DNA from: Clostridia bacterium
Lineage (GTDB): Bacteria; Bacillota; Clostridia; Oscillospirales; Acutalibacteraceae
Length of the DNA stretch: 64,000 bases
NCBI GenBank assembly: GCA_017436915.1
Contig: JAFSCE010000014.1
Span: 1,974-65,973 of the forward strand
Direction: 5' to 3'
The notes beneath the pieces are model-generated. The model saw nothing but the letters and a program-made list of their open reading frames with translations. It did not search any database and had not been told where the DNA came from. Positions 1-64,000 of this stretch are shown here, one piece after another (positions within the stretch are counted from its first letter, which is position 1; each line of letters begins with the position of its first letter). The translations under genes were made by a program, and so were the position numbers.

Positions 1-2511
1 CATGCCGTCGAACATATCAAAGCCCTCCTTGCGGTACAACACGACCGGATCGTGCTGACCGTAAGCGCGCAGGTGGATACCCTTGCGCAGCTCATCCATG
101 TTATCAATATGATCCATCCAATAACGGTCAACGGTTTTCAGAAGCACGACACGCTCCAATTCGCGCATCAACGTCTCGCCGTACTCGGCCTCCTTGTTCT
201 CATAGACCGTTTCGGCACAGTCGATCAGTTTTTCGGTGAGATCGGCGCGTTCCAGATCTTCAAGTTCTTGGGCGGTAAAGTGCAGATCGCTCGGTAGGAG
301 TAGCCACCCGGTATAATATTCGCGAAGACCGTCGAGGTTCCATTCGTCGCGATCCGTATCACTCACGGTGTAACGGTTAACGGTTGCCTCAATCGATTCG
401 CGGATCATGCCCATGATGGACTGACGGACGTTCTCGCCGTCCAGCACCTTGTTGCGTTGATCGTAAATGAGTTCGCGCTGACGGTTCATCACGTCGTCAT
501 ACTGCAGCACGTTGCGGCGGATACCGAAGTTTCGCTCCTCCACGCGGTTTTGTGCGCTTTCAATGGCGTTTGACAGCATGCGATTCTCGATCGGCATCGT
601 TTCATCTACGCCGAGCATTTCCATAATGGTGTTCATGCGCTCGCCGCCAAACAGACGCATGAGATCGTCTTCCAGTGAAAGATAGAAGCGAGTGGTACCG
701 GGGTCGCCCTGACGACCGGCACGGCCGCGCAACTGGTTGTCGATACGGCGGGATTCGTGACGCTCGGTGCCAATGATATATAAGCCGCCTGCCGCCTTGA
801 CCGCTTCCTCTTCGGGACGGATCTCCTCGCGGTATTTATGTTCCAGTTGTTGGAACGTCTCGCGTGCGGACAAAATCTCCGCATCGTCGGTTTCGCCGAA
901 CGCGGTGGATTCAATGATCAGTTGTTCCGGAATACCCATGCGGCGCATTTCGGCTTTTGCCAAAAATTCCGCGTTACCGCCGAGCCGAATATCCGTACCG
1001 CGGCCCGCCATGTTGGTGGCGATGGTCACGGCACCGCATTTGCCCGCCTGGGCGACGATCTCGGCTTCCTTTTCGTGATGCTTCGCGTTGAGCACCTCAT
1101 GCGGGATACCGCGGTTTTTAAGCATCTTGGACAGTTTTTCGGATTTTTCGATCGAAATGGTACCAACCAGTACCGGTTGGTTGTGTTCATGGCACCGAAT
1201 GATTTGTTCGATAACGGCGTTAAACTTGCCGTTTTCGGTCTTGTAAACCACGTCCGGCAAATCGTTACGCACCATCGGCTTGTTGGTGGGGATCTCCACC
1301 ACGTCGAGATGATAGATCTGCTGGAATTCGGTTTCTTCGGTCATTGCCGTACCGGTCATACCGGACAGCTTAGCATACAGACGGAAATAATTCTGGAACG
1401 TGATGGTGGCGAGCGTTTTACTTTCGCGCTCAACTTTCACGTTTTCCTTCGCCTCGATTGCCTGGTGCAGACCTTCGTTATATCGTCTGCCGAACATCAA
1501 ACGGCCGGTAAATTCATCCACAATGATGACCTGACCGTCTTTCACGACGTAGTCGATATCGCGGGACATGACGCCGCGCGCTTTGATGGCTTGATTGATG
1601 TGGTGCAACAGGGTGACGTTGTCGGGATCCATGAGATTTTCCACGTGGAAATATTGCTCCGCCTTTTTCACACCACTCTGCGTTAAGGTGGCGGTACGGG
1701 CTTTTTCGTCCACGATATAGTCACCGTCGACGGTATCTTGCTCCGCTTTGGTATCCATTTCCTTGATCTTGAACACACGCAGGGTGCGGGCGAATTTATC
1801 CGCCTGGTTATACATGTCGGTGGATTTATCGCCCTGGCCGGAGATGATAAGGGGGGTGCGCGCTTCGTCCACCAAGATCGAGTCGACCTCGTCGACGATG
1901 GCATAATGATGCCCGCGCTGTACCTTGCGTTCTTTGTAGATCACCATGTTATCGCGCAGGTAATCAAACCCGAGCTCGTTATTCGTGCCGTAGGTAATAT
2001 CGGCGGCATATGCCGCACGGCGGGCGTCGTTATCCAGATCGTGAACGATCAGGCCAACGGTAAGTCCCAAATAGCGATAGACCTTGCCCATCCACTCGCT
2101 GTCACGGCGGGCGAGGTAATCGTTGACCGTGACGATGTGAACGCCTTTACCCGTCAAGGCGTTAAGATAGGCGGGGAGAGTAGCCACCAGTGTTTTACCT
2201 TCACCGGTCTTCATTTCCGCAATACGGCCTTGATGCAAAATAATACCACCGATGATCTGCACGGGAAACGGACGCATGCCGAGCACGCGGTCACACGCTT
2301 CGCGGCAGGTGGCAAACGCTTCCGGCAGAATATCGTCCGTGCTTTCACCCGACGCTAAACGGTCGCGCAACACTTCGGTCTGCGCTTTCAGCGTTTGCTC
2401 ATCCATGGCACGGTAGGTTTCTTCCAAGGCAAGCACGCGATCACACAGCGGCCCGACGCGTTTGAGCTCGCGCTTGCTATAATCACCGAACAGGGTTTTT
2501 AAGAATCCCAT
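1..2511 (-). CDS. secA: Preprotein translocase ATPase SecA (N-terminal ~836 codons; C-terminus lies beyond the window edge)
   Basis: The minus-strand frame is open from position 1 to the ATG at 2511-2509. My translation starts [19 protein letters not shown] and contains [31 protein letters not shown] and [16 protein letters not shown], which are SecA DEAD-motor motifs. It is absent from the ORF track because it runs off the edge. Confidence 0.95.
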
Positions 2512-2601
2512 AACGGAACACCTCGTTTGACATTAGATACTGGTATCATACCATAAAATAAAGGGGGATACAAGCGAAAAGAGAAAACTTCGAAAAATCT
2601 C

Positions 2602-2630
2602 TTGACGAGAGAAACGTTGTTTGTTATAAT
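2602..2630 (+). promoter_or_regulatory. Sigma-A type promoter for tRNA-Thr
   Basis: TTGACG (2602-2607), a 17-nt spacer, then TATAAT (2625-2630), about 18 nt upstream of the tRNA 5' end. Confidence 0.6.
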
Positions 2631-2647
2631 ACAAGGGCTGTCAATAT

Positions 2648-2723
2648 GCTACCGTGGCTCAGCAGGTAGAGCAGCTCACTCGTAATGAGCAGGTCGTCCG
2701 TTCGAATCGGATCGGTAGCTCCA
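2648..2723 (+). tRNA. tRNA-Thr (anticodon CGT)
   Basis: 76-nt cloverleaf. The acceptor GCTACCG pairs with CGGTAGC, the anticodon stem-loop is GCTCA-CTCGTAA-TGAGC, the T-loop is TTCGAAT, and CCA is encoded. Confidence 0.95.
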
Positions 2724-2757
2724 AAAATCCTCGTTCTCCGGAACGGGGATTTTTTGT
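2724..2757 (+). terminator. Rho-independent terminator after tRNA-Thr
   Basis: AAAATCCTCGTT and AACGGGGATTTT form a hairpin, followed by a T-run. Confidence 0.6.
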
Positions 2758-2847
2758 CTAAAGCATCAAACGCCGTATATCATATGACCCTTGCACCAAT
2801 GGTGCGGATATGGTATACTACACAAAGAAAAAAAGGGGGGGAGAACC

Positions 2848-3897
2848 GTGAAAAAAGTTTTGGTCGGCATGAGCGGCGGTGTGGACAGCTCCGCGGCGGT
2901 GTGGCTGTTGCAACAACAGGGCTACGAAGTCGAGGGCGTGACCTTGTTGCTCACCGAGGGTAGCGCGTGCGGTTCTTCCCGCGACGTGGAGGACGCGCGC
3001 TTAACGGCAAAACGGCTCGGGATCGCACATCGAGTGTTGGATGAACGGCAGTGGTTTCGCGATACCGTGATCCGTAATTTTACCGATACGTATGCCGCGG
3101 GTGCCACGCCCAATCCATGCATTGTGTGCAACCGTGAAGTAAAATTCGGCAGATTGCTCAAACGTGCGTTAGAAGAGGGCTTTGATGCCGTCGCGACAGG
3201 GCATTATGCTCGCGTGGAACAAGCAGAAAGCGGCCGTTTCTTGCTAAAAAAAGCGGTGGATGCATCCAAGGATCAGAGCTACGTGCTATATTCGTTGACA
3301 CAAGAGCAGTTGTCGCACGTGCTGTTTCCACTCGGTGACCGTTTCAAAGCCGATCTGCGCATACTCGCCGCAGAAAAGGGCTGGGAGTCCGCGAACAAGC
3401 CGGACAGTCAGGATATCTGCTTCATCCCGGACGGCGATTACGCGGCGTTTTTGGAGCAAAAAATGGGCATCCCGCGTGAGCCGGGTGATTTTGTGGACAT
3501 GGATGGGAAGATCATCGGCAAACACACCGGTATGATCGGGTATACCGTCGGTCAGCGAAAGGGGCTGGGTGTCGCATTCGGTGAGCCGCGGTTCGTGGTG
3601 CGCAAGGATGCTGCTCGCAATACGGTAACGCTCGGCAAAAGCGAGGATCTGTTCACAAACACGTTGGTTGCGGATCGCCTCAATTGGATATCGATCCCGA
3701 CACTGACAGTACCGATGACGGTTACCGCCAAAACGCGGTACTCGCAGCGGGAAGCAGAGGCGGTAATTGAGCCGTACGGTGCTTTACGGGTGAAAGTAAC
3801 CTTTTCGGATCCGCAACGCGCGATCACGGTCGGGCAAGCGGTCGTGTTTTACGACGGTGATACGGTGGTCGGCGGCGGTACGATTACAGAAGCATAA
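2848..3897 (+). CDS. mnmA: tRNA-specific 2-thiouridylase MnmA
   Basis: The GTG start follows a G-rich RBS (AAAGGGGGGGAG). The N-terminus KKVLVGMSGGVDSS is a PP-loop motif. PNPCIVCN, ATGHYAR and DQSY motifs are present. Confidence 0.9.
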   Translation: MKKVLVGMSGGVDSSAAVWLLQQQGYEVEGVTLLLTEGSACGSSRDVEDARLTAKRLGIAHRVLDERQWFRDTVIRNFTDTYAAGATPNPCIVCNREVKFGRLLKRALEEGFDAVATGHYARVEQAESGRFLLKKAVDASKDQSYVLYSLTQEQLSHVLFPLGDRFKADLRILAAEKGWESANKPDSQDICFIPDGDYAAFLEQKMGIPREPGDFVDMDGKIIGKHTGMIGYTVGQRKGLGVAFGEPRFVVRKDAARNTVTLGKSEDLFTNTLVADRLNWISIPTLTVPMTVTAKTRYSQREAEAVIEPYGALRVKVTFSDPQRAITVGQAVVFYDGDTVVGGGTITEA

Positions 3898-3901
3898 CAA
3901 C

Positions 3902-3935
3902 AAGAGGCACACTTCCTTGGGAAGTGTGCCTCTTT
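3902..3935. terminator. Bidirectional hairpin terminator between the convergent mnmA and amidotransferase genes
   Basis: AAGAGGCACACTTCC, a TTGG loop, then GGAAGTGTGCCTCTT. Confidence 0.6.
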
Positions 3936-3945
3936 GCATATACGG

Positions 3946-4647
3946 TTATCGACAAGCATCAACGAATGCACAGAACAGTTTGTTGCTGACCTCGTCATCT
4001 TGGAACGTGCGCTCGGGATGCCATTGTATGCAGAACAGCCACGAATCGTCGGTGCTTTCAATGGCTTCGATCAGCCCGCCCGGGGCGTTCGCTGCCACCC
4101 GCATACCGGGTGCCACCTTCAAAACAGCTTGATGATGGAAACTGTTGACGGTGCATTCCTCCACACCCAAGATTTTGTGCAGGCGGGTTCCCGGTACGAT
4201 GTTCATGGAATGCCAAGCCGGCACCAAATTTGGAATGCTGTGCACCAGCCCGTCGTTGTACTGGGACGGCACATCCTGATACAACGTGCCGCCGAGCAGC
4301 GCATTGACTAATTGCGCACCGCGACAGATGCCGAGGATCGGTTTTCCCGCCTCTCGGAACATCTCAAACAGACGGCTCTCGGTGCGATCACGACTGGGAC
4401 AGGCGGGGCCGCATTTTTCGTGCCGTTCTTCACCGTAATACGACGGATCCACGTCAGGTCCGCCCGAGATCATTAAGCCGTCACACAGGTCTACCCAAGA
4501 GCGGAGAAGCGACTCGTCCTCGGTGCAATAGAGCAGGATCGGCACGGCGCCGTGCACGGCAACAGAGTTCATATAGGTGGGGATCAAACTGATTTCTTCG
4601 TTTTCCTCGTTGTAACGGCAGGTAACGCCGATGAGTGGTCTTTTCAT
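3946..4647 (-). CDS. Class I glutamine amidotransferase-like / gamma-glutamyl-GABA hydrolase family (peptidase C26, PuuD-like)
   Basis: Carries MKRPLIGVT, the GICRGAQL nucleophile elbow and a WHPE segment typical of the C26 family. Confidence 0.8.
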   Translation of the reverse strand: MKRPLIGVTCRYNEENEEISLIPTYMNSVAVHGAVPILLYCTEDESLLRSWVDLCDGLMISGGPDVDPSYYGEERHEKCGPACPSRDRTESRLFEMFREAGKPILGICRGAQLVNALLGGTLYQDVPSQYNDGLVHSIPNLVPAWHSMNIVPGTRLHKILGVEECTVNSFHHQAVLKVAPGMRVAANAPGGLIEAIESTDDSWLFCIQWHPERTFQDDEVSNKLFCAFVDACR

Positions 4648-5415
4648 TTATAATTTCTCCAGATATTCACATAACACTTGCGCGATACCGCCTTGGTCGT
4701 ACGGAGCGGTGACGCGGTCGGCGATGGCTTTCACGCGCTCATCGGCGTTGCCCATAGCGACACCGATACCGACGTACTCGAGCATATCGTAGTCGTTCAT
4801 ACTATCCCCGAACGCGATGCTTTGTTCACGGGGAAGATTCAATGCGGTGAGCATTCTTTGGATACCGTTTGATTTTGAACAGCCCTTCGGAACAAGCTCC
4901 GCATAGGTTGGATGCTGAATGACGTCCAGTGCTCCTTGTGAAGTGGCCAAAACGGCAGAGGGAATTTCGCCGTACACGGTGAGTTTCGAGGTGACCTCCT
5001 CGCCATACCGCTCCTGCCACTCGGCGGCGGTATAAATGCGGGGATACGCCGCCACCAATTTTTGAGCGGAGGGGGAGGCAAGCTGCACCATGTTTCGTTC
5101 GGTTTCCATAATGAGTGTGGCACTCGATTGCTCAAATAACCGCTGGATCGGGAGCAATACCGAATTGGGTACGGCGGTGCGATACAGCAGCTGTTCGCCG
5201 AGCACCACGTAAGCGCCGGCACCGGCGATGATGCCGTCAAATCCGATGTCCAGAACGGCGGGATACAGATAGCCGGCGGAGCGGCCGGTACACAAAAACA
5301 AATAATTGCCGCGCGCGCGGAACGCGCGCATCGCCTCGACGTCTACGGCGGCAGGCGGCTGATTGTGCATCGCCAGCGTGCCGTCCAGATCGAAAAAAGC
5401 GGCAAATGGAAGCAT
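4648..5415 (-). CDS. HAD-superfamily hydrolase, Cof-type (subfamily IIB)
   Basis: Carries FFDLDGTL (motif I), a CTGR segment and GDSMNDYDML (motif IV). I prefer the ATG at 5415, which follows AAGGAAAGG, over the track start at 5445, which sits almost on the predicted transcription start. Confidence 0.8.
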   Translation of the reverse strand: MLPFAAFFDLDGTLAMHNQPPAAVDVEAMRAFRARGNYLFLCTGRSAGYLYPAVLDIGFDGIIAGAGAYVVLGEQLLYRTAVPNSVLLPIQRLFEQSSATLIMETERNMVQLASPSAQKLVAAYPRIYTAAEWQERYGEEVTSKLTVYGEIPSAVLATSQGALDVIQHPTYAELVPKGCSKSNGIQRMLTALNLPREQSIAFGDSMNDYDMLEYVGIGVAMGNADERVKAIADRVTAPYDQGGIAQVLCEYLEKL

Positions 5416-5457
5416 AGTAAGGATCCTTTCCTTTGTTTCGCCCATGGTTGCAACCTC

Positions 5458-5486
5458 GTTATATCACCATAGAATCCGCGTGTCAA
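5458..5486 (-). promoter_or_regulatory. Sigma-A type promoter for the HAD/amidotransferase pair
   Basis: The minus strand reads TTGACA, a 17-nt spacer, then TATAAC. Confidence 0.45.
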
Positions 5487-5580
5487 GCAAAAAAGAACAG
5501 GCTAATCACCTAATACAAAAAATGGACAAATTCAACAAAGCAACTTCCCCAAAGCGCTTGTTGACAGAAAATAAAACGGT

Positions 5581-6177
5581 TTAAGTGAAATGAAACACCG
5601 GTGAGAAGCCCATGAGCGCAAGCGCGAGCAAGCCGAGATACACAAGCGTTGCGGGAAGACCGCGGAACGACGAGGGAATATCGGGGTTATCCATACGTTC
5701 GGCTGCCTCTGCGGTCATCGAAGACAGAAAGAGAAAGCCAAGCGCGGCGCCGGCAGCGAGCCCCAAAGCGGGCAAAAAGGATACCGATACCTGTAGGTTT
5801 AATAACAACGCCACACCAACAACCAAGTTGTTGAAAGCGGCAAGCGACAGCAAGTGCCGTACACGGCGGTACATCGTTTCAAAACGGCTGAGGATCACGA
5901 TAGAAAGCAAATATAGTAGACAGACGATACCCACGATAATGACCGGGCGCAGCATCCGCACCCACCATGTGGCAGCAAGAAGCTGATCGATGGGGTAAAA
6001 GATGGCGGTCGTGATCACCGAAAAGCACAAAACCATTCCGCCAAAACGAAGTAGCTGACGGGGATTACGGTTGATTTTAAGCATCACCGAGGAATCAAAA
6101 CCGGCAGTGAGTACCAAGTTCTGCATGGTGGCGGCGATGAGAAAAACCAAGATGGTCGTAACAACGGTATTCATCAA
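5581..6177 (-). CDS. RnfA/NqrE-family membrane protein, divergent (both conserved Cys absent)
   Basis: Collinear with E. coli RsxA. QNLVLTAGFDSSV aligns with NNFVLVKFLGLCPF, AFNNLVVGVALLLN with TTNCAVLGVALLN, and PSSFRGLPATLVYLGLLALALMGFS with [25 protein letters not shown]. Confidence 0.8.
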   Translation of the reverse strand: MMNTVVTTILVFLIAATMQNLVLTAGFDSSVMLKINRNPRQLLRFGGMVLCFSVITTAIFYPIDQLLAATWWVRMLRPVIIVGIVCLLYLLSIVILSRFETMYRRVRHLLSLAAFNNLVVGVALLLNLQVSVSFLPALGLAAGAALGFLFLSSMTAEAAERMDNPDIPSSFRGLPATLVYLGLLALALMGFSPVFHFT

Positions 6178-6809
6178 ACGTCCACCTCCTGTGACTCGTT
6201 ACGGTGCAGCAATTTTTTGATCCACTGCAGGGTAGCAGCCATAAAACCGAGTAGGATAAAGCCGATAAAGGGATGTGCGGCTTCGGGGAAACGGGCTTCG
6301 TATCCGAGCGGGATGTTCCAAAGTGTTCCGTTGATCGCCATTTCCCGCAGTGCTGAAGCAACGCACAAGACCAAGCTGAAACCGAGCGCCGTACCAACGG
6401 AATCTGCCAACATTACCAAAAGAGTTGAACGGGCAACGGGTGGCGCGATGGCAGAACGGTAGGTATATAAAGTGTTTACTGCCATCAGTGGTAAAAACAG
6501 ATATAAGTGTGCATAGATCTCGGTAGAAATGAATCGAAGAGAAACCGAGGTGCCAAACAGCAAAAGAGAGGAAAGTAAGACGTACACGATCGGTTGCAGA
6601 CGAGTGGCAATATGTTTTGAAAGCAGGGCGAATAGCAAATCGGAGAGCACCAACGTCACAACGGTGCACACAGACAAGGCGACGCCGTAACGCAGGTTAA
6701 TACCCATTGCCAAAATCGGGCAGAGCCCCAGTGCTTGAACAAGCACGACATTTTGAGGCAAAAAGGCATGCCAAACCGTTGATGCGAAAGTATGTATGGC
6801 AGGTTTCAT
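6174..6809 (-). CDS. RnfE/NqrD-family membrane protein, divergent
   Basis: Carries QNVVLVQALGLCPILA and LREMAINGTLWN, matching RsxE. The start at 6809 overlaps the upstream stop (ATGA). The second conserved Cys motif reads AVNTLY. Confidence 0.8.
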   Translation of the reverse strand: MKPAIHTFASTVWHAFLPQNVVLVQALGLCPILAMGINLRYGVALSVCTVVTLVLSDLLFALLSKHIATRLQPIVYVLLSSLLLFGTSVSLRFISTEIYAHLYLFLPLMAVNTLYTYRSAIAPPVARSTLLVMLADSVGTALGFSLVLCVASALREMAINGTLWNIPLGYEARFPEAAHPFIGFILLGFMAATLQWIKKLLHRNESQEVDV

Positions 6810-7792
6810 CGAGGTGACACCTCCTCTTTCCGGCGATGCAGCCACGTTACCAAATGCCAGCAACCGCGATCCAGCAGCAGTGAGAACGAATTGACCAGCA
6901 TAACCGCAAAGAATTCGCAACATTCAAAACGGCCGAAGTGGCGGAGCAACATGGTCAAGACAGCAGCTATAACACCGTACAAGATGCGGGCAAGCCAAAA
7001 GCGTGGTGCGGTAACGGGGTCACTGAGCAAAAACACACCGGAGAACAACAGAAGACCGGTGCAAAGCTCCAGGGATACGCTGGTAGAGGCGGCAATCTCT
7101 GCGCGCGGGAACAGCGCCGCGCCGATCGCACAAACGATCAGATACGGGATTAAGATCAGGGGGGAGGATGAGCGGCGCACGAACAGATACAGCGCACAAG
7201 CGAGCAAAATCAGCACGCCGGTTGATCCGATCGGACCGGGAAAATCACCACTGAGCAAAGAAATCCAGCCATACGAGGTCGTGCCGCCGCTGTTAAGCTG
7301 TGCGGTAGGGGATGCCGCTGTGATCACCGCAGAGGTATCAAGCAGCGGCAGCGAATTCGTTAAGGTTGGGTCAGGATACACAAACAGACGCGTGGGGAAA
7401 CAAACAGCGCAAAACGCCATGCCGGCTGCGGCAGGGTTGAAAATATTTCGGCCCGTTCCGCCAAACGGCATTTTAGCAATACCGATGGCAAACACAGAGC
7501 CGATCGCGGGCACCCAGAACGGAGTCAATGGTGACATCATTGCGCCGATCAGTCCGCCCGTTACCAACGAGGTGGCATCTGACATCGATGGGCGGCCGTG
7601 ACGAAACAAGCCGCAGATAAATTCGGTGAGTACCGCGCTGATAACGCCGGATAACACCAGCAAGAGCGGGCGGATGCCGTAGTGCAAGCAGGAAAAGGCC
7701 GTGAGCGGAACCAAGCATAGCAGTACGCCGAACGATTGGTAGGCGGGACGTTGTGCTTCGCGCAGATGCGGAGCAGGAGAAGCTTTAAGCAT
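6806..7792 (-). CDS. RnfD/NqrB-family membrane protein, divergent
   Basis: Polytopic membrane protein starting MLKASPAPHLREAQ, a typical RnfD N-terminus. The ATG at 7792 overlaps the stop of the upstream gene (ATGCTTAA). The track start at 8008 lies inside the upstream gene. Confidence 0.8.
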   Translation of the reverse strand: MLKASPAPHLREAQRPAYQSFGVLLCLVPLTAFSCLHYGIRPLLLVLSGVISAVLTEFICGLFRHGRPSMSDATSLVTGGLIGAMMSPLTPFWVPAIGSVFAIGIAKMPFGGTGRNIFNPAAAGMAFCAVCFPTRLFVYPDPTLTNSLPLLDTSAVITAASPTAQLNSGGTTSYGWISLLSGDFPGPIGSTGVLILLACALYLFVRRSSSPLILIPYLIVCAIGAALFPRAEIAASTSVSLELCTGLLLFSGVFLLSDPVTAPRFWLARILYGVIAAVLTMLLRHFGRFECCEFFAVMLVNSFSLLLDRGCWHLVTWLHRRKEEVSPR

Positions 7793-9077
7793 CGGTATCC
7801 TCCTTCCATTCGACGGAAATGGCGTTGCCGGCGGTTTTTGCTTCTTCAATAACGGCGGCAAGGTCAATACCGCACGGGCAGATATACGAACACGCGTTAC
7901 AGCCGTCGCACAGATGAGGAGATAGCGAAGCGAGCCGTTCGTAGTGCATGTTTTGATAGCGGCGGTTGATCTCAAACGGTAACAGCCCCTTGTGGCAGGC
8001 CTGTACACATCGACCGCAGCCGATGCAGGTGCGGGTGGTAACGGGGCGGATTGCTTTGGCGGTAAAGGCCAAAATACAGGTCATACCCGGCAAGATCGGC
8101 ACGTCCGAGGTGAGGGCTGCCGTGCCGGTCATTTGTTCGCCTAACACGAGATAATCCGGCGGTTCGGTCAAGCCACAATGTTCCAACACCTGCTGCACCG
8201 TTGTGCCAAAAGGAACGGATACGTTTTGCGGATGAGGAACAGCGTCTCCGGCGACCGTGACGGTGCAACGGCTGTGCACTTCCCCTAAATATAACGCGCG
8301 ATACAGCGCCAAGCACGCTTGCACGCCGATGCGGTATACGCGTGAGCTGCGTTTCACCGTGCCTCGACCGTCGCGTTTACCGTAACGTACCGGATCGGCT
8401 TTCGGATAATAGGAATCGGTTTGATAAAGATACTCTTTGCCGATGCGCAGGGCGATCGAGCGCCGCCGATGTCCCGAAAGGCAAACGGCAATATGATAGC
8501 GCTCAGCACCGATACACAGCGCGGCAAGGCGAAGCCCCTCCAACACGTTTTCGGCATGGTCACGCAGGACCGCCCAAGCACTGGAAGAATAGGGCTCGAT
8601 CTCAATGCCGTCGGCGACTAAAAAGTCGCAGCCGGTTTCTTGCCATTCGCGCAGTTTTAAAATCAGCGGGACGCCGTCCAATTCGTCAATGACATCCAAT
8701 CGCTCCGCGGTTTCAAGAATCAACTCGGGGGTGATCGTTTCGGGAAGTAATACCGGCACCTCGGGTGCGGGAACGTCGGGAACACAATCAATGACGGCAC
8801 AGTTAAGAGTGCCGTACAAGGGGTGCTGGATTATCCGTTCGCCACTCACTGCGCCCATGACGCTTGAACAGACCGTGGCGAGCGGATCATTCTCGATGAC
8901 CGCCAAGGGAGTGCCTCTGTTGACGGTGTCGTATAAAGAAACGGCAGGAACGACCGCCGCTTCGGTGGCAAAGGAAAAGGGGAGAATGACTTGTGAAATT
9001 TGTGTCAACTCCGCTGTCGGCCGTGAGATGGCGGGTTCCTTTTGGAACAACAGCCGAATCCCATGTCGAGAAAGCAT
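7785..9077 (-). CDS. RnfC-like iron-sulfur protein lacking the flavin/NADH glycine loop
   Basis: The C-terminus carries two 4Fe-4S motifs, CIGCGRCVQAC and CDGCNACSYICP. The central segment DFLVADGIEIEPY aligns with the RnfC/PduS TLI(L/I)N.AECEP segment. The ATG at 9077 follows AAAGGGTGTGG. Confidence 0.75.
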   Translation of the reverse strand: MLSRHGIRLLFQKEPAISRPTAELTQISQVILPFSFATEAAVVPAVSLYDTVNRGTPLAVIENDPLATVCSSVMGAVSGERIIQHPLYGTLNCAVIDCVPDVPAPEVPVLLPETITPELILETAERLDVIDELDGVPLILKLREWQETGCDFLVADGIEIEPYSSSAWAVLRDHAENVLEGLRLAALCIGAERYHIAVCLSGHRRRSIALRIGKEYLYQTDSYYPKADPVRYGKRDGRGTVKRSSRVYRIGVQACLALYRALYLGEVHSRCTVTVAGDAVPHPQNVSVPFGTTVQQVLEHCGLTEPPDYLVLGEQMTGTAALTSDVPILPGMTCILAFTAKAIRPVTTRTCIGCGRCVQACHKGLLPFEINRRYQNMHYERLASLSPHLCDGCNACSYICPCGIDLAAVIEEAKTAGNAISVEWKEDTDA

Positions 9078-9126
9078 ATTGCCACACCCTTTCTGTAAAG
9101 TCAAAAGAATTCCAAAATTTAACCTC

Positions 9127-9155
9127 TTGCAAAGAGCTTGTACCCTTAATATGAT
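9127..9155 (+). promoter_or_regulatory. Candidate sigma-A promoter for the mecA-like gene
   Basis: TTGCAA, a 17-nt spacer, then TATGAT. The RBS AAAGGAGG lies before the ATG at 9192. Confidence 0.4.
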
Positions 9156-9191
9156 AATGATATACGGTCCTTTGCAAAGGAGGAACTAGCG

Positions 9192-9758
9192 ATGAAAATA
9201 GAACCGCTGAACAGCGGTGATTTACGAATATGGATGACCGATGACGAACTGTGCCGCTGGGGATTGCGGTTAGATGACATGAAGGCAGGCAAGCCCGAGA
9301 CGAGTCGCACCATACGGCGGTTGCTCGGCATTGCCAGACAGCGTCAAGCGTTTTCCGGCAACGGCAGTGTACTGGTAGAAGCCCTGCCGCTTGATGGCGG
9401 TTGTTTGTTTTTGTTCAGCTCGCCCGATCGTTTTGCCTCGATAGCGGCTTTGCCGCAGGTGTATACCCTGGACTCGGCGGAAGCAGTGTTGCAGTTCGGA
9501 GAACGGTTGTCCGCCAAAGGGCAGGAGTACCTACCGCCTGCTTCACTGTATCGTCAGGGGGAGGGGTACGTGCTGATTTTATACAGGGGGCTTGGCACGG
9601 CAGGCGGTTGCCGCCGCTTGTTGCAAGAATTCGGTCGCTGTACGGGCGAAGGGTACGTTGCCGCCGCCTACGTGGAAGAACACAGTCAGCCGATCACGGT
9701 TGGGAATGCACTGCAGCGCCTGTGCGCAGCGTATGGATCTCTGCCACCAACGCTTTAG
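9192..9758 (+). CDS. mecA: MecA-like adaptor protein (ClpC adaptor family)
   Basis: The N-terminus MKIEPLNSGDLRIWMTDDELCRWG parallels B. subtilis MecA MEIERINEHTVKFYMSYGDIEDRG. The C-terminal YRQGEGYVLILY and EEHSQPI segments parallel the MecA C-domain. Confidence 0.6.
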   Translation: MKIEPLNSGDLRIWMTDDELCRWGLRLDDMKAGKPETSRTIRRLLGIARQRQAFSGNGSVLVEALPLDGGCLFLFSSPDRFASIAALPQVYTLDSAEAVLQFGERLSAKGQEYLPPASLYRQGEGYVLILYRGLGTAGGCRRLLQEFGRCTGEGYVAAAYVEEHSQPITVGNALQRLCAAYGSLPPTL

Positions 9759-10368
9759 CATCGTCCGCGTTAAAGAGGGCGCTACCTACCACGGCAATAT
9801 CGGCGCCCGCTTCGGCGGCGACGGGTGCCGTAGCGGCGCCGATGCCGCCATCTACCTGCAGCTGCACGGATAAGCCGCGACGGTCGATCTCAGTGCGCAG
9901 TTCGCGTACTTTCGGCATCATATCCGCCATAAAGGACTGTCCGCCAAAACCCGGCTCGACGGTCATCACGAGAATCATATCGACTTTATCCAGATACGGG
10001 AACACCGCACTTGCAGGTGTTTTCGGTTTAATAGTGAGTGCCGCTTTTTTGCCGAGCGCACGGATCTTATCCAGCGTTTCGGCAATCGGCGCGGCGCTTT
10101 CTACGTGGAAATTGATGAGATCCGCGCCCGCTTTCGCAAACGCCTCGATCAGTCGGTCGGGGTATTCCATCATCAGATGCACGTCAAAAAACATGTCCGA
10201 GATCGGGCGCAGACGTGCAATGACCGGCGGGCCGAAGCTTAAGTTCGGCACGAACACACCGTCCATCACGTCTAAATGCACCATATCGGCACCGGTTTGT
10301 TTCACAAAATCGAGTTCCCGTTCCATATGCGCAAAGTCACAGGTGAGGATGGAAGGAGATACCAGCAT
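9694..10368 (-). CDS. rpe: Ribulose-phosphate 3-epimerase
   Basis: Carries MLVSPSILTCDF, HLDVMDGVFVPNLSFG, and GFGGQSF followed by QVDGG. The start is set at 10368 because the predicted promoter lies at 10412-10440. Confidence 0.9.
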   Translation of the reverse strand: MLVSPSILTCDFAHMERELDFVKQTGADMVHLDVMDGVFVPNLSFGPPVIARLRPISDMFFDVHLMMEYPDRLIEAFAKAGADLINFHVESAAPIAETLDKIRALGKKAALTIKPKTPASAVFPYLDKVDMILVMTVEPGFGGQSFMADMMPKVRELRTEIDRRGLSVQLQVDGGIGAATAPVAAEAGADIAVVGSALFNADDAKALVAEIHTLRTGAAVHSQP

Positions 10369-10411
10369 AATTTGCCTCTTTTCCGCCCGATGGGCATAGA
10401 AATACAAATAC

Positions 10412-10440
10412 ATTTTACCTCATTTTTCGAAAAAGGTCAA
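10412..10440 (-). promoter_or_regulatory. Sigma-A type promoter for rpe
   Basis: The minus strand reads TTGACC, a 17-nt spacer, then TAAAAT. Confidence 0.5.
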
Positions 10441-10450
10441 TAATCCAAAT

Positions 10451-10486
10451 AAAAGCACCTGACAGCGCGCTGCCAGGTGCTTTTTT
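10451..10486 (-). terminator. Hairpin terminator closing the BMC operon
   Basis: AAAAGCACCTG and CAGGTGCTTTT form the stem, with runs of A/T on both sides. It lies 7 nt downstream of the pduL stop. Confidence 0.6.
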
Positions 10487-10492
10487 CGAGAT

Positions 10493-11140
10493 TTATTTTA
10501 CGACTTCCACTTTGAAACCGTTCCCGATGCCGGCGGCGTTTGCGTCGTCGGTGTCAACGTGCATTTCCAAACGGAACGCCTTGTTGACACGCACCTGCAC
10601 GTCGTAGAACGTGGTGCGGCGCTCGCCGTTCAGATTCACGGTAACGTAATCGCCGTCTTTGACACCGAATGCGGCGCCGTCTTCCTCACTCATGTGGATG
10701 TGACGGTTGGCAATGATGCAGCCCTCGGAAAGCGTGACAACGCCCTTGGGACCGATGATGGTGACGGGGGCGGAGCCGGCAATATCGCCCGATTCGCGCA
10801 CCGGCGGTTTGACTTTCAGTACAAACGAATCGGTGCGGGAGATCTCCACCTGCGAGGCCTTTCTCACGGGGCCAAGCACGCGCACGTTCTCAATGGGGCG
10901 CATGGCGGGACCGACGATGGTGAGCACTTCTTTGCAGGCGTACTGGCCGGGCTGAGAGAGATCCTTAAGCGGGGTCAGCTCATAGCCCTTGCCGAACAAG
11001 ATCTCCACGTGTTCTTTGGAGAGATGGATGTGACGGTTGGATACACCCACCGGCACGGTATTATCCGCTTTCGGTGCAGTGCCGACCTCCGCGATCACGC
11101 GGTTGACGATCTCGGTAACTAACGATGCATCGTATGCCAT
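10493..11140 (-). CDS. pduL: Phosphate propanoyltransferase PduL, with an N-terminal encapsulation-peptide-like helix
   Basis: The PduL repeat is duplicated: GVSNRHIHLS and IANRHIHMS. The N-terminus reads SLVTEIVNRVIAEV. Confidence 0.9.
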   Translation of the reverse strand: MAYDASLVTEIVNRVIAEVGTAPKADNTVPVGVSNRHIHLSKEHVEILFGKGYELTPLKDLSQPGQYACKEVLTIVGPAMRPIENVRVLGPVRKASQVEISRTDSFVLKVKPPVRESGDIAGSAPVTIIGPKGVVTLSEGCIIANRHIHMSEEDGAAFGVKDGDYVTVNLNGERRTTFYDVQVRVNKAFRLEMHVDTDDANAAGIGNGFKVEVVK

Positions 11141-11155
11141 AGTGAAATCTCCTTT

Positions 11156-12601
11156 TTAGATAATGCGGAAGCTATCCGCCATCACGCAGCGGCGCTGACG
11201 CGTGAAGCTGCGTGCCGAGGTGATACCCTCACCGGTGGGGCCGGCGATGGTGAAGGTGGTGTGACCTTCGCCGCCGAAGCCGATGCCCGCGTAAGACGGA
11301 GCATTCTTTACGAAAATGGTGGTTTCCACCGCTTTGGCAAAGCGGGACAGATGATCGATGTTCTTGGAGTGCATGTGAGCGGTGTGGCGGTTGCCGTGCT
11401 CCGCTTTGCAAGCCAGCTCGATCGCTTCGTCGATGTTGTCCACGCGCACGATGGGCAGAATGGGCATCATCAGCTCGTGCTGCACGAAGGGGTGGTCGAA
11501 ATCGGCCTCGCAGATGATGCACCGAATATCTTTGCTCACGTTGATACCGATCTTGGCAAGCAACACGTCTGCGTCACGACCGACACAGTCGCGATTGACA
11601 ATGGTCTTGACCTTGCCGTTTTTGTCGGTCTTGTTGACGAGTACGATGTCGGCAAGCTGTTTTGCCTGATTGGCGTTGATCTGGTAAGCACCGTTGCGCA
11701 GCATGACCGAGATGAGCTCGTCGGCAATGTTGCGGAACGCGAACACTTCTTTTTCTGCGATGCAGGGCAGGTTGTTGTCGAAGGTGCAGCCGTCGATAAT
11801 GTCTTTACCGGCTTTGGCGATGTCGGCGGTATCGTCCACGATGACCGGCGGGTTACCGGCACCGGCGCCGATCGCTTTTTTACCGGAAGAAAGCACGGCG
11901 CGCACAACGCCGGGGCCACCGGTGCAAACGAGCAGGCGGATAGACGGATGCGACTGCATGATCGCCGCGGATTCCATCGTGGGTTTCTTCATGGAGCAAA
12001 CCAACACGTCGGGGCCGCCTGCTGCCTTGCAGGCGCGGTTGACGAGGTCGACCGCGTAGTTGGAGGTCGCGATAGCGTTGGGGTGGGGGTTGAACACCAC
12101 ACCGTTACCTGCCGCGATCATACCGATGCTGTTGCAGATGACCGTTTCACTGGGGTTGGTGCTGGGAGTGATGGCACCCACCACACCGAACGGAGCCATT
12201 TCAACCAGCGTCAGACCGCTGTCACCCGTCTTGGCGGCAGACACGATATCCTCGGTACCGGGGGTCTTGTCTGCTACCAACAAGTGCTTGGCGCGCTTGT
12301 GATCCACGCGACCCATACCGGTCTCGGCGACACCCAGTTCTGCCATGATCGGCGCTTCCTCGCGGGTGCGTTTGCGGATCTCGGTGATGATGCGCTCGCG
12401 CTCTTCCACGCTCATGGAACGAATGGCGCGATAGCCGGCTTCCGCCGCCTTGATCGCTTCATTCATGTCCTCGTAAATACCGATCAGCTTACGGCCGCCG
12501 TATTGGGTGGAATCCCACGATGCGGCGGGGGTCGTTTGAATGCGGTTCAGTACTTGGCTGACAACCTGTCGGATCTCAGATTCGGAAATTGTTGTTGCCA
12601 T
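11156..12601 (-). CDS. pduP: CoA-acylating aldehyde dehydrogenase (PduP/EutE family), with an N-terminal encapsulation peptide
   Basis: 481 aa in the ALDH fold, with TGGPGVV and a CIAEKE catalytic Cys region. The N-terminus reads SESEIRQVVSQVLNRI. Confidence 0.9.
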   Translation of the reverse strand: MATTISESEIRQVVSQVLNRIQTTPAASWDSTQYGGRKLIGIYEDMNEAIKAAEAGYRAIRSMSVEERERIITEIRKRTREEAPIMAELGVAETGMGRVDHKRAKHLLVADKTPGTEDIVSAAKTGDSGLTLVEMAPFGVVGAITPSTNPSETVICNSIGMIAAGNGVVFNPHPNAIATSNYAVDLVNRACKAAGGPDVLVCSMKKPTMESAAIMQSHPSIRLLVCTGGPGVVRAVLSSGKKAIGAGAGNPPVIVDDTADIAKAGKDIIDGCTFDNNLPCIAEKEVFAFRNIADELISVMLRNGAYQINANQAKQLADIVLVNKTDKNGKVKTIVNRDCVGRDADVLLAKIGINVSKDIRCIICEADFDHPFVQHELMMPILPIVRVDNIDEAIELACKAEHGNRHTAHMHSKNIDHLSRFAKAVETTIFVKNAPSYAGIGFGGEGHTTFTIAGPTGEGITSARSFTRQRRCVMADSFRII

Positions 12602-12643
12602 CTTAAAATCACTCCTTACAGAACTTCAGGGTATCTTTTTCAA

Positions 12644-13408
12644 TCAGTAAACCAGTTCAACGTCTTTGTTTCTTAAATATTCCACCCAACGATCGTCGGG
12701 CTTTTCGTCGGTGACCACGGTGTCGATATCCGCAACGTCGCATACCTTGACGAATGAGATCTTATCGAATTTTGTGCCGTCCACCGCGAGTACTTTGCGG
12801 TTGGCGGCGGAGAAGATTGCCTGCTTGATCTGGCAATCTTTTTCGTTTGAGTCGGTAACGCCCATATTCATATCGAAGCCCTTTGAGGAGCATACGGCTA
12901 AATCCACATGGAAACCGCGGATCATTTTCTCTGCCGTGGTGCCGACCATCGCGAGCGCGCCTTCCTTCAGCGCGCCGCCGGTGGATAGGACGTTCCAGCC
13001 CTCCTTGTCGGCAAGCTCCAAGAGAATCTCAACGGAGTTTGTGATGAGCGTAATGTTTTTGCGGGATTTAATGTATTTGGTCACGAAAATGGCGGTGGAG
13101 CTGGCGTCCAACATGATGTAATCGCCGTCGTGGATCATCTCGCCGATCTTTTGAGCGATACGCTGTTTTCGATCGACGTTCGCACGCTTGCGAACGCTGA
13201 ACGGCAGGTCGGTATTCATCGTTTGGGTGGCTACCGCGCCGCCGTACGTCTTTTTCGCTAAGCCGTCTTTATCCAGCTTTTCCAAATCGCGGCGAATGGT
13301 TTCTTCCGTTACACCGAAGTCACGGCTCAAGTCCGCAACAATGACTTTTCCATCTTGCGCTAATTTCGAAAGAATGACATTCCGCCGTTCAATTGCGAGC
13401 ATCGCCAT
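12644..13408 (-). CDS. DeoR/GlpR-family transcriptional regulator, embedded in line in the BMC locus
   Basis: N-terminal HTH (VADLSRDFGVTEETIRRDLEKL) plus a C-terminal DeoR sugar-phosphate-binding domain. Confidence 0.9.
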   Translation of the reverse strand: MAMLAIERRNVILSKLAQDGKVIVADLSRDFGVTEETIRRDLEKLDKDGLAKKTYGGAVATQTMNTDLPFSVRKRANVDRKQRIAQKIGEMIHDGDYIMLDASSTAIFVTKYIKSRKNITLITNSVEILLELADKEGWNVLSTGGALKEGALAMVGTTAEKMIRGFHVDLAVCSSKGFDMNMGVTDSNEKDCQIKQAIFSAANRKVLAVDGTKFDKISFVKVCDVADIDTVVTDEKPDDRWVEYLRNKDVELVY

Positions 13409-13461
13409 GACCTCCTTTCCCTTAGGGTTTGATTACTCACCCTAAAATCTACCGCGTTGTT

Positions 13462-14010
13462 TTACAGGATACTACGCCACATTTTCTCGTCGGGGTGGGG
13501 AATGATCGCACTGTCAAGATACATACCGGCGTCGCCGGCGCCCTTTTGGGCGTTGTTGATAGCGGCTTGTACTGCGGCGATCTCGCCGGTCAGGAGTAAA
13601 TACGATTTGCCGCACATACCACGAGCGAGGCGAAGTTCCACCAAATCGACTTGAGCGGTTTTGGCGGCGACGTCCGCAGCGACAATAGCCGCGGCAGCTG
13701 TAAAGGTCTCCAGAACACCGAGCGCGTTCGGCTTACCGATATCAGTTGAGCCGTACAACGCGCTGAAGATGGATTCGTGGGGGTTGCCAAGCACAAAACT
13801 GTCAATCAGGGAATCGGGATAGTGTGTTGATGATGCATCAACCGCTGCCTTGACAGCGCTCAGATCACCGCTGATGATGACCATGTATTTACCGGGGCAA
13901 ACCGCGCCGGCTTCCAATATATCGACCTCTGATGTTTTGACCATCCGATCCGCCGCCATCATACCGGAGGATACGGTTTTATATTCGACCATGCCGATTG
14001 CTTTTTTCAT
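13462..14010 (-). CDS. pduT: Tandem BMC-domain shell protein (BMC-T, PduT-like)
   Basis: 182 aa with two BMC repeats (GMVEYKTVSSG and GVLETFTAAAA). Cys38 in AVCPGKY sits at the position of the PduT pore Fe-S ligand. Confidence 0.85.
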   Translation of the reverse strand: MKKAIGMVEYKTVSSGMMAADRMVKTSEVDILEAGAVCPGKYMVIISGDLSAVKAAVDASSTHYPDSLIDSFVLGNPHESIFSALYGSTDIGKPNALGVLETFTAAAAIVAADVAAKTAQVDLVELRLARGMCGKSYLLLTGEIAAVQAAINNAQKGAGDAGMYLDSAIIPHPDEKMWRSIL

Positions 14011-15341
14011 TATGCATCCTCCTTCATCAGAGTAATGACCGAGTCGCTGACGGATTCAACCGTCGCGTTGACCGGTGCGTGGATGTTGACGCTGAGTGCG
14101 TTTTCGGCGGCTTCGGCGATCACCTGACCGGCGGTTACCTTATCGCCTGCGGCGACCACCGCTTTGGCGGGAGCGCCGATATGCTGTGATAACAGCACGC
14201 GGAGCTGTTTGCCCGACGGCTCGGCATCGGATAACGGTGCCGGCTTGTCGTAAGCGGTGAGCCCCAGCCGCGCCATTAAACGGTTCATCGGTACTCGGCG
14301 GTAGTCACGAGCCGGGTTAACCGGTTGTGCTTCCGGAGCGGGCGGCTTAATACCGTTTTGCCGAAGTCCCGTTTTGCAGGCGGCGAGCAGCGTGCGGGGG
14401 GCAAGACCCTGACCGCAGGAATACAATTCGCACAGACCGCAGCTGACGCAATAAAACGAGTTAAGATAAGGGGTCGCGTCGTTGGTAATGCCGTTTGACG
14501 CGTATAGCATAAATTTGTGGGGTTCGATCGGATGTCCGAGCATGTGACGGGGACACAGATCGGTGCAGTAGTTGCACTGACAACACGCCGCCATGGCGCG
14601 CTTCATATCCACAAAGGGTTTGGCTTGTTTTTTCTCGATCAGCAGATGATCGTCCGGCAAAACCAGTACGGCGTTCGTCGTGCGGGTGACCGGTTCGTGT
14701 ACACTGCCGATGCGACCCATCATCGGGCCGCCCATCAGATACGAGGGATGGGGAGTGGTGGTGCCGCCCGCAAGTTCGATCAGCTCACTGATCGCGGTGC
14801 CGACCGGCACCTTGAAGGTGGCGGGGTTGGCAACCTCGCCCGCGACGGTCACGTACTTGTGCGTGACCGGCTTTCCGCCGAGCAGGTTTGCCACGTTAAG
14901 GATGGTCTCCACGTTGAACACCGTAACGCCTACCGCGATGGGCAACCCGCCTGCGGGTACGACGCGTCCGGTGGCTTCGTAGATCAGCACCACTTCGTCA
15001 CCGGCAGGATATACCGCCGGCAGACGGCAAATTGACATATTTGAGTAGGCGGCCATATGTTGTTCGACGGCTTCAATCGTTTGCTTGTAATGCTTCTTGA
15101 TGCCGAGGATCACCGATTTGGCGCCTATTGTTTTCGCAATTAAATCAAAAGCCCTCAGGATTTCTTCTGCGTGCTGCTCCAAGAGCTGTTGATGCAGTTT
15201 TAAAAGCGGCTCGCATTCTGCACAGTTGAGGATAAGGGTGTCGGCGCGCTCGTCCAATTTCGCGTACGAGGGGAAACCGGCACCGCCGGCGCCGACCACG
15301 CCACCCTCACGGAGAAGGGCCTTGAGTTCAGTTATGTTCAT
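14010..15341 (-). CDS. pduS: PduS-like RnfC-family flavo-iron-sulfur oxidoreductase
   Basis: Carries GAGGAGFPSYAKL, TLILNCAECEP and two Cys clusters (CCQCNYCTDLCP and CVSCGLCELYSC). At 443 aa it is close to the expected PduS length. Confidence 0.85.
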   Translation of the reverse strand: MNITELKALLREGGVVGAGGAGFPSYAKLDERADTLILNCAECEPLLKLHQQLLEQHAEEILRAFDLIAKTIGAKSVILGIKKHYKQTIEAVEQHMAAYSNMSICRLPAVYPAGDEVVLIYEATGRVVPAGGLPIAVGVTVFNVETILNVANLLGGKPVTHKYVTVAGEVANPATFKVPVGTAISELIELAGGTTTPHPSYLMGGPMMGRIGSVHEPVTRTTNAVLVLPDDHLLIEKKQAKPFVDMKRAMAACCQCNYCTDLCPRHMLGHPIEPHKFMLYASNGITNDATPYLNSFYCVSCGLCELYSCGQGLAPRTLLAACKTGLRQNGIKPPAPEAQPVNPARDYRRVPMNRLMARLGLTAYDKPAPLSDAEPSGKQLRVLLSQHIGAPAKAVVAAGDKVTAGQVIAEAAENALSVNIHAPVNATVESVSDSVITLMKEDA

Positions 15342-15609
15342 GATTATTCAGTCCTATACCGTTATCCACGATGCCGACGATGGCGGCATCAACAGGTGCG
15401 TTTTCCATATTGCAACCGATGCGGGCAGCGCTGCCGGTGGCTACCAAAACAAGCTCACCTATGCCGGCGCCGACGTTGTCGATCGCAACGATGTTGGAGG
15501 AGCTGTCGCCCATATCGGCGAGCGGCTCAATCACCATAAATTTACTGCCGATTAAGTTGTCGTTTTTGCGTGTGGAAACGATGCTTCCCACAACTTTTCC
15601 GACGATCAT
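15328..15609 (-). CDS. pduN: BMC vertex pentamer protein (BMC-P; EutN/CcmL/PduN family)
   Basis: Starts MIVGKVVGSIVSTRKNDNLIGSKFMVIEPL. The ATG at 15609 follows AAAGGTGAGG. Confidence 0.9.
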   Translation of the reverse strand: MIVGKVVGSIVSTRKNDNLIGSKFMVIEPLADMGDSSSNIVAIDNVGAGIGELVLVATGSAARIGCNMENAPVDAAIVGIVDNGIGLNNHEHN

Positions 15610-15695
15610 GTTCCTCACCTTTTCATTCAATAGTTTGGGGGATGGGGAGAATGCGGAGGGAGCGGAAGCCCCCTCCGCATGAACCATACAAATAC

Positions 15696-15974
15696 TTATT
15701 TGAGTACGGGCAGGATCTTCTCCACATCGCCATGGGGTCTCGGGATGACATGCGTAGCAATGACTTCGCCCAGACGCGCAGCAGAAGTCGAACCGGCTTC
15801 CACAGCGGACTTAACAGCGCCGACATCGCCGCGAACCATGACGGACACGAGTCCGGAACCGATCTTCTCGGTACCGATCAGGACGACGTTCGCAGCTTTG
15901 ACCATTGCGTCAGCAGCTTCGACAGCGGCGACCAGACCTCTGGTTTCGACCATACCTAATGCTTCCAGTGCCAT
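15696..15974 (-). CDS. BMC-H hexamer shell protein (PduA/PduJ-like), paralogue 1
   Basis: Starts [30 protein letters not shown], the canonical Pfam00936-type sequence. Confidence 0.95.
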
Positions 15975-16010
15975 TGATGTTTCCTCCTTGTGTTATTTTG
16001 TTTGGTAGAC

Positions 16011-16289
16011 TTATTTCAGCGCCGGCAAGATTTTCTCGACGTCGCTGTGGGGTCTCGGGATTACATGGGTCGCAACCAACTCGCCCAGCGTAGATGCGGA
16101 CGTAGAACCGGCTTCGACAGCAGCTTTGACGGCGCCGACATCGCCGCGAACCATGACGGACACGAGTCCGGAACCGATCTTCTCGGTACCGATCAGGGTC
16201 ACGTTCGCAGCTTTGACCATTGCGTCAGCAGCTTCGACGGCGGCTACCAGACCTCTGGTTTCGACCATACCCAATGCTTCCAGTGCCAT
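16011..16289 (-). CDS. BMC-H hexamer shell protein, paralogue 2 (an alternative upstream start at 16373 would add a 28-aa Ala/Pro/Glu-rich extension)
   Basis: About 91% identical to paralogue 1 at the protein level. A strong RBS (AAAGGAGGTAAAGAGT) precedes the internal ATG at 16289. The longer ORF overlaps the upstream gene by 14 nt. Confidence 0.85.
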
Positions 16290-16359
16290 ACTCTTTACCT
16301 CCTTTACCGGTTCTACTTCGGGCGCCGCGTTCGGCGCCTCAGTGGGGACCTTTTTTTGT

Positions 16360-16665
16360 TCAGCCATTTTCATTCCCTGCCTTTTTCTGAATTCGTGCGG
16401 CGCTCAAATTGATCATCCGCATGGTTTCCTCGTGCGGGCTGGCAATGACAGCGTGAGCAACGGGTTTTGAGATTGCGTTCGCGATCGTGTTTTCCACGGC
16501 GGCGGTGACAGCCGATACGTCGCCTTGCACGACGATCGTGACCAGGCGCCCGCCGAGCTTACGCTCCCATGTGACAAATTCCACATTGGCGGATTTGCAC
16601 ATAATGTCCAAGCAATCAACTCCGGCGGTTACGCCGGACACTTCAACCAGTCCTAAAGACTTCAT
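16360..16665 (-). CDS. Divergent BMC-H domain shell protein
   Basis: Starts [30 protein letters not shown] and has a BMC fold pattern with a short basic C-terminal tail. Confidence 0.85.
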
Positions 16666-16679
16666 CTTGGAATCTCTCC

Positions 16680-16955
16680 TTAGAATTTCGGAAGGATCTT
16701 CTCCACATCAGCGTGAGGACGCGGAATGACGTGGACAGCAACCAACTCGCCCAAACGGGAAGCGGAGTTGGAGCCGGCCTCAACGGCGGCCTTGACAGCG
16801 CCGACGTCGCCGCGGACCATGACGGATACGAGTCCGGAACCGATCTTTTCGGTACCGATGAGGGTGACCTCTGCTGCTTTGGACATTGCATCGGCAGCTT
16901 CGATGGCGGCGGTGAGGCCGCGGGTTTCTACCATACCAAGTGCTTCGTTAGACAT
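16680..16955 (-). CDS. BMC-H hexamer shell protein, paralogue 3
   Basis: Starts [54 protein letters not shown]. Confidence 0.95.
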
Positions 16956-16976
16956 AGGTATATTCCTCCTTTTGAT

Positions 16977-17291
16977 TTAGTTCTTATCGAAAGCATTGAT
17001 TTTGAGCATCGGCTCGGTATCCGGCTCGGTGCTGCTCATGATATGTGTCGTGACAACACCGGATACGCCCTTGGCTGCTTCGGCGGCGGCTGCGACAGCG
17101 GCGGTGACATTGTCGACCGTGCCGCGGAATTTCACCGCAACGATGAGCGGGACCGTTAAGCTTTCGGGGTTGCCGGGTTTGTTTTTGTCGAAGTTTTCGA
17201 CCGTCACATCGGCAGCTTTGCAGCCGGCATCGCACGCGACGAAGGCGGCGACCAAGCCGTATACTTCAATAATACCGGTGGCGTTTCCCAT
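16977..17291 (-). CDS. Divergent BMC-domain shell protein with an internal insertion
   Basis: Carries GIIEVYGLVAAFVACDAGCKAADV and VKFRGTVDNVTAAV. An insertion of about 12 residues (DKNKPGNPESLT) sits within the BMC fold. Confidence 0.8.
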   Translation of the reverse strand: MGNATGIIEVYGLVAAFVACDAGCKAADVTVENFDKNKPGNPESLTVPLIVAVKFRGTVDNVTAAVAAAAEAAKGVSGVVTTHIMSSTEPDTEPMLKINAFDKN

Positions 17292-17305
17292 GGTTTATTC
17301 GCTCC

Positions 17306-18514
17306 CTACTTGTTGACGACAGCGATCTTCAAACCTTCCATTTTCAGGTTCGTGACCAGTGCTTCGTTGATCTGTTCCAACGGGAACTTATGGGTGATGA
17401 GTTTTTCCATCGGCAAGCCGATGCCCTTCGCACGCTTGAGGAAATCAAAGGTGGTTGCGTAGTCACGCAGGGTATATACCCAGGAACCGACCGTAGTGAT
17501 CTCTTTCGAGCAGATGTCGAAGTGGGGGTTGATGGTGGCGTCGCCGCCGTTGATGAAGAAGCCAAGCTCGCACAAGCCGCCGCCGTTGCGGATGAACTTG
17601 TAGATGTTGGCGTGGGCAACGGGGGAGCCGGTGCACTGGAATGCGAAATCGGCAAGATAACCGCCAAACGCATCTTTTACGCCGCCTGCCAACGCTTCCA
17701 CACCCTGGAAGTCTTTGAAATTGACGGTGGCGTTCGCACCCATCTGACGAGCAAACTCCAAGCGCTTGTTCTCGCCGTCTACCGCCACGATGTTTTCAAT
17801 ACCCATCGTACGCAGAACCGCGATGCAGATCAGACCGATCGGACCGCAACCTTGCACGACAACGCGGCTGTTAAAGCGCAGGATGCCGGTGGTCTTGGCG
17901 CGCTCGACGGCGTGCACCAACACGGCGCAGGGCTCGATCAAAATACGGGAATCAAGGTCTAAATCGCTGACGTTGAACACAGACGAACCGCCGCGAACGA
18001 CGATGTAATCGGCGAACCAACCGTTGAAATGGACCTCGTCGTCAGGGAGCAGACCGTATACGTCCGCCGCGCCGACGTTTTGTTTGTTCATATCGAACAT
18101 CGTGATGTTGGGATCGTCGCGCAGGGTGACACAGGTGACGACCTTATCACCGATGTGCAGGGGCTTACCTGCACTGTCAACCTTAACGTTTTTACCCATC
18201 TTGACGATCTCGCCGGTGCCCTCGTGACCGAGTGCCACGGGGATCAGGCCAAAGGGATCGCGCTTGAACTCGTGAGCATCCGTTCCGCAGACGCCGCAGC
18301 CCTCGACCTTGACGAGCATATCGTCATCGCCGAGCTCGGGGATGGCATACTCTTTGAGCTCGAATTTTTCAAGCTCGGTGAGCATGGCCACACGTGCGGT
18401 TTTCGGGACGCTCTGTCCGGCAGCAGGAGCAGCAGCGGGAGCCGGAGCGGCGCCCTTCATATTGTCCAATACCTGGCGGACGATTTCTTCAATGTTGGAA
18501 GAATTAACATCCAT
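17306..18514 (-). CDS. Zn-dependent alcohol dehydrogenase (MDR family), with an N-terminal encapsulation peptide and an Ala/Pro linker
   Basis: Carries GCGVCGTD, GHEGTGEIV and a GCGPIGL Rossmann motif. The N-terminus reads SNIEEIVRQVLDNMKGAAPAPAAAPAAG. Confidence 0.85.
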   Translation of the reverse strand: MDVNSSNIEEIVRQVLDNMKGAAPAPAAAPAAGQSVPKTARVAMLTELEKFELKEYAIPELGDDDMLVKVEGCGVCGTDAHEFKRDPFGLIPVALGHEGTGEIVKMGKNVKVDSAGKPLHIGDKVVTCVTLRDDPNITMFDMNKQNVGAADVYGLLPDDEVHFNGWFADYIVVRGGSSVFNVSDLDLDSRILIEPCAVLVHAVERAKTTGILRFNSRVVVQGCGPIGLICIAVLRTMGIENIVAVDGENKRLEFARQMGANATVNFKDFQGVEALAGGVKDAFGGYLADFAFQCTGSPVAHANIYKFIRNGGGLCELGFFINGGDATINPHFDICSKEITTVGSWVYTLRDYATTFDFLKRAKGIGLPMEKLITHKFPLEQINEALVTNLKMEGLKIAVVNK

Positions 18515-18996
18515 TACTGTGTGCCTCCACTTCTCTCAAAAAGTTCTTTACCGTAAGCAGCCAGTGCGGTATCCTGCTCTTCCGAGCCGCCGCTGACGCC
18601 CAGTCCGCCAATGATCTCACCGCTTGCATTTCTAAGCGGTTCCCCACCGCCGAAAATGACGATGTGTCCTTCATTGGTAAACTGAATGCCGTACAACGGA
18701 CCGCCGGGCTGTGCTAATGGTTTTAATTGTGCGGTGGACATTTTCAGCGAAACGACGGTAAACGCCTTTTGCAAAGCAACGTCGTAACTGGCGATGTACG
18801 AATCGTCTGCACATTCTACCAGTACCGGTCGTGCCGCCTTGTTGGAAATTGCCACCACGGCTTTGACACCCATTTGAGCCGCTTTCTCCCGCACTTTGGC
18901 GGCAAGGGGGAGCGCGGCGTCGAGCGTCATATCGGTAAGGCCGCCTAATTGACGGACTACCTTATCCACAACAGAGCGCAAGACTTGTTCGTCCAT
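18514..18996 (-). CDS. GlcG/HbpS-like (DUF336, PduO C-terminal domain-like) protein, with an N-terminal encapsulation peptide
   Basis: Carries GGGEPL and GGLGVSGG motifs. The N-terminus reads DEQVLRSVVDKVVRQL. Confidence 0.8.
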   Translation of the reverse strand: MDEQVLRSVVDKVVRQLGGLTDMTLDAALPLAAKVREKAAQMGVKAVVAISNKAARPVLVECADDSYIASYDVALQKAFTVVSLKMSTAQLKPLAQPGGPLYGIQFTNEGHIVIFGGGEPLRNASGEIIGGLGVSGGSEEQDTALAAYGKELFERSGGTQ

Positions 18997-19006
18997 AAGT
19001 GACTCC

Positions 19007-19816
19007 TTATTTCGCCATCTGCTCTAATACGCGCTTGGTGATCTCGGCAACCAGATCCGTTTCGCCCGCACCACTGTGGCAGGAGCCATCGCAGTTACCG
19101 CAACCGTGGCAGCTGGGCAAGCCGGCTTTTTGGTTGGGGCACAAGTCGGCGGGGTGCTTACCCTTCAGGCCGAACTGGCGGCGGATCTCATACAAGCGCT
19201 GCACCTGTTTCTCGCTGAGCTCTTTCGGGCCGCCAAGCTGCTTGGAAATGTACAACAGATGCGCGTAGAACTCAACCGACTCCATCTTATGGTACGCATT
19301 CAGCAGATTGTCCGAGAACGCGAGCGCACCGTGGTTTTCGAGCAGCACCGCGTCGAAGGACTGCAGGTACTTAGATACCGCATCCGGGATTTCCTCGGTG
19401 GAGGGGGTGCCGTACTCAGCGATCGGCACGCATCCGAGCGCGATAACCGCTTCCGGCATGATCGGCTGTGTCAGCGGGATACCCGCGATGGCAAAACCGG
19501 TTGCGTACATCGGGTGTGCGTGAACGACAGCGCCGACGTCCGGACGCTCTTTGTATACACGCATGTGCATTTTGATCTCCGACGAGGGCTTGAAGCCGGC
19601 GTTTGCCTGAAGCACTTTGCCGTCCTTGTCAACTTTGCAGATGTACTCGGGGGTCATGAAGCCCTTGCTGACACCCGTGGGGGTGCAGAGGAACTCGTTG
19701 TCGTTCAGCTTAACGGAAATGTTACCGTCGTTCGCCGCGACCATGCCACGATCGTAAATGCGTTTACCGATCGCACAGATCTGCTTTTTGATTTCATACT
19801 CGTTTACCATTGCCAT
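19007..19816 (-). CDS. Class II aldolase (L-fuculose/rhamnulose-phosphate aldolase family), with a Cys/His-rich C-terminal extension and a terminal encapsulation peptide
   Basis: Carries GNISVKL and VVHAHPMYATGFA (metal-binding His residues). The C-terminus reads CPNQKAGLPSCHGCGNCDGSCHSG followed by DLVAEITKRVLEQMAK. Confidence 0.9.
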   Translation of the reverse strand: MAMVNEYEIKKQICAIGKRIYDRGMVAANDGNISVKLNDNEFLCTPTGVSKGFMTPEYICKVDKDGKVLQANAGFKPSSEIKMHMRVYKERPDVGAVVHAHPMYATGFAIAGIPLTQPIMPEAVIALGCVPIAEYGTPSTEEIPDAVSKYLQSFDAVLLENHGALAFSDNLLNAYHKMESVEFYAHLLYISKQLGGPKELSEKQVQRLYEIRRQFGLKGKHPADLCPNQKAGLPSCHGCGNCDGSCHSGAGETDLVAEITKRVLEQMAK

Positions 19817-19870
19817 AGTAATTCTCCTTTTTTATGTGGATTTTTCTTTGTTTGACACTTTCTTGACTAC

Positions 19871-19899
19871 ATGATAGCACCCAAACCACAAAAAGTCAA
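19871..19899 (-). promoter_or_regulatory. Internal sigma-A type promoter ahead of the aldolase gene
   Basis: The minus strand reads TTGACT, a 17-nt spacer (TTTTGTGGTTTGGGTGC), then TATCAT. The leader is about 55 nt and ends in AAAGGAG before the ATG at 19816. Confidence 0.55.
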
Positions 19900-20372
19900 C
19901 ACATAAATTTGGTTTTTTCTGTGTTTTCTTTTTGTTTTTGTTGGTTTTCGGGAATTTCGAGGTGCTTCAGCAGTGCGGGGATGCCTTCGCCGGTCAAGGA
20001 GTTTACGTGAAACACCGTTTCGCAACCGGATAGCCGCAGCCAGTTTTCTGCGCGGCGTGGGTCTGCTTTGTCGATCTTCGTGACGATTCCGATCACTTCG
20101 CGGTTTACCAAGCAGGTGATGCACGGCGGGAAGAGGGAATAGTCATCGTCGGCGGCAATCAGCAGACCGACCACGTCTGCCTCGTATGCATAGAGGCAAA
20201 GGGCGGCGCCGAGATCATGGTTTTCGGCATATTCGCCGGGGGTGTCGATGAGAAAGTCGTCGTAGGCGATTGCCTGTGTTTTTAAGTAGGTGACGGTCTC
20301 GCCGCGCAGGGCTTGTGTCAGTGAGGTTTTGCCGCAACCACTGCGCCCCATCAGGATCAGTTTCTTTCTCAT
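19896..20372 (-). CDS. pduV: EutP/PduV-family small GTPase
   Basis: Starts MRKKLILMGRSGCGKTSLTQAL (P-loop) and carries DTPGEY. The ATG at 20372 overlaps the upstream stop (ATGA). Confidence 0.85.
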   Translation of the reverse strand: MRKKLILMGRSGCGKTSLTQALRGETVTYLKTQAIAYDDFLIDTPGEYAENHDLGAALCLYAYEADVVGLLIAADDDYSLFPPCITCLVNREVIGIVTKIDKADPRRAENWLRLSGCETVFHVNSLTGEGIPALLKHLEIPENQQKQKENTEKTKFMC

Positions 20373-20743
20373 GTGCGGGTCAACTCGCAAACGGAGAAGC
20401 CCAGTTTCTCGATCGCGTATTCGCGAATCGCGGTGATTGCCGCTTCCACCTGCGAAACTGTTCCCGTCACAATGACGGTGCCGCTGAAGCGATCCACAAA
20501 ACCGAGCTCAACGCCCGAGGATTTCAGCGCAATATCGCCGGCGATGATAGCGGTCTCGCTGGGACTCAAGGTTAGAATGCCAATTGCACCTGCGTGATCC
20601 ACGGCGGGATCCAGACCGAGTTTGCGATACAGGATGTCCTCAGGGTGCGCAATGATATGTGCCAAGGTGATCTGCTTACCGGGGACAAGTTCTTGTATGA
20701 TACGGGTCTTTTTCTCTTGTTGATTCAGCACGTCAAGTTCCAT
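20369..20743 (-). CDS. pduU: Circularly permuted BMC shell protein (PduU/EutS family)
   Basis: 124 aa. Carries RIIQELVPGKQITLAHIIA and AIGILTLSPSETAIIAGDIA, typical of EutS/PduU. Confidence 0.9.
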   Translation of the reverse strand: MELDVLNQQEKKTRIIQELVPGKQITLAHIIAHPEDILYRKLGLDPAVDHAGAIGILTLSPSETAIIAGDIALKSSGVELGFVDRFSGTVIVTGTVSQVEAAITAIREYAIEKLGFSVCELTRT

Positions 20744-20747
20744 TGTA

Positions 20748-21539
20748 TCATCCTCCTATCAGTGCTTTTAAACCATACGACTCCGCCTTTTTTCTGAGCA
20801 GTTCCATGTGTTCCGCGCTCGGCGGGGTAATATGTGCCATGGTGTACTCACGACCGAGCCCCGTGTATTTGTCTTGTCCCATCCGATGATAGGGTAGCAA
20901 GTGGATCTCCCGCACGTTTGGCAGGGAGGCGGCGAAAGCGGCGATGGCGCCGATCTCTTCTTCCGTGTCGTTAAACGTGGGGATCACCGGTACACGGATG
21001 ATCAGTCGTTTTGCCTTTTCGGCAATCAGTCGGGCGTTTTGCAAGATGCGGTCGTTGGGCCTGGTTGTGAATTGCTGATGTTTTTCGCTATCCATGTGCT
21101 TGATGTCCATCAGCACACAATCCAGCACGGGCAAATATCGTTCGATGGTTTCGGGCGAAGCAAAACCGGTAGTTTCAATAGCGGTGTGAACGCCGTTTTC
21201 CTGACAGGCGGTCAGCAGTGCTACCGCAAAATCCGGTTGTGTTAACGATTCACCGCCCGAGAGCGTGATGCCGCCGCCCGAACGGCGGTAATACATGCGA
21301 TCGCGCAGGACTTCTTTCAGTACGTCTTCCACCGTGACGTCGCGACCTACCGTTTTGGTGTTGCCGCCGAGCGTCATTTGCTGAAATTCATACGACTGGG
21401 ATTCGGGGTTACAGCACCAACGACATCGAAGCGGACATCCTTTGAGAAAAACCAAGGTGCGGATGCCCGAACCGTCGTGGGTGGAAAATCGCTGAATATC
21501 GAAGATCCTGCCGGTCACCGATAACAACGAGGTGTCCAT
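20748..21539 (-). CDS. Glycyl-radical enzyme activating protein (radical SAM)
   Basis: Carries the GCPLRCRWCCNPES cluster motif. Its start overlaps the GRE stop (TAATG). Confidence 0.95.
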   Translation of the reverse strand: MDTSLLSVTGRIFDIQRFSTHDGSGIRTLVFLKGCPLRCRWCCNPESQSYEFQQMTLGGNTKTVGRDVTVEDVLKEVLRDRMYYRRSGGGITLSGGESLTQPDFAVALLTACQENGVHTAIETTGFASPETIERYLPVLDCVLMDIKHMDSEKHQQFTTRPNDRILQNARLIAEKAKRLIIRVPVIPTFNDTEEEIGAIAAFAASLPNVREIHLLPYHRMGQDKYTGLGREYTMAHITPPSAEHMELLRKKAESYGLKALIGG

Positions 21540-24067
21540 TAGAATCCTCCTTGTTCGGTGCGGTTGATAATGTCGTCTTGCAGTGAGCGGGACAGCGTGG
21601 TAAACAAAGCACTGTAACCTGCTACGCGAACGACCAGCGAGCGGTAGTTTTCGGGATGCTTCTGCGCATCGCGAAGTGTCTCACGGCTGACGACGTTAAA
21701 TTGAACGTGGCTGCCCTTTTGATCAAAATAACCGCGAACCAGTGCGACAAAGCTTTCCAGACCGCTACGGCCTGCCAAAGCACTGGGGTGGAATTTCATG
21801 TTGAAAAGGGTGCCGTTGGAAGCAATGTAGTGATCCAGTCTGGCAACCGAGTTTGCTGCGGCTGTCGGGCCGTTTACGTCGCGACCTGCAGCGGGGGAAA
21901 CGCCGTCCGCCACCGGTGTGAAGGCCAGACGGCCGTCCGGGGTGGCGCCGGTCTGCGCACCGAGCGGCACGTTGGCGGAAACGGGGTACAAGCCCGCTTG
22001 ATAAGCGCCGCCGCGCGGATTGCGATACCGCTCAACGGGACGGGTGTAGGTGTAAGCTACGTCACGAGCAAAGCTATCGATCTTGTGGTCGTCGTTACCA
22101 AACTTGGGCAGTGCAGAGATGCGATCGAGCAACTGTTGATACCGTGCTTTTTGCTCGTCGGAGCAGGGGTTTTGCGCAACGGTGAGATACACGGCTTTGA
22201 TATCGTCAGGCGTTAAGGTGCGACCGCTGTCGACCATGCTCTTGACGACCTGTTTCGTGAGCTTTTCGGCTTGTTTAGGATCCATGTCCTTGCCGTAGTT
22301 GTTATCAAGCGCTTGACGGAATTCGGCAAGCGTCAGATATTTTTCGTTAAAGACGAGTTCTCGCACAGCGGTCAGTGCATCGGCAACGTTGGCAATACCG
22401 AAGCCCTGCGGGCCGGTAAAGTTGTAAACACAGCCGCCTTCCTGCGCGCTCTTGCCGCGACCGATGCAATCCTCTAACATAGAGGAGAGGAACGGCAACG
22501 GGCAACGCTCCATATGTGCTTGGTCGATCGCGTTATCGGCGTTGACCATCAACTCGATGAAATATTCCATCTGCTTTTTATAAGCGTCGTAGAACTCATC
22601 AAAAGTTTTCATGGCGGCAACGTCTCCGGTTTGAGGACCGATCTGAATGTCTTTATCCATGCCGTTCGAGAAGGTGAGCTCCAGCGGACGGCACATATTG
22701 AAGAATGCGGCGTCGTGCCAGCCGTCGGTTTTGCCCGATTTTTGCGGCTCAACACAACCGATAATGTTGTAGTCACGCGCATCTTGCAGCGTCAAGCCGC
22801 GGTTTTGCAGCGCGGGGATAATGACTTCGTCGTTGTAATACGCGGGGAGTCCAATGCCGGTGCGGGTGATTTCCGCAGCGCGAATCATGAACTCGTGCGG
22901 GGTGCCGTTCCACACGCGCACCGAGAACGACGGCTGCGGGAGCAGTACGTGCAAGGTGGCGTTGATGCACATATACGACATATCGTTGGTGGCGTCCTTG
23001 CCATCCTTATCCTGACCGCCGGCGCACAGATTCTGGAACATGCTGTAGCCCGCAAAGCCCTCCGCGGAAGCGAGGTCGCGAACTTTGCCGAGGTCGTTAA
23101 GCTTGACCCATACGCAGTCGACGTATTCCTGCGCCTGCTCGCGGGTGATAACGCCCTTATCAAGATCTGCTTTTAAATAAGGATACATATATTGGTCGAA
23201 GCGACCGGGCGAGATCGAGTGGCCGCTCGATTCAATCTGGATCAGCATTTGTACAAACCAGAAGGATTGGCACGCTTCGTAAAACGAAGTGGCGCCGTGT
23301 GCGGGAACGCGTGAGCAGTTTTCTGCAATTTTGAGAAGCTCCGCTTTACGCACGTCGTCTGCACAAGCCGCTGCTTGTTTACGTGCAAGCTCGGCGTAGC
23401 GGTTGGCGTACATTTCAACGGCATCGCAGGTGATGAGCACTGCGTTTAAGAAATGATGACGTTTTGCGTAATCGGCATCGGTAACGCGCAGCTTGGCAAG
23501 CGCCGCACGCGCTTCTTCGGCAATTCCACGGTAACCGATCGCGAGCACCTTGCCGTAATCTACGGTGACGTGACCGACGCCGTTATAGAAGTAGTTGCCG
23601 GGCGTGAAGATGTTATGGTCGATTGCCGCGATGGTTTCCGGCACCATATACGAGGTGGCAAGTTCGCTGGTCGTTCTGCCCTTCCAGTAAGGGAAGACCT
23701 TGCGCAACGCGTTTTTGGTTTCCTCGGAAATATAGAACGGGTCGGCAGAACGCGTGGCGAGCGTATCAAACTCCGCCTCTACCCATTCGTAAGAATATTC
23801 CGGGAACAACTGCGCACCACGCGGATTTTTTGAACTGGAACCGACGATCAACTCCAGCGGGCGGATGGTGATCGGAATATGCGCCAAAATATGTGCAAAT
23901 GCCTTTGCACGGCGCAGAATGATCGGCTCACCCTCCGTTTGCTGATACGATTCGGTCAGCAGCACTGCGCGATACGGCTCGATCTCGGGCATTTTTTCAA
24001 ACAAATGCTCCACGAGTTTCGGAATGCGCGGACTTTTTTGGATGTCTTGCGTATAAAAAGTGGACAT
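21539..24067 (-). CDS. Glycyl radical enzyme of the PFL2/diol-dehydratase clade; probably a B12-independent 1,2-propanediol dehydratase
   Basis: About 842 aa. It has the C-terminal glycyl motif VVRVAGYSALF and the catalytic loop IIGCVEPQ. The substrate assignment rests on locus context. The ATG at 24067 follows GGGAGGG. Confidence 0.9.
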   Translation of the reverse strand: MSTFYTQDIQKSPRIPKLVEHLFEKMPEIEPYRAVLLTESYQQTEGEPIILRRAKAFAHILAHIPITIRPLELIVGSSSKNPRGAQLFPEYSYEWVEAEFDTLATRSADPFYISEETKNALRKVFPYWKGRTTSELATSYMVPETIAAIDHNIFTPGNYFYNGVGHVTVDYGKVLAIGYRGIAEEARAALAKLRVTDADYAKRHHFLNAVLITCDAVEMYANRYAELARKQAAACADDVRKAELLKIAENCSRVPAHGATSFYEACQSFWFVQMLIQIESSGHSISPGRFDQYMYPYLKADLDKGVITREQAQEYVDCVWVKLNDLGKVRDLASAEGFAGYSMFQNLCAGGQDKDGKDATNDMSYMCINATLHVLLPQPSFSVRVWNGTPHEFMIRAAEITRTGIGLPAYYNDEVIIPALQNRGLTLQDARDYNIIGCVEPQKSGKTDGWHDAAFFNMCRPLELTFSNGMDKDIQIGPQTGDVAAMKTFDEFYDAYKKQMEYFIELMVNADNAIDQAHMERCPLPFLSSMLEDCIGRGKSAQEGGCVYNFTGPQGFGIANVADALTAVRELVFNEKYLTLAEFRQALDNNYGKDMDPKQAEKLTKQVVKSMVDSGRTLTPDDIKAVYLTVAQNPCSDEQKARYQQLLDRISALPKFGNDDHKIDSFARDVAYTYTRPVERYRNPRGGAYQAGLYPVSANVPLGAQTGATPDGRLAFTPVADGVSPAAGRDVNGPTAAANSVARLDHYIASNGTLFNMKFHPSALAGRSGLESFVALVRGYFDQKGSHVQFNVVSRETLRDAQKHPENYRSLVVRVAGYSALFTTLSRSLQDDIINRTEQGGF

Positions 24068-24099
24068 ATTGATACCCTCCCACATTTCATTCTGTACCC

Positions 24100-24128
24100 A
24101 TTTTACATGAATCCCACATAAAAGTCAA
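24100..24128 (-). promoter_or_regulatory. Sigma-A type promoter of the BMC operon
   Basis: The minus strand reads TTGACT, a 17-nt spacer (TTTATGTGGGATTCATG), then TAAAAT, about 30 nt upstream of the GRE start. Confidence 0.6.
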
Positions 24129-24303
24129 TAGGAAAACCAATAAAAACCAAATAAAAAATCATAAAATCAAAGAAAATTTCAAAAATTCAACACAAAAAAC
24201 CAAAAATGTGGAAAACAAAATCCCAAAAACAGAAAAAACCAACACATATTCCACATCTACGCGGCTCGTTGTGGAAAAAGAACACCGGAGGGAAAATTTA
24301 AAA

Positions 24304-24344
24304 CAAAAAAACGCCCTGCGAACTCATATGAGTTCGCAGGGCGT
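24304..24344 (-). terminator. rpsT terminator
   Basis: A 16-bp perfect stem (ACGCCCTGCGAACTCA pairing with TGAGTTCGCAGGGCGT), followed on the minus strand by TTTTTTT. Confidence 0.7.
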
Positions 24345-24362
24345 TTTAACTTCGTTGAACGA

Positions 24363-24617
24363 TTAACCGTTAACTTTTTTGGCGAGGGCGGACTTTCTCC
24401 GTGCAGCCGTATTCTTGTGCAGGAGTCCCTTCGCAGCGGCCTGGTCAATTTTCTTGACAGCGGCTTTGACAAGGAGTTCCTTATCGTCAGCGCCGGTCTC
24501 GATCGCGGCGTTTGCCTTTTTGATGTCCGTTCTCAGTTCGGAACGAGTGGCCTTGTTACGAGCGGTTTTGGCAGCGATTACCTTAACGCGCTTCTTAGCG
24601 GATTTAATGTTGGGCAT
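24363..24617 (-). CDS. rpsT: 30S ribosomal protein S20
   Basis: Starts MPNIKSAKKRVKV and carries RNKATRSELRT. The RBS GAGGAGG precedes the start. Confidence 0.95.
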   Translation of the reverse strand: MPNIKSAKKRVKVIAAKTARNKATRSELRTDIKKANAAIETGADDKELLVKAAVKKIDQAAAKGLLHKNTAARRKSALAKKVNG

Positions 24618-24704
24618 TGTCACACCTCCTCAAAAAAGAATTACTCTAAATCACGCAGGGTTTATCATAACACGAACTTTACGGAAAATCAATACTTTTT
24701 TTCA

Positions 24705-24733
24705 GAATATTGTGTTTTTTTCTTTTAATACTA
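24705..24733 (+). promoter_or_regulatory. Candidate forespore (sigma-G/sigma-F-like) promoter for gpr
   Basis: GAATA, a 17-nt spacer, then AATACTA, which resembles the GNATA-17/18-CATNNTA pattern. This is a weak call by eye. Confidence 0.3.
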
Positions 24734-24754
24734 TTTAAATAGGAGATGAGCGTT

Positions 24755-25594
24755 ATGCAAGTTCGAACCGATTTGGCGATGGAAGCGGCTGCCCGGGCGG
24801 CGGTGCACAAGCAGCAGGCGGAGGGGATGGAATTGTGCACACTTGATTTGACGGAGAGAGAAGCGGCGCGTATCGGCAAAAGTGCGGGGCGATATATTAC
24901 GGCGACGGTGCCGCCGCTGACCGATGACGAACGGGATCTTGAGAAAAAAGCGATCGTTCTGGGAGAGGAGTTGCGCCGCTTGCTTCCCGAGGGTGGCAGT
25001 GTGTTGGTGGTAGGGCTTGGTAACGAGGCGATCACACCCGATGCGTTGGGGCCGCGCACCGCGTCGATGGTGTTGGCGACACGCCACATACAAGGGGAGT
25101 TTGCCCGCAGTGTTGGTCTTGACGATCTGCGGCCGACGGTGGTGCTAAAACCAAACGTATTGGGGAATACCGGTTTAGAAAGCAGTGAGATGGTGCGCGG
25201 TGTTTGCGGCGTGGTGAAACCGAGCGCCGTAATTGCGGTGGATGCCTTGGCGGCGCGCAGCGTGGCACGACTCGGTTGTACGGTACAATTTTCCGATACC
25301 GGCATTTCACCGGGGTCGGGAGTGGGGAACAATCGCAAAGCGCTTAATCGCGAGACGCTGGGTCTTCCGGTGATTGGAGTGGGGGTGCCGACGGTGGTGG
25401 ATGCGGGTACGCTTGCCAGAGATCTTACCGGAGCAGAGCAAGGGGCGGTGTCGCCGCGTGGTGCTGAGATGATGGTGACACCACGGGAGATCGATCTTGT
25501 GATCGCACGCGCCGCGCGTTTGCTTGCGATGACGATTCACGCCGCTTTGCAACCGAACTATTCTCCGCTCGAACTTTTAAGCATAGCATTATAG
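24755..25594 (+). CDS. gpr: Germination protease (GPR endopeptidase)
   Basis: Carries VRTDLAMEA, VVGLGNEAITPDALGP, and VIAVDALAARS followed by SDTGISPGSGVGN. The ATG at 24755 lies 9 nt after AGGAG. Confidence 0.9.
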   Translation: MQVRTDLAMEAAARAAVHKQQAEGMELCTLDLTEREAARIGKSAGRYITATVPPLTDDERDLEKKAIVLGEELRRLLPEGGSVLVVGLGNEAITPDALGPRTASMVLATRHIQGEFARSVGLDDLRPTVVLKPNVLGNTGLESSEMVRGVCGVVKPSAVIAVDALAARSVARLGCTVQFSDTGISPGSGVGNNRKALNRETLGLPVIGVGVPTVVDAGTLARDLTGAEQGAVSPRGAEMMVTPREIDLVIARAARLLAMTIHAALQPNYSPLELLSIAL

Positions 25595-25624
25595 ATGCGC
25601 TCATAGAGTGTATGGGTGAGGAAA

Positions 25625-26698
25625 ATGAAACGACGGATCGTGACCGCGGTCGTATGGATCGCGGTGTGTGGGCTTTTGGTGTTGGCGGTGTCGGTGATTC
25701 CCGCGGGCACCTTTCAAAAATTGCTGGGACACGCAGCGCTGCTCTCGGTGGGATTACAGCAACCGGAAGGAAGCGCCGAGATCATCAGCGGATGGGTTAC
25801 AAAGCCGACCGCTGCCGCACCCGGCGGCGCACTCAGTGAACAGCATGTGATATTGGGTGAGGTTACGATGCAGGCGGTGACCGCTGCACCTTCAGCCGCA
25901 CCCGAAAAGCAGGCAGGCGCAGGCGTGGTGCTGACACAGCAGATGTCGGCGGGCAAAACGTTCACGGAGGGCGTTGCCATTAAAAACAACACGAAAACCA
26001 CTGTGAATATCGCTGCGGCACTGGCGCACACGCCGAACGTTAATTTCGACATGAATTCTGATGAGATTCAAGTACTGATCACCCACACCCACACCACCGA
26101 ATGTTATCTGGATTACGATGCAGGATTTTTCAATCCTGATACGAAAAGCCGTACTGACGATGCCACCAAAAACATGGTAGCGGTGGGGGAACGCGTGGCA
26201 CAAGAGCTTAGACAAGCGGGAATCGGCGTGATACACGATACCGAAATCCACGATCAACCCTACAGCAGTGCATATACACATTCGCGCAAAGCAGTGGAGA
26301 AATATTTGAAACAATACCCGTCGATCAGCGTGGTGCTGGACATTCACCGCGATGCCATTTATCAATCCGATGGGACGCGCGTGAAACCGACTACGGTGAT
26401 AAACGGGCAAAAGGCCGCACAGATGATGATCATCGTGGGTATGAAGAACACCAAATCCGTTCCCAATTCGCACACGGCGGAAAATCTCTCGTTTGGTGCA
26501 CACTTGCAGCAAACGCTGCACGCAGGGTATGGCGGGTTGATGCGACCGATGGTGTTGGCGGATGCACGGTACAATCAACAGTTGAGTAACGGGATGATCT
26601 TGGTTGAGGTGGGCAGTGACGTCAACACCTTGGAAGAAGCACTGTATTCCGCTGAATTGCTGGGTAAGGGCTTGGTACAAACGTTAAAGGGGTTATAA
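25625..26698 (+). CDS. spoIIP: Stage II sporulation protein P
   Basis: N-terminal TM segment, followed by ITHTHTTECY and LDIHRDA motifs of the SpoIIP amidase/peptidase family. The rpsT-gpr-spoIIP order is syntenic with Bacillus. Confidence 0.85.
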   Translation: MKRRIVTAVVWIAVCGLLVLAVSVIPAGTFQKLLGHAALLSVGLQQPEGSAEIISGWVTKPTAAAPGGALSEQHVILGEVTMQAVTAAPSAAPEKQAGAGVVLTQQMSAGKTFTEGVAIKNNTKTTVNIAAALAHTPNVNFDMNSDEIQVLITHTHTTECYLDYDAGFFNPDTKSRTDDATKNMVAVGERVAQELRQAGIGVIHDTEIHDQPYSSAYTHSRKAVEKYLKQYPSISVVLDIHRDAIYQSDGTRVKPTTVINGQKAAQMMIIVGMKNTKSVPNSHTAENLSFGAHLQQTLHAGYGGLMRPMVLADARYNQQLSNGMILVEVGSDVNTLEEALYSAELLGKGLVQTLKGL

Positions 26699-26702
26699 CG
26701 AT

Positions 26703-26975
26703 ATGACGAGAAAACGGACGTGGTCAATGGTGGTAGTTGCTTTTTCGCTGACATTGTGTGTGGCGCTGTTTGCGGGTGGGTTACTGCTCGTCAGTATTCG
26801 CAGCGGGCGCACGTTGTTTGGAGAAAACTATGAGCCGGTAACTCTGCAGCAGGAACTTCCGCTTGACGAGACGGAGGATAGTACCTTTGTATGGTTGCCC
26901 GCGCGGCTTCGCACGTTGCTTCGGGTGCCGATATGGGAAGTACAACTGATGGAATGGTTGTTATCAAAAACTTAA
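26703..26975 (+). CDS. Small membrane protein of unknown function (its position matches yqxA downstream of spoIIP in Bacillus)
   Basis: 90 aa with one N-terminal TM helix. It starts 5 nt after the spoIIP stop. No motif was recognised. Confidence 0.45.
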   Translation: MTRKRTWSMVVVAFSLTLCVALFAGGLLLVSIRSGRTLFGENYEPVTLQQELPLDETEDSTFVWLPARLRTLLRVPIWEVQLMEWLLSKT

Positions 26976-27009
26976 GCGGCAGGTCATACGACCTGCCGCT
27001 TTGTTTTTG
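26974..27009. terminator. Bidirectional hairpin terminator
   Basis: AAGCGGCAGGTC, an ATAC loop, then GACCTGCCGCTT, followed by TGTTTTTG. Confidence 0.6.
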
Positions 27010-27639
27010 TTATTGGAATCGCCGTGCCGATAAGAAACGCTGTGACCAGTAGGAACTGTTGAGTTGATGCACTTGGGTGCCTTTTTCCGGATTGGTGGAG
27101 GCGACAAATTGGTTGTTTCCAATATAAATGGCGACAAAGCCGGCTTCTTCGCCGGGGTTGTTGCAGAAGACCAAAATATCACCCGGCTGAATTTCTTCGG
27201 GATTCACGTCGAAGCCGTAGTCGATGATCTGTGTTGCCTTGCGGGGAACGGTATATCCATTCTGCTTATAGCAATACACAACGAAGCTGGGATTGTCAAA
27301 CGCATCCGGAGCGGTACCGTTGTTCACAAACGGCGTACCGATCAATGAGATGGCGAGATTGGCAATTGCATCGCCGGTTTCGCTGTTGCCCTCCTCGGTG
27401 CCGATGGACGGCAGGGTGGTGGTGCCGGTTTGTGAAGCGTTTGTTTGATCGTTTTGTGATGTATTAGATGAGTCGATTGCTTCGGTGGTCGTGGCCTTGG
27501 TGGTAGTGGTTGTCGTGACAGTTGGTTTGTTTACCTGGTCTTTTGTGATAACGGTGGCTTGCGGAGCATCACCGGAGCAAGCACTGAGAGTTACCAACAG
27601 TACGATGGCGGTAAAAACCGCAAACAGACGAATTTTCAT
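27010..27639 (-). CDS. NlpC/P60-fold lipoprotein with all catalytic-triad positions substituted
   Basis: Lipobox LVTLSAC|SG, a Thr-rich linker, and a C-terminal domain collinear with NlpC/P60. It reads FDNPSF in place of FDCSGF, FVAIYIG in place of HVGIYIG, and VAST in place of IHAS. Confidence 0.8.
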   Translation of the reverse strand: MKIRLFAVFTAIVLLVTLSACSGDAPQATVITKDQVNKPTVTTTTTTKATTTEAIDSSNTSQNDQTNASQTGTTTLPSIGTEEGNSETGDAIANLAISLIGTPFVNNGTAPDAFDNPSFVVYCYKQNGYTVPRKATQIIDYGFDVNPEEIQPGDILVFCNNPGEEAGFVAIYIGNNQFVASTNPEKGTQVHQLNSSYWSQRFLSARRFQ

Positions 27640-27717
27640 AACGAACACCTCTTAAAATCATTATAGCATACATTCAACGGGGGTGCAACACTGTTGTAAG
27701 AACCTAAACACAAAGCA

Positions 27718-27746
27718 AAAAGCACCTCCGAAGAAGTGCTTTTTTT
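27718..27746 (-). terminator. Terminator after tRNA-Gly
   Basis: AGCAC pairs with GTGCT in a short hairpin flanked by A/T runs. Confidence 0.45.
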
Positions 27747-27822
27747 TGGAGCGGCTTACGAGGCTCGAACTCGCTACCTCCACCTTGGCAAGGTGGCGCT
27801 CTACCAGATGAGCTAAAGCCGC
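27747..27822 (-). tRNA. tRNA-Gly (anticodon GCC)
   Basis: The reverse complement is GCGGCTTTAGCTCATCTGGTAGAGCGCCACCTTGCCAAGGTGGAGGTAGCGAGTTCGAGCCTCGTAAGCCGCTCCA. The anticodon loop is TTGCCAA. Confidence 0.95.
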
Positions 27823-27910
27823 AACTCGCTGTGCAATAGAGTATAGCACAGCAAATGGCACTTGTCAAGAAAAAGCCGCAGAAATTTTTATTTCTGCGGC
27901 TTTTTTACAA

Positions 27911-29023
27911 TCAGATCAGTTCTTTGGGGTCGGCGGCTTTGATGGCGCGGTCGTTCAGGGTGACTTTATCTTTCAGCGTCTTTACTTTTTCGTCGATCTC
28001 TTTCTTTAGTTCGTCGTATTTCATGTACTGTAAGGTTTGAGAATGGCTTTCGACGTAGAAATCAATATCTTTGCCGTCTTCGTCTTTGCCGCGTTCCGCT
28101 TCGGGATCCATGCGCAGGATCAGCGCCATGGTCTTGTTGGTACCGCCTTGTTGATAGGTCTTGATACCGATCTCGCCTTCTTTAAGTTCTTTCATGACTT
28201 TCAGAAGATTCTCGTCCATATCCTCGTCGATCGTATCGATACGGTCGGCGGTTTCGGGCTCTTTTTCTTCTTCGGCGGTTTTCTCTTTATCGTCCGTTTC
28301 CTCCGCCGTATCGGCTAAATATTGACGGTAAGCGATGTCAAAGGCAGCGCTGTTTGCACCGTTTTTAGTATACAGATCCAAATACCCTTCCAGTTGGGCC
28401 TTGATTTTCGCGATCTCGTCGGCCGAAAGCTCTTTGCTGTCCTTCATCAAGGACATTTCGATGATCTTATAGCTGTAATAGTGCTCGTCGAACCATTTGC
28501 GTTCGTCGGCATCGGATACTTCGCGTTTACCGCCGTCATCATACAAGCCGTTGAACAGAGAGAGTTCGTTCAAAGACATGGCTTTATACATCTTAATATA
28601 GCGCTCGTTGTTAAAACCGAACGGCAGGAATTGATCGGCCTTTAATTTTTCGATCTCTTCTTCGACGGTTTTGAGTTCGTCAGCGTCCCACGAAATATTG
28701 TAGGTTGCCATGAGATCCTCAATGGCCTTTTGACGAATCATATTGTCTTGCGTGGTGTTAACGATATACTCTGACAAGGTCACTTCTTTGGAATCCTCGC
28801 CGTACGTCACTTTCTGTGATAGTGCGTCCTCGCCATAATAATACAAATACATATAAGCGGTGGAATCGGTATACATCGTGCCGTACATATAGGCGAGGTA
28901 ATCGCCCATCTCATACACTTTATTCTCCACCTGCATCGCCACAGACGGGGTGGAGCAACCGCCGAGAAGCAAACAGCCGGCTGCGAGTGTGAGTGCAAGC
29001 ACTGTGCACAGGATTCGTTTCAT
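27911..29023 (-). CDS. Lipoprotein of unknown function (acidic, coiled-coil rich; possibly a SurA-N/PrsA-like chaperone domain)
   Basis: Signal peptide with lipobox LLLGGC|S. No catalytic motif was recognised. Confidence 0.55.
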   Translation of the reverse strand: MKRILCTVLALTLAAGCLLLGGCSTPSVAMQVENKVYEMGDYLAYMYGTMYTDSTAYMYLYYYGEDALSQKVTYGEDSKEVTLSEYIVNTTQDNMIRQKAIEDLMATYNISWDADELKTVEEEIEKLKADQFLPFGFNNERYIKMYKAMSLNELSLFNGLYDDGGKREVSDADERKWFDEHYYSYKIIEMSLMKDSKELSADEIAKIKAQLEGYLDLYTKNGANSAAFDIAYRQYLADTAEETDDKEKTAEEEKEPETADRIDTIDEDMDENLLKVMKELKEGEIGIKTYQQGGTNKTMALILRMDPEAERGKDEDGKDIDFYVESHSQTLQYMKYDELKKEIDEKVKTLKDKVTLNDRAIKAADPKELI

Positions 29024-29150
29024 ATTCATCAACATATCCTCCTCTGAGAAGATGGAATTACAATATTTATTATTCTACACGAAAAATGAAGATTTGTCCA
29101 CCTAATTATGCAGAGTCCGTAAAAAAGTTTACAATATCGCGCTTTACCGC

Positions 29151-29180
29151 TTGACAACCGCCACACGCACAGTGTATAAT
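29151..29180 (+). promoter_or_regulatory. Sigma-A type promoter for tRNA-Leu
   Basis: TTGACA (29151-29156), an 18-nt spacer, then TATAAT (29175-29180). Confidence 0.6.
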
Positions 29181-29196
29181 ACGGATTGTGTCACAC

Positions 29197-29283
29197 GCCG
29201 GTGTGATGGAATTGGCAGACGTAGTGGACTCAAAATCCACCGCTGGCGACAGCGTGCCGGTTCGAGTCCGGCCACCGGCACCA
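29197..29283 (+). tRNA. tRNA-Leu (anticodon CAA)
   Basis: 87-nt class II tRNA with a long variable arm. The acceptor GCCGGTG pairs with CACCGGC, the anticodon loop is CTCAAAA, and CCA is encoded. Confidence 0.95.
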
Positions 29284-29287
29284 TGTT

Positions 29288-29333
29288 GAATGTTCATAAC
29301 GGACTTGACCGTTATGAACATTCTTTTTGTTTT
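29288..29333 (+). terminator. Terminator after tRNA-Leu
   Basis: A 15-bp stem (GAATGTTCATAACGG pairing with CCGTTATGAACATTC), followed by TTTTTGTTTT. Confidence 0.7.
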
Positions 29334-29429
29334 GAGAGAGGTTTGGGGTATTGGGGGATCCCTAACAAGTGTGGATATCCATTCGCGATGCTTGTGAGGA
29401 AGAAACTATCAGCGATCAATTTCCTAATA

Positions 29430-29458
29430 TTGTTTTAAACTGTTAAATATGATATAAT
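29430..29458 (+). promoter_or_regulatory. Candidate promoter of the AT-rich orphan gene
   Basis: TTGTTT, a 17-nt spacer, then TATAAT preceded by TGA (extended -10-like). Confidence 0.4.
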
Positions 29459-29493
29459 TACATATATCAAATGGTTTGTTAGGAGTGTATATA

Positions 29494-31176
29494 ATGGATA
29501 TTTCCAAATTAGATATAAATCACATTGAATTATTTGGACTTGCATACTCTGTAGCAAGAGAGGTTTTTGACGTTGAGCCGATTAAAGCAACCGAAAAAAT
29601 CCAGAGAAAGATAAGAAAATGGGTAAACAAAACCTATGTTGATGGCAACAACCTTTCTAAAAAAGTTTTGAACTTTATTGACGATTCTAAGTCCAATTTT
29701 GAATTTATTGAATTTTTAGCCGAGTGTTCAAAACACATAGAAGAACACGGCACTTGGAAAAAACAACTTTTCGAGAAGGTGGCAATAGATTTTTCTGAGG
29801 ATGTAAAGAAAGCTTTTATTCATCTGTTTGAAACAATGCAGTATTGTGAAACAGTTAAAAAACAAGAAGACAAAATTATATTCACCCTTGATGAAACAGA
29901 TTCATACAAAAGAAAATTAATATTACATACATCTAAAGAAAATTTTATTGACAATTTTGATTTGATTGGATTTAGCGATGCACAAATTGTAAAAGAAGAG
30001 AACGGCTATAAACTGATTTGTGTTGCTGAAAATTTCGAAGCAGAGACATCTGTTCCTATCGGCATCTTTTTCGATCAAGCGACAACTGAAATAGATGTTT
30101 ACCGTGCTGACCGTAGAGATTTTAATGATAATCCGTGGGAATCCTTAGCGTTTATGGCATCTGATATTTTGGAAAAAGACTATTTGGGCGCGAAGTTTTT
30201 CAATCAAAAAGAACAGGATTTAATGCCTCTTTTAAAAGAGTTACGCGCATTATCCGTTTGGGCGCCGCTTTATGATGAAGAAACGCCCGATTTTGAAATT
30301 TTAAAACAGTATTTACAGAAACACAATGCAATTCATCTGGTTCCGTTAATTGACAAGGCTGGAAAAAGGGAGAAAGGTAAACTGGTTAATCCTTTGCTTT
30401 TTTCTCGTTTAACCAGCAAATTAAACGAGACGAGTTGCGAAAGTTTATGGCGTGAATTGTATGAGCTTGTGGTTGAAACGCAAGAGGGGTATACTGATAA
30501 AATTCTTTCTTACAATCAAACAAAATTAAATAAAATCAGATTGCAAATCGAGAAAAAATTTCACAATTTAGGCTATGAGGGCAGATACCCCACTTTTAGC
30601 AAAAAAGGCGCTATCAAAGGCATACGATTGGAAGAAAGTTATAACCAAAGCTACTTTGTTGGTGCAGAAAAGAATGTTGAACATATCATAGAGTGTAGAG
30701 AATTTTTTAATTGTGATGTGCTAAATATTCAATTTATATGCGGAACTGCACTTTTGAAGAAAGGTGAAAGCATAACCGATATTTATTCTTGCTGTTTTAA
30801 TAAAAAAGGCCGTCGGTTATATAAGAAATTTTGTTGGGACGCAGAAGATACTGATGTCTTAGAGCAGTTTATAACAATAGCTACCAAAAAAGCTGAATGC
30901 ACCAAACTCAACAAAAAAGAAAAGGAACTCCTTGGTAACGGCACAGTCTCTTGGCAATATTTCGTTTCAATGTTTATATTTGCAGGCGGATTATTTGCCG
31001 TTTTAATGACAACTGCCACGTTCTTGATATTATGCTTAGTAACCGCAATATTGGATGGGTTTAGTGGCATATTGGATATGATTAAGCAAATGCCTTGGTG
31101 GTTATTCTTTGCAATTAGTTTTGTTGGTTTTGGCGGCGCAATGGCGATTGTGGATACAAAAGCAAAAACGAAATAG
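29494..31176 (+). CDS. Hypothetical protein: ~480-aa soluble N-terminal region plus ~3 C-terminal TM helices; no recognisable domain
   Basis: This is the only long ORF in a very AT-rich stretch. The RBS AGGAG lies 9 nt before the ATG at 29494. The C-terminus is hydrophobic (YFVSMFIFAGGLFAVLMTTATFLILCLVTAILDGF and MPWWLFFAISFVGFGGAMAIV). Confidence 0.65.
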   Translation: MDISKLDINHIELFGLAYSVAREVFDVEPIKATEKIQRKIRKWVNKTYVDGNNLSKKVLNFIDDSKSNFEFIEFLAECSKHIEEHGTWKKQLFEKVAIDFSEDVKKAFIHLFETMQYCETVKKQEDKIIFTLDETDSYKRKLILHTSKENFIDNFDLIGFSDAQIVKEENGYKLICVAENFEAETSVPIGIFFDQATTEIDVYRADRRDFNDNPWESLAFMASDILEKDYLGAKFFNQKEQDLMPLLKELRALSVWAPLYDEETPDFEILKQYLQKHNAIHLVPLIDKAGKREKGKLVNPLLFSRLTSKLNETSCESLWRELYELVVETQEGYTDKILSYNQTKLNKIRLQIEKKFHNLGYEGRYPTFSKKGAIKGIRLEESYNQSYFVGAEKNVEHIIECREFFNCDVLNIQFICGTALLKKGESITDIYSCCFNKKGRRLYKKFCWDAEDTDVLEQFITIATKKAECTKLNKKEKELLGNGTVSWQYFVSMFIFAGGLFAVLMTTATFLILCLVTAILDGFSGILDMIKQMPWWLFFAISFVGFGGAMAIVDTKAKTK

Positions 31177-31248
31177 TACGATGGTTGGCATATATAATTT
31201 AAAGTTTTGATTATTTGTTTTCTCGAATCCGTAAAGAACACTCGCACC

Positions 31249-31288
31249 AAAAAACAAAGGGACTGTTTTGGCAGTCCCTTTGTTTTTT
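31249..31288 (+). terminator. Terminator after the orphan gene
   Basis: CAAAGGGACTG pairs with CAGTCCCTTTG, followed by a T-run. It is homologous to the hairpin at 34504-34543. Confidence 0.6.
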
Positions 31289-31329
31289 GGTTTAATTGTA
31301 AACGCTTGAACGATACGGTCCAAGTACCG

Positions 31330-31399
31330 TTTGTTATTTACCGATTATCACGTTGTTTACGCTGATGGAATCGGGTAATTCCTTGTCGGTAACGATGGT
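31330..31399 (-). pseudogene. Orphan 70-bp copy of the 3' end of the DeoR gene at 34581-35321 (direct repeat, copy 1)
   Basis: Identical base for base to 34577-34646. It contains the stop codon and the last 21 codons (TIVTDKELPDSISVNNVIIGK). The upstream frame is closed by a TAA within about 8 codons and has no start. Confidence 0.9.
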
Positions 31400-31426
31400 A
31401 CGGAATCCGTCGTGTTTATATTATAA

Positions 31427-31456
31427 GAAAAAGCCGTGAATTTCACGGCTTTTTTA
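31427..31456 (-). terminator. Terminator downstream of the DeoR regulator at 31471-32178
   Basis: AAAAAGCCGTG pairs with CACGGCTTTTT in a hairpin flanked by A/T runs. Confidence 0.55.
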
Positions 31457-31470
31457 TTTTGTTATCAATT

Positions 31471-32178
31471 TTAAGTGTTGGAAGAGTCGGCGGTTATAAC
31501 GGCGGTTATATCTTCTTTTCGACATAGCGTATGAAGCATTTTTTGACCGATTTTGTTTTGCTCACAAAGAAAGACCTTTTGCAATGAATGTTCAAGCATG
31601 ATTTTTCTTATTGCCAGTTGTTTCTCGTCAAAATCTGAAATGAGTCCCTCTTTGGAATATGCCGCGGTAGTGAAAAACATGATGTCAACATTAAGTTCTC
31701 GCGCATATTGTTCTGCAATTGAACCCACAAAACACATATCTGGTTCGTAATAGTCGCCGCCTATCAGAATACACGGTATATGCAGGTTTGAAGCTGAAAG
31801 AAGCGCTTTAACGGAATTGGTGATGATCTTCATGTTCTTAAACGCCGAAACGTGCGGGATTATATATTGGCAGGTGGAAGAGCTATCAATATAGATGTTC
31901 ATATTATCTTTTAAAAAAGGAAGACATTTTTTTGCAAGTTCTTTCTTTTCTTCTTCATCAAATAAAATTCGATGAGCAAGCGGCATTTCTTTTGGGCTTG
32001 AAGCAAGCACAGCGCCACCATGATAACGCCTCAAATATCCGCCTTTTTCCATAGCTGTAAGATCACGTCGAACGGTCATTTCGGTAACGTATAGTTTTTT
32101 CGCAAGTTCGCTTACACTGATTTTCCCTGTGTCATACAAAATATACAGTATTTCCTGCTGCCTGGCATTTAGTTCCAT
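31471..32178 (-). CDS. DeoR-family transcriptional regulator
   Basis: HTH segment ISVSELAKKLYVTEMTVRRDLTAMEK plus a DeoR C-terminal domain. The ATG at 32178 follows ACGAGGTG. Confidence 0.85.
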   Translation of the reverse strand: MELNARQQEILYILYDTGKISVSELAKKLYVTEMTVRRDLTAMEKGGYLRRYHGGAVLASSPKEMPLAHRILFDEEEKKELAKKCLPFLKDNMNIYIDSSSTCQYIIPHVSAFKNMKIITNSVKALLSASNLHIPCILIGGDYYEPDMCFVGSIAEQYARELNVDIMFFTTAAYSKEGLISDFDEKQLAIRKIMLEHSLQKVFLCEQNKIGQKMLHTLCRKEDITAVITADSSNT

Positions 32179-32308
32179 TTCAGTACACCTCGTTTGAAAG
32201 GATGTTCGTTTATAAACATAACGAACATCCGTTGACGCAAAAATGTTCGTATAATACAATTATACATAGGCGATATATACCTGTCAATTTATATTTGGAG
32301 GGAATACT

Positions 32309-33178
32309 ATGTTGGTTACCATGAAGGAAATGCTCACTGATGCGAAAAAGAATCAGTATGCGATTCCTGCGTTTGACGTCAGTAATTACGAGATGATGAA
32401 GTCTGTGTTGGATGCGTGTGAAGAAGAAAGAAGTCCGGCTCTTTTAATGGGTTTAGGAGTAGATTTAGAAGGTAAAGCTCTTGAATTGATGGCTTCTATG
32501 GTAAAGGCAGCATCGGATTTTTATACAATACCCGTTTGCTTCCATTTGGATCATGCAACGGATTTCAATTTTATTAAAAAAGCAATCGACGCGGGGTTCA
32601 GCTCCGTTATGTATGACGGCTCGGTTTTGGATTTTGAGAATAATGCCAAAAACACGGCAGAGGTTGCAAAATATGCACACGCCCGTGGTATAACCGTGGA
32701 AGCAGAGCTTGGACACGTTGGTAATGCGAGTGTTGGCAGTATTAGCGAAACGGGAACGGATACCGATCCCGGTGAGAGTCTGACGGTACCGGACGAGGTT
32801 TTAAAGTTTGTTGAAATGACCGACGTTGATGCGCTTGCCGTTGCCATAGGCACGTCCCATGGCGTGTATAAGAAAACGCCCGAACTCAGAATAGATCGAT
32901 TGGACGAAATTACGGCTGTTTGTGACAGACCGCTTGTTCTTCACGGCGGAAGCGGCACACCTGAGGATCAAATGAAAAATGCGATACAACACGGTATTAC
33001 GAAGATCAATATTTATTCTGACGTTGTTTTTGCTCTCAATAAGGGCCTTAAAGATAAGTTGAACACAATTGAAAACCCGTCGACATGGCCGTTTATTGTT
33101 TTTGAAGAGGCAAGAGTTATGATGAAAGATGTTGTCAAAACCAAATTAAGACAGTTTGGCAGCGCGGGTCGCATTTAA
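32309..33178 (+). CDS. Class II ketose-bisphosphate aldolase (FbaA/GatY/KbaY family)
   Basis: Carries YAIPAFDVSNYE, HLDHATDF, and GTSHGVYK followed by LVLHGGSGTP. Confidence 0.85.
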   Translation: MLVTMKEMLTDAKKNQYAIPAFDVSNYEMMKSVLDACEEERSPALLMGLGVDLEGKALELMASMVKAASDFYTIPVCFHLDHATDFNFIKKAIDAGFSSVMYDGSVLDFENNAKNTAEVAKYAHARGITVEAELGHVGNASVGSISETGTDTDPGESLTVPDEVLKFVEMTDVDALAVAIGTSHGVYKKTPELRIDRLDEITAVCDRPLVLHGGSGTPEDQMKNAIQHGITKINIYSDVVFALNKGLKDKLNTIENPSTWPFIVFEEARVMMKDVVKTKLRQFGSAGRI

Positions 33179-33196
33179 GTGAGCGGAGGTGGTTTT

Positions 33197-34435
33197 ATGA
33201 AAACAAAAGCAGTTCGTTTATACGGCGAAAACGATTTACGACTTGAAGAGTTTGAATTACCCGAGCTTAAGAACGGCGAGATACTTGTTAAGGTGATTTC
33301 GGACAGTGTATGCATGTCTACATATAAAACCGTTAAGCAGGGAGCAAAACACCTGCGAGTTCCTAATGACGTGGCGGAGAATCCCATTATTGTGGGGCAT
33401 GAATTTTGCGCAGAGGTAGTGGAGGTGACCGACAAACACAAGGATAAGTTCAAGGTCGGAGATAAAGTGGTTATGCCACCCGTTCTTTCATATCTCGGCG
33501 GCCCGGAAACCGTCGGTTATTCTTTCTGCGAAATTGGCGGTGCGTCAACTTACTCAATCGTTTATGATCATATTATTGAAAACGATTATTTAATTAAAAT
33601 TGAAAGTGACTCGTATTTTAACGGCTCGCTTATCGAACCTGCTTCTTGTGTGATAAGAGGATATAAAGCGTCTTTGCATTTGGACGAAAACCTGAAGCCA
33701 TATAGTAATATCAAGGCGGGCGGCAAAGTGGCAATCCTTGCCGGCTGTGGGCCTATGGGTCTTGTGGCAATCGATATCGCATTGCATGGAGACATTAAAC
33801 CATCTCTGGTGGTTGTAACCGATTTAAGTCAGGAACGGTTAGAACGAGCAAAACAGTTGTTTAATCCCGAACAGGCCAAAAAAGATGGTATTGATCTAAA
33901 ATTTGTGGCTTCCTCTGATAAAGATGAACTGCTTAAATTTACCGATGGCAGTGGGTATGACGACGTTTTCGTTTATGCACCGGTAGAGACTGTGGTTGAA
34001 TTAGCCGATGAAATACTTGGTTTTGACGGAAGTCTTAATTTCTTTGCAGGACCGTTGGATAAAAAGTTTAGCGCAAAGTTTAATTTTTACAACGTTCATT
34101 ACCAACAGCATCACGTTTCGGGTACAAGCGGCAGCACGACCGACGACATGAGAGATATTGTTCGTTTGATCGGTGAAAAACGCATAAATCCCGCTGTTAT
34201 GATAACGCATATCGGCGGTATTGATGCGGTAATCGATACGACCATCCGCTTAACCGAAATACCCGGTGGAAAAAAGTTAATATACACACACATTAATTTG
34301 CCTTTGACGGCAATTGATGATTTTGAAAAATTGGGCAAGTCGAATGAGCATTTTAAAATGCTTGCCGATATAGTTAAGCAAAATAACGGCTTGTGGTGTA
34401 CTGAAGCCGAAAAGTATTTGTTATCTCATTTCTAA
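33197..34435 (+). CDS. Zn-dependent MDR dehydrogenase (~410 aa; resembles the sorbose-1-phosphate reductase-type subgroup)
   Basis: Carries LVKVISDSVCMSTYK, VGHEF and GCGPMGLVAI. The ATG at 33197 follows GGAGGTGG. The subgroup assignment is from memory only. Confidence 0.75.
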   Translation: MKTKAVRLYGENDLRLEEFELPELKNGEILVKVISDSVCMSTYKTVKQGAKHLRVPNDVAENPIIVGHEFCAEVVEVTDKHKDKFKVGDKVVMPPVLSYLGGPETVGYSFCEIGGASTYSIVYDHIIENDYLIKIESDSYFNGSLIEPASCVIRGYKASLHLDENLKPYSNIKAGGKVAILAGCGPMGLVAIDIALHGDIKPSLVVVTDLSQERLERAKQLFNPEQAKKDGIDLKFVASSDKDELLKFTDGSGYDDVFVYAPVETVVELADEILGFDGSLNFFAGPLDKKFSAKFNFYNVHYQQHHVSGTSGSTTDDMRDIVRLIGEKRINPAVMITHIGGIDAVIDTTIRLTEIPGGKKLIYTHINLPLTAIDDFEKLGKSNEHFKMLADIVKQNNGLWCTEAEKYLLSHF

Positions 34436-34503
34436 TATGTTGTTTATAGCACAAAAGATAAAATATTCAATTTTTAGACCGCATTCATTTTGAGTGTCTG
34501 GTC

Positions 34504-34543
34504 AAAAAAACAAAGGACTACTTTGGTAGTCCTTTGTTTTTTT
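34504..34543 (+). terminator. Terminator after the dehydrogenase gene
   Basis: CAAAGGACTAC pairs with GTAGTCCTTTG, followed by a T-run. Confidence 0.6.
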
Positions 34544-34576
34544 AATCCACTATTTAAGAGTGTCATGATTGAGGTT

Positions 34577-34646
34577 TTTGTTATTTACCGATTATCACGT
34601 TGTTTACGCTGATGGAATCGGGTAATTCCTTGTCGGTAACGATGGT
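34577..34646 (-). repeat. 70-bp perfect direct repeat, copy 2 (functional 3' end of the DeoR gene)
   Basis: Identical to 31330-31399. Confidence 0.9.
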
Positions 34647-35321
34647 GTTGATATCCGCTGTATTACAGACGGTGAAAGGGAACACGTTGCCAATTTTGTT
34701 GCTGTCAACGATCAGACATGTTTTTGCTGAATTGCGCAGCATGGTTTTATGAATGTCGTCTTCGGTGGAAGAAACGGTCACCTTGCCATCGAATCCAACC
34801 CCTCTCGCGGAAAAGAACATAATGTCCGCGTTAATACCGCTAATCATATTTCTGGCAAACTCCCCAACGTACGAGTTGGAATGATGTAGAAATTTACCGC
34901 CTGTACTATAAACGATAATATCGGTTTCCGAAAGCATTTTCGGCACATCCGGGCTGTTCGTAATCACCGTTAAATGGTTATGCATTTTCAAATGCGGTAC
35001 GAGATACTCCGTGGTGGTGGATGACGCTAAAAAAATAGTCATATTATCCTGTAAAAGCTTTGCCGCAGAATGGCAGAGCTTTTTCTTTATTTCCGCATTT
35101 TCATTGCGACGAATCGTAATCGGAACTTCGGAACTGTACGTATCAAAAATCACGGCACCGCCGAACGTTTTTCGAATTTTCAGTTCCTTATCAAGCGTGT
35201 TTAAATCGCGTCGTATGGTTGCTTCACTGTAGTTAAGTAACTTCGCCAGTTTTGCTACGGAACAGCTTTTTTCCTTTTTTAAGATCTCAAGTATCTTATC
35301 TCTACGTTCAATGTCGTACAT
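34581..35321 (-). CDS. DeoR-family transcriptional regulator
   Basis: HTH segment CSVAKLAKLLNYSEATIRRDLNTLDK plus a DeoR C-terminal domain. Confidence 0.85.
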   Translation of the reverse strand: MYDIERRDKILEILKKEKSCSVAKLAKLLNYSEATIRRDLNTLDKELKIRKTFGGAVIFDTYSSEVPITIRRNENAEIKKKLCHSAAKLLQDNMTIFLASSTTTEYLVPHLKMHNHLTVITNSPDVPKMLSETDIIVYSTGGKFLHHSNSYVGEFARNMISGINADIMFFSARGVGFDGKVTVSSTEDDIHKTMLRNSAKTCLIVDSNKIGNVFPFTVCNTADINTIVTDKELPDSISVNNVIIGK

Positions 35322-35491
35322 GGCGCACTCCTTTTGCTCAAGTTTGATTGATTATGACTTAATTATACACAAAAAAATCTTATTTTTCAACCATTTGAAC
35401 AAACATTGAAAGTTTGTAAGGAGTTAAGTAGTATTTAGTTAAGTAGTTAAACAGGGAAGGTCCCTATCATTTTAACATTCGGGAGAGAGTT

Positions 35492-37348
35492 ATGAAAAGA
35501 GTAGCAGAGAGATTTCAAGAAAAGAATTTCGATTTGGTGGTTGTCGGTGGCGGTATGTCCGGACTGTGCGCGGCACTCGAAGCGGCGCGCAACGGCGTGA
35601 ATGTAGCGCTTGTTCATGCAAGACCGGTACTCGGCGGTAACGCTTCCAGTGAAGTGAGAGTACATATTTCCGGTGCGGATCATAGTCTTGAGAAAGCCGA
35701 CTATGCCGAAAGCGGTATTTTGTACGAACTGATGCTGGAAAACAAGGCACGGAACGACAACTTCAGTTATTCTACTTGGGATTTGATTTTATTTGAAGCT
35801 GCTAAAAAGCAGGAAAATCTGACCGTTTACTATAACACAGTCATGTATGACTGTGAAACGGATGAGGATAAAATCACGGCCATTTTCTGCGTTCAGGAAA
35901 CCACGGAAATGCGCTATCGGTTTACGGCACCGCTGTTTGTTGATGCAACGGGAAACGGAACGCTTGGGTATTATGCGGGGGCTGAATTCAGACAGGGCAG
36001 CGAATCGAAAGCGCAAACGGGTGAGCTTGATGCGCCTGAAACTGAAAATAATGAGCGTATGGGAAATACCATTTTCTTCAGAGCGCGAAATATGGGGCAT
36101 CCGGTGAAATTTACACCGCCGTATTTTGCCAAAAAGTTTACCGAAGAAGATTTGCGCCACAGAATGCATTGCGCTACACACAAAGTGGACTATTCCGGTT
36201 GTTTGGATCCCGCCAAGAATGAGCAAACCGGTGGTGTTTCCAGCAGAGGAATCGAATACGGACATTTCTGGATCGAACTGATGGGCGATACCGACGACAT
36301 TATTACGGATTACGAAAACATCCGTGACGATTTGGTGGCGAGTCTTTACGGTGTGTGGGACCACGTGAAAAACGGCGGCGACCACGGCGCTGAAAACTAC
36401 GCCTTGGAATGGGTCGGCATGTTGCCCGGTACCCGTGAGTCAAGACGGCTTGTCGGCGATTATTTGCTGGATGAAACCGACATTTTGAACAACCGCATTT
36501 TCGACGATGCGGTATGCTACGGCGGTTGGAGTGTCGATTTGCACACAGCGCACGGTCTGCTCGACTTGCATCGTCATCCCTCAGGCGATTGCCGTTTTTT
36601 TGACGGTGTATACACCATTCCGTACCGTTCCTATTATTCCAAAAACATCAACAACCTGTTTATGGCAGGCCGAAATATCAGCGCCACGAAACTGGGAATG
36701 TGCAGTACCAGAATTATCGGTTGCTGTGCGATCGGCGGTCAGACCGTTGGTGCGGCAGCGGCTCTTTGCAAGAAATACAACTGCGCTCCGCGTGAACTGA
36801 TGCCGCATATTTCAGAACTTCAGCAACTGATTCTTAAAGATGACGGTTTCTTGCCCGGTTATAAAAATGAGGATATTAATGATTTGGCAAGGCAAGCAAC
36901 CTTTACGGCAACGTCGTGCAAGAACGGTTGCGAACCGCAAAACGTTGTCGACGGTATCTCGCGCCGTTTGGGTGACGATACGCATGCTTGGGTGTCTGAC
37001 GGTATTGGCAAAAATGGCGAGATCCTGACGATGGCCTTTGATTCGCCGATGGCAGTGCGCGAGTTGCGTCTGACCTTTGATTCCAACTTTAAGTATCCAA
37101 TCCGCGTGACGATGGCACCGAACCGCCAGAAACAACAACGTCCCGGTGTGCCCGAGGAGTTGGTGAAAGATTATACATTGCTCTTTAAAAACGGCGAAGA
37201 CATCGTTCGCACGATCGACGTGCGGGATAACCACCAACGGCATAACGTACATCGTTTTGAAGCGACGGTGTGTGATAAGGTTGAACTGCAAATCACAGCC
37301 ACCAATGGCGGTAAAGAGATTACAGTGTTTGAAGTAAGAGCGTACTGA
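35492..37348 (+). CDS. FAD-dependent oxidoreductase (FAD_oxidored/PF12831-like) with a C-terminal beta-sandwich (discoidin/CBM-like) domain
   Basis: N-terminal dinucleotide-binding motif FDLVVVGGGMSGLCAALEAARNG followed by GGNASSE. The C-terminal ~150 aa (NVVDGISRRLGDDTHAWVSD through ELRLTFDS) resemble the F5/8-type-C pattern. Confidence 0.7.
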   Translation: MKRVAERFQEKNFDLVVVGGGMSGLCAALEAARNGVNVALVHARPVLGGNASSEVRVHISGADHSLEKADYAESGILYELMLENKARNDNFSYSTWDLILFEAAKKQENLTVYYNTVMYDCETDEDKITAIFCVQETTEMRYRFTAPLFVDATGNGTLGYYAGAEFRQGSESKAQTGELDAPETENNERMGNTIFFRARNMGHPVKFTPPYFAKKFTEEDLRHRMHCATHKVDYSGCLDPAKNEQTGGVSSRGIEYGHFWIELMGDTDDIITDYENIRDDLVASLYGVWDHVKNGGDHGAENYALEWVGMLPGTRESRRLVGDYLLDETDILNNRIFDDAVCYGGWSVDLHTAHGLLDLHRHPSGDCRFFDGVYTIPYRSYYSKNINNLFMAGRNISATKLGMCSTRIIGCCAIGGQTVGAAAALCKKYNCAPRELMPHISELQQLILKDDGFLPGYKNEDINDLARQATFTATSCKNGCEPQNVVDGISRRLGDDTHAWVSDGIGKNGEILTMAFDSPMAVRELRLTFDSNFKYPIRVTMAPNRQKQQRPGVPEELVKDYTLLFKNGEDIVRTIDVRDNHQRHNVHRFEATVCDKVELQITATNGGKEITVFEVRAY

Positions 37349-37353
37349 TATCG

Positions 37354-38133
37354 TCAGGTTTCATAGCTGTCGATATATCTTGTGGGCGATACACCCACCA
37401 TCTTTTTGAACATATTGGAAAAGTAATATACGTTATCAAAGCCGCACTTCAACGCTATTTCGGAGACGCTGTATGTGGTCCCGATTAAAAGCTTTTTAGC
37501 TTTTTTCATACGTTCGCTTAAAATGAATTGTCCGATCGACATTTCAAATTCGCGACGGAATTTGAAGTTCAGTGTTGATGCATTGGTGTTAACGGCATGG
37601 CAAATGTCGCCGATAAGGAGTTTCTTGTCAAGGTTTTGCCGTATGTATTCCGTTGCATCGGAAACAAGGCGATCCGTGCAAAGTTTCTCCTCTAATACGA
37701 GGTAAGGGGCGTTGTGTTCGTAAAAAAGCTGGAATAAAATATCCATAAGCAAGTGTTCGCGATATCCTGCCGATAATCTGTCGTCGTGGTCGATGTATTT
37801 TTCTATTGCATCGATGCTTGACAAAAATCGTTCTTTATCCTTAACGGAAACCTTGCCGAACGGTATATCGAACGAATACGGACAACTGAAATCGCGACAA
37901 AACATCACGTAAACGAATTCGATGGGATTTAGTACGGCGCGGCGGAAATATAGATTGTCGGGGAGCAGGACACAATCTCCCGCGTGCAATTGCTGTGTCA
38001 ATCCGTTAATTTCCATTACGAAATCGCCTTTTTTCAGATAAAAAAGCGCGTAAGTAGGCTGATAGCCGTCGGATTGCACGAATTGTTTTCGGCTTGATAT
38101 CTTGGATTCTATAATTTTATAAGGAAATATCAT
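37354..38133 (-). CDS. AraC-family transcriptional regulator
   Basis: N-terminal cupin-like sensor domain. The C-terminus carries dual HTH motifs (LLIGDICHAVNTNASTLNFKFRREF and SVSEIALKCGFDNVYYFSNMFKK). Confidence 0.85.
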   Translation of the reverse strand: MIFPYKIIESKISSRKQFVQSDGYQPTYALFYLKKGDFVMEINGLTQQLHAGDCVLLPDNLYFRRAVLNPIEFVYVMFCRDFSCPYSFDIPFGKVSVKDKERFLSSIDAIEKYIDHDDRLSAGYREHLLMDILFQLFYEHNAPYLVLEEKLCTDRLVSDATEYIRQNLDKKLLIGDICHAVNTNASTLNFKFRREFEMSIGQFILSERMKKAKKLLIGTTYSVSEIALKCGFDNVYYFSNMFKKMVGVSPTRYIDSYET

Positions 38134-38243
38134 AGTTTTTCTCCTGTTTATTGTTGTATTTTATAAATTTGATTTTAGCATATTGTATTGTTAAGGTCAA
38201 TGAAAACAGTATAATTGGAGTATAAATCGAAAGGGGAATAACT

Positions 38244-39590
38244 ATGAATCGTGTAACTTTAGATGTTCAAAGAGAATACGAATGTGATGTTCTTGTCTGC
38301 GGCGGAGGCGTGAGCGGGTTTGCAGCAGCCGTTTCTGCGGCGAGAAACGGTGCAAAAACTATCCTTATCGAGTCCGGCGGGTTTCTTGGCGGAACTGCAA
38401 CGAAGGGGCTGGTAGCGCCGTTTATGACGTGCTACGATGCAGAGGGCAAAGAACGGATCATTAAGGGCTTGTATTTAGAACTTGAAAAACGCTTGCTTGA
38501 GTTAAATGGTGCCGTTTCGGCAGACCAATGTTTGGGCTCGAACAGTTACAATGGTTATCGTCCGATGGGGCATAAGGGTGTTATGCCGTTCGACGGAGAA
38601 ATCATTAAAATCGTTTTTGAACAGATGTGTTTGGAAGCAGGGGTACATCTGTTGTATCACACTACGTTAATCGGTTGTGAAACGCAGGGGAAGAACGTTT
38701 CCGTTGTGTATGCTTGCGACAGCAACGATATTATTTCAATCAAGGCAAAAATGTTTATCGATACCACGGGTACCTCGGCACTTGCCTATAAGGCGGGCGC
38801 GGAAACGATGCGCGGTAACGAAGACGGTATTTTGCAAACAACGTCGATGTTCTTTACAATTTCGGGTGTGGACAAAGCGTATGTGGATGCCCATATGGAA
38901 AGAATGACGGAAAGACGCGAAAGATTTTATATGGATGCTATCGAACAAGGGAAGAAGGATGGTACTTTCCCTTGCGGAACGCCCACCATACGAATGTTTG
39001 AAAACCCCAACGGAACGTATAGTGTGAATATGGCGCAAATCGATGAGCAGGTCAATGAACTTGATAATGAAGTCATTACGCAGTGTGAGATAAGTCAGCG
39101 CTTACAGATTCAGCAGATAATCAAATTTATGCGTAACAATATCCCCGGCCTTGAAAACGTGGAACTGGTAGCGACTGCTTCGGATCTTGGCGTCAGAGAG
39201 AGTCGCCGTATGGTCGGTAAAACGATTTTCTGTTTGGAGGATATTCAACAATCCAAAAAATTTGATGATCGCATTGCGGTTTGCGCCAATTCCATCGATA
39301 TCCATCAAAAGGATAGAGTGAACTACACAACCCACACGGGAAGCAACTACTACATTCCGCTTTCGTGTTTGATTTCGAACAATATAGACAACTTGCTTAC
39401 CGCCGGTAAAAGCCTTTCTGCCGACAGATACGCTTTCGCCGCCGTTCGCGTGATGCCGCCTTGCATTGCTATGGGCGAGGCTGTCGGCATCACGGCTGCT
39501 CTTGCGGCAAAGAAAAACATTGCGGCAGCAGATGTTCCTTGCAAAGAGGTTCAGGATATACTTGTTGCAAACGGGGCATATCTGGGATAA
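38244..39590 (+). CDS. FAD-dependent oxidoreductase (FAD_oxidored/PF12831-like)
   Basis: Carries CDVLVCGGGVSGFAAAVSAARNG followed by GGTATKG. Confidence 0.7.
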   Translation: MNRVTLDVQREYECDVLVCGGGVSGFAAAVSAARNGAKTILIESGGFLGGTATKGLVAPFMTCYDAEGKERIIKGLYLELEKRLLELNGAVSADQCLGSNSYNGYRPMGHKGVMPFDGEIIKIVFEQMCLEAGVHLLYHTTLIGCETQGKNVSVVYACDSNDIISIKAKMFIDTTGTSALAYKAGAETMRGNEDGILQTTSMFFTISGVDKAYVDAHMERMTERRERFYMDAIEQGKKDGTFPCGTPTIRMFENPNGTYSVNMAQIDEQVNELDNEVITQCEISQRLQIQQIIKFMRNNIPGLENVELVATASDLGVRESRRMVGKTIFCLEDIQQSKKFDDRIAVCANSIDIHQKDRVNYTTHTGSNYYIPLSCLISNNIDNLLTAGKSLSADRYAFAAVRVMPPCIAMGEAVGITAALAAKKNIAAADVPCKEVQDILVANGAYLG

Positions 39591-39664
39591 GCTGAGATAC
39601 ACAGAGGAACAAGGTTGTGCAGTTTCTGAAAACCTTATTACCAATAAACTATGGAGGGAATTCA

Positions 39665-40981
39665 ATGAACTTGGAGTTTAATCCTAATGAAATTTGTGCC
39701 TGTGGAAAGGTACATAAAACGGATGTTGAAAACTGCGTGATCGAAGAGGGTGCGGTTAATCGCATTCCGGAGTATGCCGCAAAATTCAATGCGAAAAAGG
39801 CGTTTATCGTGGCCGATGTCAATACGTTCCCTCTCGCGGGCGAGAAGATTGAGAATATGCTAAAGGAAAACGGCATAGGCTCAGCCCACTATATCTATCA
39901 GCAAAAACGGCTGGAACCTGACGAGCACGCTATGGGATCTCTTGTGATGCATTTTGATGCCGCGTGTGATTTGATTATCGGTATTGGCTCCGGTGTCATT
40001 AACGATATCTGCAAAGTGTTTGCTTATCAAACCAAACGTCCGTATATTATTGTTGCCTCGGCAGCGTATATGGACGGTTATGCTGCCAGAACGTCAACCA
40101 TGCCTGTTGACAGGATAAAAACTACCATTTCCGCCAAAAGTCCCGATGTTATTATTGGTGATCTGGATATTTTAACAGGAGCACCGAAACATATGGCAGC
40201 GGCAGGCCTTGGCGATATGCTGGCAAAGTATATCAGCATTTGCGAATGGCGATTGTCACATCTTATCAACGGTGAATATTACTGCGAGCGTGTTGCGGAA
40301 TTCACCAGACAATCCCGTGATGCGTGTGTTCAAAACGCCGAAGGGTTGATGAAACAGGATAAAAGCAGTATGAAGAAACTGTTTGAAGGGTTAATCAACT
40401 GCGGTAAAGCGATAGACTATTCGGGCGTTTCCAGACCGGGCGGCGGCGATGAACACTATTTTTGCCAAATGTTAGATATGCGTGGCTTGGAATTCGGCAC
40501 TCCCACCGCTTCGCACGGTGTTCAGTGCGCGCTTGGCACGTTGTACGCGATCAAATGCTATCAAGCGTTAAAGCACATTACACCCGACCGCGAGAAAGCG
40601 ATCAAGTACGCGGAAAGCTTTGATTTTGAAGACTGGAGTCGACAACTGCGTGAATTTTTAGGAAAAGGTGCAGAGCCGATGATCGCACTTGAAGCAAAAG
40701 AGCAAAAATACAGTGCCGAAAAGCACAAAATCAGACTCAACGTTATTCTTGAAAATTGGGATACGATCCTGAAGATCATTGATGAAGAACTACCGTCTGT
40801 TGATGAGTTTGAAAGCATTTTGAAGGTTATTGGGTTGCCGACAAGCATAGAGGAAATTGGGGTGGAGAAAGAACTCTTGCCCATGATTATCAAGTCTACC
40901 AAGGATATACGCGATAAATACGTTTTGCCGAGACTTTTGTGGGATTTGGGTGTTCTCGAAGAAGTTTGTTCAAGTTTATAA
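39665..40981 (+). CDS. Iron-containing ADH / dehydroquinate-synthase-like superfamily protein; glycerol-1-phosphate dehydrogenase (AraM/EgsA)-like
   Basis: Carries GIGSGVINDICK and a Gly-rich Rossmann-like segment, with a His-rich metal site region (HGVQCALG). The ATG at 39665 follows GGAGGG. Confidence 0.65.
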   Translation: MNLEFNPNEICACGKVHKTDVENCVIEEGAVNRIPEYAAKFNAKKAFIVADVNTFPLAGEKIENMLKENGIGSAHYIYQQKRLEPDEHAMGSLVMHFDAACDLIIGIGSGVINDICKVFAYQTKRPYIIVASAAYMDGYAARTSTMPVDRIKTTISAKSPDVIIGDLDILTGAPKHMAAAGLGDMLAKYISICEWRLSHLINGEYYCERVAEFTRQSRDACVQNAEGLMKQDKSSMKKLFEGLINCGKAIDYSGVSRPGGGDEHYFCQMLDMRGLEFGTPTASHGVQCALGTLYAIKCYQALKHITPDREKAIKYAESFDFEDWSRQLREFLGKGAEPMIALEAKEQKYSAEKHKIRLNVILENWDTILKIIDEELPSVDEFESILKVIGLPTSIEEIGVEKELLPMIIKSTKDIRDKYVLPRLLWDLGVLEEVCSSL

Positions 40982-41048
40982 CCATCCATCAAACGTATTT
41001 CATTTGATAAAAGATCGTGCTATAATTTTGAAAGAGGGAAGTGTTTGT

Positions 41049-41930
41049 ATGCGCATCGGTATCAATTCAGCCGTCTCAAGTGTATCGGGATATTGCAGAG
41101 GTTACGTAAAACATTTTGGTGAGGATACCTATAAAAAGATGAAGGAATTTGGTTTTTCCTGCGTCGACAATGGTGTTTTAACGGTAGATCCTGCCTTTTA
41201 CAAAGCAGATGCCGAAACACAACAGCGTCTGCTTTTGCGTGAAAAAGCATTGGCGGATGAGGCGGGTATTTGCATTCATCAAGAACATGGTCCCATTCTG
41301 TCTTCAGCTCACGCGGTTCCCGAGGAAGAAATTGCCGAGTTTTTGGAAAAAATGAAAGTAGCCATCGAGTCGTGCACGATACTTGGATGCGAATACTTGG
41401 TTCTACATCCGTTGATGGTAAACGGTTGGAGTGACAGAGGAACTGTCATCGCCAAAGATACCATTGAAAAAAATATCAATCACCTGCGGACGCTCGGTGA
41501 CTATGCAAAACAGTATGGAATCACGCTTTGCCTTGAAAATCTGCCGTGTGTCGGTTTTTGTATCAGCACACCGGAAGACGTTTTGTCGGTAGTAAAAGCG
41601 GTAGATCATGATAACGTCAAGATTTGTATCGATACGGGACACATTACGGCATTTTCTTCGCAGTTAAAAGTTGGTAAGGAAATCAGAAAATGCGGTGATT
41701 TGATTAAAGTGCTTCACGTGCACGATAATCATGGCCGTGCCGATCAGCATAATTTCCCCGGCATGGGCATGATCGACTGGACGGACGTCATGGCTGCGTT
41801 GCGCGAAATTGGCTTTGACGGTGTTTTCTCGTTGGAAGTCGTTCATCCTGACAGATTCTCAAAACCGATTTTTGAACATGCCTGCCGTCTTTCCTTTGAG
41901 ATGGCAAACGAAATTGCCAACGGAGTATAA
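41049..41930 (+). CDS. Sugar phosphate isomerase/epimerase-family TIM-barrel protein (xylose isomerase-like fold)
   Basis: About 293 aa. Carries LVLHP, LCLENLP, IDTGH and HVHDNHG, the metal-ligand pattern typical of the AP-endonuclease-2/xylose isomerase-like family. Confidence 0.8.
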   Translation: MRIGINSAVSSVSGYCRGYVKHFGEDTYKKMKEFGFSCVDNGVLTVDPAFYKADAETQQRLLLREKALADEAGICIHQEHGPILSSAHAVPEEEIAEFLEKMKVAIESCTILGCEYLVLHPLMVNGWSDRGTVIAKDTIEKNINHLRTLGDYAKQYGITLCLENLPCVGFCISTPEDVLSVVKAVDHDNVKICIDTGHITAFSSQLKVGKEIRKCGDLIKVLHVHDNHGRADQHNFPGMGMIDWTDVMAALREIGFDGVFSLEVVHPDRFSKPIFEHACRLSFEMANEIANGV

Positions 41931-42115
41931 AGATAATTGCTGCGGGCGACCTTATGTTCTTGAATGCGAACGTGAAGGTAATAAACGGTTGATAAAAAAG
42001 CACATGTGCAGGCATGTGCTTTTTTCGTTTTATATTGCAAAGGCGATGGAATTATGCTTTAATAATAACAAGTGCAGATTGTACACTCAACAAATCTCTC
42101 TTGGGAGGAAACATC

Positions 42116-43699
42116 ATGAAAAACGTATTGAAACTTGAAGAACTTTCCGTAGAACAAAAGCTCGGTTTGGCCACCATTTCGTTTAACTGGAAAGCTTCGA
42201 TCAAGCCGGAGAACATGGAGTATTTGGCAGAACTCGTCAAAAACCGCATGCTCGGTGGCGTGTGGATGACGCCGCTTCACGGTGAGAACGCGCCTTACAT
42301 CAAGCGGTTAAAAGAGTTGGCGGATTATCCGCTCTTGGTATTTACCGATGCAGAGAGAGGTCTTGGCGAGTATTCCATCGGTGGACACAATACGATCGGC
42401 GTGACCGACAACGAAGAGTTGGCTTACACGTTTGGCAAAATTACGGCGGCACGAGCAGCGGCAATGGAGTACAACGTGGTGTGTAACCCCATTCTGGATA
42501 TGAGCAACGAAAACTGCATAGCCGGTGGTACCATGCGTGGGTATGGAGCAGACAAAGATCGAGTAACTGCACTTGCCGCCGCGGAAGCGCAGGGTATGCA
42601 CGATGGCGGTTGTCTGACGATTGGCAAACATTACCCCGGAAGAAGCCAAGGCAGCAACATCTCGCGCATTGATTCACATATGGGAGGAATCACCTCATCT
42701 GCCACTAAAGAGGATTTATTGGATTACGCCCTGTATCCGTATATGGAACTGGATAAAAAAGGGTTGCTGGACGGCGTAATGCTGGGACACACCACTTTTG
42801 TTAACATTGATCCCGATTATCCTGTCAGTCTTTCCAAACACGGCATTCAAATTCTGCGTGATCAGGGCTTTGAGGGGCTTGCCATAACCGATTCGTTGAC
42901 CATGATGGCCGTTGTTGCAAAATACGGTCACAAGAACAGTGTTGGGTATTGCGTTGGAAATGCAAATGCGATGGCACTTCCGTGGCAAGAAGATCACTCC
43001 AAAGTGATTCAGTGGATGCGTGAGTGCTATGACGAGGGTATTATCACGGATGAGGCGTTGGATGAGACGGTCAAGCGTGTGATTGCCATGCAAGAAAAAG
43101 TGTTGTCGTTGCCGACAGGTGTAAAACCCACCGAGGAAGAGTTCAATAAGTTCCACCGTCTTAACACGGATTCGGTGTGCGCATTGGTTGATGACGGCTT
43201 GACGACCACACTTGATAAAAACGGCAAGTATTATTTTGCAATACTGACCGAGGCCGGCAAACATGAAAACGTCAGCGTGGTGACCTTTAAAGATCAGTGG
43301 TATAACCCGGTAGCCATTCAAGAACGCCTGGAAAAGGAGTTTCCGAATGCCAAGGCGGGGCTTCTCAGTGAGTTCCCGTCTTCCGGTGAGATTCAGGCGT
43401 TTTTGGAAGACTCGCTCGACCGTGAAACCGTGTTTGTGACGTTTTGCATGACGCAAGCGTATGTAGGTGTAGAAAAATTCACACCGCGCATCACCTCGTT
43501 GATAGACGCGATGCAAACATCAAATCGCGTTTCAACGGTGGTGCATTTTGGCAATCCGTTCCTGCTCGAAGATTTACCGCATATTCCGCGTATACTTGTG
43601 GGTACAATCTCGACAAAGGGCGTGGATGCCACACTTGACGTGCTGACAGGCAAGTATCCTGCCAAGGGCGTTATGACCTATGATGTAAATTTGAAATAA
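42116..43699 (+). CDS. Glycoside hydrolase family 3 protein (NagZ/beta-glucosidase-like N-terminal domain)
   Basis: Carries GKHYPG and a putative nucleophile region, AITDSLTMMAV. The ATG at 42116 follows GGGAGGAAA. No signal peptide was noticed. Confidence 0.75.
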   Translation: MKNVLKLEELSVEQKLGLATISFNWKASIKPENMEYLAELVKNRMLGGVWMTPLHGENAPYIKRLKELADYPLLVFTDAERGLGEYSIGGHNTIGVTDNEELAYTFGKITAARAAAMEYNVVCNPILDMSNENCIAGGTMRGYGADKDRVTALAAAEAQGMHDGGCLTIGKHYPGRSQGSNISRIDSHMGGITSSATKEDLLDYALYPYMELDKKGLLDGVMLGHTTFVNIDPDYPVSLSKHGIQILRDQGFEGLAITDSLTMMAVVAKYGHKNSVGYCVGNANAMALPWQEDHSKVIQWMRECYDEGIITDEALDETVKRVIAMQEKVLSLPTGVKPTEEEFNKFHRLNTDSVCALVDDGLTTTLDKNGKYYFAILTEAGKHENVSVVTFKDQWYNPVAIQERLEKEFPNAKAGLLSEFPSSGEIQAFLEDSLDRETVFVTFCMTQAYVGVEKFTPRITSLIDAMQTSNRVSTVVHFGNPFLLEDLPHIPRILVGTISTKGVDATLDVLTGKYPAKGVMTYDVNLK

Positions 43700-43710
43700 T
43701 CAAATAAAGA

Positions 43711-43744
43711 CAAGCGGCAGTGAGCAAATGCTCACTGCCGCTTG
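43711..43744. terminator. Bidirectional hairpin between GH3 and EamA; its arms match the hairpin at 44645-44677
   Basis: CAAGCGGCAGTGAGC, an AAAT loop, then GCTCACTGCCGCTTG. Confidence 0.6.
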
Positions 43745-44622
43745 CTATTGTTAGGATTGTGTTCCAGTACGATCAAACCGATTGCCACCAAGACAATACC
43801 GAGGATGCCGAGCGGACCCATATATTCCGCAAAGACAAGAGTGCCGATCACGGCGGCAACGACGGGTTCAGCAATGCATAGCACCGCTGCTTTTCCGGCG
43901 GCGGTCTTAGACAATCCGTAGGTGTAGAGCATATACGGAAGAACCGTTTCGAATACGGCGATACTCAATGACCACAGCGTGTTGGCGGGGGTTGCCATCA
44001 ATGTGAGAAGCGAGGGAAGATTACACAGTGGCAAAACACCGAATACGGCGAACAAAAAGGTGTAAAAGGTGATGGTCATCGTGTGATAGCGTTTGGCGGC
44101 GAGCTTGCCGAAGATGCTGTACAGCGCATAGCCAAAGCCGGACAACAAACCAAATATCAGCCCGAGTTTGGTGAGGGTGAGTGTCGGGGAAACGGATACA
44201 AAAACACAGCCCGCAAACGCGATCGCCAGAGCAAGAACGCGTCTGACGGTGAACCTTTCCTTGAAGATCGGCACGGACAAAAACAGCACCCAGAACGGCG
44301 AGGTGTACATTAGAATGCAAGCGACCGATACGGAGTTTTCGACAAGGGAGTTCATATAGCAGATGTTAAAAAACAAAAAACTGCAGATCCCTGAGCCGAG
44401 AAACAGCCACAGATCGCGCAGGCGAACGCGAAACAGCTTCGGATCCTTGACGAGAAGGATGATCGCTAAAATCAGCGCGGTGAAAAGCGCGCGCACGGCG
44501 ACCATTTGTGTGGAAGTGAAGCCACGTGTGGCCATATTGCGTGAGAAAAGACTGATACAGCCCCACAGTACTGCGGCAAGAAGAATGGCCGCTTCGCCGA
44601 GATGTGCCTTGATACGGTTCAT
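43732..44622 (-). CDS. EamA/DMT-superfamily transporter
   Basis: About 10 TM helices with duplicated EamA domains. I prefer the ATG at 44622 (MNRIKAHLGEAAILLAAVLWG) because the longer track ORF begins inside the upstream hairpin. Confidence 0.8.
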   Translation of the reverse strand: MNRIKAHLGEAAILLAAVLWGCISLFSRNMATRGFTSTQMVAVRALFTALILAIILLVKDPKLFRVRLRDLWLFLGSGICSFLFFNICYMNSLVENSVSVACILMYTSPFWVLFLSVPIFKERFTVRRVLALAIAFAGCVFVSVSPTLTLTKLGLIFGLLSGFGYALYSIFGKLAAKRYHTMTITFYTFLFAVFGVLPLCNLPSLLTLMATPANTLWSLSIAVFETVLPYMLYTYGLSKTAAGKAAVLCIAEPVVAAVIGTLVFAEYMGPLGILGIVLVAIGLIVLEHNPNNSKRQ

Positions 44623-44644
44623 AACAAACGTCCTTTGGAATGTG

Positions 44645-44677
44645 AAGCGGCAGTGAGCCAAAACTCACTGCCGCTTT
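44645..44677 (-). terminator. rpoC terminator hairpin
   Basis: AAGCGGCAGTGAG, a CCAAAA loop, then CTCACTGCCGCTT. It lies 4 nt downstream of the rpoC stop. Confidence 0.6.
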
Positions 44678-44681
44678 AAGT

Positions 44682-47600
44682 TTATTCTTCGATCGGTGCG
44701 GGTTCTACCGCTTCGCCATCGTCCTCCAACATACTGCGGAGAGCGGCAACGTAGGGATCATCACTGGAAGCGTGGGTGTTCACGACATCGACGTCGTTGT
44801 ACACCGGCATACCCGTACCGGCGGGGATCAGCTTACCGATGATGACGTTTTCCTTAAGGCCCAACAGCGGATCGACCTTGCCCTTGATAGCGGCGTCGGT
44901 CAGCACGCGTGTGGTTTCCTGGAAGGAAGCGGCAGATAAGAACGAATCGGTTGCGAGCGACGCTTTGGTGATACCCAAAAGAACCGGCGAGCAAGTCGCC
45001 TCTTTCAAGTGAATATCGCCGGCCTCGATACGAGCGCGCACGCGGGCGTTCTCTTGATCAAACTGGCTGCGATCGATCATGGCACCGGATAACAGATAGG
45101 TGTCACCGGCATCGTCAACTTTCACCTTGCGCATCATCTGACGGACGATGACTTCAACATGTTTGTCGTTGATATCAACACCCTGCATACGGTAGGTGCG
45201 TTGTACTTCCTGAATGAGGTAGTTCTGCACCGCTTCTGCACCGCTGACAGCCAAAATGTCGTGCGGGTTGATGGAGCCCTCGGTCAGGCGGTCGCCCTTC
45301 TTGACAACGTCGCCGTCCTGTACACGGATACGGGAACCGAACGAGATCGGATAGCTGCGTTCGTCGGGATTCTCGGCATCCTGCGAGGTGACGTACACCA
45401 CGCGTTTTTTCTTTTCCTCGCCCAAACGGATAACACCGTCGATCTCGGAAATGATGGCGAGCGACTTGGGTTTGCGGCCCTCGAACAACTCTTCAACACG
45501 GGGAAGGCCCTGCGTAATATCTTCAGCGGACGCGACACCACCGGTATGGAAGGTACGCATCGTGAGCTGAGTACCCGGCTCACCGATAGACTGTGCGGCG
45601 ATGATACCGACAGCCTCACCGACGGTAACGGGATCGACGGTAGCAAGGTTCGAGCCATAGCACTTAGCACAGACGCCGTGCTCTGCCTGGCAGGTCAGCA
45701 CCGAGCGGATCTTGATGCGTTCCACGCCGTAGGTGTTAACGAGCAACTTGGCATCCGCATCGTTCATCATGTGGTCACGGCTGATGACCACTTCACCGGT
45801 TGCGGGATCAACGAAATCGTCAGCGAGGAAGCGGCCGACCAAACGCTCGGTGAGCGGCTCGATCATTTCCTTGCCATCCTTGATATCGTAGACTTCAATA
45901 CCCTCGTGGGTACCGCAATCGTCCTCGCGGATGATGACATCCTGAGAAACGTCGACCAGACGACGGGTCAGGTAACCGGAGTCCGCCGTACGCAGAGCGG
46001 TATCGGCCAAGCCCTTACGCGCACCACGCGACGAAATGAAGTATTCCAAAATGTTCAGGCCTTCACGGTAGTTAGCACGAATCGGGACCTCGATCGTACG
46101 ACCGGAGGTGTTCGCGATAAGGCCGCGCATACCGGCAAGCTGACGAATCTGAGCGATAGAACCACGAGCACCGGAATCCGACATCATGTAGATTGGGTTG
46201 AACGGATCCATGTTGTTGTTCAGCGCTTTGGTGACCTTGTCGGTGGTATCGTTCCAGGTCTTGATAACCATCTGGTAACGCTCTTCGTCGGAAAGGAGAC
46301 CTTGGTTGTACAGATCGGTAATCTGTTCCACCGTTTGCTCCGCTTCTGCGATGAGGTCTTTCTTCTCCGGCGGGATGGAAGCATCCACAACGGCAACCGT
46401 CAACGCACCGCGAGTGGAGTATTTATAGCCCTGCGCCTTCACGGCATCCAGCACCTCGGAGGTGCGGGCAGGGCCGTGAACTTTGATGCACTTGTCAATG
46501 ATCTGAGACAGTTGCTTTTTGCCGACCTTGTAGTTGACCTCATAGAGGAACATATCGTCGGTCGTTTTACGCTCAACCAAACCGAGATCCTGCGGAATGG
46601 GATGGTTGAAGATGATGCGGCCCACGGTGGTTTCCACCAAGCGGGACTGCTTCACGCCGTCGATCTCCATGGTGCGGCGGACCTTGATCTTTGCGTGCAG
46701 ACCGACAACTTTATCGGCATATGCCATAAGCGCTTCGTTCTCATCGCGGAAGATCTTGCCTTCGCCGAACTCACCGGGTTTCTCAATGGTCAGATAGTAC
46801 GAGCCGAGAACCATATCCTGTGTCGGAACGGTGACGGGACGTCCATCGGACGGTTTCAAAAGGTTGCCCGCCGCGAGCATCAAGAAGCGAGCTTCTGCCT
46901 GTGCTTCCGCGGACAGCGGTACGTGCACAGCCATCTGGTCACCGTCGAAGTCCGCGTTAAAGGCGGTACAAGCGAGCGGGTGCAGTTTGATGGCACGGCC
47001 CTCAACCAGTACCGGCTCAAACGCCTGGATACCCAAGCGGTGCAGCGTCGGCGCACGGTTGAGCATGACCGGATGATCTTTGATGACGATCTCGAGCGCA
47101 TCCCACACTTCGGGACGGACACGATCAACCATCTTACGGGCGGTCTTGATGTTGCCGGCAGCACCGGTTTCCACCAAGCGTTTCATAACGAAGGGTTTGA
47201 ACAGCTCCAGTGCCATTTCCTTCGGCAGACCGCACTGATACATTTTCAGTTCCGGACCGACGACGATAACCGAACGGCCGGAGTAGTCAACACGTTTACC
47301 GAGCAAGTTCTGACGGAAACGACCTTGCTTACCTTTAAGCATATCCGACAAGGATTTGAGCGAGCGGTTATTGGGGCCGGTGACCGGGCGGCCGCGACGG
47401 CCGTTGTCGATCAGGGCATCCACCGCTTCTTGAAGCATACGCTTCTCGTTACGGACGATGATATCCGGCGCGCCCAGTTCCAACAATCTCTTCAGACGAT
47501 TGTTGCGGTTAATGACGCGGCGGTACAGGTCGTTTAAGTCCGAGGTGGCAAAACGGCCACCGTCCAACTGAACCATCGGGCGGATATCCGGCGGAATGAC

Positions 47601-48296
47601 CGGAATGACGTCCAGAATCATCCACTCGGGACGGTTACCGGACAGACGGAAGGATTCCACCACTTCCAAACGCTTGAGCAAACGTGCGCGCTTTTGACCG
47701 GTAGCTCCCTCGAGTTCCTCTTTGAGTTCCTCGGACAGTTTTTCCAAGTCAATGGCAGCGAGCAACTTCTTGACGTATTCAGCGCCCATACCGGCGTCAA
47801 AATCGTCTTCATATTTCTCGCGCATGTCGCGATAGTCTTTTTCGCTGAGCACCTGCTTCTCTTGAAGCGGCGTCGGGCCGGGATCCACTACGATGTAGGA
47901 AGCAAAGTACAGCACCTGTTCCAACAAACGCGGCGAGATATCCAAGAGCAGACCGATACGGGAGGGGATACCCTTGAAATACCAGATGTGCGATACCGGA
48001 GCGGCGAGTTCAATGTGGCCCATGCGCTCACGACGCACCTTGGCACGGGTGACTTCGACACCGCAGCGGTCGCAGATCTTACCTTTATAGCGGATACGTT
48101 TGTATTTACCGCAATGGCATTCCCAGTCCTTGGTAGGCCCGAAAATGCGCTCGCAGAACAAACCGTCGCGTTCCGGCTTTAAGGTGCGGTAGTTGATGGT
48201 CTCCGGCTTTTTTACTTCGCCGTACGACCAACCACGGATCTGCTCAGGGGATGCAAGACCAATCTTAATAGAATCAAATACGTTAAATTCAGCCAT
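44682..48296 (-). CDS. rpoC: DNA-directed RNA polymerase subunit beta'
   Basis: 1204 aa. Carries the [12 protein letters not shown] catalytic motif and the Zn-finger region [23 protein letters not shown]. Confidence 0.98.
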
Positions 48297-48314
48297 TATT
48301 GTCTGCCCCCTTTC

Positions 48315-51300
48315 TTACATTTCGTCGGAATCGTCCGAGTAGGAATCCTCGTCCGAACCGAACAGATCTTCACCGAAGAAGTCATCGACTTCCGGTTCCT
48401 CCACAGCATAGCCGTCGAGCTCGTTCTCGTTGGCAACCGTGCTGAATGCGTCGTCATCTACCGGATCCACGGTGACGACGTTCAGTTCTTCGTCCTCTTC
48501 AAAGGTCTGCTTCAAGTCGATCTCCTGCTTGTCGCGATCCAGAACTTTAATATCCAGACCAAGTGACTGTAGTTCCTTGACCAACACCTTGAAGGATTCC
48601 GGAACGCCGGATTGCGGTACGTTCTGGCCCTTGACGATAGATTCGTACGTCTTGACACGACCCACAACGTCATCCGACTTGACGGTCAGGATCTCTTGCA
48701 GGGTGTAAGCGGCGCCGTAAGCTTCCAGTGCCCAAACTTCCATTTCACCGAAACGCTGACCGCCGAACTGCGCTTTACCGCCGAGCGGTTGCTGCGTAAC
48801 GAGCGAGTACGGACCGGTGGAACGGGCGTGGATCTTATCATCAACCAGATGATGAAGTTTGAGATAGTACATATAACCGACGGTGACGGGGTTATCGAAC
48901 TGTTCACCGGTACGGCCATCGTACAGGATGGTTTTACCGTTCGGGTTTTTACCCGCCTGCTCAAGCAGTTCTTGGATATCGCCTTCGTGAGCACCGTCGA
49001 AGACAGGCGTCATCACTTTGAAGCCGAGCGCCGCAGCAGCATAGCCCAGATGCACTTCGAGCACCTGACCGATGTTCATACGGGACGGAACACCCAAGGG
49101 GTTGAGCACGATATCCAGCGGCGTGCCATCCGGCAGGAACGGCATATCCTCACTGGGAAGAATGCGGGAGACAACACCCTTGTTACCGTGACGGCCGGCC
49201 ATCTTATCGCCGACGCTGATCTTACGTTTTTGAGCGATGTAGCAGCGAACCACCATGTTCACACCGGGGCTGAGCTCGTCGCAATTTTCACGGGTGAACA
49301 CCTTGACATCCACGATGATGCCGTATTCGCCGTGCGGGACGCGCAGGGAGGTGTCGCGCACCTCGCGCGCTTTTTCACCGAAGATGGCGCGCAGCAGGCG
49401 TTCCTCGGCGGTCAACTCGGTCTCACCCTTCGGGGTGACCTTACCGACCAGAATATCACCGGAGCGCACCTCCGCACCGATGCGGATGATACCACGCTCG
49501 TCCAGATCTTTGAGCGCGTCATCACCCACGTTGGGAATGTCGCGCGTGATCTCTTCCGGCCCGAGCTTTGTGTCACGGGATTCGATCTCGTATTCTTCGA
49601 CGTGAATGGAGGTGAAGACGTCCTCACGCACCACTTTTTCGTTGATGAGAACAGCGTCCTCGTAGTTGTAGCCCTCCCAGGTCATGAAGCCAATGAGTGC
49701 GTTCTTACCGAGCGCGATCTCACCGTTGCAAGTGGCGGGACCATCGGCAATAACGTCGTGCTCATTGAGATGCTGGCCGGGCTCGACAACCGGGCGCTGG
49801 TTAATGCAGGTACCCTGGTTAGAGCGGGAGAATTTAATAAGTTGATAGGTGTCGATCGAGCCGTTGTCGTCGCGGCGGACCAACACGCGGTCAGCCGAAA
49901 CGTCCGTGACGGTGCCGGCGGCTTTTGCCAGTACGCAGACACCGGAGTCAACACCGGCTTTGTATTCCATACCGGTACCGACGATGGGGGATTCGGTCTT
50001 GAGCAGCGGCACAGCTTGACGCTGCATGTTCGAACCCATCAAGGCGCGGTTGGCGTCGTCGTTCTCAAGGAACGGGATCATCGCAGTAGCGACGGATACG
50101 ACCATCTTGGGCGAAACGTCCATGTAGTCGATCTTATCGCTCTCGATTTCTAAGAATTCACCGCGCAGACGTGCGTTAACACGGTTACGGGCAAAACGAC
50201 CGTTTTCATCCAGCGGCTCGTTCGCCTGTGCAACGATGAAATCGTCTTCCATATCGGCGGGCATGTACACTACTTCATTGGTGACGATGCCGGTTTCTTT
50301 ATCCACACGACGGAACGGCGCCTCCACAAAACCATACTGGTTAATGCGGGCGAAGGTCGCGAGGTACGAGATCAAACCGATGTTAGGTCCTTCAGGAGTC
50401 TCAATCGGGCACATACGACCGTAGTGGCTGTAGTGAACGTCACGGACTTCGAAGCCGGCGCGATCACGCGACAAACCGCCGGGACCCAGCGCAGACAGAC
50501 GGCGCTTGTGGGTAAGCTCCGCGAGCGGGTTGTTTTGATCCATGAACTGGGACAGCGGGGAGGAACCGAAGAATTCCTTGATTGCTGCCACGACGGGACG
50601 AATGTTGATGAGTGCCTGCGGGGTGATCGTGTCCATATCCTGCGCCTGCAGGGTCATGCGCTCACGAATCACGCGCTCCATACGGGAGAAGCCGATGCGG
50701 AACTGGTTCTGTAACAGCTCGCCAACCGAACGGATACGGCGGTTGCCCAAATGGTCGATGTCATCGGTGGTGCCGATGTCGTGGCCAAGGCAGTTCAGAT
50801 AGTTGATGGATGCCAAAATATCATCCACAATAATATGGTTCGGAACCAACTCAGCGGCACGCGCGAGCAGAGCTTCGATCAGCGCTTCGTCGCCTTCGAC
50901 GCTTTCCAAGATCTCCTGTAACACGGAGAAGCGAACGCGCTCGTTGACGACCTTTTTCACCGCGTCGTAAACGGTCTCGCTTACAAACAGCGACAGATCC
51001 ACCATACCGTTGGAGATGATCTTAACTTCCGTGTGTTCGCCATGATCGTCCACATCGACGTAAGCAACGCAGACACCGGCATTCTCGATTTCCATCGCGC
51101 GCTCGCGACGGATGAGTTCGCCGGCTTCCGCCATAACCTCACCCGTAGCGGGGTTTACGATCGGACGGCTCAAACGGCAACCGGACAAGCGGTTGGAGAT
51201 ACCGAGTTTTTTATTGTATTTATAGCGGCCCACGCGGGACAGATCGTACCGACGGGGGTCAAAGAACAGGTTTTCCAAATGCTGTTGGGAGTTTTCCAGC

Positions 51301-52043
51301 GTGAGCGGCTCACCCGGGCGCAACTTGCGGTAGACCTCTAAGAGGGCTTCCTCGGTGTTTTTGGTGATATCCTTCTCCATGGTAGCGAGGATACGCGTGT
51401 CTTCACCGAAGAAATCGAGCAACTCAGCATCCGAGCCGAGTCCGAGCGCACGCACGAACGTCGTGACGGGAAGCTTGCGGTTTTTATCGATACGAACAGA
51501 GAACACGTCGGAAGAGTCGGTCTCGTACTCCAACCATGCACCGCGGTTCGGAATCACCGTGGAGGTGAACAGCTTTTTACCGGTGCTGTCATACGTCATG
51601 CCGTAGTACACACCGGGGGAACGAACCAACTGCGATACGATGACACGCTCCGCACCGTTGATCACAAAGGTGCCGCTTTCGGTCATGAGCGGGAAATCAC
51701 CCATAAACACTTCGGACTCTTTGATCTCGCCCGTTTCTTTATTGATAAGACGCGCGCGCACGTATAGAGGGGCTGCGTAGGTAACGTCGCGCTCCTTGCA
51801 TTCCTCAACCGTGTATTTGGGTGTATCGCTCAGCCGGTAGTCCAAAAATTCCAACGACAGATTACCGGTGTAATCCGTGATGGTTGTGGTATCGTTGAAA
51901 ACGTCTTTCAGACCTTCCTCCAAAAACCACTGATACGAGTTCTTTTGGATCTCGATGAGATTCGGCATATCCAACACTTCGTTGATCTTGGAAAAGCTCA
52001 TACGGGTTGTCTTGCCCAGCTGGACCGGTTTGATATTAACCAT
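48315..52043 (-). CDS. rpoB: DNA-directed RNA polymerase subunit beta
   Basis: 1242 aa. Carries [15 protein letters not shown] and the SQLSQFMDQ-like region [30 protein letters not shown]. Confidence 0.98.
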
Positions 52044-52220
52044 CGGCTTCCATCACTCCTGTTCTATAGTTTGCCTTGCCACCCGTTTCCGGGTGACGGA
52101 TCGCTCCGATTTGATATCGTCGGGCGAGAGAAAACCGTAAAAAAAACTTGCATTTTTTGACCGATTGTGGTACACTAAATTACGGTATTCGCATACTTCC
52201 CTACGATAATGCAGTATACT

Positions 52221-52249
52221 ATAATACAGGAAAAAACTGCCGTTGTCAA
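52221..52249 (-). promoter_or_regulatory. Candidate sigma-A promoter for rpoBC
   Basis: The minus strand reads TTGACA, a 17-nt spacer, then TATTAT, giving a leader of about 170 nt. Confidence 0.5.
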
Positions 52250-52573
52250 TGCGTTTTTGAGAATTGGCAGATTTTTTTATAAATTTTTAAACTTTTTTCA
52301 AAAAAGGAATGATTCTTTCGGTCAGGTATCAGCAATCTGACCGAAAAAGAAGAATAGGAACACTTGGGTCCGTTGTTTGTTTTAAGGCGCCAAGGGCGAT
52401 CTGAACCTGCCTCGGAGATTTTTAAGAGGACGGATTTTCGGTCAATCAAGGCACAAAACACAGCCAATACTTTGTGTATTGGCGAGTATTTTAACGACGA
52501 GTGACCGGGAATCCGCTCTTAAAAACAGGTTTGGATTGCTCTTGTCACCTTACAGAGAAAGGCGGCGTTTTTG

Positions 52574-53551
52574 ATGAAAAAATACGGAGTGCGATTGGGT
52601 AGTTTATTGCTGTGTGTGGCGTTATTGTGCACGGGATGCGGCGGCACGGGTGATAAGGAAACCGAAACAACCGGAACTACCACCACAACCGTTCCAACCA
52701 CGACCACGACAAAAGCACCGACCACCACGCAAAAAGCGGAGGCGATCGAAGGGCTGCTCGTGAATTGCCCCGACGGCAAGCAGGTGGATCCCGAATTGTT
52801 GGCGCGCTTAAGGGGTGTGTGCAGCCCGTATAAGTACGAGATATCTTTCTATTATAAAGATTTGGTCAGTGGTTACAGCATTGAATACCGTGCAGACGAG
52901 ATCTATCAGACGGCGAGTGTGATCAAAGCGCCGTACGTGAAATATCTCTTGGCCTCGGGTGCAGATCTGACGAAAACACTTAAGATGACGAAAAAGCAAG
53001 GCGGGTCCAGCCATATTGACGAGAAGCCGCTCGGTACGGAGTTCACGGTGAAAGAGCTCATGGAGTACGCAATCCGATACAGTGATAATACCGCTTACTA
53101 TATGCTGAACGAGGCATTCGGGTTCGAGGGCTTTAATGATTATGCCGATTCGCTGGGTATTGCTTCCAATGCGGCCAATAAACTGACACTTATCTTCCCA
53201 AAACCGCGTTTCGGGTATTTGTCGGCGCGGGATGCGGGCTTGTATTTTGAGGATATCGCCCGCTATATTGAGAAAGGCAGCGAGAAGGCAAAGCTGCTCA
53301 AGAGCTGGCTTACCTCCACGACGGTCACGGGCATGTTGGCGGATGCGCTCGGCAACACCTATGAGGTGGCGCATAAGTACGGTGAGCAGGGAACTCAGGC
53401 GTACCACGATGCGGCGATCGTGTACGCACCCAAACCGTATGTGTTGACGATTTTGTCTACGTTGGAGCCGTATGCAGCGGAATCGGATAAAGCGTTTTCA
53501 AACGTGGCATCGCTGATTGATGCGATCCAGACACAACTGCATGCCGGATAA
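52574..53551 (+). CDS. Class A beta-lactamase-fold serine hydrolase lipoprotein
   Basis: Lipobox ALLCTGC|GG, a Thr-rich linker, an SxxK motif (ASVIKAP) and an SDN motif (YSDNTAY). Confidence 0.75.
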   Translation: MKKYGVRLGSLLLCVALLCTGCGGTGDKETETTGTTTTTVPTTTTTKAPTTTQKAEAIEGLLVNCPDGKQVDPELLARLRGVCSPYKYEISFYYKDLVSGYSIEYRADEIYQTASVIKAPYVKYLLASGADLTKTLKMTKKQGGSSHIDEKPLGTEFTVKELMEYAIRYSDNTAYYMLNEAFGFEGFNDYADSLGIASNAANKLTLIFPKPRFGYLSARDAGLYFEDIARYIEKGSEKAKLLKSWLTSTTVTGMLADALGNTYEVAHKYGEQGTQAYHDAAIVYAPKPYVLTILSTLEPYAAESDKAFSNVASLIDAIQTQLHAG

Positions 53552-53566
53552 AGTGAGGGAATGACC

Positions 53567-54343
53567 ATGCGTATTGTTATTAAAGTAGGCACCTCCACAT
53601 TAGCACACGCGACGGGACGTATTAATATCCGCCGCGTGGAACAGCTGTGTAAGGTGATGAGTGATTTAAAAAATGCCGGGCACGAGATCGTGCTCGTCTC
53701 GTCCGGTGCTATCGGCATGGGTGTCGGCAAGCTGTCGCTTAAAGAGCGTCCGGCCGACATGGCGACCAAGCAGGCGGCTGCGGCGGTCGGTCAGTGTGAG
53801 CTGATGTATACATACGATAAGCTGTTTGAGGAATACCGTCATACCGTTGCGCAGATCCTGCTGACGGGCGACGATTTGAACGACGAAAAGCGTCGCGCTA
53901 ATTTTCATCAGACCCTGTTCCGTTTGTTGGAACTCGGCGCGCTGCCCATCATTAATGAAAACGACACGGTAGCAACTGAGGAGATCGGTATCGGTGATAA
54001 CGATACCTTGGGTGCCATTGTGGCCGTGAACGCGGGTGCCGATCTGCTTATACTGTTATCGGATATTGACGGCTTGTACGATGCTGATCCGCACACCCAC
54101 GCGGATGCGCGGTTGATTCCGATTGTCAGTGAACTCAACGACGAGGTGTTGGCACTTGCCGGTGGTGCGGGTTCTAAATTGGGGACCGGTGGCATGGCGA
54201 CCAAGTTGCACGCGGCGCAGATCGCGACAGAGGCGGGCATTGATATGGTGATTGCCAACGGAGAATATCCGGAGAAGTTATACGATATTGTTGACGGCAA
54301 AGCCATTGGCACGCGTTTTTGCGGAAGGAAGCAGAAAGTATGA
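53567..54343 (+). CDS. proB: Glutamate 5-kinase (short form without a PUA domain)
   Basis: Carries [27 protein letters not shown] and DNDTLGA. It is about 258 aa. Confidence 0.9.
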
Positions 54344-55572
54344 CCACGCAGGAGATCTTAAAAGCGGCAAAGCGTGCTTGCGTGCAAGCCGCGGTGCTGA
54401 CCACTGAACAAAAAAATGCGGCGTTGTATGCCATGGCGGATGCCTTGATCGCGCATACCGCACCGATCTTGGCGGCAAACGCAGAGGATGTGCAGGCCGC
54501 CAAAGCCACGCTTTCTGCCGTGATGGTGGATCGTTTGGCACTGACTGCCGAGCGTATTGCGGGAATGGCGGATGGCATCCGTGAGGTGGCGGTACTGCCC
54601 GATCCCGTTGGTCGTGTGATTGAACGGGTAGAACGTGAAAACGGTTTGCTGATTGAAAAAGTCAGTGTGCCGATGGGTGTGACGGCGATGATCTACGAGA
54701 GTCGCCCCAACGTCACCTCGGATGCGGCTGCGCTGGCATTCAAAAGCGGTAACGTCTGCGTGTTACGCGGCGGTAAAGAAGCGTTTCGCTCGTCGCAGGC
54801 AATTGTGGAGGCGTTGCACGACGGTTTGCGCCGAGTCGGGCTTCCTGAAACGATGATCCAACTGGTGCAGGATACCACTCGTGCGAGTGCAAATGAATTG
54901 ATGACAGCGGTAGGGTTAGTTGATTTGCTGATTCCGCGCGGCGGTGCAGGACTCATTCGCGCATGTGTGGAAAACGCCTTGGTACCGTGCATTGAAACCG
55001 GCACCGGTATTTGCCACGTGTACGTGGATGCGGATGCCAACGTGGATAAGGCGTTGGCGATTATCGAAAACGCAAAGACCAGCCGTCCGTCGGTATGTAA
55101 TGCTGCCGAGGTTTGCTTGGTGCATAGCAATATTGCCCCCGCCTTTTTGCCGAAACTACGCGAGCGGTTGGGTGACCGTGTGGAGCTGCGTGTAGATGAT
55201 CATGCCGCGGCGATCATTGACGGGACGCCCGCCGGTGAGCGCGATTTTGACACGGAGTTTTTGGATTATATTTTAGCGGTCGGTGTGGTGGATGACGTCG
55301 ATGCGGCGATTGCACATATTGCGGAACATTCCACGGGACACAGTGAAGCGATCGTTACGGAAAACGCGCAAACGGCGGCGAAATTCACCGCGGCGGTGGA
55401 TAGTGCGGCAGTTTACGTGAACGCGTCAACGCGGTTTACCGACGGTGGCGAGTTCGGATTGGGGTGTGAGATCGGCATCTCCACACAAAAGCTGCACGCG
55501 CGCGGACCGATGGGATTGCGCGAGCTAACGACCTATAAATATATTATCCGCGGTGACGGACAAGTAAGGTGA
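54340..55572 (+). CDS. proA: Gamma-glutamyl phosphate reductase
   Basis: ALDH-like, with RPSVCNAAE around the catalytic Cys. The ATGA overlaps the proB stop. Confidence 0.9.
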
Positions 55573-55577
55573 TAGGA

Positions 55578-56378
55578 ATGAAACGGTATCAAGTCGGTTT
55601 TATCGGTGCCGGTAACATGGGTGGCGCACTGGCGGCGGCTGCTTGCAAAAGTATTGAGCCCGCGCAAGTGATCGTGGCGGACCGCGATGCGGACAAGGCG
55701 GCAACCCTGGCGACGGTAAACGGTTGCGCTGTCGGCGATAACGAGGTGGTTTGCCAAAACAGCCGTTTTGTGTTTTTGGGTGTAAAACCGCAGATGCTCA
55801 GTGCGGTGGCGGCAGAACTGAAACCGCTCTTGGCAGAGGGTACGGTAGTCGTCAGTATGTTGGCAGGTGTTACCACCGAGCGCTTAGCAAACGAATTGGG
55901 TGAGCGCCCGATCATTCGCATTATGCCGAACACGCCGGTGTCAATCGGCGAGGGAATGATCTTATATACGGCAAATGCCGCCGTATCCGAAGCGGATAAA
56001 GCGGCATTCGTGCAGTTGTTGTCTGCGGCGGGGCAGTTGGATGAGATCCCTGAAGCCCTGATCGATGCAGGTTGCGCGGTTTCCGGTTGTGGACCTGCCT
56101 TCGTGTACTTGTTCGTTGAGGCGTTGGCAGATGCCGGCGTTGCTTGTGGATTATCGCGCGAGACGGCACTGCAGTATGCGGCACAGACGGTAGCCGGCGC
56201 GGGCCGTATGGCGGTGGTCGACGATCGAGATCCTGTAGCATTGCGTGAAGCGGTGTGCAGTCCCGGCGGCAGTACGATTGAAGGGGTACGCGTGCTGGAA
56301 CACGACGCTGCACTGCGCGGTCTTGTTTCGGATGCGGTGAAGGCTTCGTTTGAACGGACGAAGGAACTTGGAAAATGA
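55578..56378 (+). CDS. proC: Pyrroline-5-carboxylate reductase
   Basis: Carries VGFIGAGNMGGAL, RIMPNTP and SPGGSTIEG. Confidence 0.9.
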   Translation: MKRYQVGFIGAGNMGGALAAAACKSIEPAQVIVADRDADKAATLATVNGCAVGDNEVVCQNSRFVFLGVKPQMLSAVAAELKPLLAEGTVVVSMLAGVTTERLANELGERPIIRIMPNTPVSIGEGMILYTANAAVSEADKAAFVQLLSAAGQLDEIPEALIDAGCAVSGCGPAFVYLFVEALADAGVACGLSRETALQYAAQTVAGAGRMAVVDDRDPVALREAVCSPGGSTIEGVRVLEHDAALRGLVSDAVKASFERTKELGK

Positions 56379-56414
56379 AAAGAGCCGACAGTCGGTTGAC
56401 TGTCGGCTCTTTTT
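56378..56414. terminator. Bidirectional terminator between proC and rpsR
   Basis: AAAGAGCCGACAGTC, a GGTTG loop, then ACTGTCGGCTCTTT. Confidence 0.6.
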
Positions 56415-56422
56415 GGTTTTAA

Positions 56423-56689
56423 TTAGTCGCTTACGAAGGGCATGAGGGCGATCTGACGGGCGCGTTTGATCGCGACGGTCAACTCTCTCTGATGACGGGC
56501 ACAGGTACCGGTCACACGACGGGGCAGGATCTTCGCACGCTCGGACACGTAACGGCGCAAACGAGCGACATCCTTGTAGTCGATGCTCTCCACACGGTCA
56601 GCGCAGAACGCACACACCTTACGGCGACCTTTGCGCATTCCTCCGCGGGGACGGTCAAACTTTTCCGTCTTTTCCACTTTATCAGACAT
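56423..56689 (-). CDS. rpsR: 30S ribosomal protein S18
   Basis: Carries [18 protein letters not shown], then [14 protein letters not shown]. Confidence 0.95.
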
Positions 56690-56726
56690 GGTTGTTCCTC
56701 CTTTAATTCAGACTTGTTCGCGGTCC

Positions 56727-57167
56727 TCAGAACGGCAGGTCATCATCGGTGACGATCTCTTCAAAGTCACCGTTTGTGGCGGTTGAAAACGCCGGCGCTG
56801 CTTCGTTGTAGGTGGGGACCTGAGAATCCGTACGGGGTGCCGTGGCACCGCTCTTGGATTCGGCAAAGAATGCGTTATCGACAACTACTTCAAATACGGT
56901 GCGATTGTTGCCGTTCTTATCGGTATAAGAGCGGCTCTGCAGAGAACCCTGCAGGGCAATGCGCTGGCCTTTTTGGAAGTAGCGGCAGATAAACTCCGCT
57001 GTGTTGCGCCATGCGACACAATTGATGAAATCGGTCTGACGCTCCGCGCCTTTCGGTTGATAGGTGCGGTCAACAGCAACGGTGAAGCTGGTCACGGACA
57101 CGCCGTTCGTGGTGGTCTTTTGTTCAGGGGTCGCGGTGAGGCGGCCTAACAGGCATACAGCATTCAT
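56727..57167 (-). CDS. ssb: Single-stranded DNA-binding protein
   Basis: Starts MNAVCLLGRLTATPE (OB fold) and has the acidic C-terminal tip DDDLPF. Confidence 0.95.
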   Translation of the reverse strand: MNAVCLLGRLTATPEQKTTTNGVSVTSFTVAVDRTYQPKGAERQTDFINCVAWRNTAEFICRYFQKGQRIALQGSLQSRSYTDKNGNNRTVFEVVVDNAFFAESKSGATAPRTDSQVPTYNEAAPAFSTATNGDFEEIVTDDDLPF

Positions 57168-57179
57168 GCAATATCCTCC

Positions 57180-57476
57180 TTACTTATCCTTGCGGACGAC
57201 CATGGAACGCAGAACACCTTCGGTGATCTGAGCTTTGCGCTCCAGCTCTGCCGGAAACTCGGGGCCGCTGACGAAATTGTACAGCACGTAATGACCCTCG
57301 GTTTCGTCTTCGATCGGGTACGCCAAACGGCGCTTACCCCATTCGTCGATCTCGCCGATCTCCGAATTCTCCGCGATCAAGGTCTTGAATTTCTCGACCA
57401 TGGCGGGTACGCCTTCTTCTCCTAACGTCAAGGAGAAAATGAAGACGGCTTCGTAGGAACCTTTTACTGTGGGCAT
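57180..57476 (-). CDS. rpsF: 30S ribosomal protein S6
   Basis: Carries YEAVFIF and WGKRRLAYPI. It heads the rpsF-ssb-rpsR operon. Confidence 0.95.
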   Translation of the reverse strand: MPTVKGSYEAVFIFSLTLGEEGVPAMVEKFKTLIAENSEIGEIDEWGKRRLAYPIEDETEGHYVLYNFVSGPEFPAELERKAQITEGVLRSMVVRKDK

Positions 57477-57564
57477 AGTTGCACCTCCTCTTGGTCTATG
57501 GCCCCCTCACTTTTGGAAGGGGCAAGGATATGTGTTTTTCCACAAGGCGGAAAAACGCTGTATA

Positions 57565-57593
57565 ATTATAGCAACCAAATGTTATGTCGTCAA
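57565..57593 (-). promoter_or_regulatory. Sigma-A type promoter for rpsF-ssb-rpsR
   Basis: The minus strand reads TTGACG, a 17-nt spacer, then TATAAT. The leader of about 80 nt may hold the S6:S18 autoregulatory element, which I did not verify. Confidence 0.55.
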
Positions 57594-57672
57594 CCCTTTT
57601 TTAAAAAATTCTTTACTTTCCTCTCGCGGTGGCATATAATAGAAGCACTGACTTGCAGAAAGGAACTGGAAT

Positions 57673-58797
57673 ATGCTGCAATTTGAAGAACTGCGGCTTC
57701 GGTTGGAAAGCAATCTGCCGGAGATCGAAAAACTGTCCGAGGCGATCGGCCTTGCGGCAATGAAAAAAGAAGTCAGCGAGTTGGATATGCGCGCTGCTGA
57801 GCCCGGCTTTTGGGATAATATGGAGAAAGCGCAAGCTGTGACCCAACGTGCCGCCAACTTAAAGGATTCGATTGAACGGTACGAACGGTTAGTGACCGAG
57901 TATCACGATACGATTACCCTCATTGAACTGGCAGACGAGGAAGGCGATTTGTCGCTGCTCGAGGAATGCACCGCCGGTGTAGAACACGTGGAAGCCGAGC
58001 GTGAAGCACAACGCTTGGCAACGCTGCTTGTTGGGGAATACGATTCGCATAATGCTATTCTTACCTTCCACGCCGGATCCGGCGGGACAGAGGCACAGGA
58101 TTGGGCGGAAATGCTTTATCGCATGTATACTCACTGGGCGGAAAAGCGCGGCTTCACCTATAAAATTTTGGATTATCAGGACGGTGACGAAGCCGGACTT
58201 AAAAGCGCCAGTATTCAGGTCAACGGCGAGAACGCCTACGGCTATTTGAAAGGGGAAGCAGGCGTGCATCGTTTGGTGCGTGTGTCTCCTTTTGACGCCG
58301 CCGGCCGCCGTCACACGTCATTTTCGGCCTTGGAGGTTGTTCCGGAGCTTGACAACAGCGTGGATATTGAGATTCGTCCGGAGGATATTAAGATGGACGT
58401 GTTCCGTTCCAGCGGTGCGGGCGGTCAGCATATCAATAAAACCTCGTCGGCGGTGCGACTTACTCATATTCCGACCGGTATTGTCGTGGCGTGCCAGACC
58501 GAGCGTAGCCAATTCCAAAACCGTGATACCGCGATGAATATGCTCAAAGCAAAATTGATGAAGATCAAAGAGCAGGAACACTTGGATCGTATTGAAGATA
58601 TCAAGGGTGTGCAGGCGCAGATCGCGTGGGGCAATCAGATTCGTTCGTACGTGTTCATGCCGTACACGCTTGCCAAGGATCATCGCACAGGTTATGAAAT
58701 GGGTAACATCAACGCCGTGATGGATGGAGATCTGGATGGATTTATCAACGCTTATTTGACCGCTTCCGCTAACGGCACTTTGGGATATAAAGAGTAA
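57673..58797 (+). CDS. prfB: Peptide chain release factor 2, encoded in a single frame
   Basis: Carries the SPF tripeptide (VRVSPFD) and the GGQ motif (SGAGGQHINKT). At 374 aa it is continuous, with no internal in-frame UGA. Confidence 0.9.
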   Translation: MLQFEELRLRLESNLPEIEKLSEAIGLAAMKKEVSELDMRAAEPGFWDNMEKAQAVTQRAANLKDSIERYERLVTEYHDTITLIELADEEGDLSLLEECTAGVEHVEAEREAQRLATLLVGEYDSHNAILTFHAGSGGTEAQDWAEMLYRMYTHWAEKRGFTYKILDYQDGDEAGLKSASIQVNGENAYGYLKGEAGVHRLVRVSPFDAAGRRHTSFSALEVVPELDNSVDIEIRPEDIKMDVFRSSGAGGQHINKTSSAVRLTHIPTGIVVACQTERSQFQNRDTAMNMLKAKLMKIKEQEHLDRIEDIKGVQAQIAWGNQIRSYVFMPYTLAKDHRTGYEMGNINAVMDGDLDGFINAYLTASANGTLGYKE

Positions 58798-58894
58798 TTT
58801 TTTGTCGGTTTATGCACAAAAGGTCGAAACAGTTGACAATTTTGTCCAATCTGGTATACTAAATAGTACTGACATGTTTGAAAAGAGGGATGGC

Positions 58895-59995
58895 ATGGAC
58901 TTCCAGCCGATTGCAGATCATTTCGGTATTACCGGCAAGATCGTGCATACAGAGGAGATCCATTCAGGCAACATCAACCGCACCTATTTAGTGGCTGTAC
59001 AAGAGGCGGACAGCCAAAAAGAATATGTATTTCAAAAGATCAACACCTTTGTGTTCAAAAAGCCCGAGGAGGTTATGGATAACATCCTCAAGGTGACTGA
59101 GCATATTAAGAAAAAGCTGATTGAAACACACGGGTGTTATCATCGCCGGGTATTATCATTCTTGGTGGGCGATGATGGGAAACCGTATTATTACACAGCC
59201 GGCAACAAACATTTTTGGCGTGTTTACGAGTACATTAACCACGCCGTTGCATACGATCAGGTTATAAAGCCCGAGCTTTTTTATGAGGCCGGTCGGTCTT
59301 TCGGTGAATTTCAAGATTGGTTGTCGGATTTTCCGGCACAATCGCTTGCTGAGATCATTCCAAGCTTTCACAACACACCTGTACGGTATGAGACCTTCCG
59401 CCGCTCGATGGAAAAAGATGCCGCCGGCCGCCGTGCAGGAGTAGAAGAAGAGATTCGCTTTTTGTTGGATCGCGAAGCCGAGTGCGGCGTCTTGGTCGAA
59501 AAGCTCAAATCGGGCGAGATCCCGTATCGCGTGACGCACAACGATACCAAAATCAACAACATTTTGTTTGATAACCAAACCGATAAAGCGATTTGTGTTA
59601 TTGATCTGGATACGGTTATGCCGGGAACGGCGTTGTATGATTTCGGTGATGCGGTGCGCTACGGTGCCTCGACGGCGTTGGAAGACGAGCGCGATCTTTC
59701 CAAAGTTTCGCTGGATCTTACCTTGTATGAGCAGTTTGCGAAAGGTTTTTTGGAGTCGATGGGGGATTCCATGACCGCGGCGGAGATTGCGTTGTTGCCG
59801 CAGGGCGTCAAAATCATGACACTGGAGCTGGCAACGCGGTTCTTGGCTGATTATCTGGATGGCGACGTGTATTTCAAGACCCGCAGTGACGATCACAATT
59901 TGGTGCGTGCACGTACTCAGATCCAACTCGCTCGTGATATCGAAGCCAAATGGGAACAACTTCAGAAAATCACGGCACGTTGTTGCGAAAAGTAA
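58895..59995 (+). CDS. APH-fold phosphotransferase, N-acetylhexosamine-1-kinase-like
   Basis: Carries SGNINRTY, VTHNDTKINNILFD (catalytic loop) and VIDLDTVMPG. The start is uncertain: 58874 or 58895, with 58895 preceded by AGAGGGA. Confidence 0.55.
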   Translation: MDFQPIADHFGITGKIVHTEEIHSGNINRTYLVAVQEADSQKEYVFQKINTFVFKKPEEVMDNILKVTEHIKKKLIETHGCYHRRVLSFLVGDDGKPYYYTAGNKHFWRVYEYINHAVAYDQVIKPELFYEAGRSFGEFQDWLSDFPAQSLAEIIPSFHNTPVRYETFRRSMEKDAAGRRAGVEEEIRFLLDREAECGVLVEKLKSGEIPYRVTHNDTKINNILFDNQTDKAICVIDLDTVMPGTALYDFGDAVRYGASTALEDERDLSKVSLDLTLYEQFAKGFLESMGDSMTAAEIALLPQGVKIMTLELATRFLADYLDGDVYFKTRSDDHNLVRARTQIQLARDIEAKWEQLQKITARCCEK

Positions 59996-60005
59996 AAGAT
60001 ACATA

Positions 60006-60035
60006 ACAGAGCACGGTTTCCGTGCTCTGTTTTTG
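60006..60035 (+). terminator. Terminator after the kinase gene
   Basis: ACAGAGCACGG pairs with CCGTGCTCTGT, followed by TTTTT. Confidence 0.6.
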
Positions 60036-60109
60036 CGTTTTGGTGGTTGTATTTCTGCATAAAATGTGGTAAAGTAATATAAATATGTGCATAAAGGAGG
60101 GAATGCGTA

Positions 60110-60925
60110 ATGGATAACCGACCAATTGGTGTGTTTGATTCCGGCTTGGGCGGATTGACGGTGGTACGTGAGCTGCTTGAGCGCTTACCGCACGAGGATA
60201 TTGTGTATTTCGGGGATACCGGGCGCGTTCCCTACGGCTCGCGCAGTCCGGAGATGGTTAAGCATTATGCCATGCAGGATTGCGGACTGCTTCTCAAGCA
60301 GAATGTTAAATACATCATTGCTGCTTGCGGCACGGTCAGTTCGGTTGCCGGTGAAGTGCTGAAGGCGTTGCCGGTGCCGGCGATGGGTGTTGTTGAACCG
60401 ACGGTGGAAGCAGCGCTTGCAGCTACAAAAACCGGCCGCATCGGCGTGATCGGTACGGCGGTGACGGTGCGTTCCGGCTCGTTTGAGCAAGCGATTAAGT
60501 GCGCACGCCCGGATGCACAGGTATTTGCACAAGCGTGTCCGGTGTTGGTGACCTTGGTCGAGAGTGGCTGGGTGGAAGAAAATAACCCCGCAACCGAGGC
60601 GGTCGCCAGACAGTATTTGGAGCCGCTTATGGATCACAAGATCGATACGCTTATTTTGGGTTGTACGCATTTTCCGCTTCTTGCGCCGGTTATTTCCCGT
60701 ATTTTGGGGGAGAGCGTCACACTGATCAATTCCGGCGCCGCAACCGCTGCCAAATGCGCTTCGCTTCTGCAGCAGCGCGATATGCTTTCTGCATCGGACA
60801 GCATGGGCAGCTGTCAGTTTTTCGTCAGCGATCAACCGTACAATTTCACGCGCGTGGCCGAAATGTTTTTGGGCCGCGCGGTACGTGAGGATGTTCGTCG
60901 GGTCGACATGGAGGGCATCGGATAA
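60110..60925 (+). CDS. murI: Glutamate racemase
   Basis: Carries IGVFDSGLGGLTV, IIAACGTVS and LGCTHFP. Confidence 0.9.
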   Translation: MDNRPIGVFDSGLGGLTVVRELLERLPHEDIVYFGDTGRVPYGSRSPEMVKHYAMQDCGLLLKQNVKYIIAACGTVSSVAGEVLKALPVPAMGVVEPTVEAALAATKTGRIGVIGTAVTVRSGSFEQAIKCARPDAQVFAQACPVLVTLVESGWVEENNPATEAVARQYLEPLMDHKIDTLILGCTHFPLLAPVISRILGESVTLINSGAATAAKCASLLQQRDMLSASDSMGSCQFFVSDQPYNFTRVAEMFLGRAVREDVRRVDMEGIG

Positions 60926-61339
60926 ATGAACGTCACGATATCCTTGCGCTCGATCCAGCGGATGGACGGCGATACCGAAACTGCCGAGATGACGGCACGC
61001 GGCACGCTGGACATGCTTGCGGATGGTGCCCGGTTGTGTTACACGGAGTCGCCGCAGGATGGCGGAGCCGCCGTGACGGTGCTGGTACGCGGCACGCAAA
61101 CGATTATTGAGCGGCGTGGCGAGATTTCGTCACAAATCGTACTGGAAGAAGGTAAACGGCATGCTTGCCGTTATGAAACACCATATGGGCTTTTGACCTT
61201 GTATGCGCAAGCAAAGCGGTTGGCGTTTTCAAAGAGGGGGAATACCGCACTCCTGCGGGCGGTATACACATTGGAGATGAGCGGTGCGTACACCGAGCAG
61301 GAAATTGAATTTCGAATCAAGGAAGTGTCACCATGCTGA
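60926..61339 (+). CDS. DUF1934-like small beta-barrel protein (commonly found just upstream of argS in Firmicutes)
   Basis: 137 aa. The call rests on position and length and was recognised from memory. No catalytic motif is present. Confidence 0.6.
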   Translation: MNVTISLRSIQRMDGDTETAEMTARGTLDMLADGARLCYTESPQDGGAAVTVLVRGTQTIIERRGEISSQIVLEEGKRHACRYETPYGLLTLYAQAKRLAFSKRGNTALLRAVYTLEMSGAYTEQEIEFRIKEVSPC

Positions 61340-63072
61340 CCATTATGGAGCAAGCACAACAACAATTGCGGGCAGCCGTACAAGCTGCCGTGCGTGCGGC
61401 GATCGCTGCCGGAGAATTACCGGATGCAGAGTTGCCGGAATTTGTCGTGGAGATCCCTGCTGACCGTACACACGGTGATTTCGCAGCGAACGCCGCGATG
61501 GTGTCGGCACGCGCGTTTCACAAAGCGCCCCGCCAAATCGCGGAGTGTATGACGGCGCATTTGAAACTGGAGAACACCTATCTGGAACGCGCGGAGGTCG
61601 CGGGCCCCGGTTTTATGAATTTCTTTTTATCGCCTCGCTATTATGCGGATATCGTTGCGCAGGTGATCGAGCAGGGAGATGCCTACGGGCGCAGTGACTA
61701 CGGTGCCGGCAAAAAGGTGATGGTGGAATTCGTGTCTGCTAACCCCACCGGTCCGATGCACATGGGTAACGCTCGCGGCGGCGCCTTGGGTGACTGCCTG
61801 GCGGCGGTGCTGGATGCCGCCGGTTACGAGGTGTGGCGCGAATTTTATATTAACGATGCGGGTAACCAGATTGATAAATTCGGCTTGTCATTGGAAGTGC
61901 GTTACCTGCAGTTGTATCGTGGCGAGGACGCTGTCCCGATGCCGGAGGACGCCTACCACGGTGACGATATTCGCGAGCACGCCAAGGCGTTTGCCGAGAT
62001 TCACGGCGACGCGTTCGTGGATGCGGCGGAAAAAGAGCGCCGCGCGGCACTGGTTGCCTACGCGTTGCCGCTCAACATTGAGAAAATGAAAGCCGATATG
62101 GCGAAATATCGGATCGTGTACGATCGCTGGTTTACCGAGTCCACTTTGCACGACAACGGCGAGGTGCGCGAGGTGATCGATCTGCTGACCGCACGCGGGC
62201 TGACCTACGAAAAGGATGGGGCCTTATGGTATAAGGCCGGTGAATTCGGCGAGAAATATCAGGGTAAAAAACACATTAACCGCGACGGCGTGGAGGAAGG
62301 CATCAAAGACGAGGTCTTAGTGCGCGCCAATGGTAATCCCACGTATTTTGCGGCGGATATTGCGTATCACCGCAACAAATTCATGCGCGGGTTTGATACC
62401 TGCATTGACGTGTGGGGTGCCGACCACCACGGTCACGTGGCGCGTATGAAAGGCGCGATGGATGCGATCGGGTTGTCGGGTGACAATCTGCAGGTCGTAT
62501 TGATGCAGCTTGTCCGTTTAATGCGTGACGGCGAAGTGGTGCGAATGTCCAAGCGTTCCGGCAAGGCGATTCAGCTTGCCGATCTGTTGGATGAGGTGCC
62601 GGTGGATGCAGCGCGATTCTTCTTTAATTTGCGCGAGGCGTCCACGCAAATGGATTTCGATTTAGGACTTGCCATTGAGCAATCGTCCTCCAACCCCGTA
62701 TATTATGTGCAGTACGCACACGCGCGGTTATGCTCGATTTTCCGCACGGTCGCCGAGGATGGCGTGACGTTGCAGACTCCCAAACAGGACGTGCTGTGCT
62801 TGCTGTCAGAGCCGGAGGAACGGGAACTTATCCGGCATTTGGCAGGTTACGCGGCGCAGGTGGTGACCTGTGCAAAAGAACAAGACCCCGCCGGTATGAC
62901 GCGGTATGCCCAGGAACTGGCAACCTTGTTCCACAAATTCTACAACGCCTGCCGTGTGCGTGGTGTGGATGCCGATCTGCAGCAAGCGCGGCTCTCGTTG
63001 TGTGAAGCAACACGCATTGCACTGCACAACGTGCTGGCGCTTCTCAAAATCGAGGCACCTGAGAGTATGTAA
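61333..63072 (+). CDS. argS: Arginine--tRNA ligase
   Basis: Carries the class I HIGH-type motif (SANPTGPMHMGNARG) and an MSKRSG (KMSKS-like) motif. Confidence 0.95.
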   Translation: MLTIMEQAQQQLRAAVQAAVRAAIAAGELPDAELPEFVVEIPADRTHGDFAANAAMVSARAFHKAPRQIAECMTAHLKLENTYLERAEVAGPGFMNFFLSPRYYADIVAQVIEQGDAYGRSDYGAGKKVMVEFVSANPTGPMHMGNARGGALGDCLAAVLDAAGYEVWREFYINDAGNQIDKFGLSLEVRYLQLYRGEDAVPMPEDAYHGDDIREHAKAFAEIHGDAFVDAAEKERRAALVAYALPLNIEKMKADMAKYRIVYDRWFTESTLHDNGEVREVIDLLTARGLTYEKDGALWYKAGEFGEKYQGKKHINRDGVEEGIKDEVLVRANGNPTYFAADIAYHRNKFMRGFDTCIDVWGADHHGHVARMKGAMDAIGLSGDNLQVVLMQLVRLMRDGEVVRMSKRSGKAIQLADLLDEVPVDAARFFFNLREASTQMDFDLGLAIEQSSSNPVYYVQYAHARLCSIFRTVAEDGVTLQTPKQDVLCLLSEPEERELIRHLAGYAAQVVTCAKEQDPAGMTRYAQELATLFHKFYNACRVRGVDADLQQARLSLCEATRIALHNVLALLKIEAPESM

Positions 63073-63081
63073 GACAAAACG

Positions 63082-63121
63082 AATCCCCCGTTTGACATTT
63101 TCGTCAAACGGGGGATTTTTT
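63082..63121. terminator. Bidirectional terminator between argS and rhaB
   Basis: AATCCCCCGTTTGAC, an ATTTTC loop, then GTCAAACGGGGGATT, followed by TTTTT. Confidence 0.65.
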
Positions 63122-63131
63122 GGTAAGTTTA

Positions 63132-64000
63132 TTATACGGGCTTAACGTCGAAGGAGTTCGCAATGGCGGTGCGACCTTCCTCGAGGGAGGCGAATTCGCC
63201 GTTTGCCAGCATCTGTACGAGCAGGTTGCCGAGTGCCGTTGCCTCGATGGGGCCGGCATATACGGCCTTGCCGGTGGATTTGGCAGTCAGCTCGTTTAAG
63301 TAGCCGTCCTGACAGCCGCCGCCGACGATGTGCAGGCGGGAATAGGTGCGACCGGTAATCTCTTCCATCTGGCGAACGGCTTTGCCGTAGCAAGCCGACA
63401 AGCTCAGATAAATGACCTTAGCCACCTCGCCGACCGTTTGAGGCACGGCTTGATTGGTTTCGGCACAGACGGTTTTGACCATGTCGATCATGCTCTTCGG
63501 AGCCAAGAACCGCATATCGTCCACATCCACGACCGAATCGATCTCTGCTGCGCGCGCCATGTCGCTGATCTCACCGAAGCCGTACTGATTGTTCAGTTCG
63601 CGCTTGACCGATTGCAGCATCCACAGACCCATGATGTTTTTGAGGTAGCGGAAGCGGTAATTGACGCCACCTTCGTTGGTAAAGTTGAGCTTGCGGCTTT
63701 CCTCGGTGCAGTTGGGAGTCATCATTTCCACGCCGAGAAGCGACCAGGTGCCGGAGCTGATATACAGGAAATCGTCGTCGTTTGCCGGAACGGCAGCAAC
63801 CGCCGAGCCGGTATCGTGTGTGGCGGGCAACACGACTTTGCAGTTGAAGCCCACTTTGGCGGCGATCTCATCCGTTAAGTTGCCGACGACCTCGCCGGGG
63901 GTCTTGAGTTCGCGGAACAAGCGGCGGGGGAAGCCCAATTTGTCGAGCAACTCGCCGTCCCACTGTTTGGTTTCGGCATTGACGAGGTTGGAAGTGCTCG
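63132..64000 (-). CDS. rhaB: Rhamnulokinase (FGGY family), C-terminal part; the N-terminus lies beyond the window
   Basis: Carries ATHDTGSAV, YISSGTWSLLGVE, TNEGGVNYRFRYLKNIMGLWMLQ and HIVGGGCQD. The frame stays open to position 64000. Confidence 0.85.
   Translation of the reverse strand, partial: STSNLVNAETKQWDGELLDKLGFPRRLFRELKTPGEVVGNLTDEIAAKVGFNCKVVLPATHDTGSAVAAVPANDDDFLYISSGTWSLLGVEMMTPNCTEESRKLNFTNEGGVNYRFRYLKNIMGLWMLQSVKRELNNQYGFGEISDMARAAEIDSVVDVDDMRFLAPKSMIDMVKTVCAETNQAVPQTVGEVAKVIYLSLSACYGKAVRQMEEITGRTYSRLHIVGGGCQDGYLNELTAKSTGKAVYAGPIEATALGNLLVQMLANGEFASLEEGRTAIANSFDVKPV

Follow-up and report, generated by a model that had tools for sequence, protein, structure and literature searches.

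The locus described here raises the question of whether a set of rnf genes without some of its subunits and cofactor sites encodes a broken Rnf complex or a working machine of another kind. The window, which is the whole stretch of 64,000 nucleotides analysed here, carries on its minus strand, at positions 5581-9077, four translationally coupled genes whose products are homologues of RnfC, RnfD, RnfE and RnfA, named here C', D', E' and A'. The cluster is a relative of Rnf without two of the subunits and about half of the electron-carrying sites, and it belongs to a large family, conserved along with its neighbourhood, rather than being an oddity of one genome. Its strict conservation in many gut Clostridia points to a working machine rather than to a broken Rnf. 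It cannot be a conventional ferredoxin:NAD+ Rnf, and the canonical U-shaped electron path is barred. From the sequences, we tentatively read C'D'E'A' as a conserved, paralogous, cofactor-reduced Rnf derivative that may act as a single-branch electron wire, a prediction that we favour without considering it probable.

Table 1 Position of the C-D-E-A genes, their key motifs and their conserved flank in the window.
Feature	Position	Strand	Remarks
C-like gene	7785..9077	-	430 aa; RnfC_N, SLBB, Fer4 (Pfam)
D131-L142 loop of C-like	8652..8687	-	D-E-L-D-G-V-P-L-I-L-K-L; alignment to solved chains
Two CxxCxxCxxxC [4Fe-4S] motifs of C-like	7878..8027	-	C351-C361, 7995-8027; C390-C400, 7878-7910
D-like gene	6806..7792	-	328 aa; RnfD/NqrB fold; PF03116 (Pfam)
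Codon S161 of D-like	7310..7312	-	Aligns with FMN-bearing Thr of RnfD (T156 in A. woodii)
E-like gene	6174..6809	-	211 aa; RnfE/NqrD fold; PF02508 (Pfam)
A-like gene	5581..6174	-	197 aa from ATG at 6174; PF02508 (Pfam)
Divergent intergenic region, C-like/MecA-like	9078..9191	.	Promoter scan; 64 orthologous intergenic regions
MecA-like adaptor gene	9192..9758	+	188 aa; PF05389 at 2e-13; divergent; conserved neighbour by synteny
rpe, ribulose-phosphate 3-epimerase	9694..10413	-	TIGR01163 260 bits, above cut-off; conserved flank by synteny

Each of the four genes is preceded by a Shine-Dalgarno sequence. The C and D genes overlap by ATGCTTAA at 7792-7785 and the D and E genes by ATGA at 6809-6806, as a preliminary description of this DNA had stated. 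It had also placed an ATGA at the E/A junction, where bases 6177-6174 in fact read TTGA; the actual junction is TGATG, in which the ATG of the A-like gene overlaps the stop of the E-like gene by one base. The TTG at 6177 is an alternative start, and the ATG at 6174 is taken as the true one because of homology with 197-residue orthologues. The overlap of the D and E genes leaves no room for rnfG, and rnfB was not found after the A-like gene. The next gene downstream, 135 bp away, encodes a Cof-type HAD hydrolase (Pfam) and is preceded by its own promoter, TTGACA-17-TATAAC, again as described. Gene calls, Pfam and NCBIfam matches and junctions agree on a C-D-E-A cluster without rnfG and rnfB. 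The four proteins score far under the curated Rnf family cut-offs of NCBIfam (score/cut-off: rnfC 157/246, rnfD 153/207, rnfE 69/213, rnfA 53/229).

No G or B was found in the operon or among the scanned ORFs of the window. The description had asked whether these subunits might be fused into the other genes; no extra domain is present, since the lengths of 430, 328, 211 and 197 amino acids match those of the canonical subunits. In related loci, the Pfam-annotated gene lists contain no FMN_bind, ApbE or RnfB-type gene within 8-10 kb. No relative of one RnfG-like query protein was found in 92 loci, and neither apbE nor a gene for an extracytoplasmic flavoprotein lies near any locus. Some genomes have a second Rnf-type cluster; in L058 it consists of C-D-G and a membrane protein and lies 7 kb away.

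The survey of related genomes that had been suggested found C-D-E-A with its neighbours, rpe and the MecA-like gene, in identical order in 80 of 80 species-level genome loci with enough flank. This order persists down to 37-45% identity and is also found in far more distant members, some of which have D-E-A only. Two such distant members, L085 and L092, have no C gene beside D-E-A within 2.8 kb and 11.6 kb of DNA, respectively. Values of dN/dS of 0.04-0.11 show strong purifying selection on all four genes. The rpe gene and the MecA-like gene share 65 nt at the 3' end of the latter. In the intergenic region, a conserved TTGCAA-17-TATGAT with an AT-rich upstream element faces the MecA-like gene, and a weaker TTTGCA-16-TATCAT faces the C-like gene. 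Furthermore, a DUF4015 glycoside-hydrolase-like gene follows the cluster in distant members; DUF4015 occurs fused to cortex-related YkyA domains (PMC12700454).

C' can be described as an RnfC_N barrel, a degenerate NuoF-like FMN domain (Complex1_51K match of 30.8 bits, under the Pfam cut-off of that family), an SLBB domain and a C-terminal ferredoxin domain for two [4Fe-4S] clusters. Its closest solved chains by sequence are RnfC 9eri_C, 8ahx_C and 7zc6_C (E 2e-29 to 3e-23). In the alignment to solved Rnf/Nqr chains, ELDGVPLILKL of C' stands where RnfC has GLGGATFPTHVKL and is two residues shorter, so that a conserved acidic D-E-x-D-G motif takes the place of the GxGGAxFP FMN/NADH glycine loop. 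All of 69 orthologues share D131, E132, G135, L138 and L142, and almost all have D134 and K141; the D-E-x-D-G motif is also present in four distant members. The PduS-like paralogue at 14010-15341, 5 kb off, carries GAGGAGFPSYAKL at the flavin-loop position. The two CxxCxxCxxxC motifs are intact. Their eight cysteines are complete in 69 of 69 sequences and are also found in four distant members and in A. woodii RnfC. On the lost loop of C', the intact one of its paralogue and the two Fe-S motifs, the preliminary description was correct.

The D-like protein keeps the fold of RnfD. Its PF03116 match (2.7e-66, 224 bits; Pfam) agrees with an AF2 model (pLDDT 84.9) that gave TM-scores of 0.77-0.84 against the RnfD chains 8ahx_D, 9eri_D and 7zc6_D. 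After RnfD and NqrB, its next structural relatives are urea and ammonium transporters. The flavin site reads VTTATPLA in RnfD and ITAASPTA in D'. The description had quoted VITAASP correctly and taken it as a lost site and a missing flavin, a reading that does not stand: S161 sits exactly at the attachment Thr, and the riboflavin ligands D258 and N119 (D249 and N123 of A. woodii RnfD) are both present. Residue 161 is Ser in 75 and Thr in one of 76 sequences, and six distant members have one or the other. Judged from the alignment, Ser for Thr is a conservative change rather than a loss, and Ser can be flavinylated by ApbE (PMC12052999). The residues before S161 lack the (S/T)-G-A part of the ApbE motif and position -1 varies (A, T, L, V and others), which makes ApbE recognition and covalent flavinylation of D' uncertain. 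Of 75 orthologues, 70 have an N-terminal xP(H)[ILV]R arm, which in the solved structure of RnfD is buried in RnfC (PMC9588780). In a variant form it occurs in four distant members that have C, and not in two without C. C131 and C221 of D' are invariant cysteines specific to the subfamily.

E' and A' match PF02508 at 2e-26 and 2e-14, respectively (Pfam). The AF2 model of E' (pLDDT 74) gave TM-scores of 0.75-0.84 against RnfE and NqrD. In the alignments to solved Rnf/Nqr chains, E' retains C30 (GLCP) while its second canonical cysteine is T113, and in A' the first cysteine is Ser (codon 6088-6090) and the second Asn (codon 5827-5829). Thus one of the four cysteines of the A/E metal site is left in the window, as had been noted, and none in distant members; a profile search gave 136 full-length representatives at 50% identity, and 134 of them lack the Cys pair of the A subunit. 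Polar residues occupy the centre of the E'/A' hourglass, namely Ser and Asn in A' and Cys and Thr in E'. A' has conserved motifs of its own (QN..LT.G, FNN and DNPD.P..FRGLP), and C48 and C149 of E' are invariant in the window's subfamily only. Distant E' members retain, although without a metal site, the R67-E115 ion pair, which gates Na+ in A. woodii RnfE (PMC11889175); E115 is lost in the window's own subfamily.

The input branch of Rnf (RnfB, the RnfA/E metal centre and the RnfG FMN) is therefore absent, as is the NAD+ site with the RnfC FMN. The earlier view that the ferredoxin:NAD+ path is broken rested on these losses and holds. Of the proposal that the cluster is a repurposed or pseudo-redox derivative, the first part agrees with purifying selection and new invariant motifs; the second does not fit the retained D ligands and Fe-S cysteines. 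Because Ser/Thr161, D258 and N119 of D' and the eight Fe-S cysteines of C' are kept, one of the two electron branches of Rnf looks intact. Its residues comprise the two [4Fe-4S] sites in C' and the riboflavin pocket and outer-face flavin position (Ser) in D'; canonically, the path is FMN(D) -> riboflavin -> [4Fe-4S]C2 -> C1 (PMC9588780, PMC11889175). We infer cofactor binding, electron direction, partners and ion coupling as follows. C' would dock on D' through the D' N-terminal arm, as in Rnf. The cytoplasmic clusters would be wired via RnfD-type flavins to the outward-facing side of the membrane, and the complex would carry electrons straight across it, one at a time. On the cytoplasmic side the partner would be a one-electron carrier, e.g. 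ferredoxin or flavodoxin, and on the outer side an extracytoplasmic flavin or an acceptor encoded elsewhere. E'A' would remain as a redox-inert scaffold that might still conduct cations.

The electron-wire model leaves the entry point on the cytoplasmic side undefined, since FMN is gone from C'. It does not explain the D-E-x-D-G loop, C48/C149 of E' or C131/C221 of D', nor does it account for the conserved MecA-like and DUF4015 neighbours. Moreover, the D-E-A core can exist without an adjacent gene for the Fe-S subunit, in L085, L092 and reportedly Faecalibacterium (PMC10781979), and a non-redox role fits this at least as well. In such a module, D'E'A' would be a channel or transporter and C' an Fe-S cytoplasmic cap that regulates or senses redox state. 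The inverted-repeat transporter folds of Rnf/Nqr membrane subunits, the structural kinship of D' to urea and ammonium transporters, the polar hourglass and the R67-E115 pair of distant E' (PMC11889175) are in its favour. Given the fixed MecA adaptor neighbourhood and the DUF4015 gene (PMC12700454), the module might serve the cell envelope, sporulation or proteolysis. However, a functional link is not proven by gene neighbourhood alone, no substrate can be named, and the window's subfamily lacks E115. The retention of the flavin and Fe-S residues across a very old and diverse clade is hard to explain without redox chemistry, and we regard this alternative as possible but doubtful.

A conventional Rnf, still serving as ferredoxin:NAD+ oxidoreductase and ion pump with RnfG, RnfB and ApbE supplied from elsewhere in the genome, could be imagined from second clusters such as that of L058 and from the rnfCDGEAB of Faecalibacterium (PMC10781979). 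This idea is close to refuted and very improbable: any borrowed G and B would be left unconnected, as the A/E metal centre between them is missing, C has another sequence in place of the NAD+/FMN loop, the proteins fall far under the Rnf cut-offs, and isolate BL-6 was reported with four rnf genes only (PMC7764203). Seen from a single genome, the loss of two genes and many canonical ligands also resembles erosion, with pseudogenes in the making. Yet no frame is broken, starts are coupled and Shine-Dalgarno sites are present, dN/dS is low, new invariant motifs have arisen, and operon and flanks recur in at least 80 species-level genomes and in more distant members too; these conservation data refute a decaying remnant and leave it practically no likelihood.

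Comparison with known systems shows what sets C'D'E'A' apart. Rnf (RnfCDGEAB of Acetobacterium woodii and Clostridium tetanomorphum; PDB 9eri, 7zc6) has the same order, C-D-(G)-E-A-(B), and shares with C'D'E'A' the folds of RnfD and RnfE, the two [4Fe-4S] sites of RnfC, the riboflavin ligands and the N-terminal arm. C'D'E'A' differs in having no RnfG, RnfB or A/E Cys4 site, in the loop of C', in a Ser within a non-canonical motif for the FMN-bearing Thr, and in the replacement of N90 and E185 (C. tetanomorphum numbering). In Na+-NQR (NqrA-F), the membrane core NqrB/D/E corresponds to D'/E'/A', and NqrA is a precedent for a cofactor-stripped RnfC homologue kept as a structural or functional subunit on NqrB. 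However, NqrA lacks FMN and both Fe-S clusters whereas C' retains both cluster motifs, and Na+-NQR has the D/E Cys4 centre, NqrC (the G homologue) and the NADH-input subunit NqrF, none of which C'D'E'A' has. The two-subunit 'NQR/RNF-like' systems (Meheust et al. 2021 and 2024 follow-up; PMC8238504, PMC10979944) are also partial, with one of the two transmembrane electron paths and a proposed one-way transfer. They occur mainly in Actinobacteria and CPR, unlike C'D'E'A', whose hosts are Clostridia, and fuse an NqrB/RnfD domain, in which the flavinylation site is not conserved, to the NAD-binding PF00175 beside a flavinylated RnfG/NqrC-like partner; C'D'E'A' has no fusion or G-like partner and does have E, A and Fe-S C homologues. 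PduS and PrdC, stand-alone RnfC homologues, share with C' the architecture and two [4Fe-4S] clusters. They carry the GxGGAGFP loop, which C' lacks, and occur as soluble or microcompartment proteins with no RnfD/E/A partners, whereas the gene for C' is coupled in one operon to those for membrane subunits. There are also G- and B-less sets of Oscillospirales, named in papers only in passing, as "incomplete" or putative second rnf operons (PMC7764203, PMC10781979). Faecalibacterium duncaniae A2-165 reportedly has rnfDEA only, beside canonical rnfCDGEAB (PMC10781979), and the Acutalibacteraceae isolate BL-6 reportedly has 'only four Rnf genes' plus Ech and no canonical rnfCDGEAB (PMC7764203). Matched by their published description, both sets probably belong to the C'D'E'A' family, and the case of BL-6 suggests that such a system may stand alone.

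The window encodes four RnfC-, RnfD-, RnfE- and RnfA-like proteins, here named C', D', E' and A'. Canonical Rnf, the ferredoxin:NAD+ oxidoreductase RnfCDGEAB, has six subunits, among them the periplasmic FMN subunit RnfG and the ferredoxin-type input subunit RnfB, whereas the cluster of the window has only four. Its genes overlap at all three junctions, which leaves no space for rnfG or rnfB, and A' is followed after 135 bp by a Cof-type HAD hydrolase gene preceded by TTGACA-17-TATAAC. The absence of both genes from the operon, noted in a preliminary description of the sequence, therefore stands, and neither is hidden by fusion, as the protein lengths are those of the canonical subunits. No FMN_bind or RnfB-type gene was found among the window ORFs scanned or in related loci. 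The C'/D' overlap is ATGCTTAA and the D'/E' overlap is ATGA, both as first described; the E'/A' junction is TGATG and not ATGA. The ORF finder placed the A' start at a TTG at 6177, and we assign it to the ATG at 6174 because the 197-residue orthologues begin MNT.

Features of the Rnf-like cluster, its surroundings in the window and a second cluster in a related genome
Feature	Location	Strand	Remarks
C' gene	7785-9077	minus	430 aa; Shine-Dalgarno present
D' gene	6806-7792	minus	328 aa; Shine-Dalgarno present
E' gene	6174-6809	minus	211 aa; Shine-Dalgarno present
A' gene	5581-6174	minus	197 aa; Shine-Dalgarno present
E' C149 codon	6363-6365	minus	Subfamily-specific cysteine, within E'
E' C48 codon	6666-6668	minus	Subfamily-specific cysteine, within E'
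Intergenic region	9078-9191		Between C' and the MecA-like gene
MecA-like adaptor gene	9192-9758	plus	Upstream of cluster, divergent from C'
rpe	9694-10413	minus	3' end overlapped by MecA-like gene
rpe/MecA-like overlap	9694-9758		65 nt shared at the 3' ends of the convergent genes; similar overlap in related loci
Glycyl-radical-enzyme (GRE) microcompartment locus	10493-24085	minus	PduL, aldehyde dehydrogenase, DeoR regulator, BMC-T, PduS-like protein, EutN, several BMC-H shell genes; Zn-ADH, fuculose-phosphate-aldolase-like gene, PduV/EutP, GRE activase, 848-aa GRE
PduS-like gene	14010-15341	minus (locus)	Intact GAGGAGFP loop
gpr and spoIIP homologues	24746-26698		gpr, germination protease
Low-GC region	28000-44000		DUF3878, two DeoR regulators, class II FBP aldolase, alcohol dehydrogenases; two PF12831 FAD oxidoreductases, AraC regulator, xylose-isomerase-like TIM barrel, GH3, EamA transporter
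Second Rnf-like cluster (locus L058)	15358-19398	minus	Acutalibacteraceae MAG; 7 kb from C-D-E-A

The proteins belong to the Rnf/Nqr superfamily, with significant matches to PF03116 and PF02508 and with the membrane-subunit folds kept. D' matches PF03116 with 224 bits, as the sole domain in the protein, and E' and A' match PF02508 with 93 and 54 bits, respectively. C' contains RnfC_N, SLBB and Fer4 dicluster domains; its match to the Complex1_51K FMN domain scores 30.8 bits against a cut-off of 31.2 and is confined to positions 13-76 of the 150 in the profile. All four curated NCBIfam Rnf models are missed by a wide margin: rnfC by C' (157 bits, cut-off 246), rnfD by D' (153, cut-off 207), rnfE by E' (69, cut-off 213) and rnfA by A' (53, cut-off 229). 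Scores for the nqr models are far under their cut-offs, and C' reaches 20.9 bits against the PrdC model (cut-off 490). In a sequence search of the PDB, each protein matched the corresponding Rnf subunit of A. woodii, C. tetanomorphum and Azotobacter vinelandii; weaker pairing was also seen with NqrB, NqrD and NqrE. The AlphaFold2 model of D' (pLDDT 84.9, pTM 0.84) aligned in Foldseek to RnfD chains with TM-scores of 0.77-0.84 and also superposes on NqrB; the next, far weaker structural matches are urea and ammonium transporters. The E' model (pLDDT 74) aligned to RnfE and NqrD with TM-scores of 0.75-0.84. As modelled, the folds of D' and E' are intact. An exact-sequence database look-up of A' returned no record.

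Residue-by-residue alignment to Rnf and Nqr chains in the PDB bore out the motif substitutions first quoted for the cluster, with the exception of the D' site. A' has Ser and Asn at the positions of Cys25 and Cys113 of RnfA, and E' retains the GLCP cysteine (Cys30) and has Thr113 at the second canonical position. This pattern is consistent across 79-80 orthologues, and E'A' lacks the four-Cys intramembrane Fe/[2Fe-2S] site of Rnf. C' has DELDGVPLILKL at the place of GLGGATFPTHVKL in RnfC, and is two residues shorter there. The deletion removes the glycine-rich FMN/NADH loop (GxGGAxFP), in whose place stands DELDGvPL, invariant in the family, so that the NuoF-like FMN/NADH site of RnfC is missing. 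D131, E132, G135, L138 and L142 do not vary among 69 C' sequences, and D134 and K141 hardly do.

Other cofactor positions are retained. C' has both CxxCxxCxxxC motifs of the C-terminal two-[4Fe-4S] ferredoxin domain of RnfC, and the eight Fe-S cysteines are invariant in 69 of 69 sequences. The loss of the D' flavin site, claimed in the preliminary description, calls for revision: VTTATPLA of A. woodii RnfD aligns with ITAASPTA of D', which sets a Ser on the FMN-bearing Thr. In the best alignment this Ser of VITAASP, S161, occupies the exact position of T156, the residue that bears FMN in A. woodii, where D249 and N123 are riboflavin ligands (PMC11889175). ApbE attaches FMN to Thr or Ser in the motif D-x-x-(S/T)-G-A-(S/T) (PMC12052999). 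S161 is present in 75 of 76 close sequences and replaced by Thr in the other, while the -1 and -2 residues of the motif are not conserved. D258 and N119 of D' correspond to D249 and N123, respectively; flavin binding by D' is putative. D' has M85 and S190 in place of Asn90 and Glu185, the proposed Na+ route residues of C. tetanomorphum RnfD (PMC9588780).

Some cysteines were gained. E' has three, C30, C48 and C149, invariant in 80 of 80 sequences, of which C48 and C149 are not found in canonical RnfE. D' has C131 and C221, each in 75 of 76 sequences, and the family alignment of A' has no conserved cysteine. C48 and C149 of E' and C131 and C221 of D' are invariant only in the Acutalibacteraceae subfamily; neither canonical Rnf nor the distant members have them. 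These four residues could form a putative new metal or disulfide site. By a helix-depth argument, we infer that C30, C48 and C149 may lie at a similar depth in the membrane.

As the survey of related genomes suggested in the preliminary description shows, the C-D-E-A arrangement and its neighbours recur as a conserved family. Over 150 close relatives of A', equal to it in length, occur in metagenomes, where they are annotated as 'hypothetical protein' or generic RnfA. They share the signature QN..LT.G, FNN and DNPD.P..FRGLP, and never have the two canonical cysteines. A scan of 185,579 species, one genome each, with two family-specific peptide patterns matched 115 loci. The best 80 of these all come from uncultured Clostridia of animal or human guts, about half labelled Acutalibacteraceae. 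The order rpe(+), MecA-like(-), C', D', E', A'(+) is found in every locus with enough flank, with minimum identities of 37% (C'), 42% (D'), 43% (E') and 45% (A'). In pairwise comparisons with four relatives, dN/dS lies at 0.04-0.11 in each of the four genes.

The family extends further. A profile search with A' of 1.84 billion representative proteins (50%-identity representatives) gave 1,683 matches at E <= 1e-3 and 497 at E <= 1e-10. The best 150 matches include 136 full-length proteins, and 134 of them lack the full RnfA cysteine pair: 76 have neither cysteine, 54 the second only and 4 the first only. The other 2 have both. Seven distant proteins were traced to contigs. The order rpe / MecA / C-D-E-A is followed by a DUF1015 gene in L086, and by a DUF4015 gene in L087 and L088, L089 and L090, and L091. 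L085 has MecA / D-E-A without C, L092 has rpe-D-E-A-DUF4015 without MecA and C, and L084, whose contig is too short upstream, has a cut gene followed by A and DUF4015. DUF4015 (PF13200), putatively glycoside-hydrolase-like, is encoded directly after A' in L084, L087, L089, L091 and L092; the subgroup of the window has there the Cof-type HAD hydrolase gene and a C26 gamma-glutamyl-hydrolase-like gene. No FMN_bind, ApbE or RnfB-type gene was found within 8-10 kb of the distant loci.

The distant C' proteins retain the Fe-S cysteines and the D-E-x-D-G motif. The distant D' proteins retain the Ser/Thr site, with Asp at D258 in four of six and Asn at N119 in three of six. Both canonical cysteines are gone from five of six distant E' proteins, L092 keeping the first. 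Most have the R67-E115 ion pair, which gates Na+ entry in A. woodii RnfE (PMC11889175); the subfamily of the window has lost E115, retained C30 and gained C48 and C149. In the C. tetanomorphum structure the N-terminal arm of RnfD is buried inside RnfC (PMC9588780). The corresponding motif of D', xP(H)[ILV]R, occurs in 70 of the 75 close orthologues and, as a variant, in each of the four distant members with C'; the two members without C' lack it. In this small sample, the co-variation of arm and C' supports a predicted canonical docking of C' onto D'.

The cluster differs from the known relatives compared here. The operon has no homologues of NqrC or of NqrF, the NADH-oxidising FAD/[2Fe-2S] subunit of Na+-NQR, and C' keeps its Fe-S motifs, unlike the cofactor-less NqrA. 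The NQR/RNF-like systems of Meheust et al. 2021 are of another, two-subunit design: they have an NqrB/RnfD domain fused to an NAD-binding domain (PF00175) beside a flavinylated FMN_bind protein or ApbE (PMC8238504), whereas D' is PF03116 only and has no FMN_bind or ApbE gene nearby. PduS and PrdC have an intact flavin loop, a soluble or microcompartment context and no RnfD/E/A partners; C' lacks the loop and its gene overlaps that of D'. We found no analysis of the C-D-E-A arrangement in the literature searched. Earlier mentions of it are confined to an 'incomplete' or a 'second' rnf operon: a drawing of Faecalibacterium duncaniae A2-165 shows 'two putative rnf operons (rnfDEA ..., rnfCDGEAB ...)' (PMC10781979), and the Acutalibacteraceae isolate BL-6 is reported with only four rnf genes plus Ech (PMC7764203). 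From these descriptions we infer that both gene sets belong to the family, which would place the system in cultured organisms, both beside and instead of canonical Rnf. The supplementary tables of both papers yielded neither expression nor locus data on the paralogous genes.

In canonical Rnf, electrons pass from ferredoxin to RnfB, the A/E metal centre, FMN(G), FMN(D), riboflavin, the two [4Fe-4S] clusters of RnfC, FMN(C) and NAD+ (PMC9588780, PMC11889175). Here the chain before FMN(D) and beyond the RnfC clusters is deleted or mutated, and the ligand positions of the middle stretch are conserved, with Ser for Thr at FMN(D). The simplest reading, plausible although short of probable, is that the complex would be a linear wire linking the Fe-S clusters of the cytoplasmic side with a flavin on the membrane's outer face, with E'A' retained as a scaffold or cation path. 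Caution is called for because some members have no C, the residues around S161 depart from the canonical ApbE motif, there is no known extracytoplasmic partner, and the conserved MecA-like and DUF4015 neighbours are not explained by such a wire. The chief rival, rather unlikely in our judgement, is a non-redox transporter or channel that C' caps as a redox sensor and that may be connected with the envelope or with sporulation. The conservation of the C' Fe-S cysteines and of the D' flavin-related residues speaks against the redox-dead ('pseudo-redox') reading of the preliminary description. Its view that the cluster is repurposed and not the housekeeping Rnf agrees with the missing G and B, A/E cysteines and C' FMN loop, together with the strong selection. 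A conventional Rnf that borrows G and B is very improbable and all but excluded. Gene decay is effectively excluded by the purifying dN/dS in all four genes.

The wire reading can be extended to a widespread, unstudied 'half-Rnf' of gut Oscillospirales, including Faecalibacterium relatives, that has no A/E redox centre, RnfG, RnfB or NAD+ site, keeps the RnfC Fe-S and RnfD flavin wire, and would carry electrons one way across the membrane, for instance from ferredoxin to flavins or acceptors outside the cell. In this full form the proposal is speculative and, we think, unlikely. If true, it would be a natural experiment in which the electron path of RnfD stands apart from the Na+-pumping module RnfA/E; the structural studies of C. 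tetanomorphum and A. woodii disagree on what each of the two does (PMC9588780, PMC11889175). The latest A. woodii study holds the A/E metal centre responsible for Na+ pumping (PMC11889175). The family appears to retain exactly one of the two Rnf electron branches and has dropped the metal centre, and therefore its biochemistry could show what RnfD and RnfA/E each contribute. It could also reveal how Rnf/Nqr modules evolve, as in NqrA, which has lost all cofactors. Should electron flow through it be outward, the complex would be a candidate for the membrane step in the flavin-mediated extracellular electron transfer of abundant gut Clostridia. Rnf is the central energy-conserving complex of many anaerobes, and genome surveys class it as present, absent or 'incomplete'. 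Our results show that one such recurrent 'incomplete' pattern, C-D-E-A or D-E-A, is a family of its own under strong selection, so that metabolic reconstructions err both when they count these genes as Rnf and when they disregard them.

In the intergenic region upstream of C' and in 64 orthologous regions, the TTGCAA-17-TATGAT promoter that drives the MecA-like gene is strongly conserved, together with an AT-rich upstream element; no equally conserved promoter for the C-D-E-A operon was found there. A shared regulatory signal upstream of C' was rejected, as this divergent sigma-70-type promoter fully accounts for the conserved block. A sigmaG-type -10 match, CATATTA, lies within the same element and is hence not independent. 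The upstream regions of the distant members have no motif in common. The MecA-like protein, identified by its Pfam assignment, had no significant match among solved structures. The gpr and spoIIP homologues in the window indicate that the organism is an endospore former.

The adjacent microcompartment locus resembles the fucose/rhamnose-type GRM. A functional link to the Rnf-like cluster was rejected, since other neighbours stand at that place in related genomes. The low-GC region (0.37-0.48, compared with 0.54-0.56 elsewhere) may be an acquired carbohydrate island. The second, different Rnf-like cluster in L058 encodes an RnfC with an intact FMN domain, an RnfD whose STATP site is canonical, an FMN_bind protein of 308 aa with SGAT at its end, and a 299-aa membrane protein with no Pfam match and only a weak RnfE-like stretch. 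It has no RnfA or RnfB, is followed by pnp, and adds a further truncated form of Rnf to this lineage.

Follow-up and report, generated by a model that had tools for sequence, protein, structure and literature searches.

Between positions 32309 and 43699 of the window, the 64,000-nucleotide stretch of a Clostridia bacterium genome analyzed here, lies a regulator-rich set of catabolic genes that raises two questions: which of the genes belong together, and on what do they act? An earlier note had read the set as a candidate oxidative (3-keto) glycoside-cleavage pathway. Its gene content was borne out, all 10 of the 10 genes being confirmed in position and family by ORF calls, Pfam, and NCBIfam, and searches with Pfam and NCBIfam detected among the ten genes neither a transporter component (permease, PTS, or ABC) nor a kinase domain. 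Also as noted earlier, the sole nearby transporter is an EamA/DMT-family gene (43732–44661, reverse strand; PF00892). This gene lies outside the island and is flanked by two near-identical hairpins (43712–43743 and 44645–44676).

Mosaic structure of the insert

The region neighbors rpoC in the small genome of a gut Clostridia bacterium and is compositionally foreign, with a GC content of 36–48% against ~55% in the flanks. It has a mosaic structure, comprising an insert downstream of a tRNA-Leu gene with three separable pieces. The range 32309–43699 is, therefore, not one operon, and its treatment as a single pathway was rejected. The pieces are a 3.2-kb DeoR–aldolase–polyol-dehydrogenase cassette, a 7.4-kb core block (34577–42025), and a resident NagZ-type GH3 gene with its own terminator. 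The core block has the arrangement DeoR2 / FAD618, AraC / FAD448–G1PDH–TIM, with a self-contained AraC / FAD448 pair interposed between FAD618 and the sn-glycerol-1-phosphate dehydrogenase (G1PDH) homologue.

The drop in GC content begins at tRNA-Leu(CAA) (29197–29283, forward strand; ARAGORN), which forms the left edge of the low-GC insert. On its right the core block ends in a terminator hairpin (41994–42025, forward strand) with a 14-bp stem and a T run. Similarity to the sister genome G013 stops at 42025, and one contig of run X5 fuses 29283 to 42020, so that its joint falls at 42020. Coverage by run X10 is confined to 34627–41942. In G013 the stretch from DeoR2 to the TIM barrel gene is present at 95% nucleotide identity; the cassette is missing and no GH3 gene adjoins.

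A perfect 70-nt direct repeat flanking 3247 bp was found by repeat search at the borders of the cassette. The left copy (31330–31399) is a duplicated DeoR2 3′ end, with 100% identity to and a spacing of 3247 from the right copy (34577–34646), which overlaps the 3′ end of DeoR2 itself and bounds the core block on the left. The cassette site is seen precisely unoccupied in G013, in an alignment that agrees with the repeat boundary, the 95% nucleotide similarity of G013 beginning exactly at the right repeat copy, and contigs of runs X10 and X5 begin at 34617–34627. The cassette encodes a DeoR-family regulator, DeoR1 (31471–32259, reverse strand; PF08220 and PF00455), that is missing from G013 and run X10. 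It also encodes a class II ketose-bisphosphate aldolase (32309–33178, forward strand; PF01116, 5e-91; TIGR00167, 260 bits where the cut-off is 216), a type of enzyme of which the genome has three, and a Zn-dependent polyol-dehydrogenase-like protein of 418 aa (33179–34435, forward strand; ADH_N and ADH_zinc_N) that, among solved structures, is nearest to butanediol, sorbitol, and arabinitol dehydrogenases. The aldolase-dehydrogenase unit ends in a terminator hairpin (34504–34543, forward strand) with 18-nt arms that are 100% complementary.

The aldolase and Zn-dehydrogenase pair is found at 75–83% amino acid identity in seven same-genus genomes. A SorC-type regulator adjoins the pair in all three annotated loci (L015, L016, and L018), an FGGY kinase gene follows it in one locus, and no FAD or TIM gene was found near it in these other genomes. 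The pair is a separate, repeat-bracketed cassette, absent from G013 and X10, and therefore lies outside the FAD/TIM route; the proposal that the two enzymes process a released keto-sugar as its downstream steps was rejected. Weak NCBIfam matches recall the Thermotoga-type myo-inositol route (the Zn-dehydrogenase to IolM; the TIM barrel to IolO, IolE, and IolI), but they are far below the cut-offs (82 versus 450, 60 versus 300, and 39 versus 290 bits), and the Zn-dehydrogenase and TIM barrel sit in different mobile units.

The third piece encodes a cytoplasmic GH3 enzyme (42116–43699, forward strand; PF00933). Its ORF opens at 42014, and the start is likely the ATG at 42116, as judged by homologue lengths of 520–530 aa. 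The protein is of the NagZ type, its Asp-His dyad lying in KHYPG...DSH and its nucleophile in ITDS, and its closest solved structures are GH3 β-N-acetylglucosaminidases. It is the only GH3 enzyme in this genome, and tandem arrays occur in sister genomes. Being its own transcription unit and insertion unit, the gene does not belong to the FAD/TIM cluster in which it had been placed.

Components and conservation of the core block

The two flavoproteins of the core block are each divergent from a regulator. FAD618 (35492–37348, forward strand, 618 aa; PF12831, 1.7e-82) is divergent from DeoR2 (34581–35321, reverse strand; PF08220 and PF00455), contains a GTRESRR motif, and has a C-terminal tail with a weak Pfam match to the β-sandwich-like DUF7402 (2.6e-6). 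FAD448 (38244–39590, forward strand, 448 aa; PF12831, 3.4e-110) is divergent from an AraC-family regulator (37354–38133, reverse strand; HTH_18 / HTH_AraC) and belongs to a family with an invariant G-x-RESRR motif. The AraC gene and FAD448 orthologues are inherited together: they form a pair on its own at nine of the 10 nearest genome loci and also in L001–L004. Pfam detected no GMC or pyranose-oxidase domain in either flavoprotein. The AF2 model of FAD448 (pLDDT 86.7) has a generic two-domain FAD fold (Z 17–21), with no GMC enzyme among its best fold matches. The flavoproteins are thus not of the GMC/pyranose-oxidase type, which lends no support to the proposed oxidative route.

The AraM-type sn-glycerol-1-phosphate dehydrogenase homologue (39665–40981, forward strand; PF13685, Fe-ADH_2) is the single strong match to its family in the genome (99 bits versus 47 and 34). 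The ORF opens at GTG 39617, and homologue lengths of 438–440 aa indicate that ATG 39665 is the likely start. The protein matches the G1PDH of PDB 9h4x at 9e-42 and retains the GSG, DG, and SRP..G.EH motifs. Its NF002022 score of 162 bits is under the equivalog cut-off of 413, which leaves room for a keto-sugar or a different polyol phosphate as its substrate.

The last gene encodes a xylose-isomerase-fold TIM barrel (41049–41930, forward strand; PF01261, AP_endonuc_2; AF2 model pLDDT 95). The ORF opens at GTG 40950; from homologue lengths of 290–296 aa the start is likely ATG 41049. No signal peptide was evident by eye in this protein, the G1PDH homologue, or GH3. The best match is MJ1311 of Methanocaldococcus jannaschii (PDB 3wqo, "D-tagatose 3-epimerase-like protein"), at 2e-22 by sequence and 6e-37 by profile. 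The two proteins have in common the motif set HP / LEN / D..GH / H.HDN / D.H / E, but MJ1311 is archaeal and only ~24% identical. To our knowledge MJ1311 has no known activity; its authors reportedly remarked that the zinc ligands of endonuclease IV are conserved and that a DNA groove is lacking. In the profile search of the PDB, IolI followed at 1e-22, the ketose 3-epimerases at ~1e-20, and the 3-keto-glucoside epimerase YcjR at 5e-5. DgpC1 was reached only at E 0.015, so that the expected kinship with DgpB/C-type enzymes gave way to the far closer MJ1311.

Nine invariant residues of the TIM barrel align one-to-one with the nine metal ligands of Escherichia coli endonuclease IV (Nfo), although in overall sequence and fold endonuclease IV is no closer a relative than ketose 3-epimerases, IolI, and UlaE. 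Among TIM barrels adjoining FAD or G1PDH genes, all nine ligands are retained in distant relatives (25–31% identical) at L005, L029, L104, L120, L126, L127, and L130. They are also kept at L090, where an H225Q change lies outside the nine. A PF01261 member, CbiR, is a phosphodiesterase acting on a small molecule, cobamide (PMC7733943). The core TIM barrel matches the NCBIfam CbiR model at 1.3e-13 but, unlike Nfo and CbiR, scores far under the nfo and CbiR cut-offs and occurs in sugar loci, in a genome that also encodes a paralogue. Such TIM paralogues adjoin PHP phosphoesterases.

Gene neighborhoods were compared at the 20 best G1PDH homologue loci from a 300-genome sample of other Clostridia, which represent, apart from the window's own genus, five genera in four families. 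At 9/20 loci the G1PDH gene adjoins a PF12831 gene, at 6/20 an AP_endonuc_2 TIM gene, and at 7/20 a DeoR gene, counts that derive from related genomes and are hence not independent. FAD618 orthologues (76–78% identity) lie directly 5′ of G1PDH in L027, L110, L126, L127, and L130, and the flavoproteins are the most conserved partners in the module. A tight operon of GH127-like–FAD618–G1PDH–TIM is present in L126, with gaps of 3–23 nt, and in L130. Some core loci are thus flanked by glycosidases of varying family, GH35 adjoining the module in L119 and L120. Transporter and kinase genes are absent from most of the sampled loci too. The pairing of flavoprotein and TIM barrel proposed earlier is therefore upheld, and its recurrence around G1PDH in other gut Clostridia shows the core to be a real, conserved, uncharacterized module of PF12831 flavoprotein(s), AraM-type G1PDH homologue, and MJ1311-like TIM barrel, usually DeoR-regulated.

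Candidate substrates and reactions of the core

With low to moderate confidence, our best guess is that the core acts on a glycerol-containing compound that is phosphorylated beforehand. The module would be cytoplasmic, and its substrate would arrive as a glycerophospho-diester or glycosyl-glycerol-phosphate fragment from which a neighboring glycosidase would remove the sugar. The TIM barrel, with its endonuclease-IV-like multi-metal center, would then act as a phosphoesterase releasing sn-glycerol-1-phosphate, which the G1PDH homologue would oxidize to DHAP. The flavoproteins may perform some redox step on the same or a partner moiety, and their invariant Arg-rich RESRR motif would suit an anionic substrate. 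In favor of this reading are the Nfo-type ligand set, the precedent of CbiR, the PHP phosphoesterase neighbors of TIM paralogues, the retained G1PDH motifs, and the failure to find PcrB, which makes it unlikely that G1P serves ether-type lipid. The absence of a kinase alongside a DeoR-type regulator and a putatively phosphate-ester-specific dehydrogenase also points to a phosphoester. Counting against it are the equal overall closeness of the TIM barrel to epimerases and the low equivalog score of the G1PDH homologue; moreover, no linked transporter could import a phosphorylated compound, and FAD448 relatives in Eremiobacterota adjoin amino-sugar genes (BadF-type kinase, NanE, and GH20) rather than glycerol-phosphate genes.

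Such a scheme would resemble GlpQ/UgpQ catabolism, in which a GDPD phosphodiesterase and a G3P dehydrogenase operate; the common elements are a phosphodiesterase and a glycerol-phosphate dehydrogenase under a DeoR/GlpR-like repressor. One locus, L068, provides a parallel, uniting a DeoR gene with a GpsA-like G3PDH, a PF12831 relative, and a GDPD glycerophosphodiesterase, and GpsA-like genes lie 5′ of the flavoprotein gene in four loci. The core would differ from GlpQ/UgpQ in the fold family of its candidate phosphodiesterase and in the implied glycerol-phosphate enantiomer, which is the opposite one. GlpQ is specific for sn-Gro3P and unable to cleave sn-Gro1P polymers (PMC7086022). The L-arabinose operon of Bacillus subtilis similarly places a bacterial Fe-ADH_2 G1PDH homologue, AraM, in a carbohydrate-utilization locus, and one relative is in an operon with a GH127-like (β-L-arabinofuranosidase family) gene. 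For the core G1PDH, unlike AraM, no PcrB partner was found in the genome, and its partners are instead PF12831 flavoproteins together with a TIM barrel. We know of no such flavoproteins or TIM barrel in the ara operon.

Alternatively, the TIM barrel could be an epimerase or isomerase (IolI, UlaE, or ketose 3-epimerase-like) and the flavoprotein and G1PDH homologue polyol(-phosphate) dehydrogenases, together bringing an unusual glycosidase-released sugar into central metabolism by ketose/polyol(-phosphate) interconversion. The best characterized relatives of the TIM barrel by sequence and fold are indeed IolI, D-tagatose/psicose 3-epimerases, and UlaE, and the epimerase E-D-H-E ligands are present. 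Zn-ADH, FGGY, and PfkB genes lie beside PF12831 relatives in several loci, and DeoR regulators are typical of sugar-phosphate pathways. However, every NCBIfam epimerase/isomerase equivalog falls far short of its cut-off (74 bits at best, against 300), mononuclear epimerases have no use for the five additional invariant His/Asp ligands, and the module has no kinase to form a phosphate ester. Taken jointly, these assignments are unlikely.

The pathway first proposed, taken here in the form that PF12831 oxidizes C3 of a glycoside, the TIM barrel β-eliminates, and the G1PDH-like member of the Fe-ADH superfamily reduces the keto-sugar, appears distinctly unlikely; nothing found ties the core to it specifically. 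Like DgpA + DgpBC, CarA + CarBC, and GlycDH + AtOGE, the core pairs, in a catabolic locus and a cytoplasmic setting, an oxidoreductase with a TIM metalloenzyme of the xylose-isomerase fold. Co-conservation of flavoprotein, TIM barrel, and NAD(P) dehydrogenase beside glycosidases of different families, the carbohydrate-binding-like tail of FAD618, the detectable relationship to YcjR, and the expansion of PF12831 in gut Clostridia (126/300 genomes, often with several copies) are consistent with it. The known CGE and OGE eliminases are unrelated in sequence (PMC10628242), and so absence of homology is no bar to this chemistry. Nevertheless, all described glycoside 3-oxidizing flavoenzymes are of the pyranose-oxidase/GMC family (PMC10628242), the other oxidoreductases of these systems being NAD-bound Gfo/Idh/MocA proteins, whereas FAD448 and FAD618 have neither that domain nor that fold. 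CGE and OGE have one Mn2+ and a catalytic His, CGE being a heterodimer (PMC10628242); the core TIM barrel is a single gene product with nine endonuclease-IV-type ligands, and the locus has no room for a DgpB/CarB-like partner subunit. Moreover, the dehydrogenase retains G1PDH motifs, a non-hydrolytic route is less called for where the loci already contain an ordinary glycosidase, FAD448 orthologues are mostly alone with an AraC gene, and the hosts are presumably strict anaerobes with no evident electron acceptor. Of the original interpretation, the co-occurrence of flavoprotein and TIM barrel stands, the 3-keto-glycoside specificity lacks support, and the downstream role of the aldolase and dehydrogenase and the membership of GH3 do not stand.

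The modular structure, the repeats, and the variant forms in other genomes and metagenomes might instead reflect unrelated accessory cassettes piled up at a tRNA-Leu/rpoC-proximal insertion hot spot with no common pathway, as might the stand-alone AraC / FAD448 unit and the similar AraC-plus-one-enzyme cassettes stacked in L001. This is very unlikely, as chance accumulation would not predict a tight FAD618–G1PDH–TIM operon in several genera and families. B. subtilis AraM supplies sn-glycerol-1-phosphate to PcrB, and a biosynthetic role in which G1PDH feeds an ether-type or other G1P-based lipid or polymer with a geranylgeranyl-reductase-like flavoprotein would have this precedent and the fold match of FAD448 to Ta0516 (Z 20.6), but is highly improbable, since no PcrB/GGGPS homologue was found in the 99%-complete genome, FixC and sarcosine oxidase score equally in what is a generic match, AraC and DeoR regulators and glycosidase neighbors indicate catabolism, and the island is accessory.

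A mosaic insert with a core acting on a phosphorylated glycerol-containing substrate is the best explanation overall, to which we would give somewhat less than an even chance. The cluster itself is pieced together from regulator-plus-enzyme units that are separately mobile, and within 32309–43699 the core block is the only conserved functional unit.

Mosaic structure of the region

The source genome (1.5 Mb, 99% complete, 38 contigs) has Clostridia and Ruminococcaceae MAGs from animal guts as its nearest protein relatives, the rpoC gene of the window encodes a 1204-aa protein of the Firmicutes type, and megablast of the region against E. coli genomes gave no match. GC content is 36-48% at 29.3-43.7 kb as against ~55% in the flanks, and the low-GC stretch starts directly after a tRNA-Leu(CAA) gene (29197-29283). 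All ORFs of at least 100 aa in 32309-43699 were assigned, and the intergenic gaps are below 200 nt. ORF, Pfam and NCBIfam assignments agree gene for gene with the earlier note, which had read this stretch as one candidate cluster for oxidative 3-keto-glycoside cleavage, and they bear out its remark on transport and phosphorylation: neither transporter nor kinase domains were found between 32309 and 43699 with Pfam or NCBIfam. The stretch is very probably a mosaic and not one cluster.

A perfect 70-nt direct repeat, with copies at 31330-31399 and 34577-34646, brackets 3247 bp that hold exactly a DeoR-type regulator (DeoR1, 31471-32259, minus strand), an aldolase (32309-33178), a 418-aa Zn-dehydrogenase (33179-34435) and a terminator. 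The repeated sequence is the 3' end of DeoR2, the regulator of the adjoining core block (34577-42025). The site is unoccupied in the same-genus sister genome G013, where the outer flanks of the two copies, left and right, adjoin each other directly. The aldolase exceeded the cut-offs of PF01116 (305 bits) and TIGR00167 (260 bits; cut-off 216) and stayed below those of the specific FBA, GatY and KbaY equivalogs of NCBIfam; by these profiles it is a predicted class II ketose-bisphosphate aldolase. The Zn-dehydrogenase resembles polyol dehydrogenases. Seven further genomes from the genus carry the pair at 75-83% amino acid identity, none with a flavoprotein or TIM barrel near it. A SorC-type regulator adjoins it in the three annotated loci (L015, L016, and L018), followed in one by an FGGY kinase. 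Being bracketed by the repeat, missing from G013 and found elsewhere apart from flavoproteins and TIM barrels, the aldolase and dehydrogenase were wrongly taken to be steps of a route formed by the FAD and TIM proteins.

One metagenome contig of sequencing run X9 rejoins 34577 to 31330 (going back 3248, with 123 nt on the shorter side). The contig may reflect the 3.2-kb cassette in circular or tandem form, or else an assembly that ran across the 70-nt repeat. Hairpins before the left repeat copy (31246-31291) and at the cassette end (34504-34543) are related in sequence, each having an A-run, a CAAAGG(G)ACT stem and a T-run, so the cassette ends seem to share terminator-like hairpins.

The core block encodes DeoR2, a 618-aa PF12831 flavoprotein (FAD618), an AraC regulator, a 448-aa PF12831 flavoprotein (FAD448), an AraM-type homologue of glycerol-1-phosphate dehydrogenase (G1PDH) and an AP_endonuc_2 barrel (TIM). 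G013 keeps DeoR2–FAD618–AraC–FAD448–G1PDH–TIM at 95% nucleotide identity, and similarity stops at 42025, where a strong terminator hairpin separating TIM from a GH3 gene (42014-43699) ends. The predicted transcription units are 32232-34543, 35406-37348, 38188-42025, and GH3 by itself. Contig cover in run X10 comprises 34627-41942 only; regions lacking contig cover in any run were not taken as absence. Run X5 gave one 10.2-kb contig over 34617-44836 and a second form of higher depth, in which 35 other bases link the tRNA-Leu end (29283) to 42020 and GH3 thus follows the tRNA directly; this metagenome joint may stem from another organism, and its ends match the independently found tRNA end and terminator.

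The GH3 protein is of the NagZ type by its motifs: KHYPG...DSH and ITDS align with the Asp-His dyad and Asp nucleophile of 3sql, and its top solved relatives are GH3 GlcNAc-ases. It scored 78 bits against NF003740, below the cut-off of 207, so it and E. coli NagZ are not orthologues. Its inclusion in the FAD/TIM route is probably mistaken, given the terminator hairpin that separates it from TIM. It is the only GH3 in its genome; sister genomes (L022 3931-20000, in G006:C95, and G017:C51) carry tandem arrays of five to six NagZ-type paralogues, 57-90% identical in amino acids to the window copy. Judged by homologue lengths, the likely start codons lie at 39665 (G1PDH), 41049 (TIM) and 42116 (GH3).

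Nine of the ten closest genome loci, and likewise L001-L004, have AraC–FAD448 as an isolated divergent pair, and FAD618 orthologues (76-78% identical) directly adjoin G1PDH in L027, L110, L126, L127, and L130. The simplest history suggested by these arrangements is that an ancestral operon of DeoR and FAD618–G1PDH–TIM later gained the AraC–FAD448 pair by insertion. A cluster rich in regulators can thus consist of independent cassettes with one regulator each, stacked side by side, which makes adjacency in a single genome an unsafe basis for inferring a pathway.

Several further features touch on the history of the region. TIM is only 80% identical between G013 (L021 9405-10394) and the window (40950-41930), as against 99% for FAD448, 100% for AraC and 94% for G1PDH, pointing to a recombination breakpoint inside or just after G1PDH. 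Loci L001 and L002 (9130-16627) contain cassettes of AraC with a FAD448 orthologue and of AraC with GH38. Downstream of each cassette lies a fragment of 43-63 aa derived from the 3' end of a SpoIVB-like Peptidase_S55 gene that stands upstream, and beyond the series comes an IS200-type Y1 transposase gene; the arrangement suggests that cassettes were inserted serially, each time with a duplicated target-gene end, as it does in the window. Immediately after tRNA-Leu comes a very AT-rich gene (29476-31176) that encodes 566 aa with a weak DUF3878 match and that G013 and runs X5 and X10 lack. Near-identical 32-nt palindromic hairpins (43712-43743 and 44645-44676) flank the EamA gene between GH3 and rpoC. 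Metatranscriptome X20 gave short contigs over the DUF3878 gene, the aldolase and dehydrogenase, and AraC, which we do not count as transcription because the RNA library may contain DNA.

Conservation of the flavoprotein–G1PDH–TIM module

A survey anchored on FAD448 found any AP_endonuc_2 neighbor in only 5 of 80 loci. From this count and from three TIM homologues in unrelated contexts the FAD–TIM pairing appeared not to be conserved, a reading overturned by a survey anchored on G1PDH. Among 300 sampled Clostridia genomes, 86 carry a G1PDH homologue (E ≤ 1e-40) and 126 carry PF12831 genes. The best 20 G1PDH loci, which represent five genera, from four families, in addition to the genus of the window, include 9 with an adjacent PF12831 gene (mostly of the FAD618 type with a G-x-RE(S/T)RR motif), 6 with an AP_endonuc_2 TIM and 7 with a DeoR gene beside G1PDH, counts that come from related genomes and are not independent trials. 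Four of the six TIMs retain all nine metal ligands discussed below, one is a truncated ORF and one is changed at two of the nine positions.

By Pfam assignment, L126 and L130 have fusA–tuf, AraC on the minus strand, then GH127-like–FAD618–G1PDH–TIM with gaps of 3-23 nt. The order in L120 is DeoR, G1PDH–FAD–FAD–FAD–TIM, AraC and GH35, and that in L119 is DeoR, G1PDH–FAD618, AraC and GH35–TIM. Most of the G1PDH-anchored loci also lack a transporter or kinase. Conservation of the FAD618–G1PDH–TIM trio is, like the mosaic structure of the region, a matter of direct observation. The pairing of FAD oxidoreductase and TIM barrel pointed out earlier is thus upheld; the part that fails is the proposed homology of its members to CarA-type oxidases and to DgpBC and CarBC.

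In L126 and L130 (1-10200; another genus) the operon directly follows fusA–tuf, and the window island follows rpoB–rpoC, both adjoining the conserved rpoBC/str region. The G1PDH homologues of L133 and L134 are 732-744 aa long, seem to be fused to a further domain and lie beside FGGY kinases; in L132 G1PDH and an FGGY kinase occur unfused.

Predicted properties of the core enzymes

The AF2 model of TIM (pLDDT 95) gave fold scores that do not discriminate, with Z of 27-28 to UlaE, DTE, epimerases, and xylose isomerases alike. MJ1311 is the nearest relative both by sequence and by the family profile, which, searched against the PDB, matched it at 6e-37 and then IolI (1e-22), ketose 3-epimerases (~1e-20), endonuclease IV (1e-12), and YcjR (5e-5). 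The discriminating feature is the predicted active site and not the fold score. When the family alignment was compared with E. coli Nfo by hhalign, residues H80, H120, E163, D195, H198, H223, D232, H234, and E263 aligned one-to-one with metal ligands that we take to be H69, H109, E145, D179, H182, H216, D229, H231, and E261, a numbering said to be that of Hosfield in 1999. The nine-ligand set of the Nfo trinuclear centre is thus predicted for TIM, and the same residues are kept in TIMs of only 25-31% identity that lie beside FAD or G1PDH genes elsewhere. Despite this likeness to endonuclease IV, TIM scored 31 bits against TIGR00587 (nfo; cut-off 130), the hhalign probability to Nfo was only 82%, and the context is not one of DNA repair, TIM lying in sugar loci with a paralogue present. 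The E-D-H-E ligands of the epimerases are present as E163, D195, H223, and E263, but the mononuclear epimerases need only these four of the nine, and NCBIfam scores were below the cut-offs for psicose epimerase (74 bits against 300), IolO (60 against 300) and the UlaE type (35 against 317). CbiR, a member of the TIM superfamily, is a small-molecule phosphodiesterase (PMC7733943), and TIM paralogues adjoin PHP phosphoesterases in L019 and L024.

These properties bear on the oxidation-elimination model of the earlier note, in which the FAD oxidoreductase would oxidise a glycoside and the TIM barrel would cleave it by elimination, in a variant of the routes that use CarA, DgpBC, or CarBC. The profile and fold checks did not uphold homology of TIM to DgpB/C or CarB/C: DgpC1 (9m3b) matched the TIM profile only marginally (E 0.015, 17.8 bits, ~50 residues), the top 50 fold matches included no CGE or OGE, and no gene for a DgpB/CarB-like second subunit lies next to TIM among ORFs of at least 100 aa with gaps below 200 nt. 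CGE (DgpBC, CarBC) and OGE (AtOGE) eliminases have a single Mn2+ site (His/Asp/His/Glu) and a catalytic His (PMC10628242), whereas TIM would have the richer nine-residue His/Asp/Glu set of the endonuclease IV pattern.

Flavoenzymes that oxidise glycosides at C3 (CarA, GlycDH, and PsG3Ox) belong to the pyranose-oxidase/GMC family, whose domains the two flavoproteins lack. Pfam detected PF12831, generic matches of the N-terminal dinucleotide-binding region (DAO, FAD_binding_2, GIDA) and a weak DUF7402 in FAD618, and no GMC_oxred domain in either protein. The AF2 model of FAD448 (pLDDT 86.7) found generic two-domain flavoproteins throughout (best Z 17-21: FixC, a geranylgeranyl-reductase-like protein, FasV, sarcosine and glycine oxidases, and fumarate reductases), a non-discriminating result with no GMC enzyme among the best matches. 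No solved relative of FAD448 was found beyond the dinucleotide-binding motif; its invariant residues include an Arg-rich G-x-RESRR motif. A protein-atlas look-up of FAD618 returned only generic clusters of "FAD-dependent oxidoreductase". The proposed homology to CarA-type oxidases and to DgpBC/CarBC fails on every feature that could be tested. OGE and CGE converged from unrelated sequences, so missing homology is compatible with eliminase chemistry (PMC10628242); we consider the oxidation-elimination model unlikely. Membership in an inositol, sorbose or arabinose pathway, its suggested alternative, was rejected, as there was no equivalog-level NCBIfam match.

Distant FAD448 relatives (31-35% identical) occur in Eremiobacterota (L053, L071, L078, L088, L098, and others) in a conserved block with a BadF/BcrA-type sugar kinase, NanE, GH20-like proteins, a hydantoinase/oxoprolinase, and an amino-acid permease. 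Locus L036 (3047-7150) has DeoR, a 572-aa fusion of PfkB kinase and PHP phosphoesterase, a FAD448 relative (42% identical), and a Zn-ADH, and is one more flavoprotein locus with a phosphoesterase.

The G1PDH homologue matched PF13685 (96 bits) and aligned with the solved bacterial G1PDH 9h4x (9e-42), keeping the GSG, DG, and SRP..G.EH / HG motifs; it scored 162 bits against NF002022, below the cut-off of 413. No PcrB was found in the genome, which makes supply of an ether-type lipid pathway by G1PDH unlikely, and that reading was rejected.

A possible glycerol-phosphate route

The module joins a dehydrogenase for phosphate esters and a regulator of the DeoR type to a metal centre like that of phosphoesterases and has no kinase, which leads us to propose that the substrate would contain glycerol and reach the module already phosphorylated. 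TIM would release sn-glycerol-1-phosphate, the G1PDH homologue would turn it into DHAP, and a neighboring glycosidase would take off a sugar. We advance this mechanism tentatively, as a serious possibility short of a probable one. Its logic is supported by a parallel in L068, where DeoR stands beside a GpsA-like G3PDH, a PF12831 relative, and a GDPD glycerophosphodiesterase. Four loci, drawn from two phyla, have a GpsA-like gene ahead of the flavoprotein. Against it count the lack of an importer linked to the core module and the amino-sugar genes beside the FAD448 relatives of Eremiobacterota.

The habitat contains polymers and head groups with sn-Gro1P (LTA, phosphatidylglycerol), which GlpQ does not cleave (PMC7086022). 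In a more specific form of the proposal, which we think improbable, the DeoR and PF12831–G1PDH–TIM module would serve to break down glycoconjugates of the sn-glycerol-1-phosphate type: TIM would be a multi-metal glycerophosphodiesterase with the enantiomeric specificity that GlpQ lacks, G1PDH would act catabolically (G1P to DHAP), and glycosidases (NagZ-type GH3, GH35, and GH127-like) would strip sugar decorations. Candidate substrates would be lipoteichoic acid fragments, phosphatidylglycerol head groups, and glycosyl-glycerol-phosphate.

As an object the region is ordinary, an accessory catabolic island; the conserved core combination is one for which we found no paper. No characterised PF12831 flavoprotein was found in the searchable literature, nor any functional study of PF12831, FAD_oxidored, MJ1311, or flavoenzymes in polysaccharide loci. 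The core brings together three enzyme groups (PF12831, MJ1311-like TIM, and AraM-type G1PDH) that have no assigned physiological role in this setting, and here the AraM-type homologues occur apart from lipid synthesis. Repeatedly found together next to glycosidases in Clostridia of animal guts, the three groups mark a catabolic module that is probably new. If true, the sn-glycerol-1-phosphate reading would give the three orphan groups their first physiological functions, and would explain both how gut bacteria use an enantiomer closed to the classical GlpQ/GlpD routes and why bacterial sugar operons retain an "archaeal" G1P dehydrogenase.
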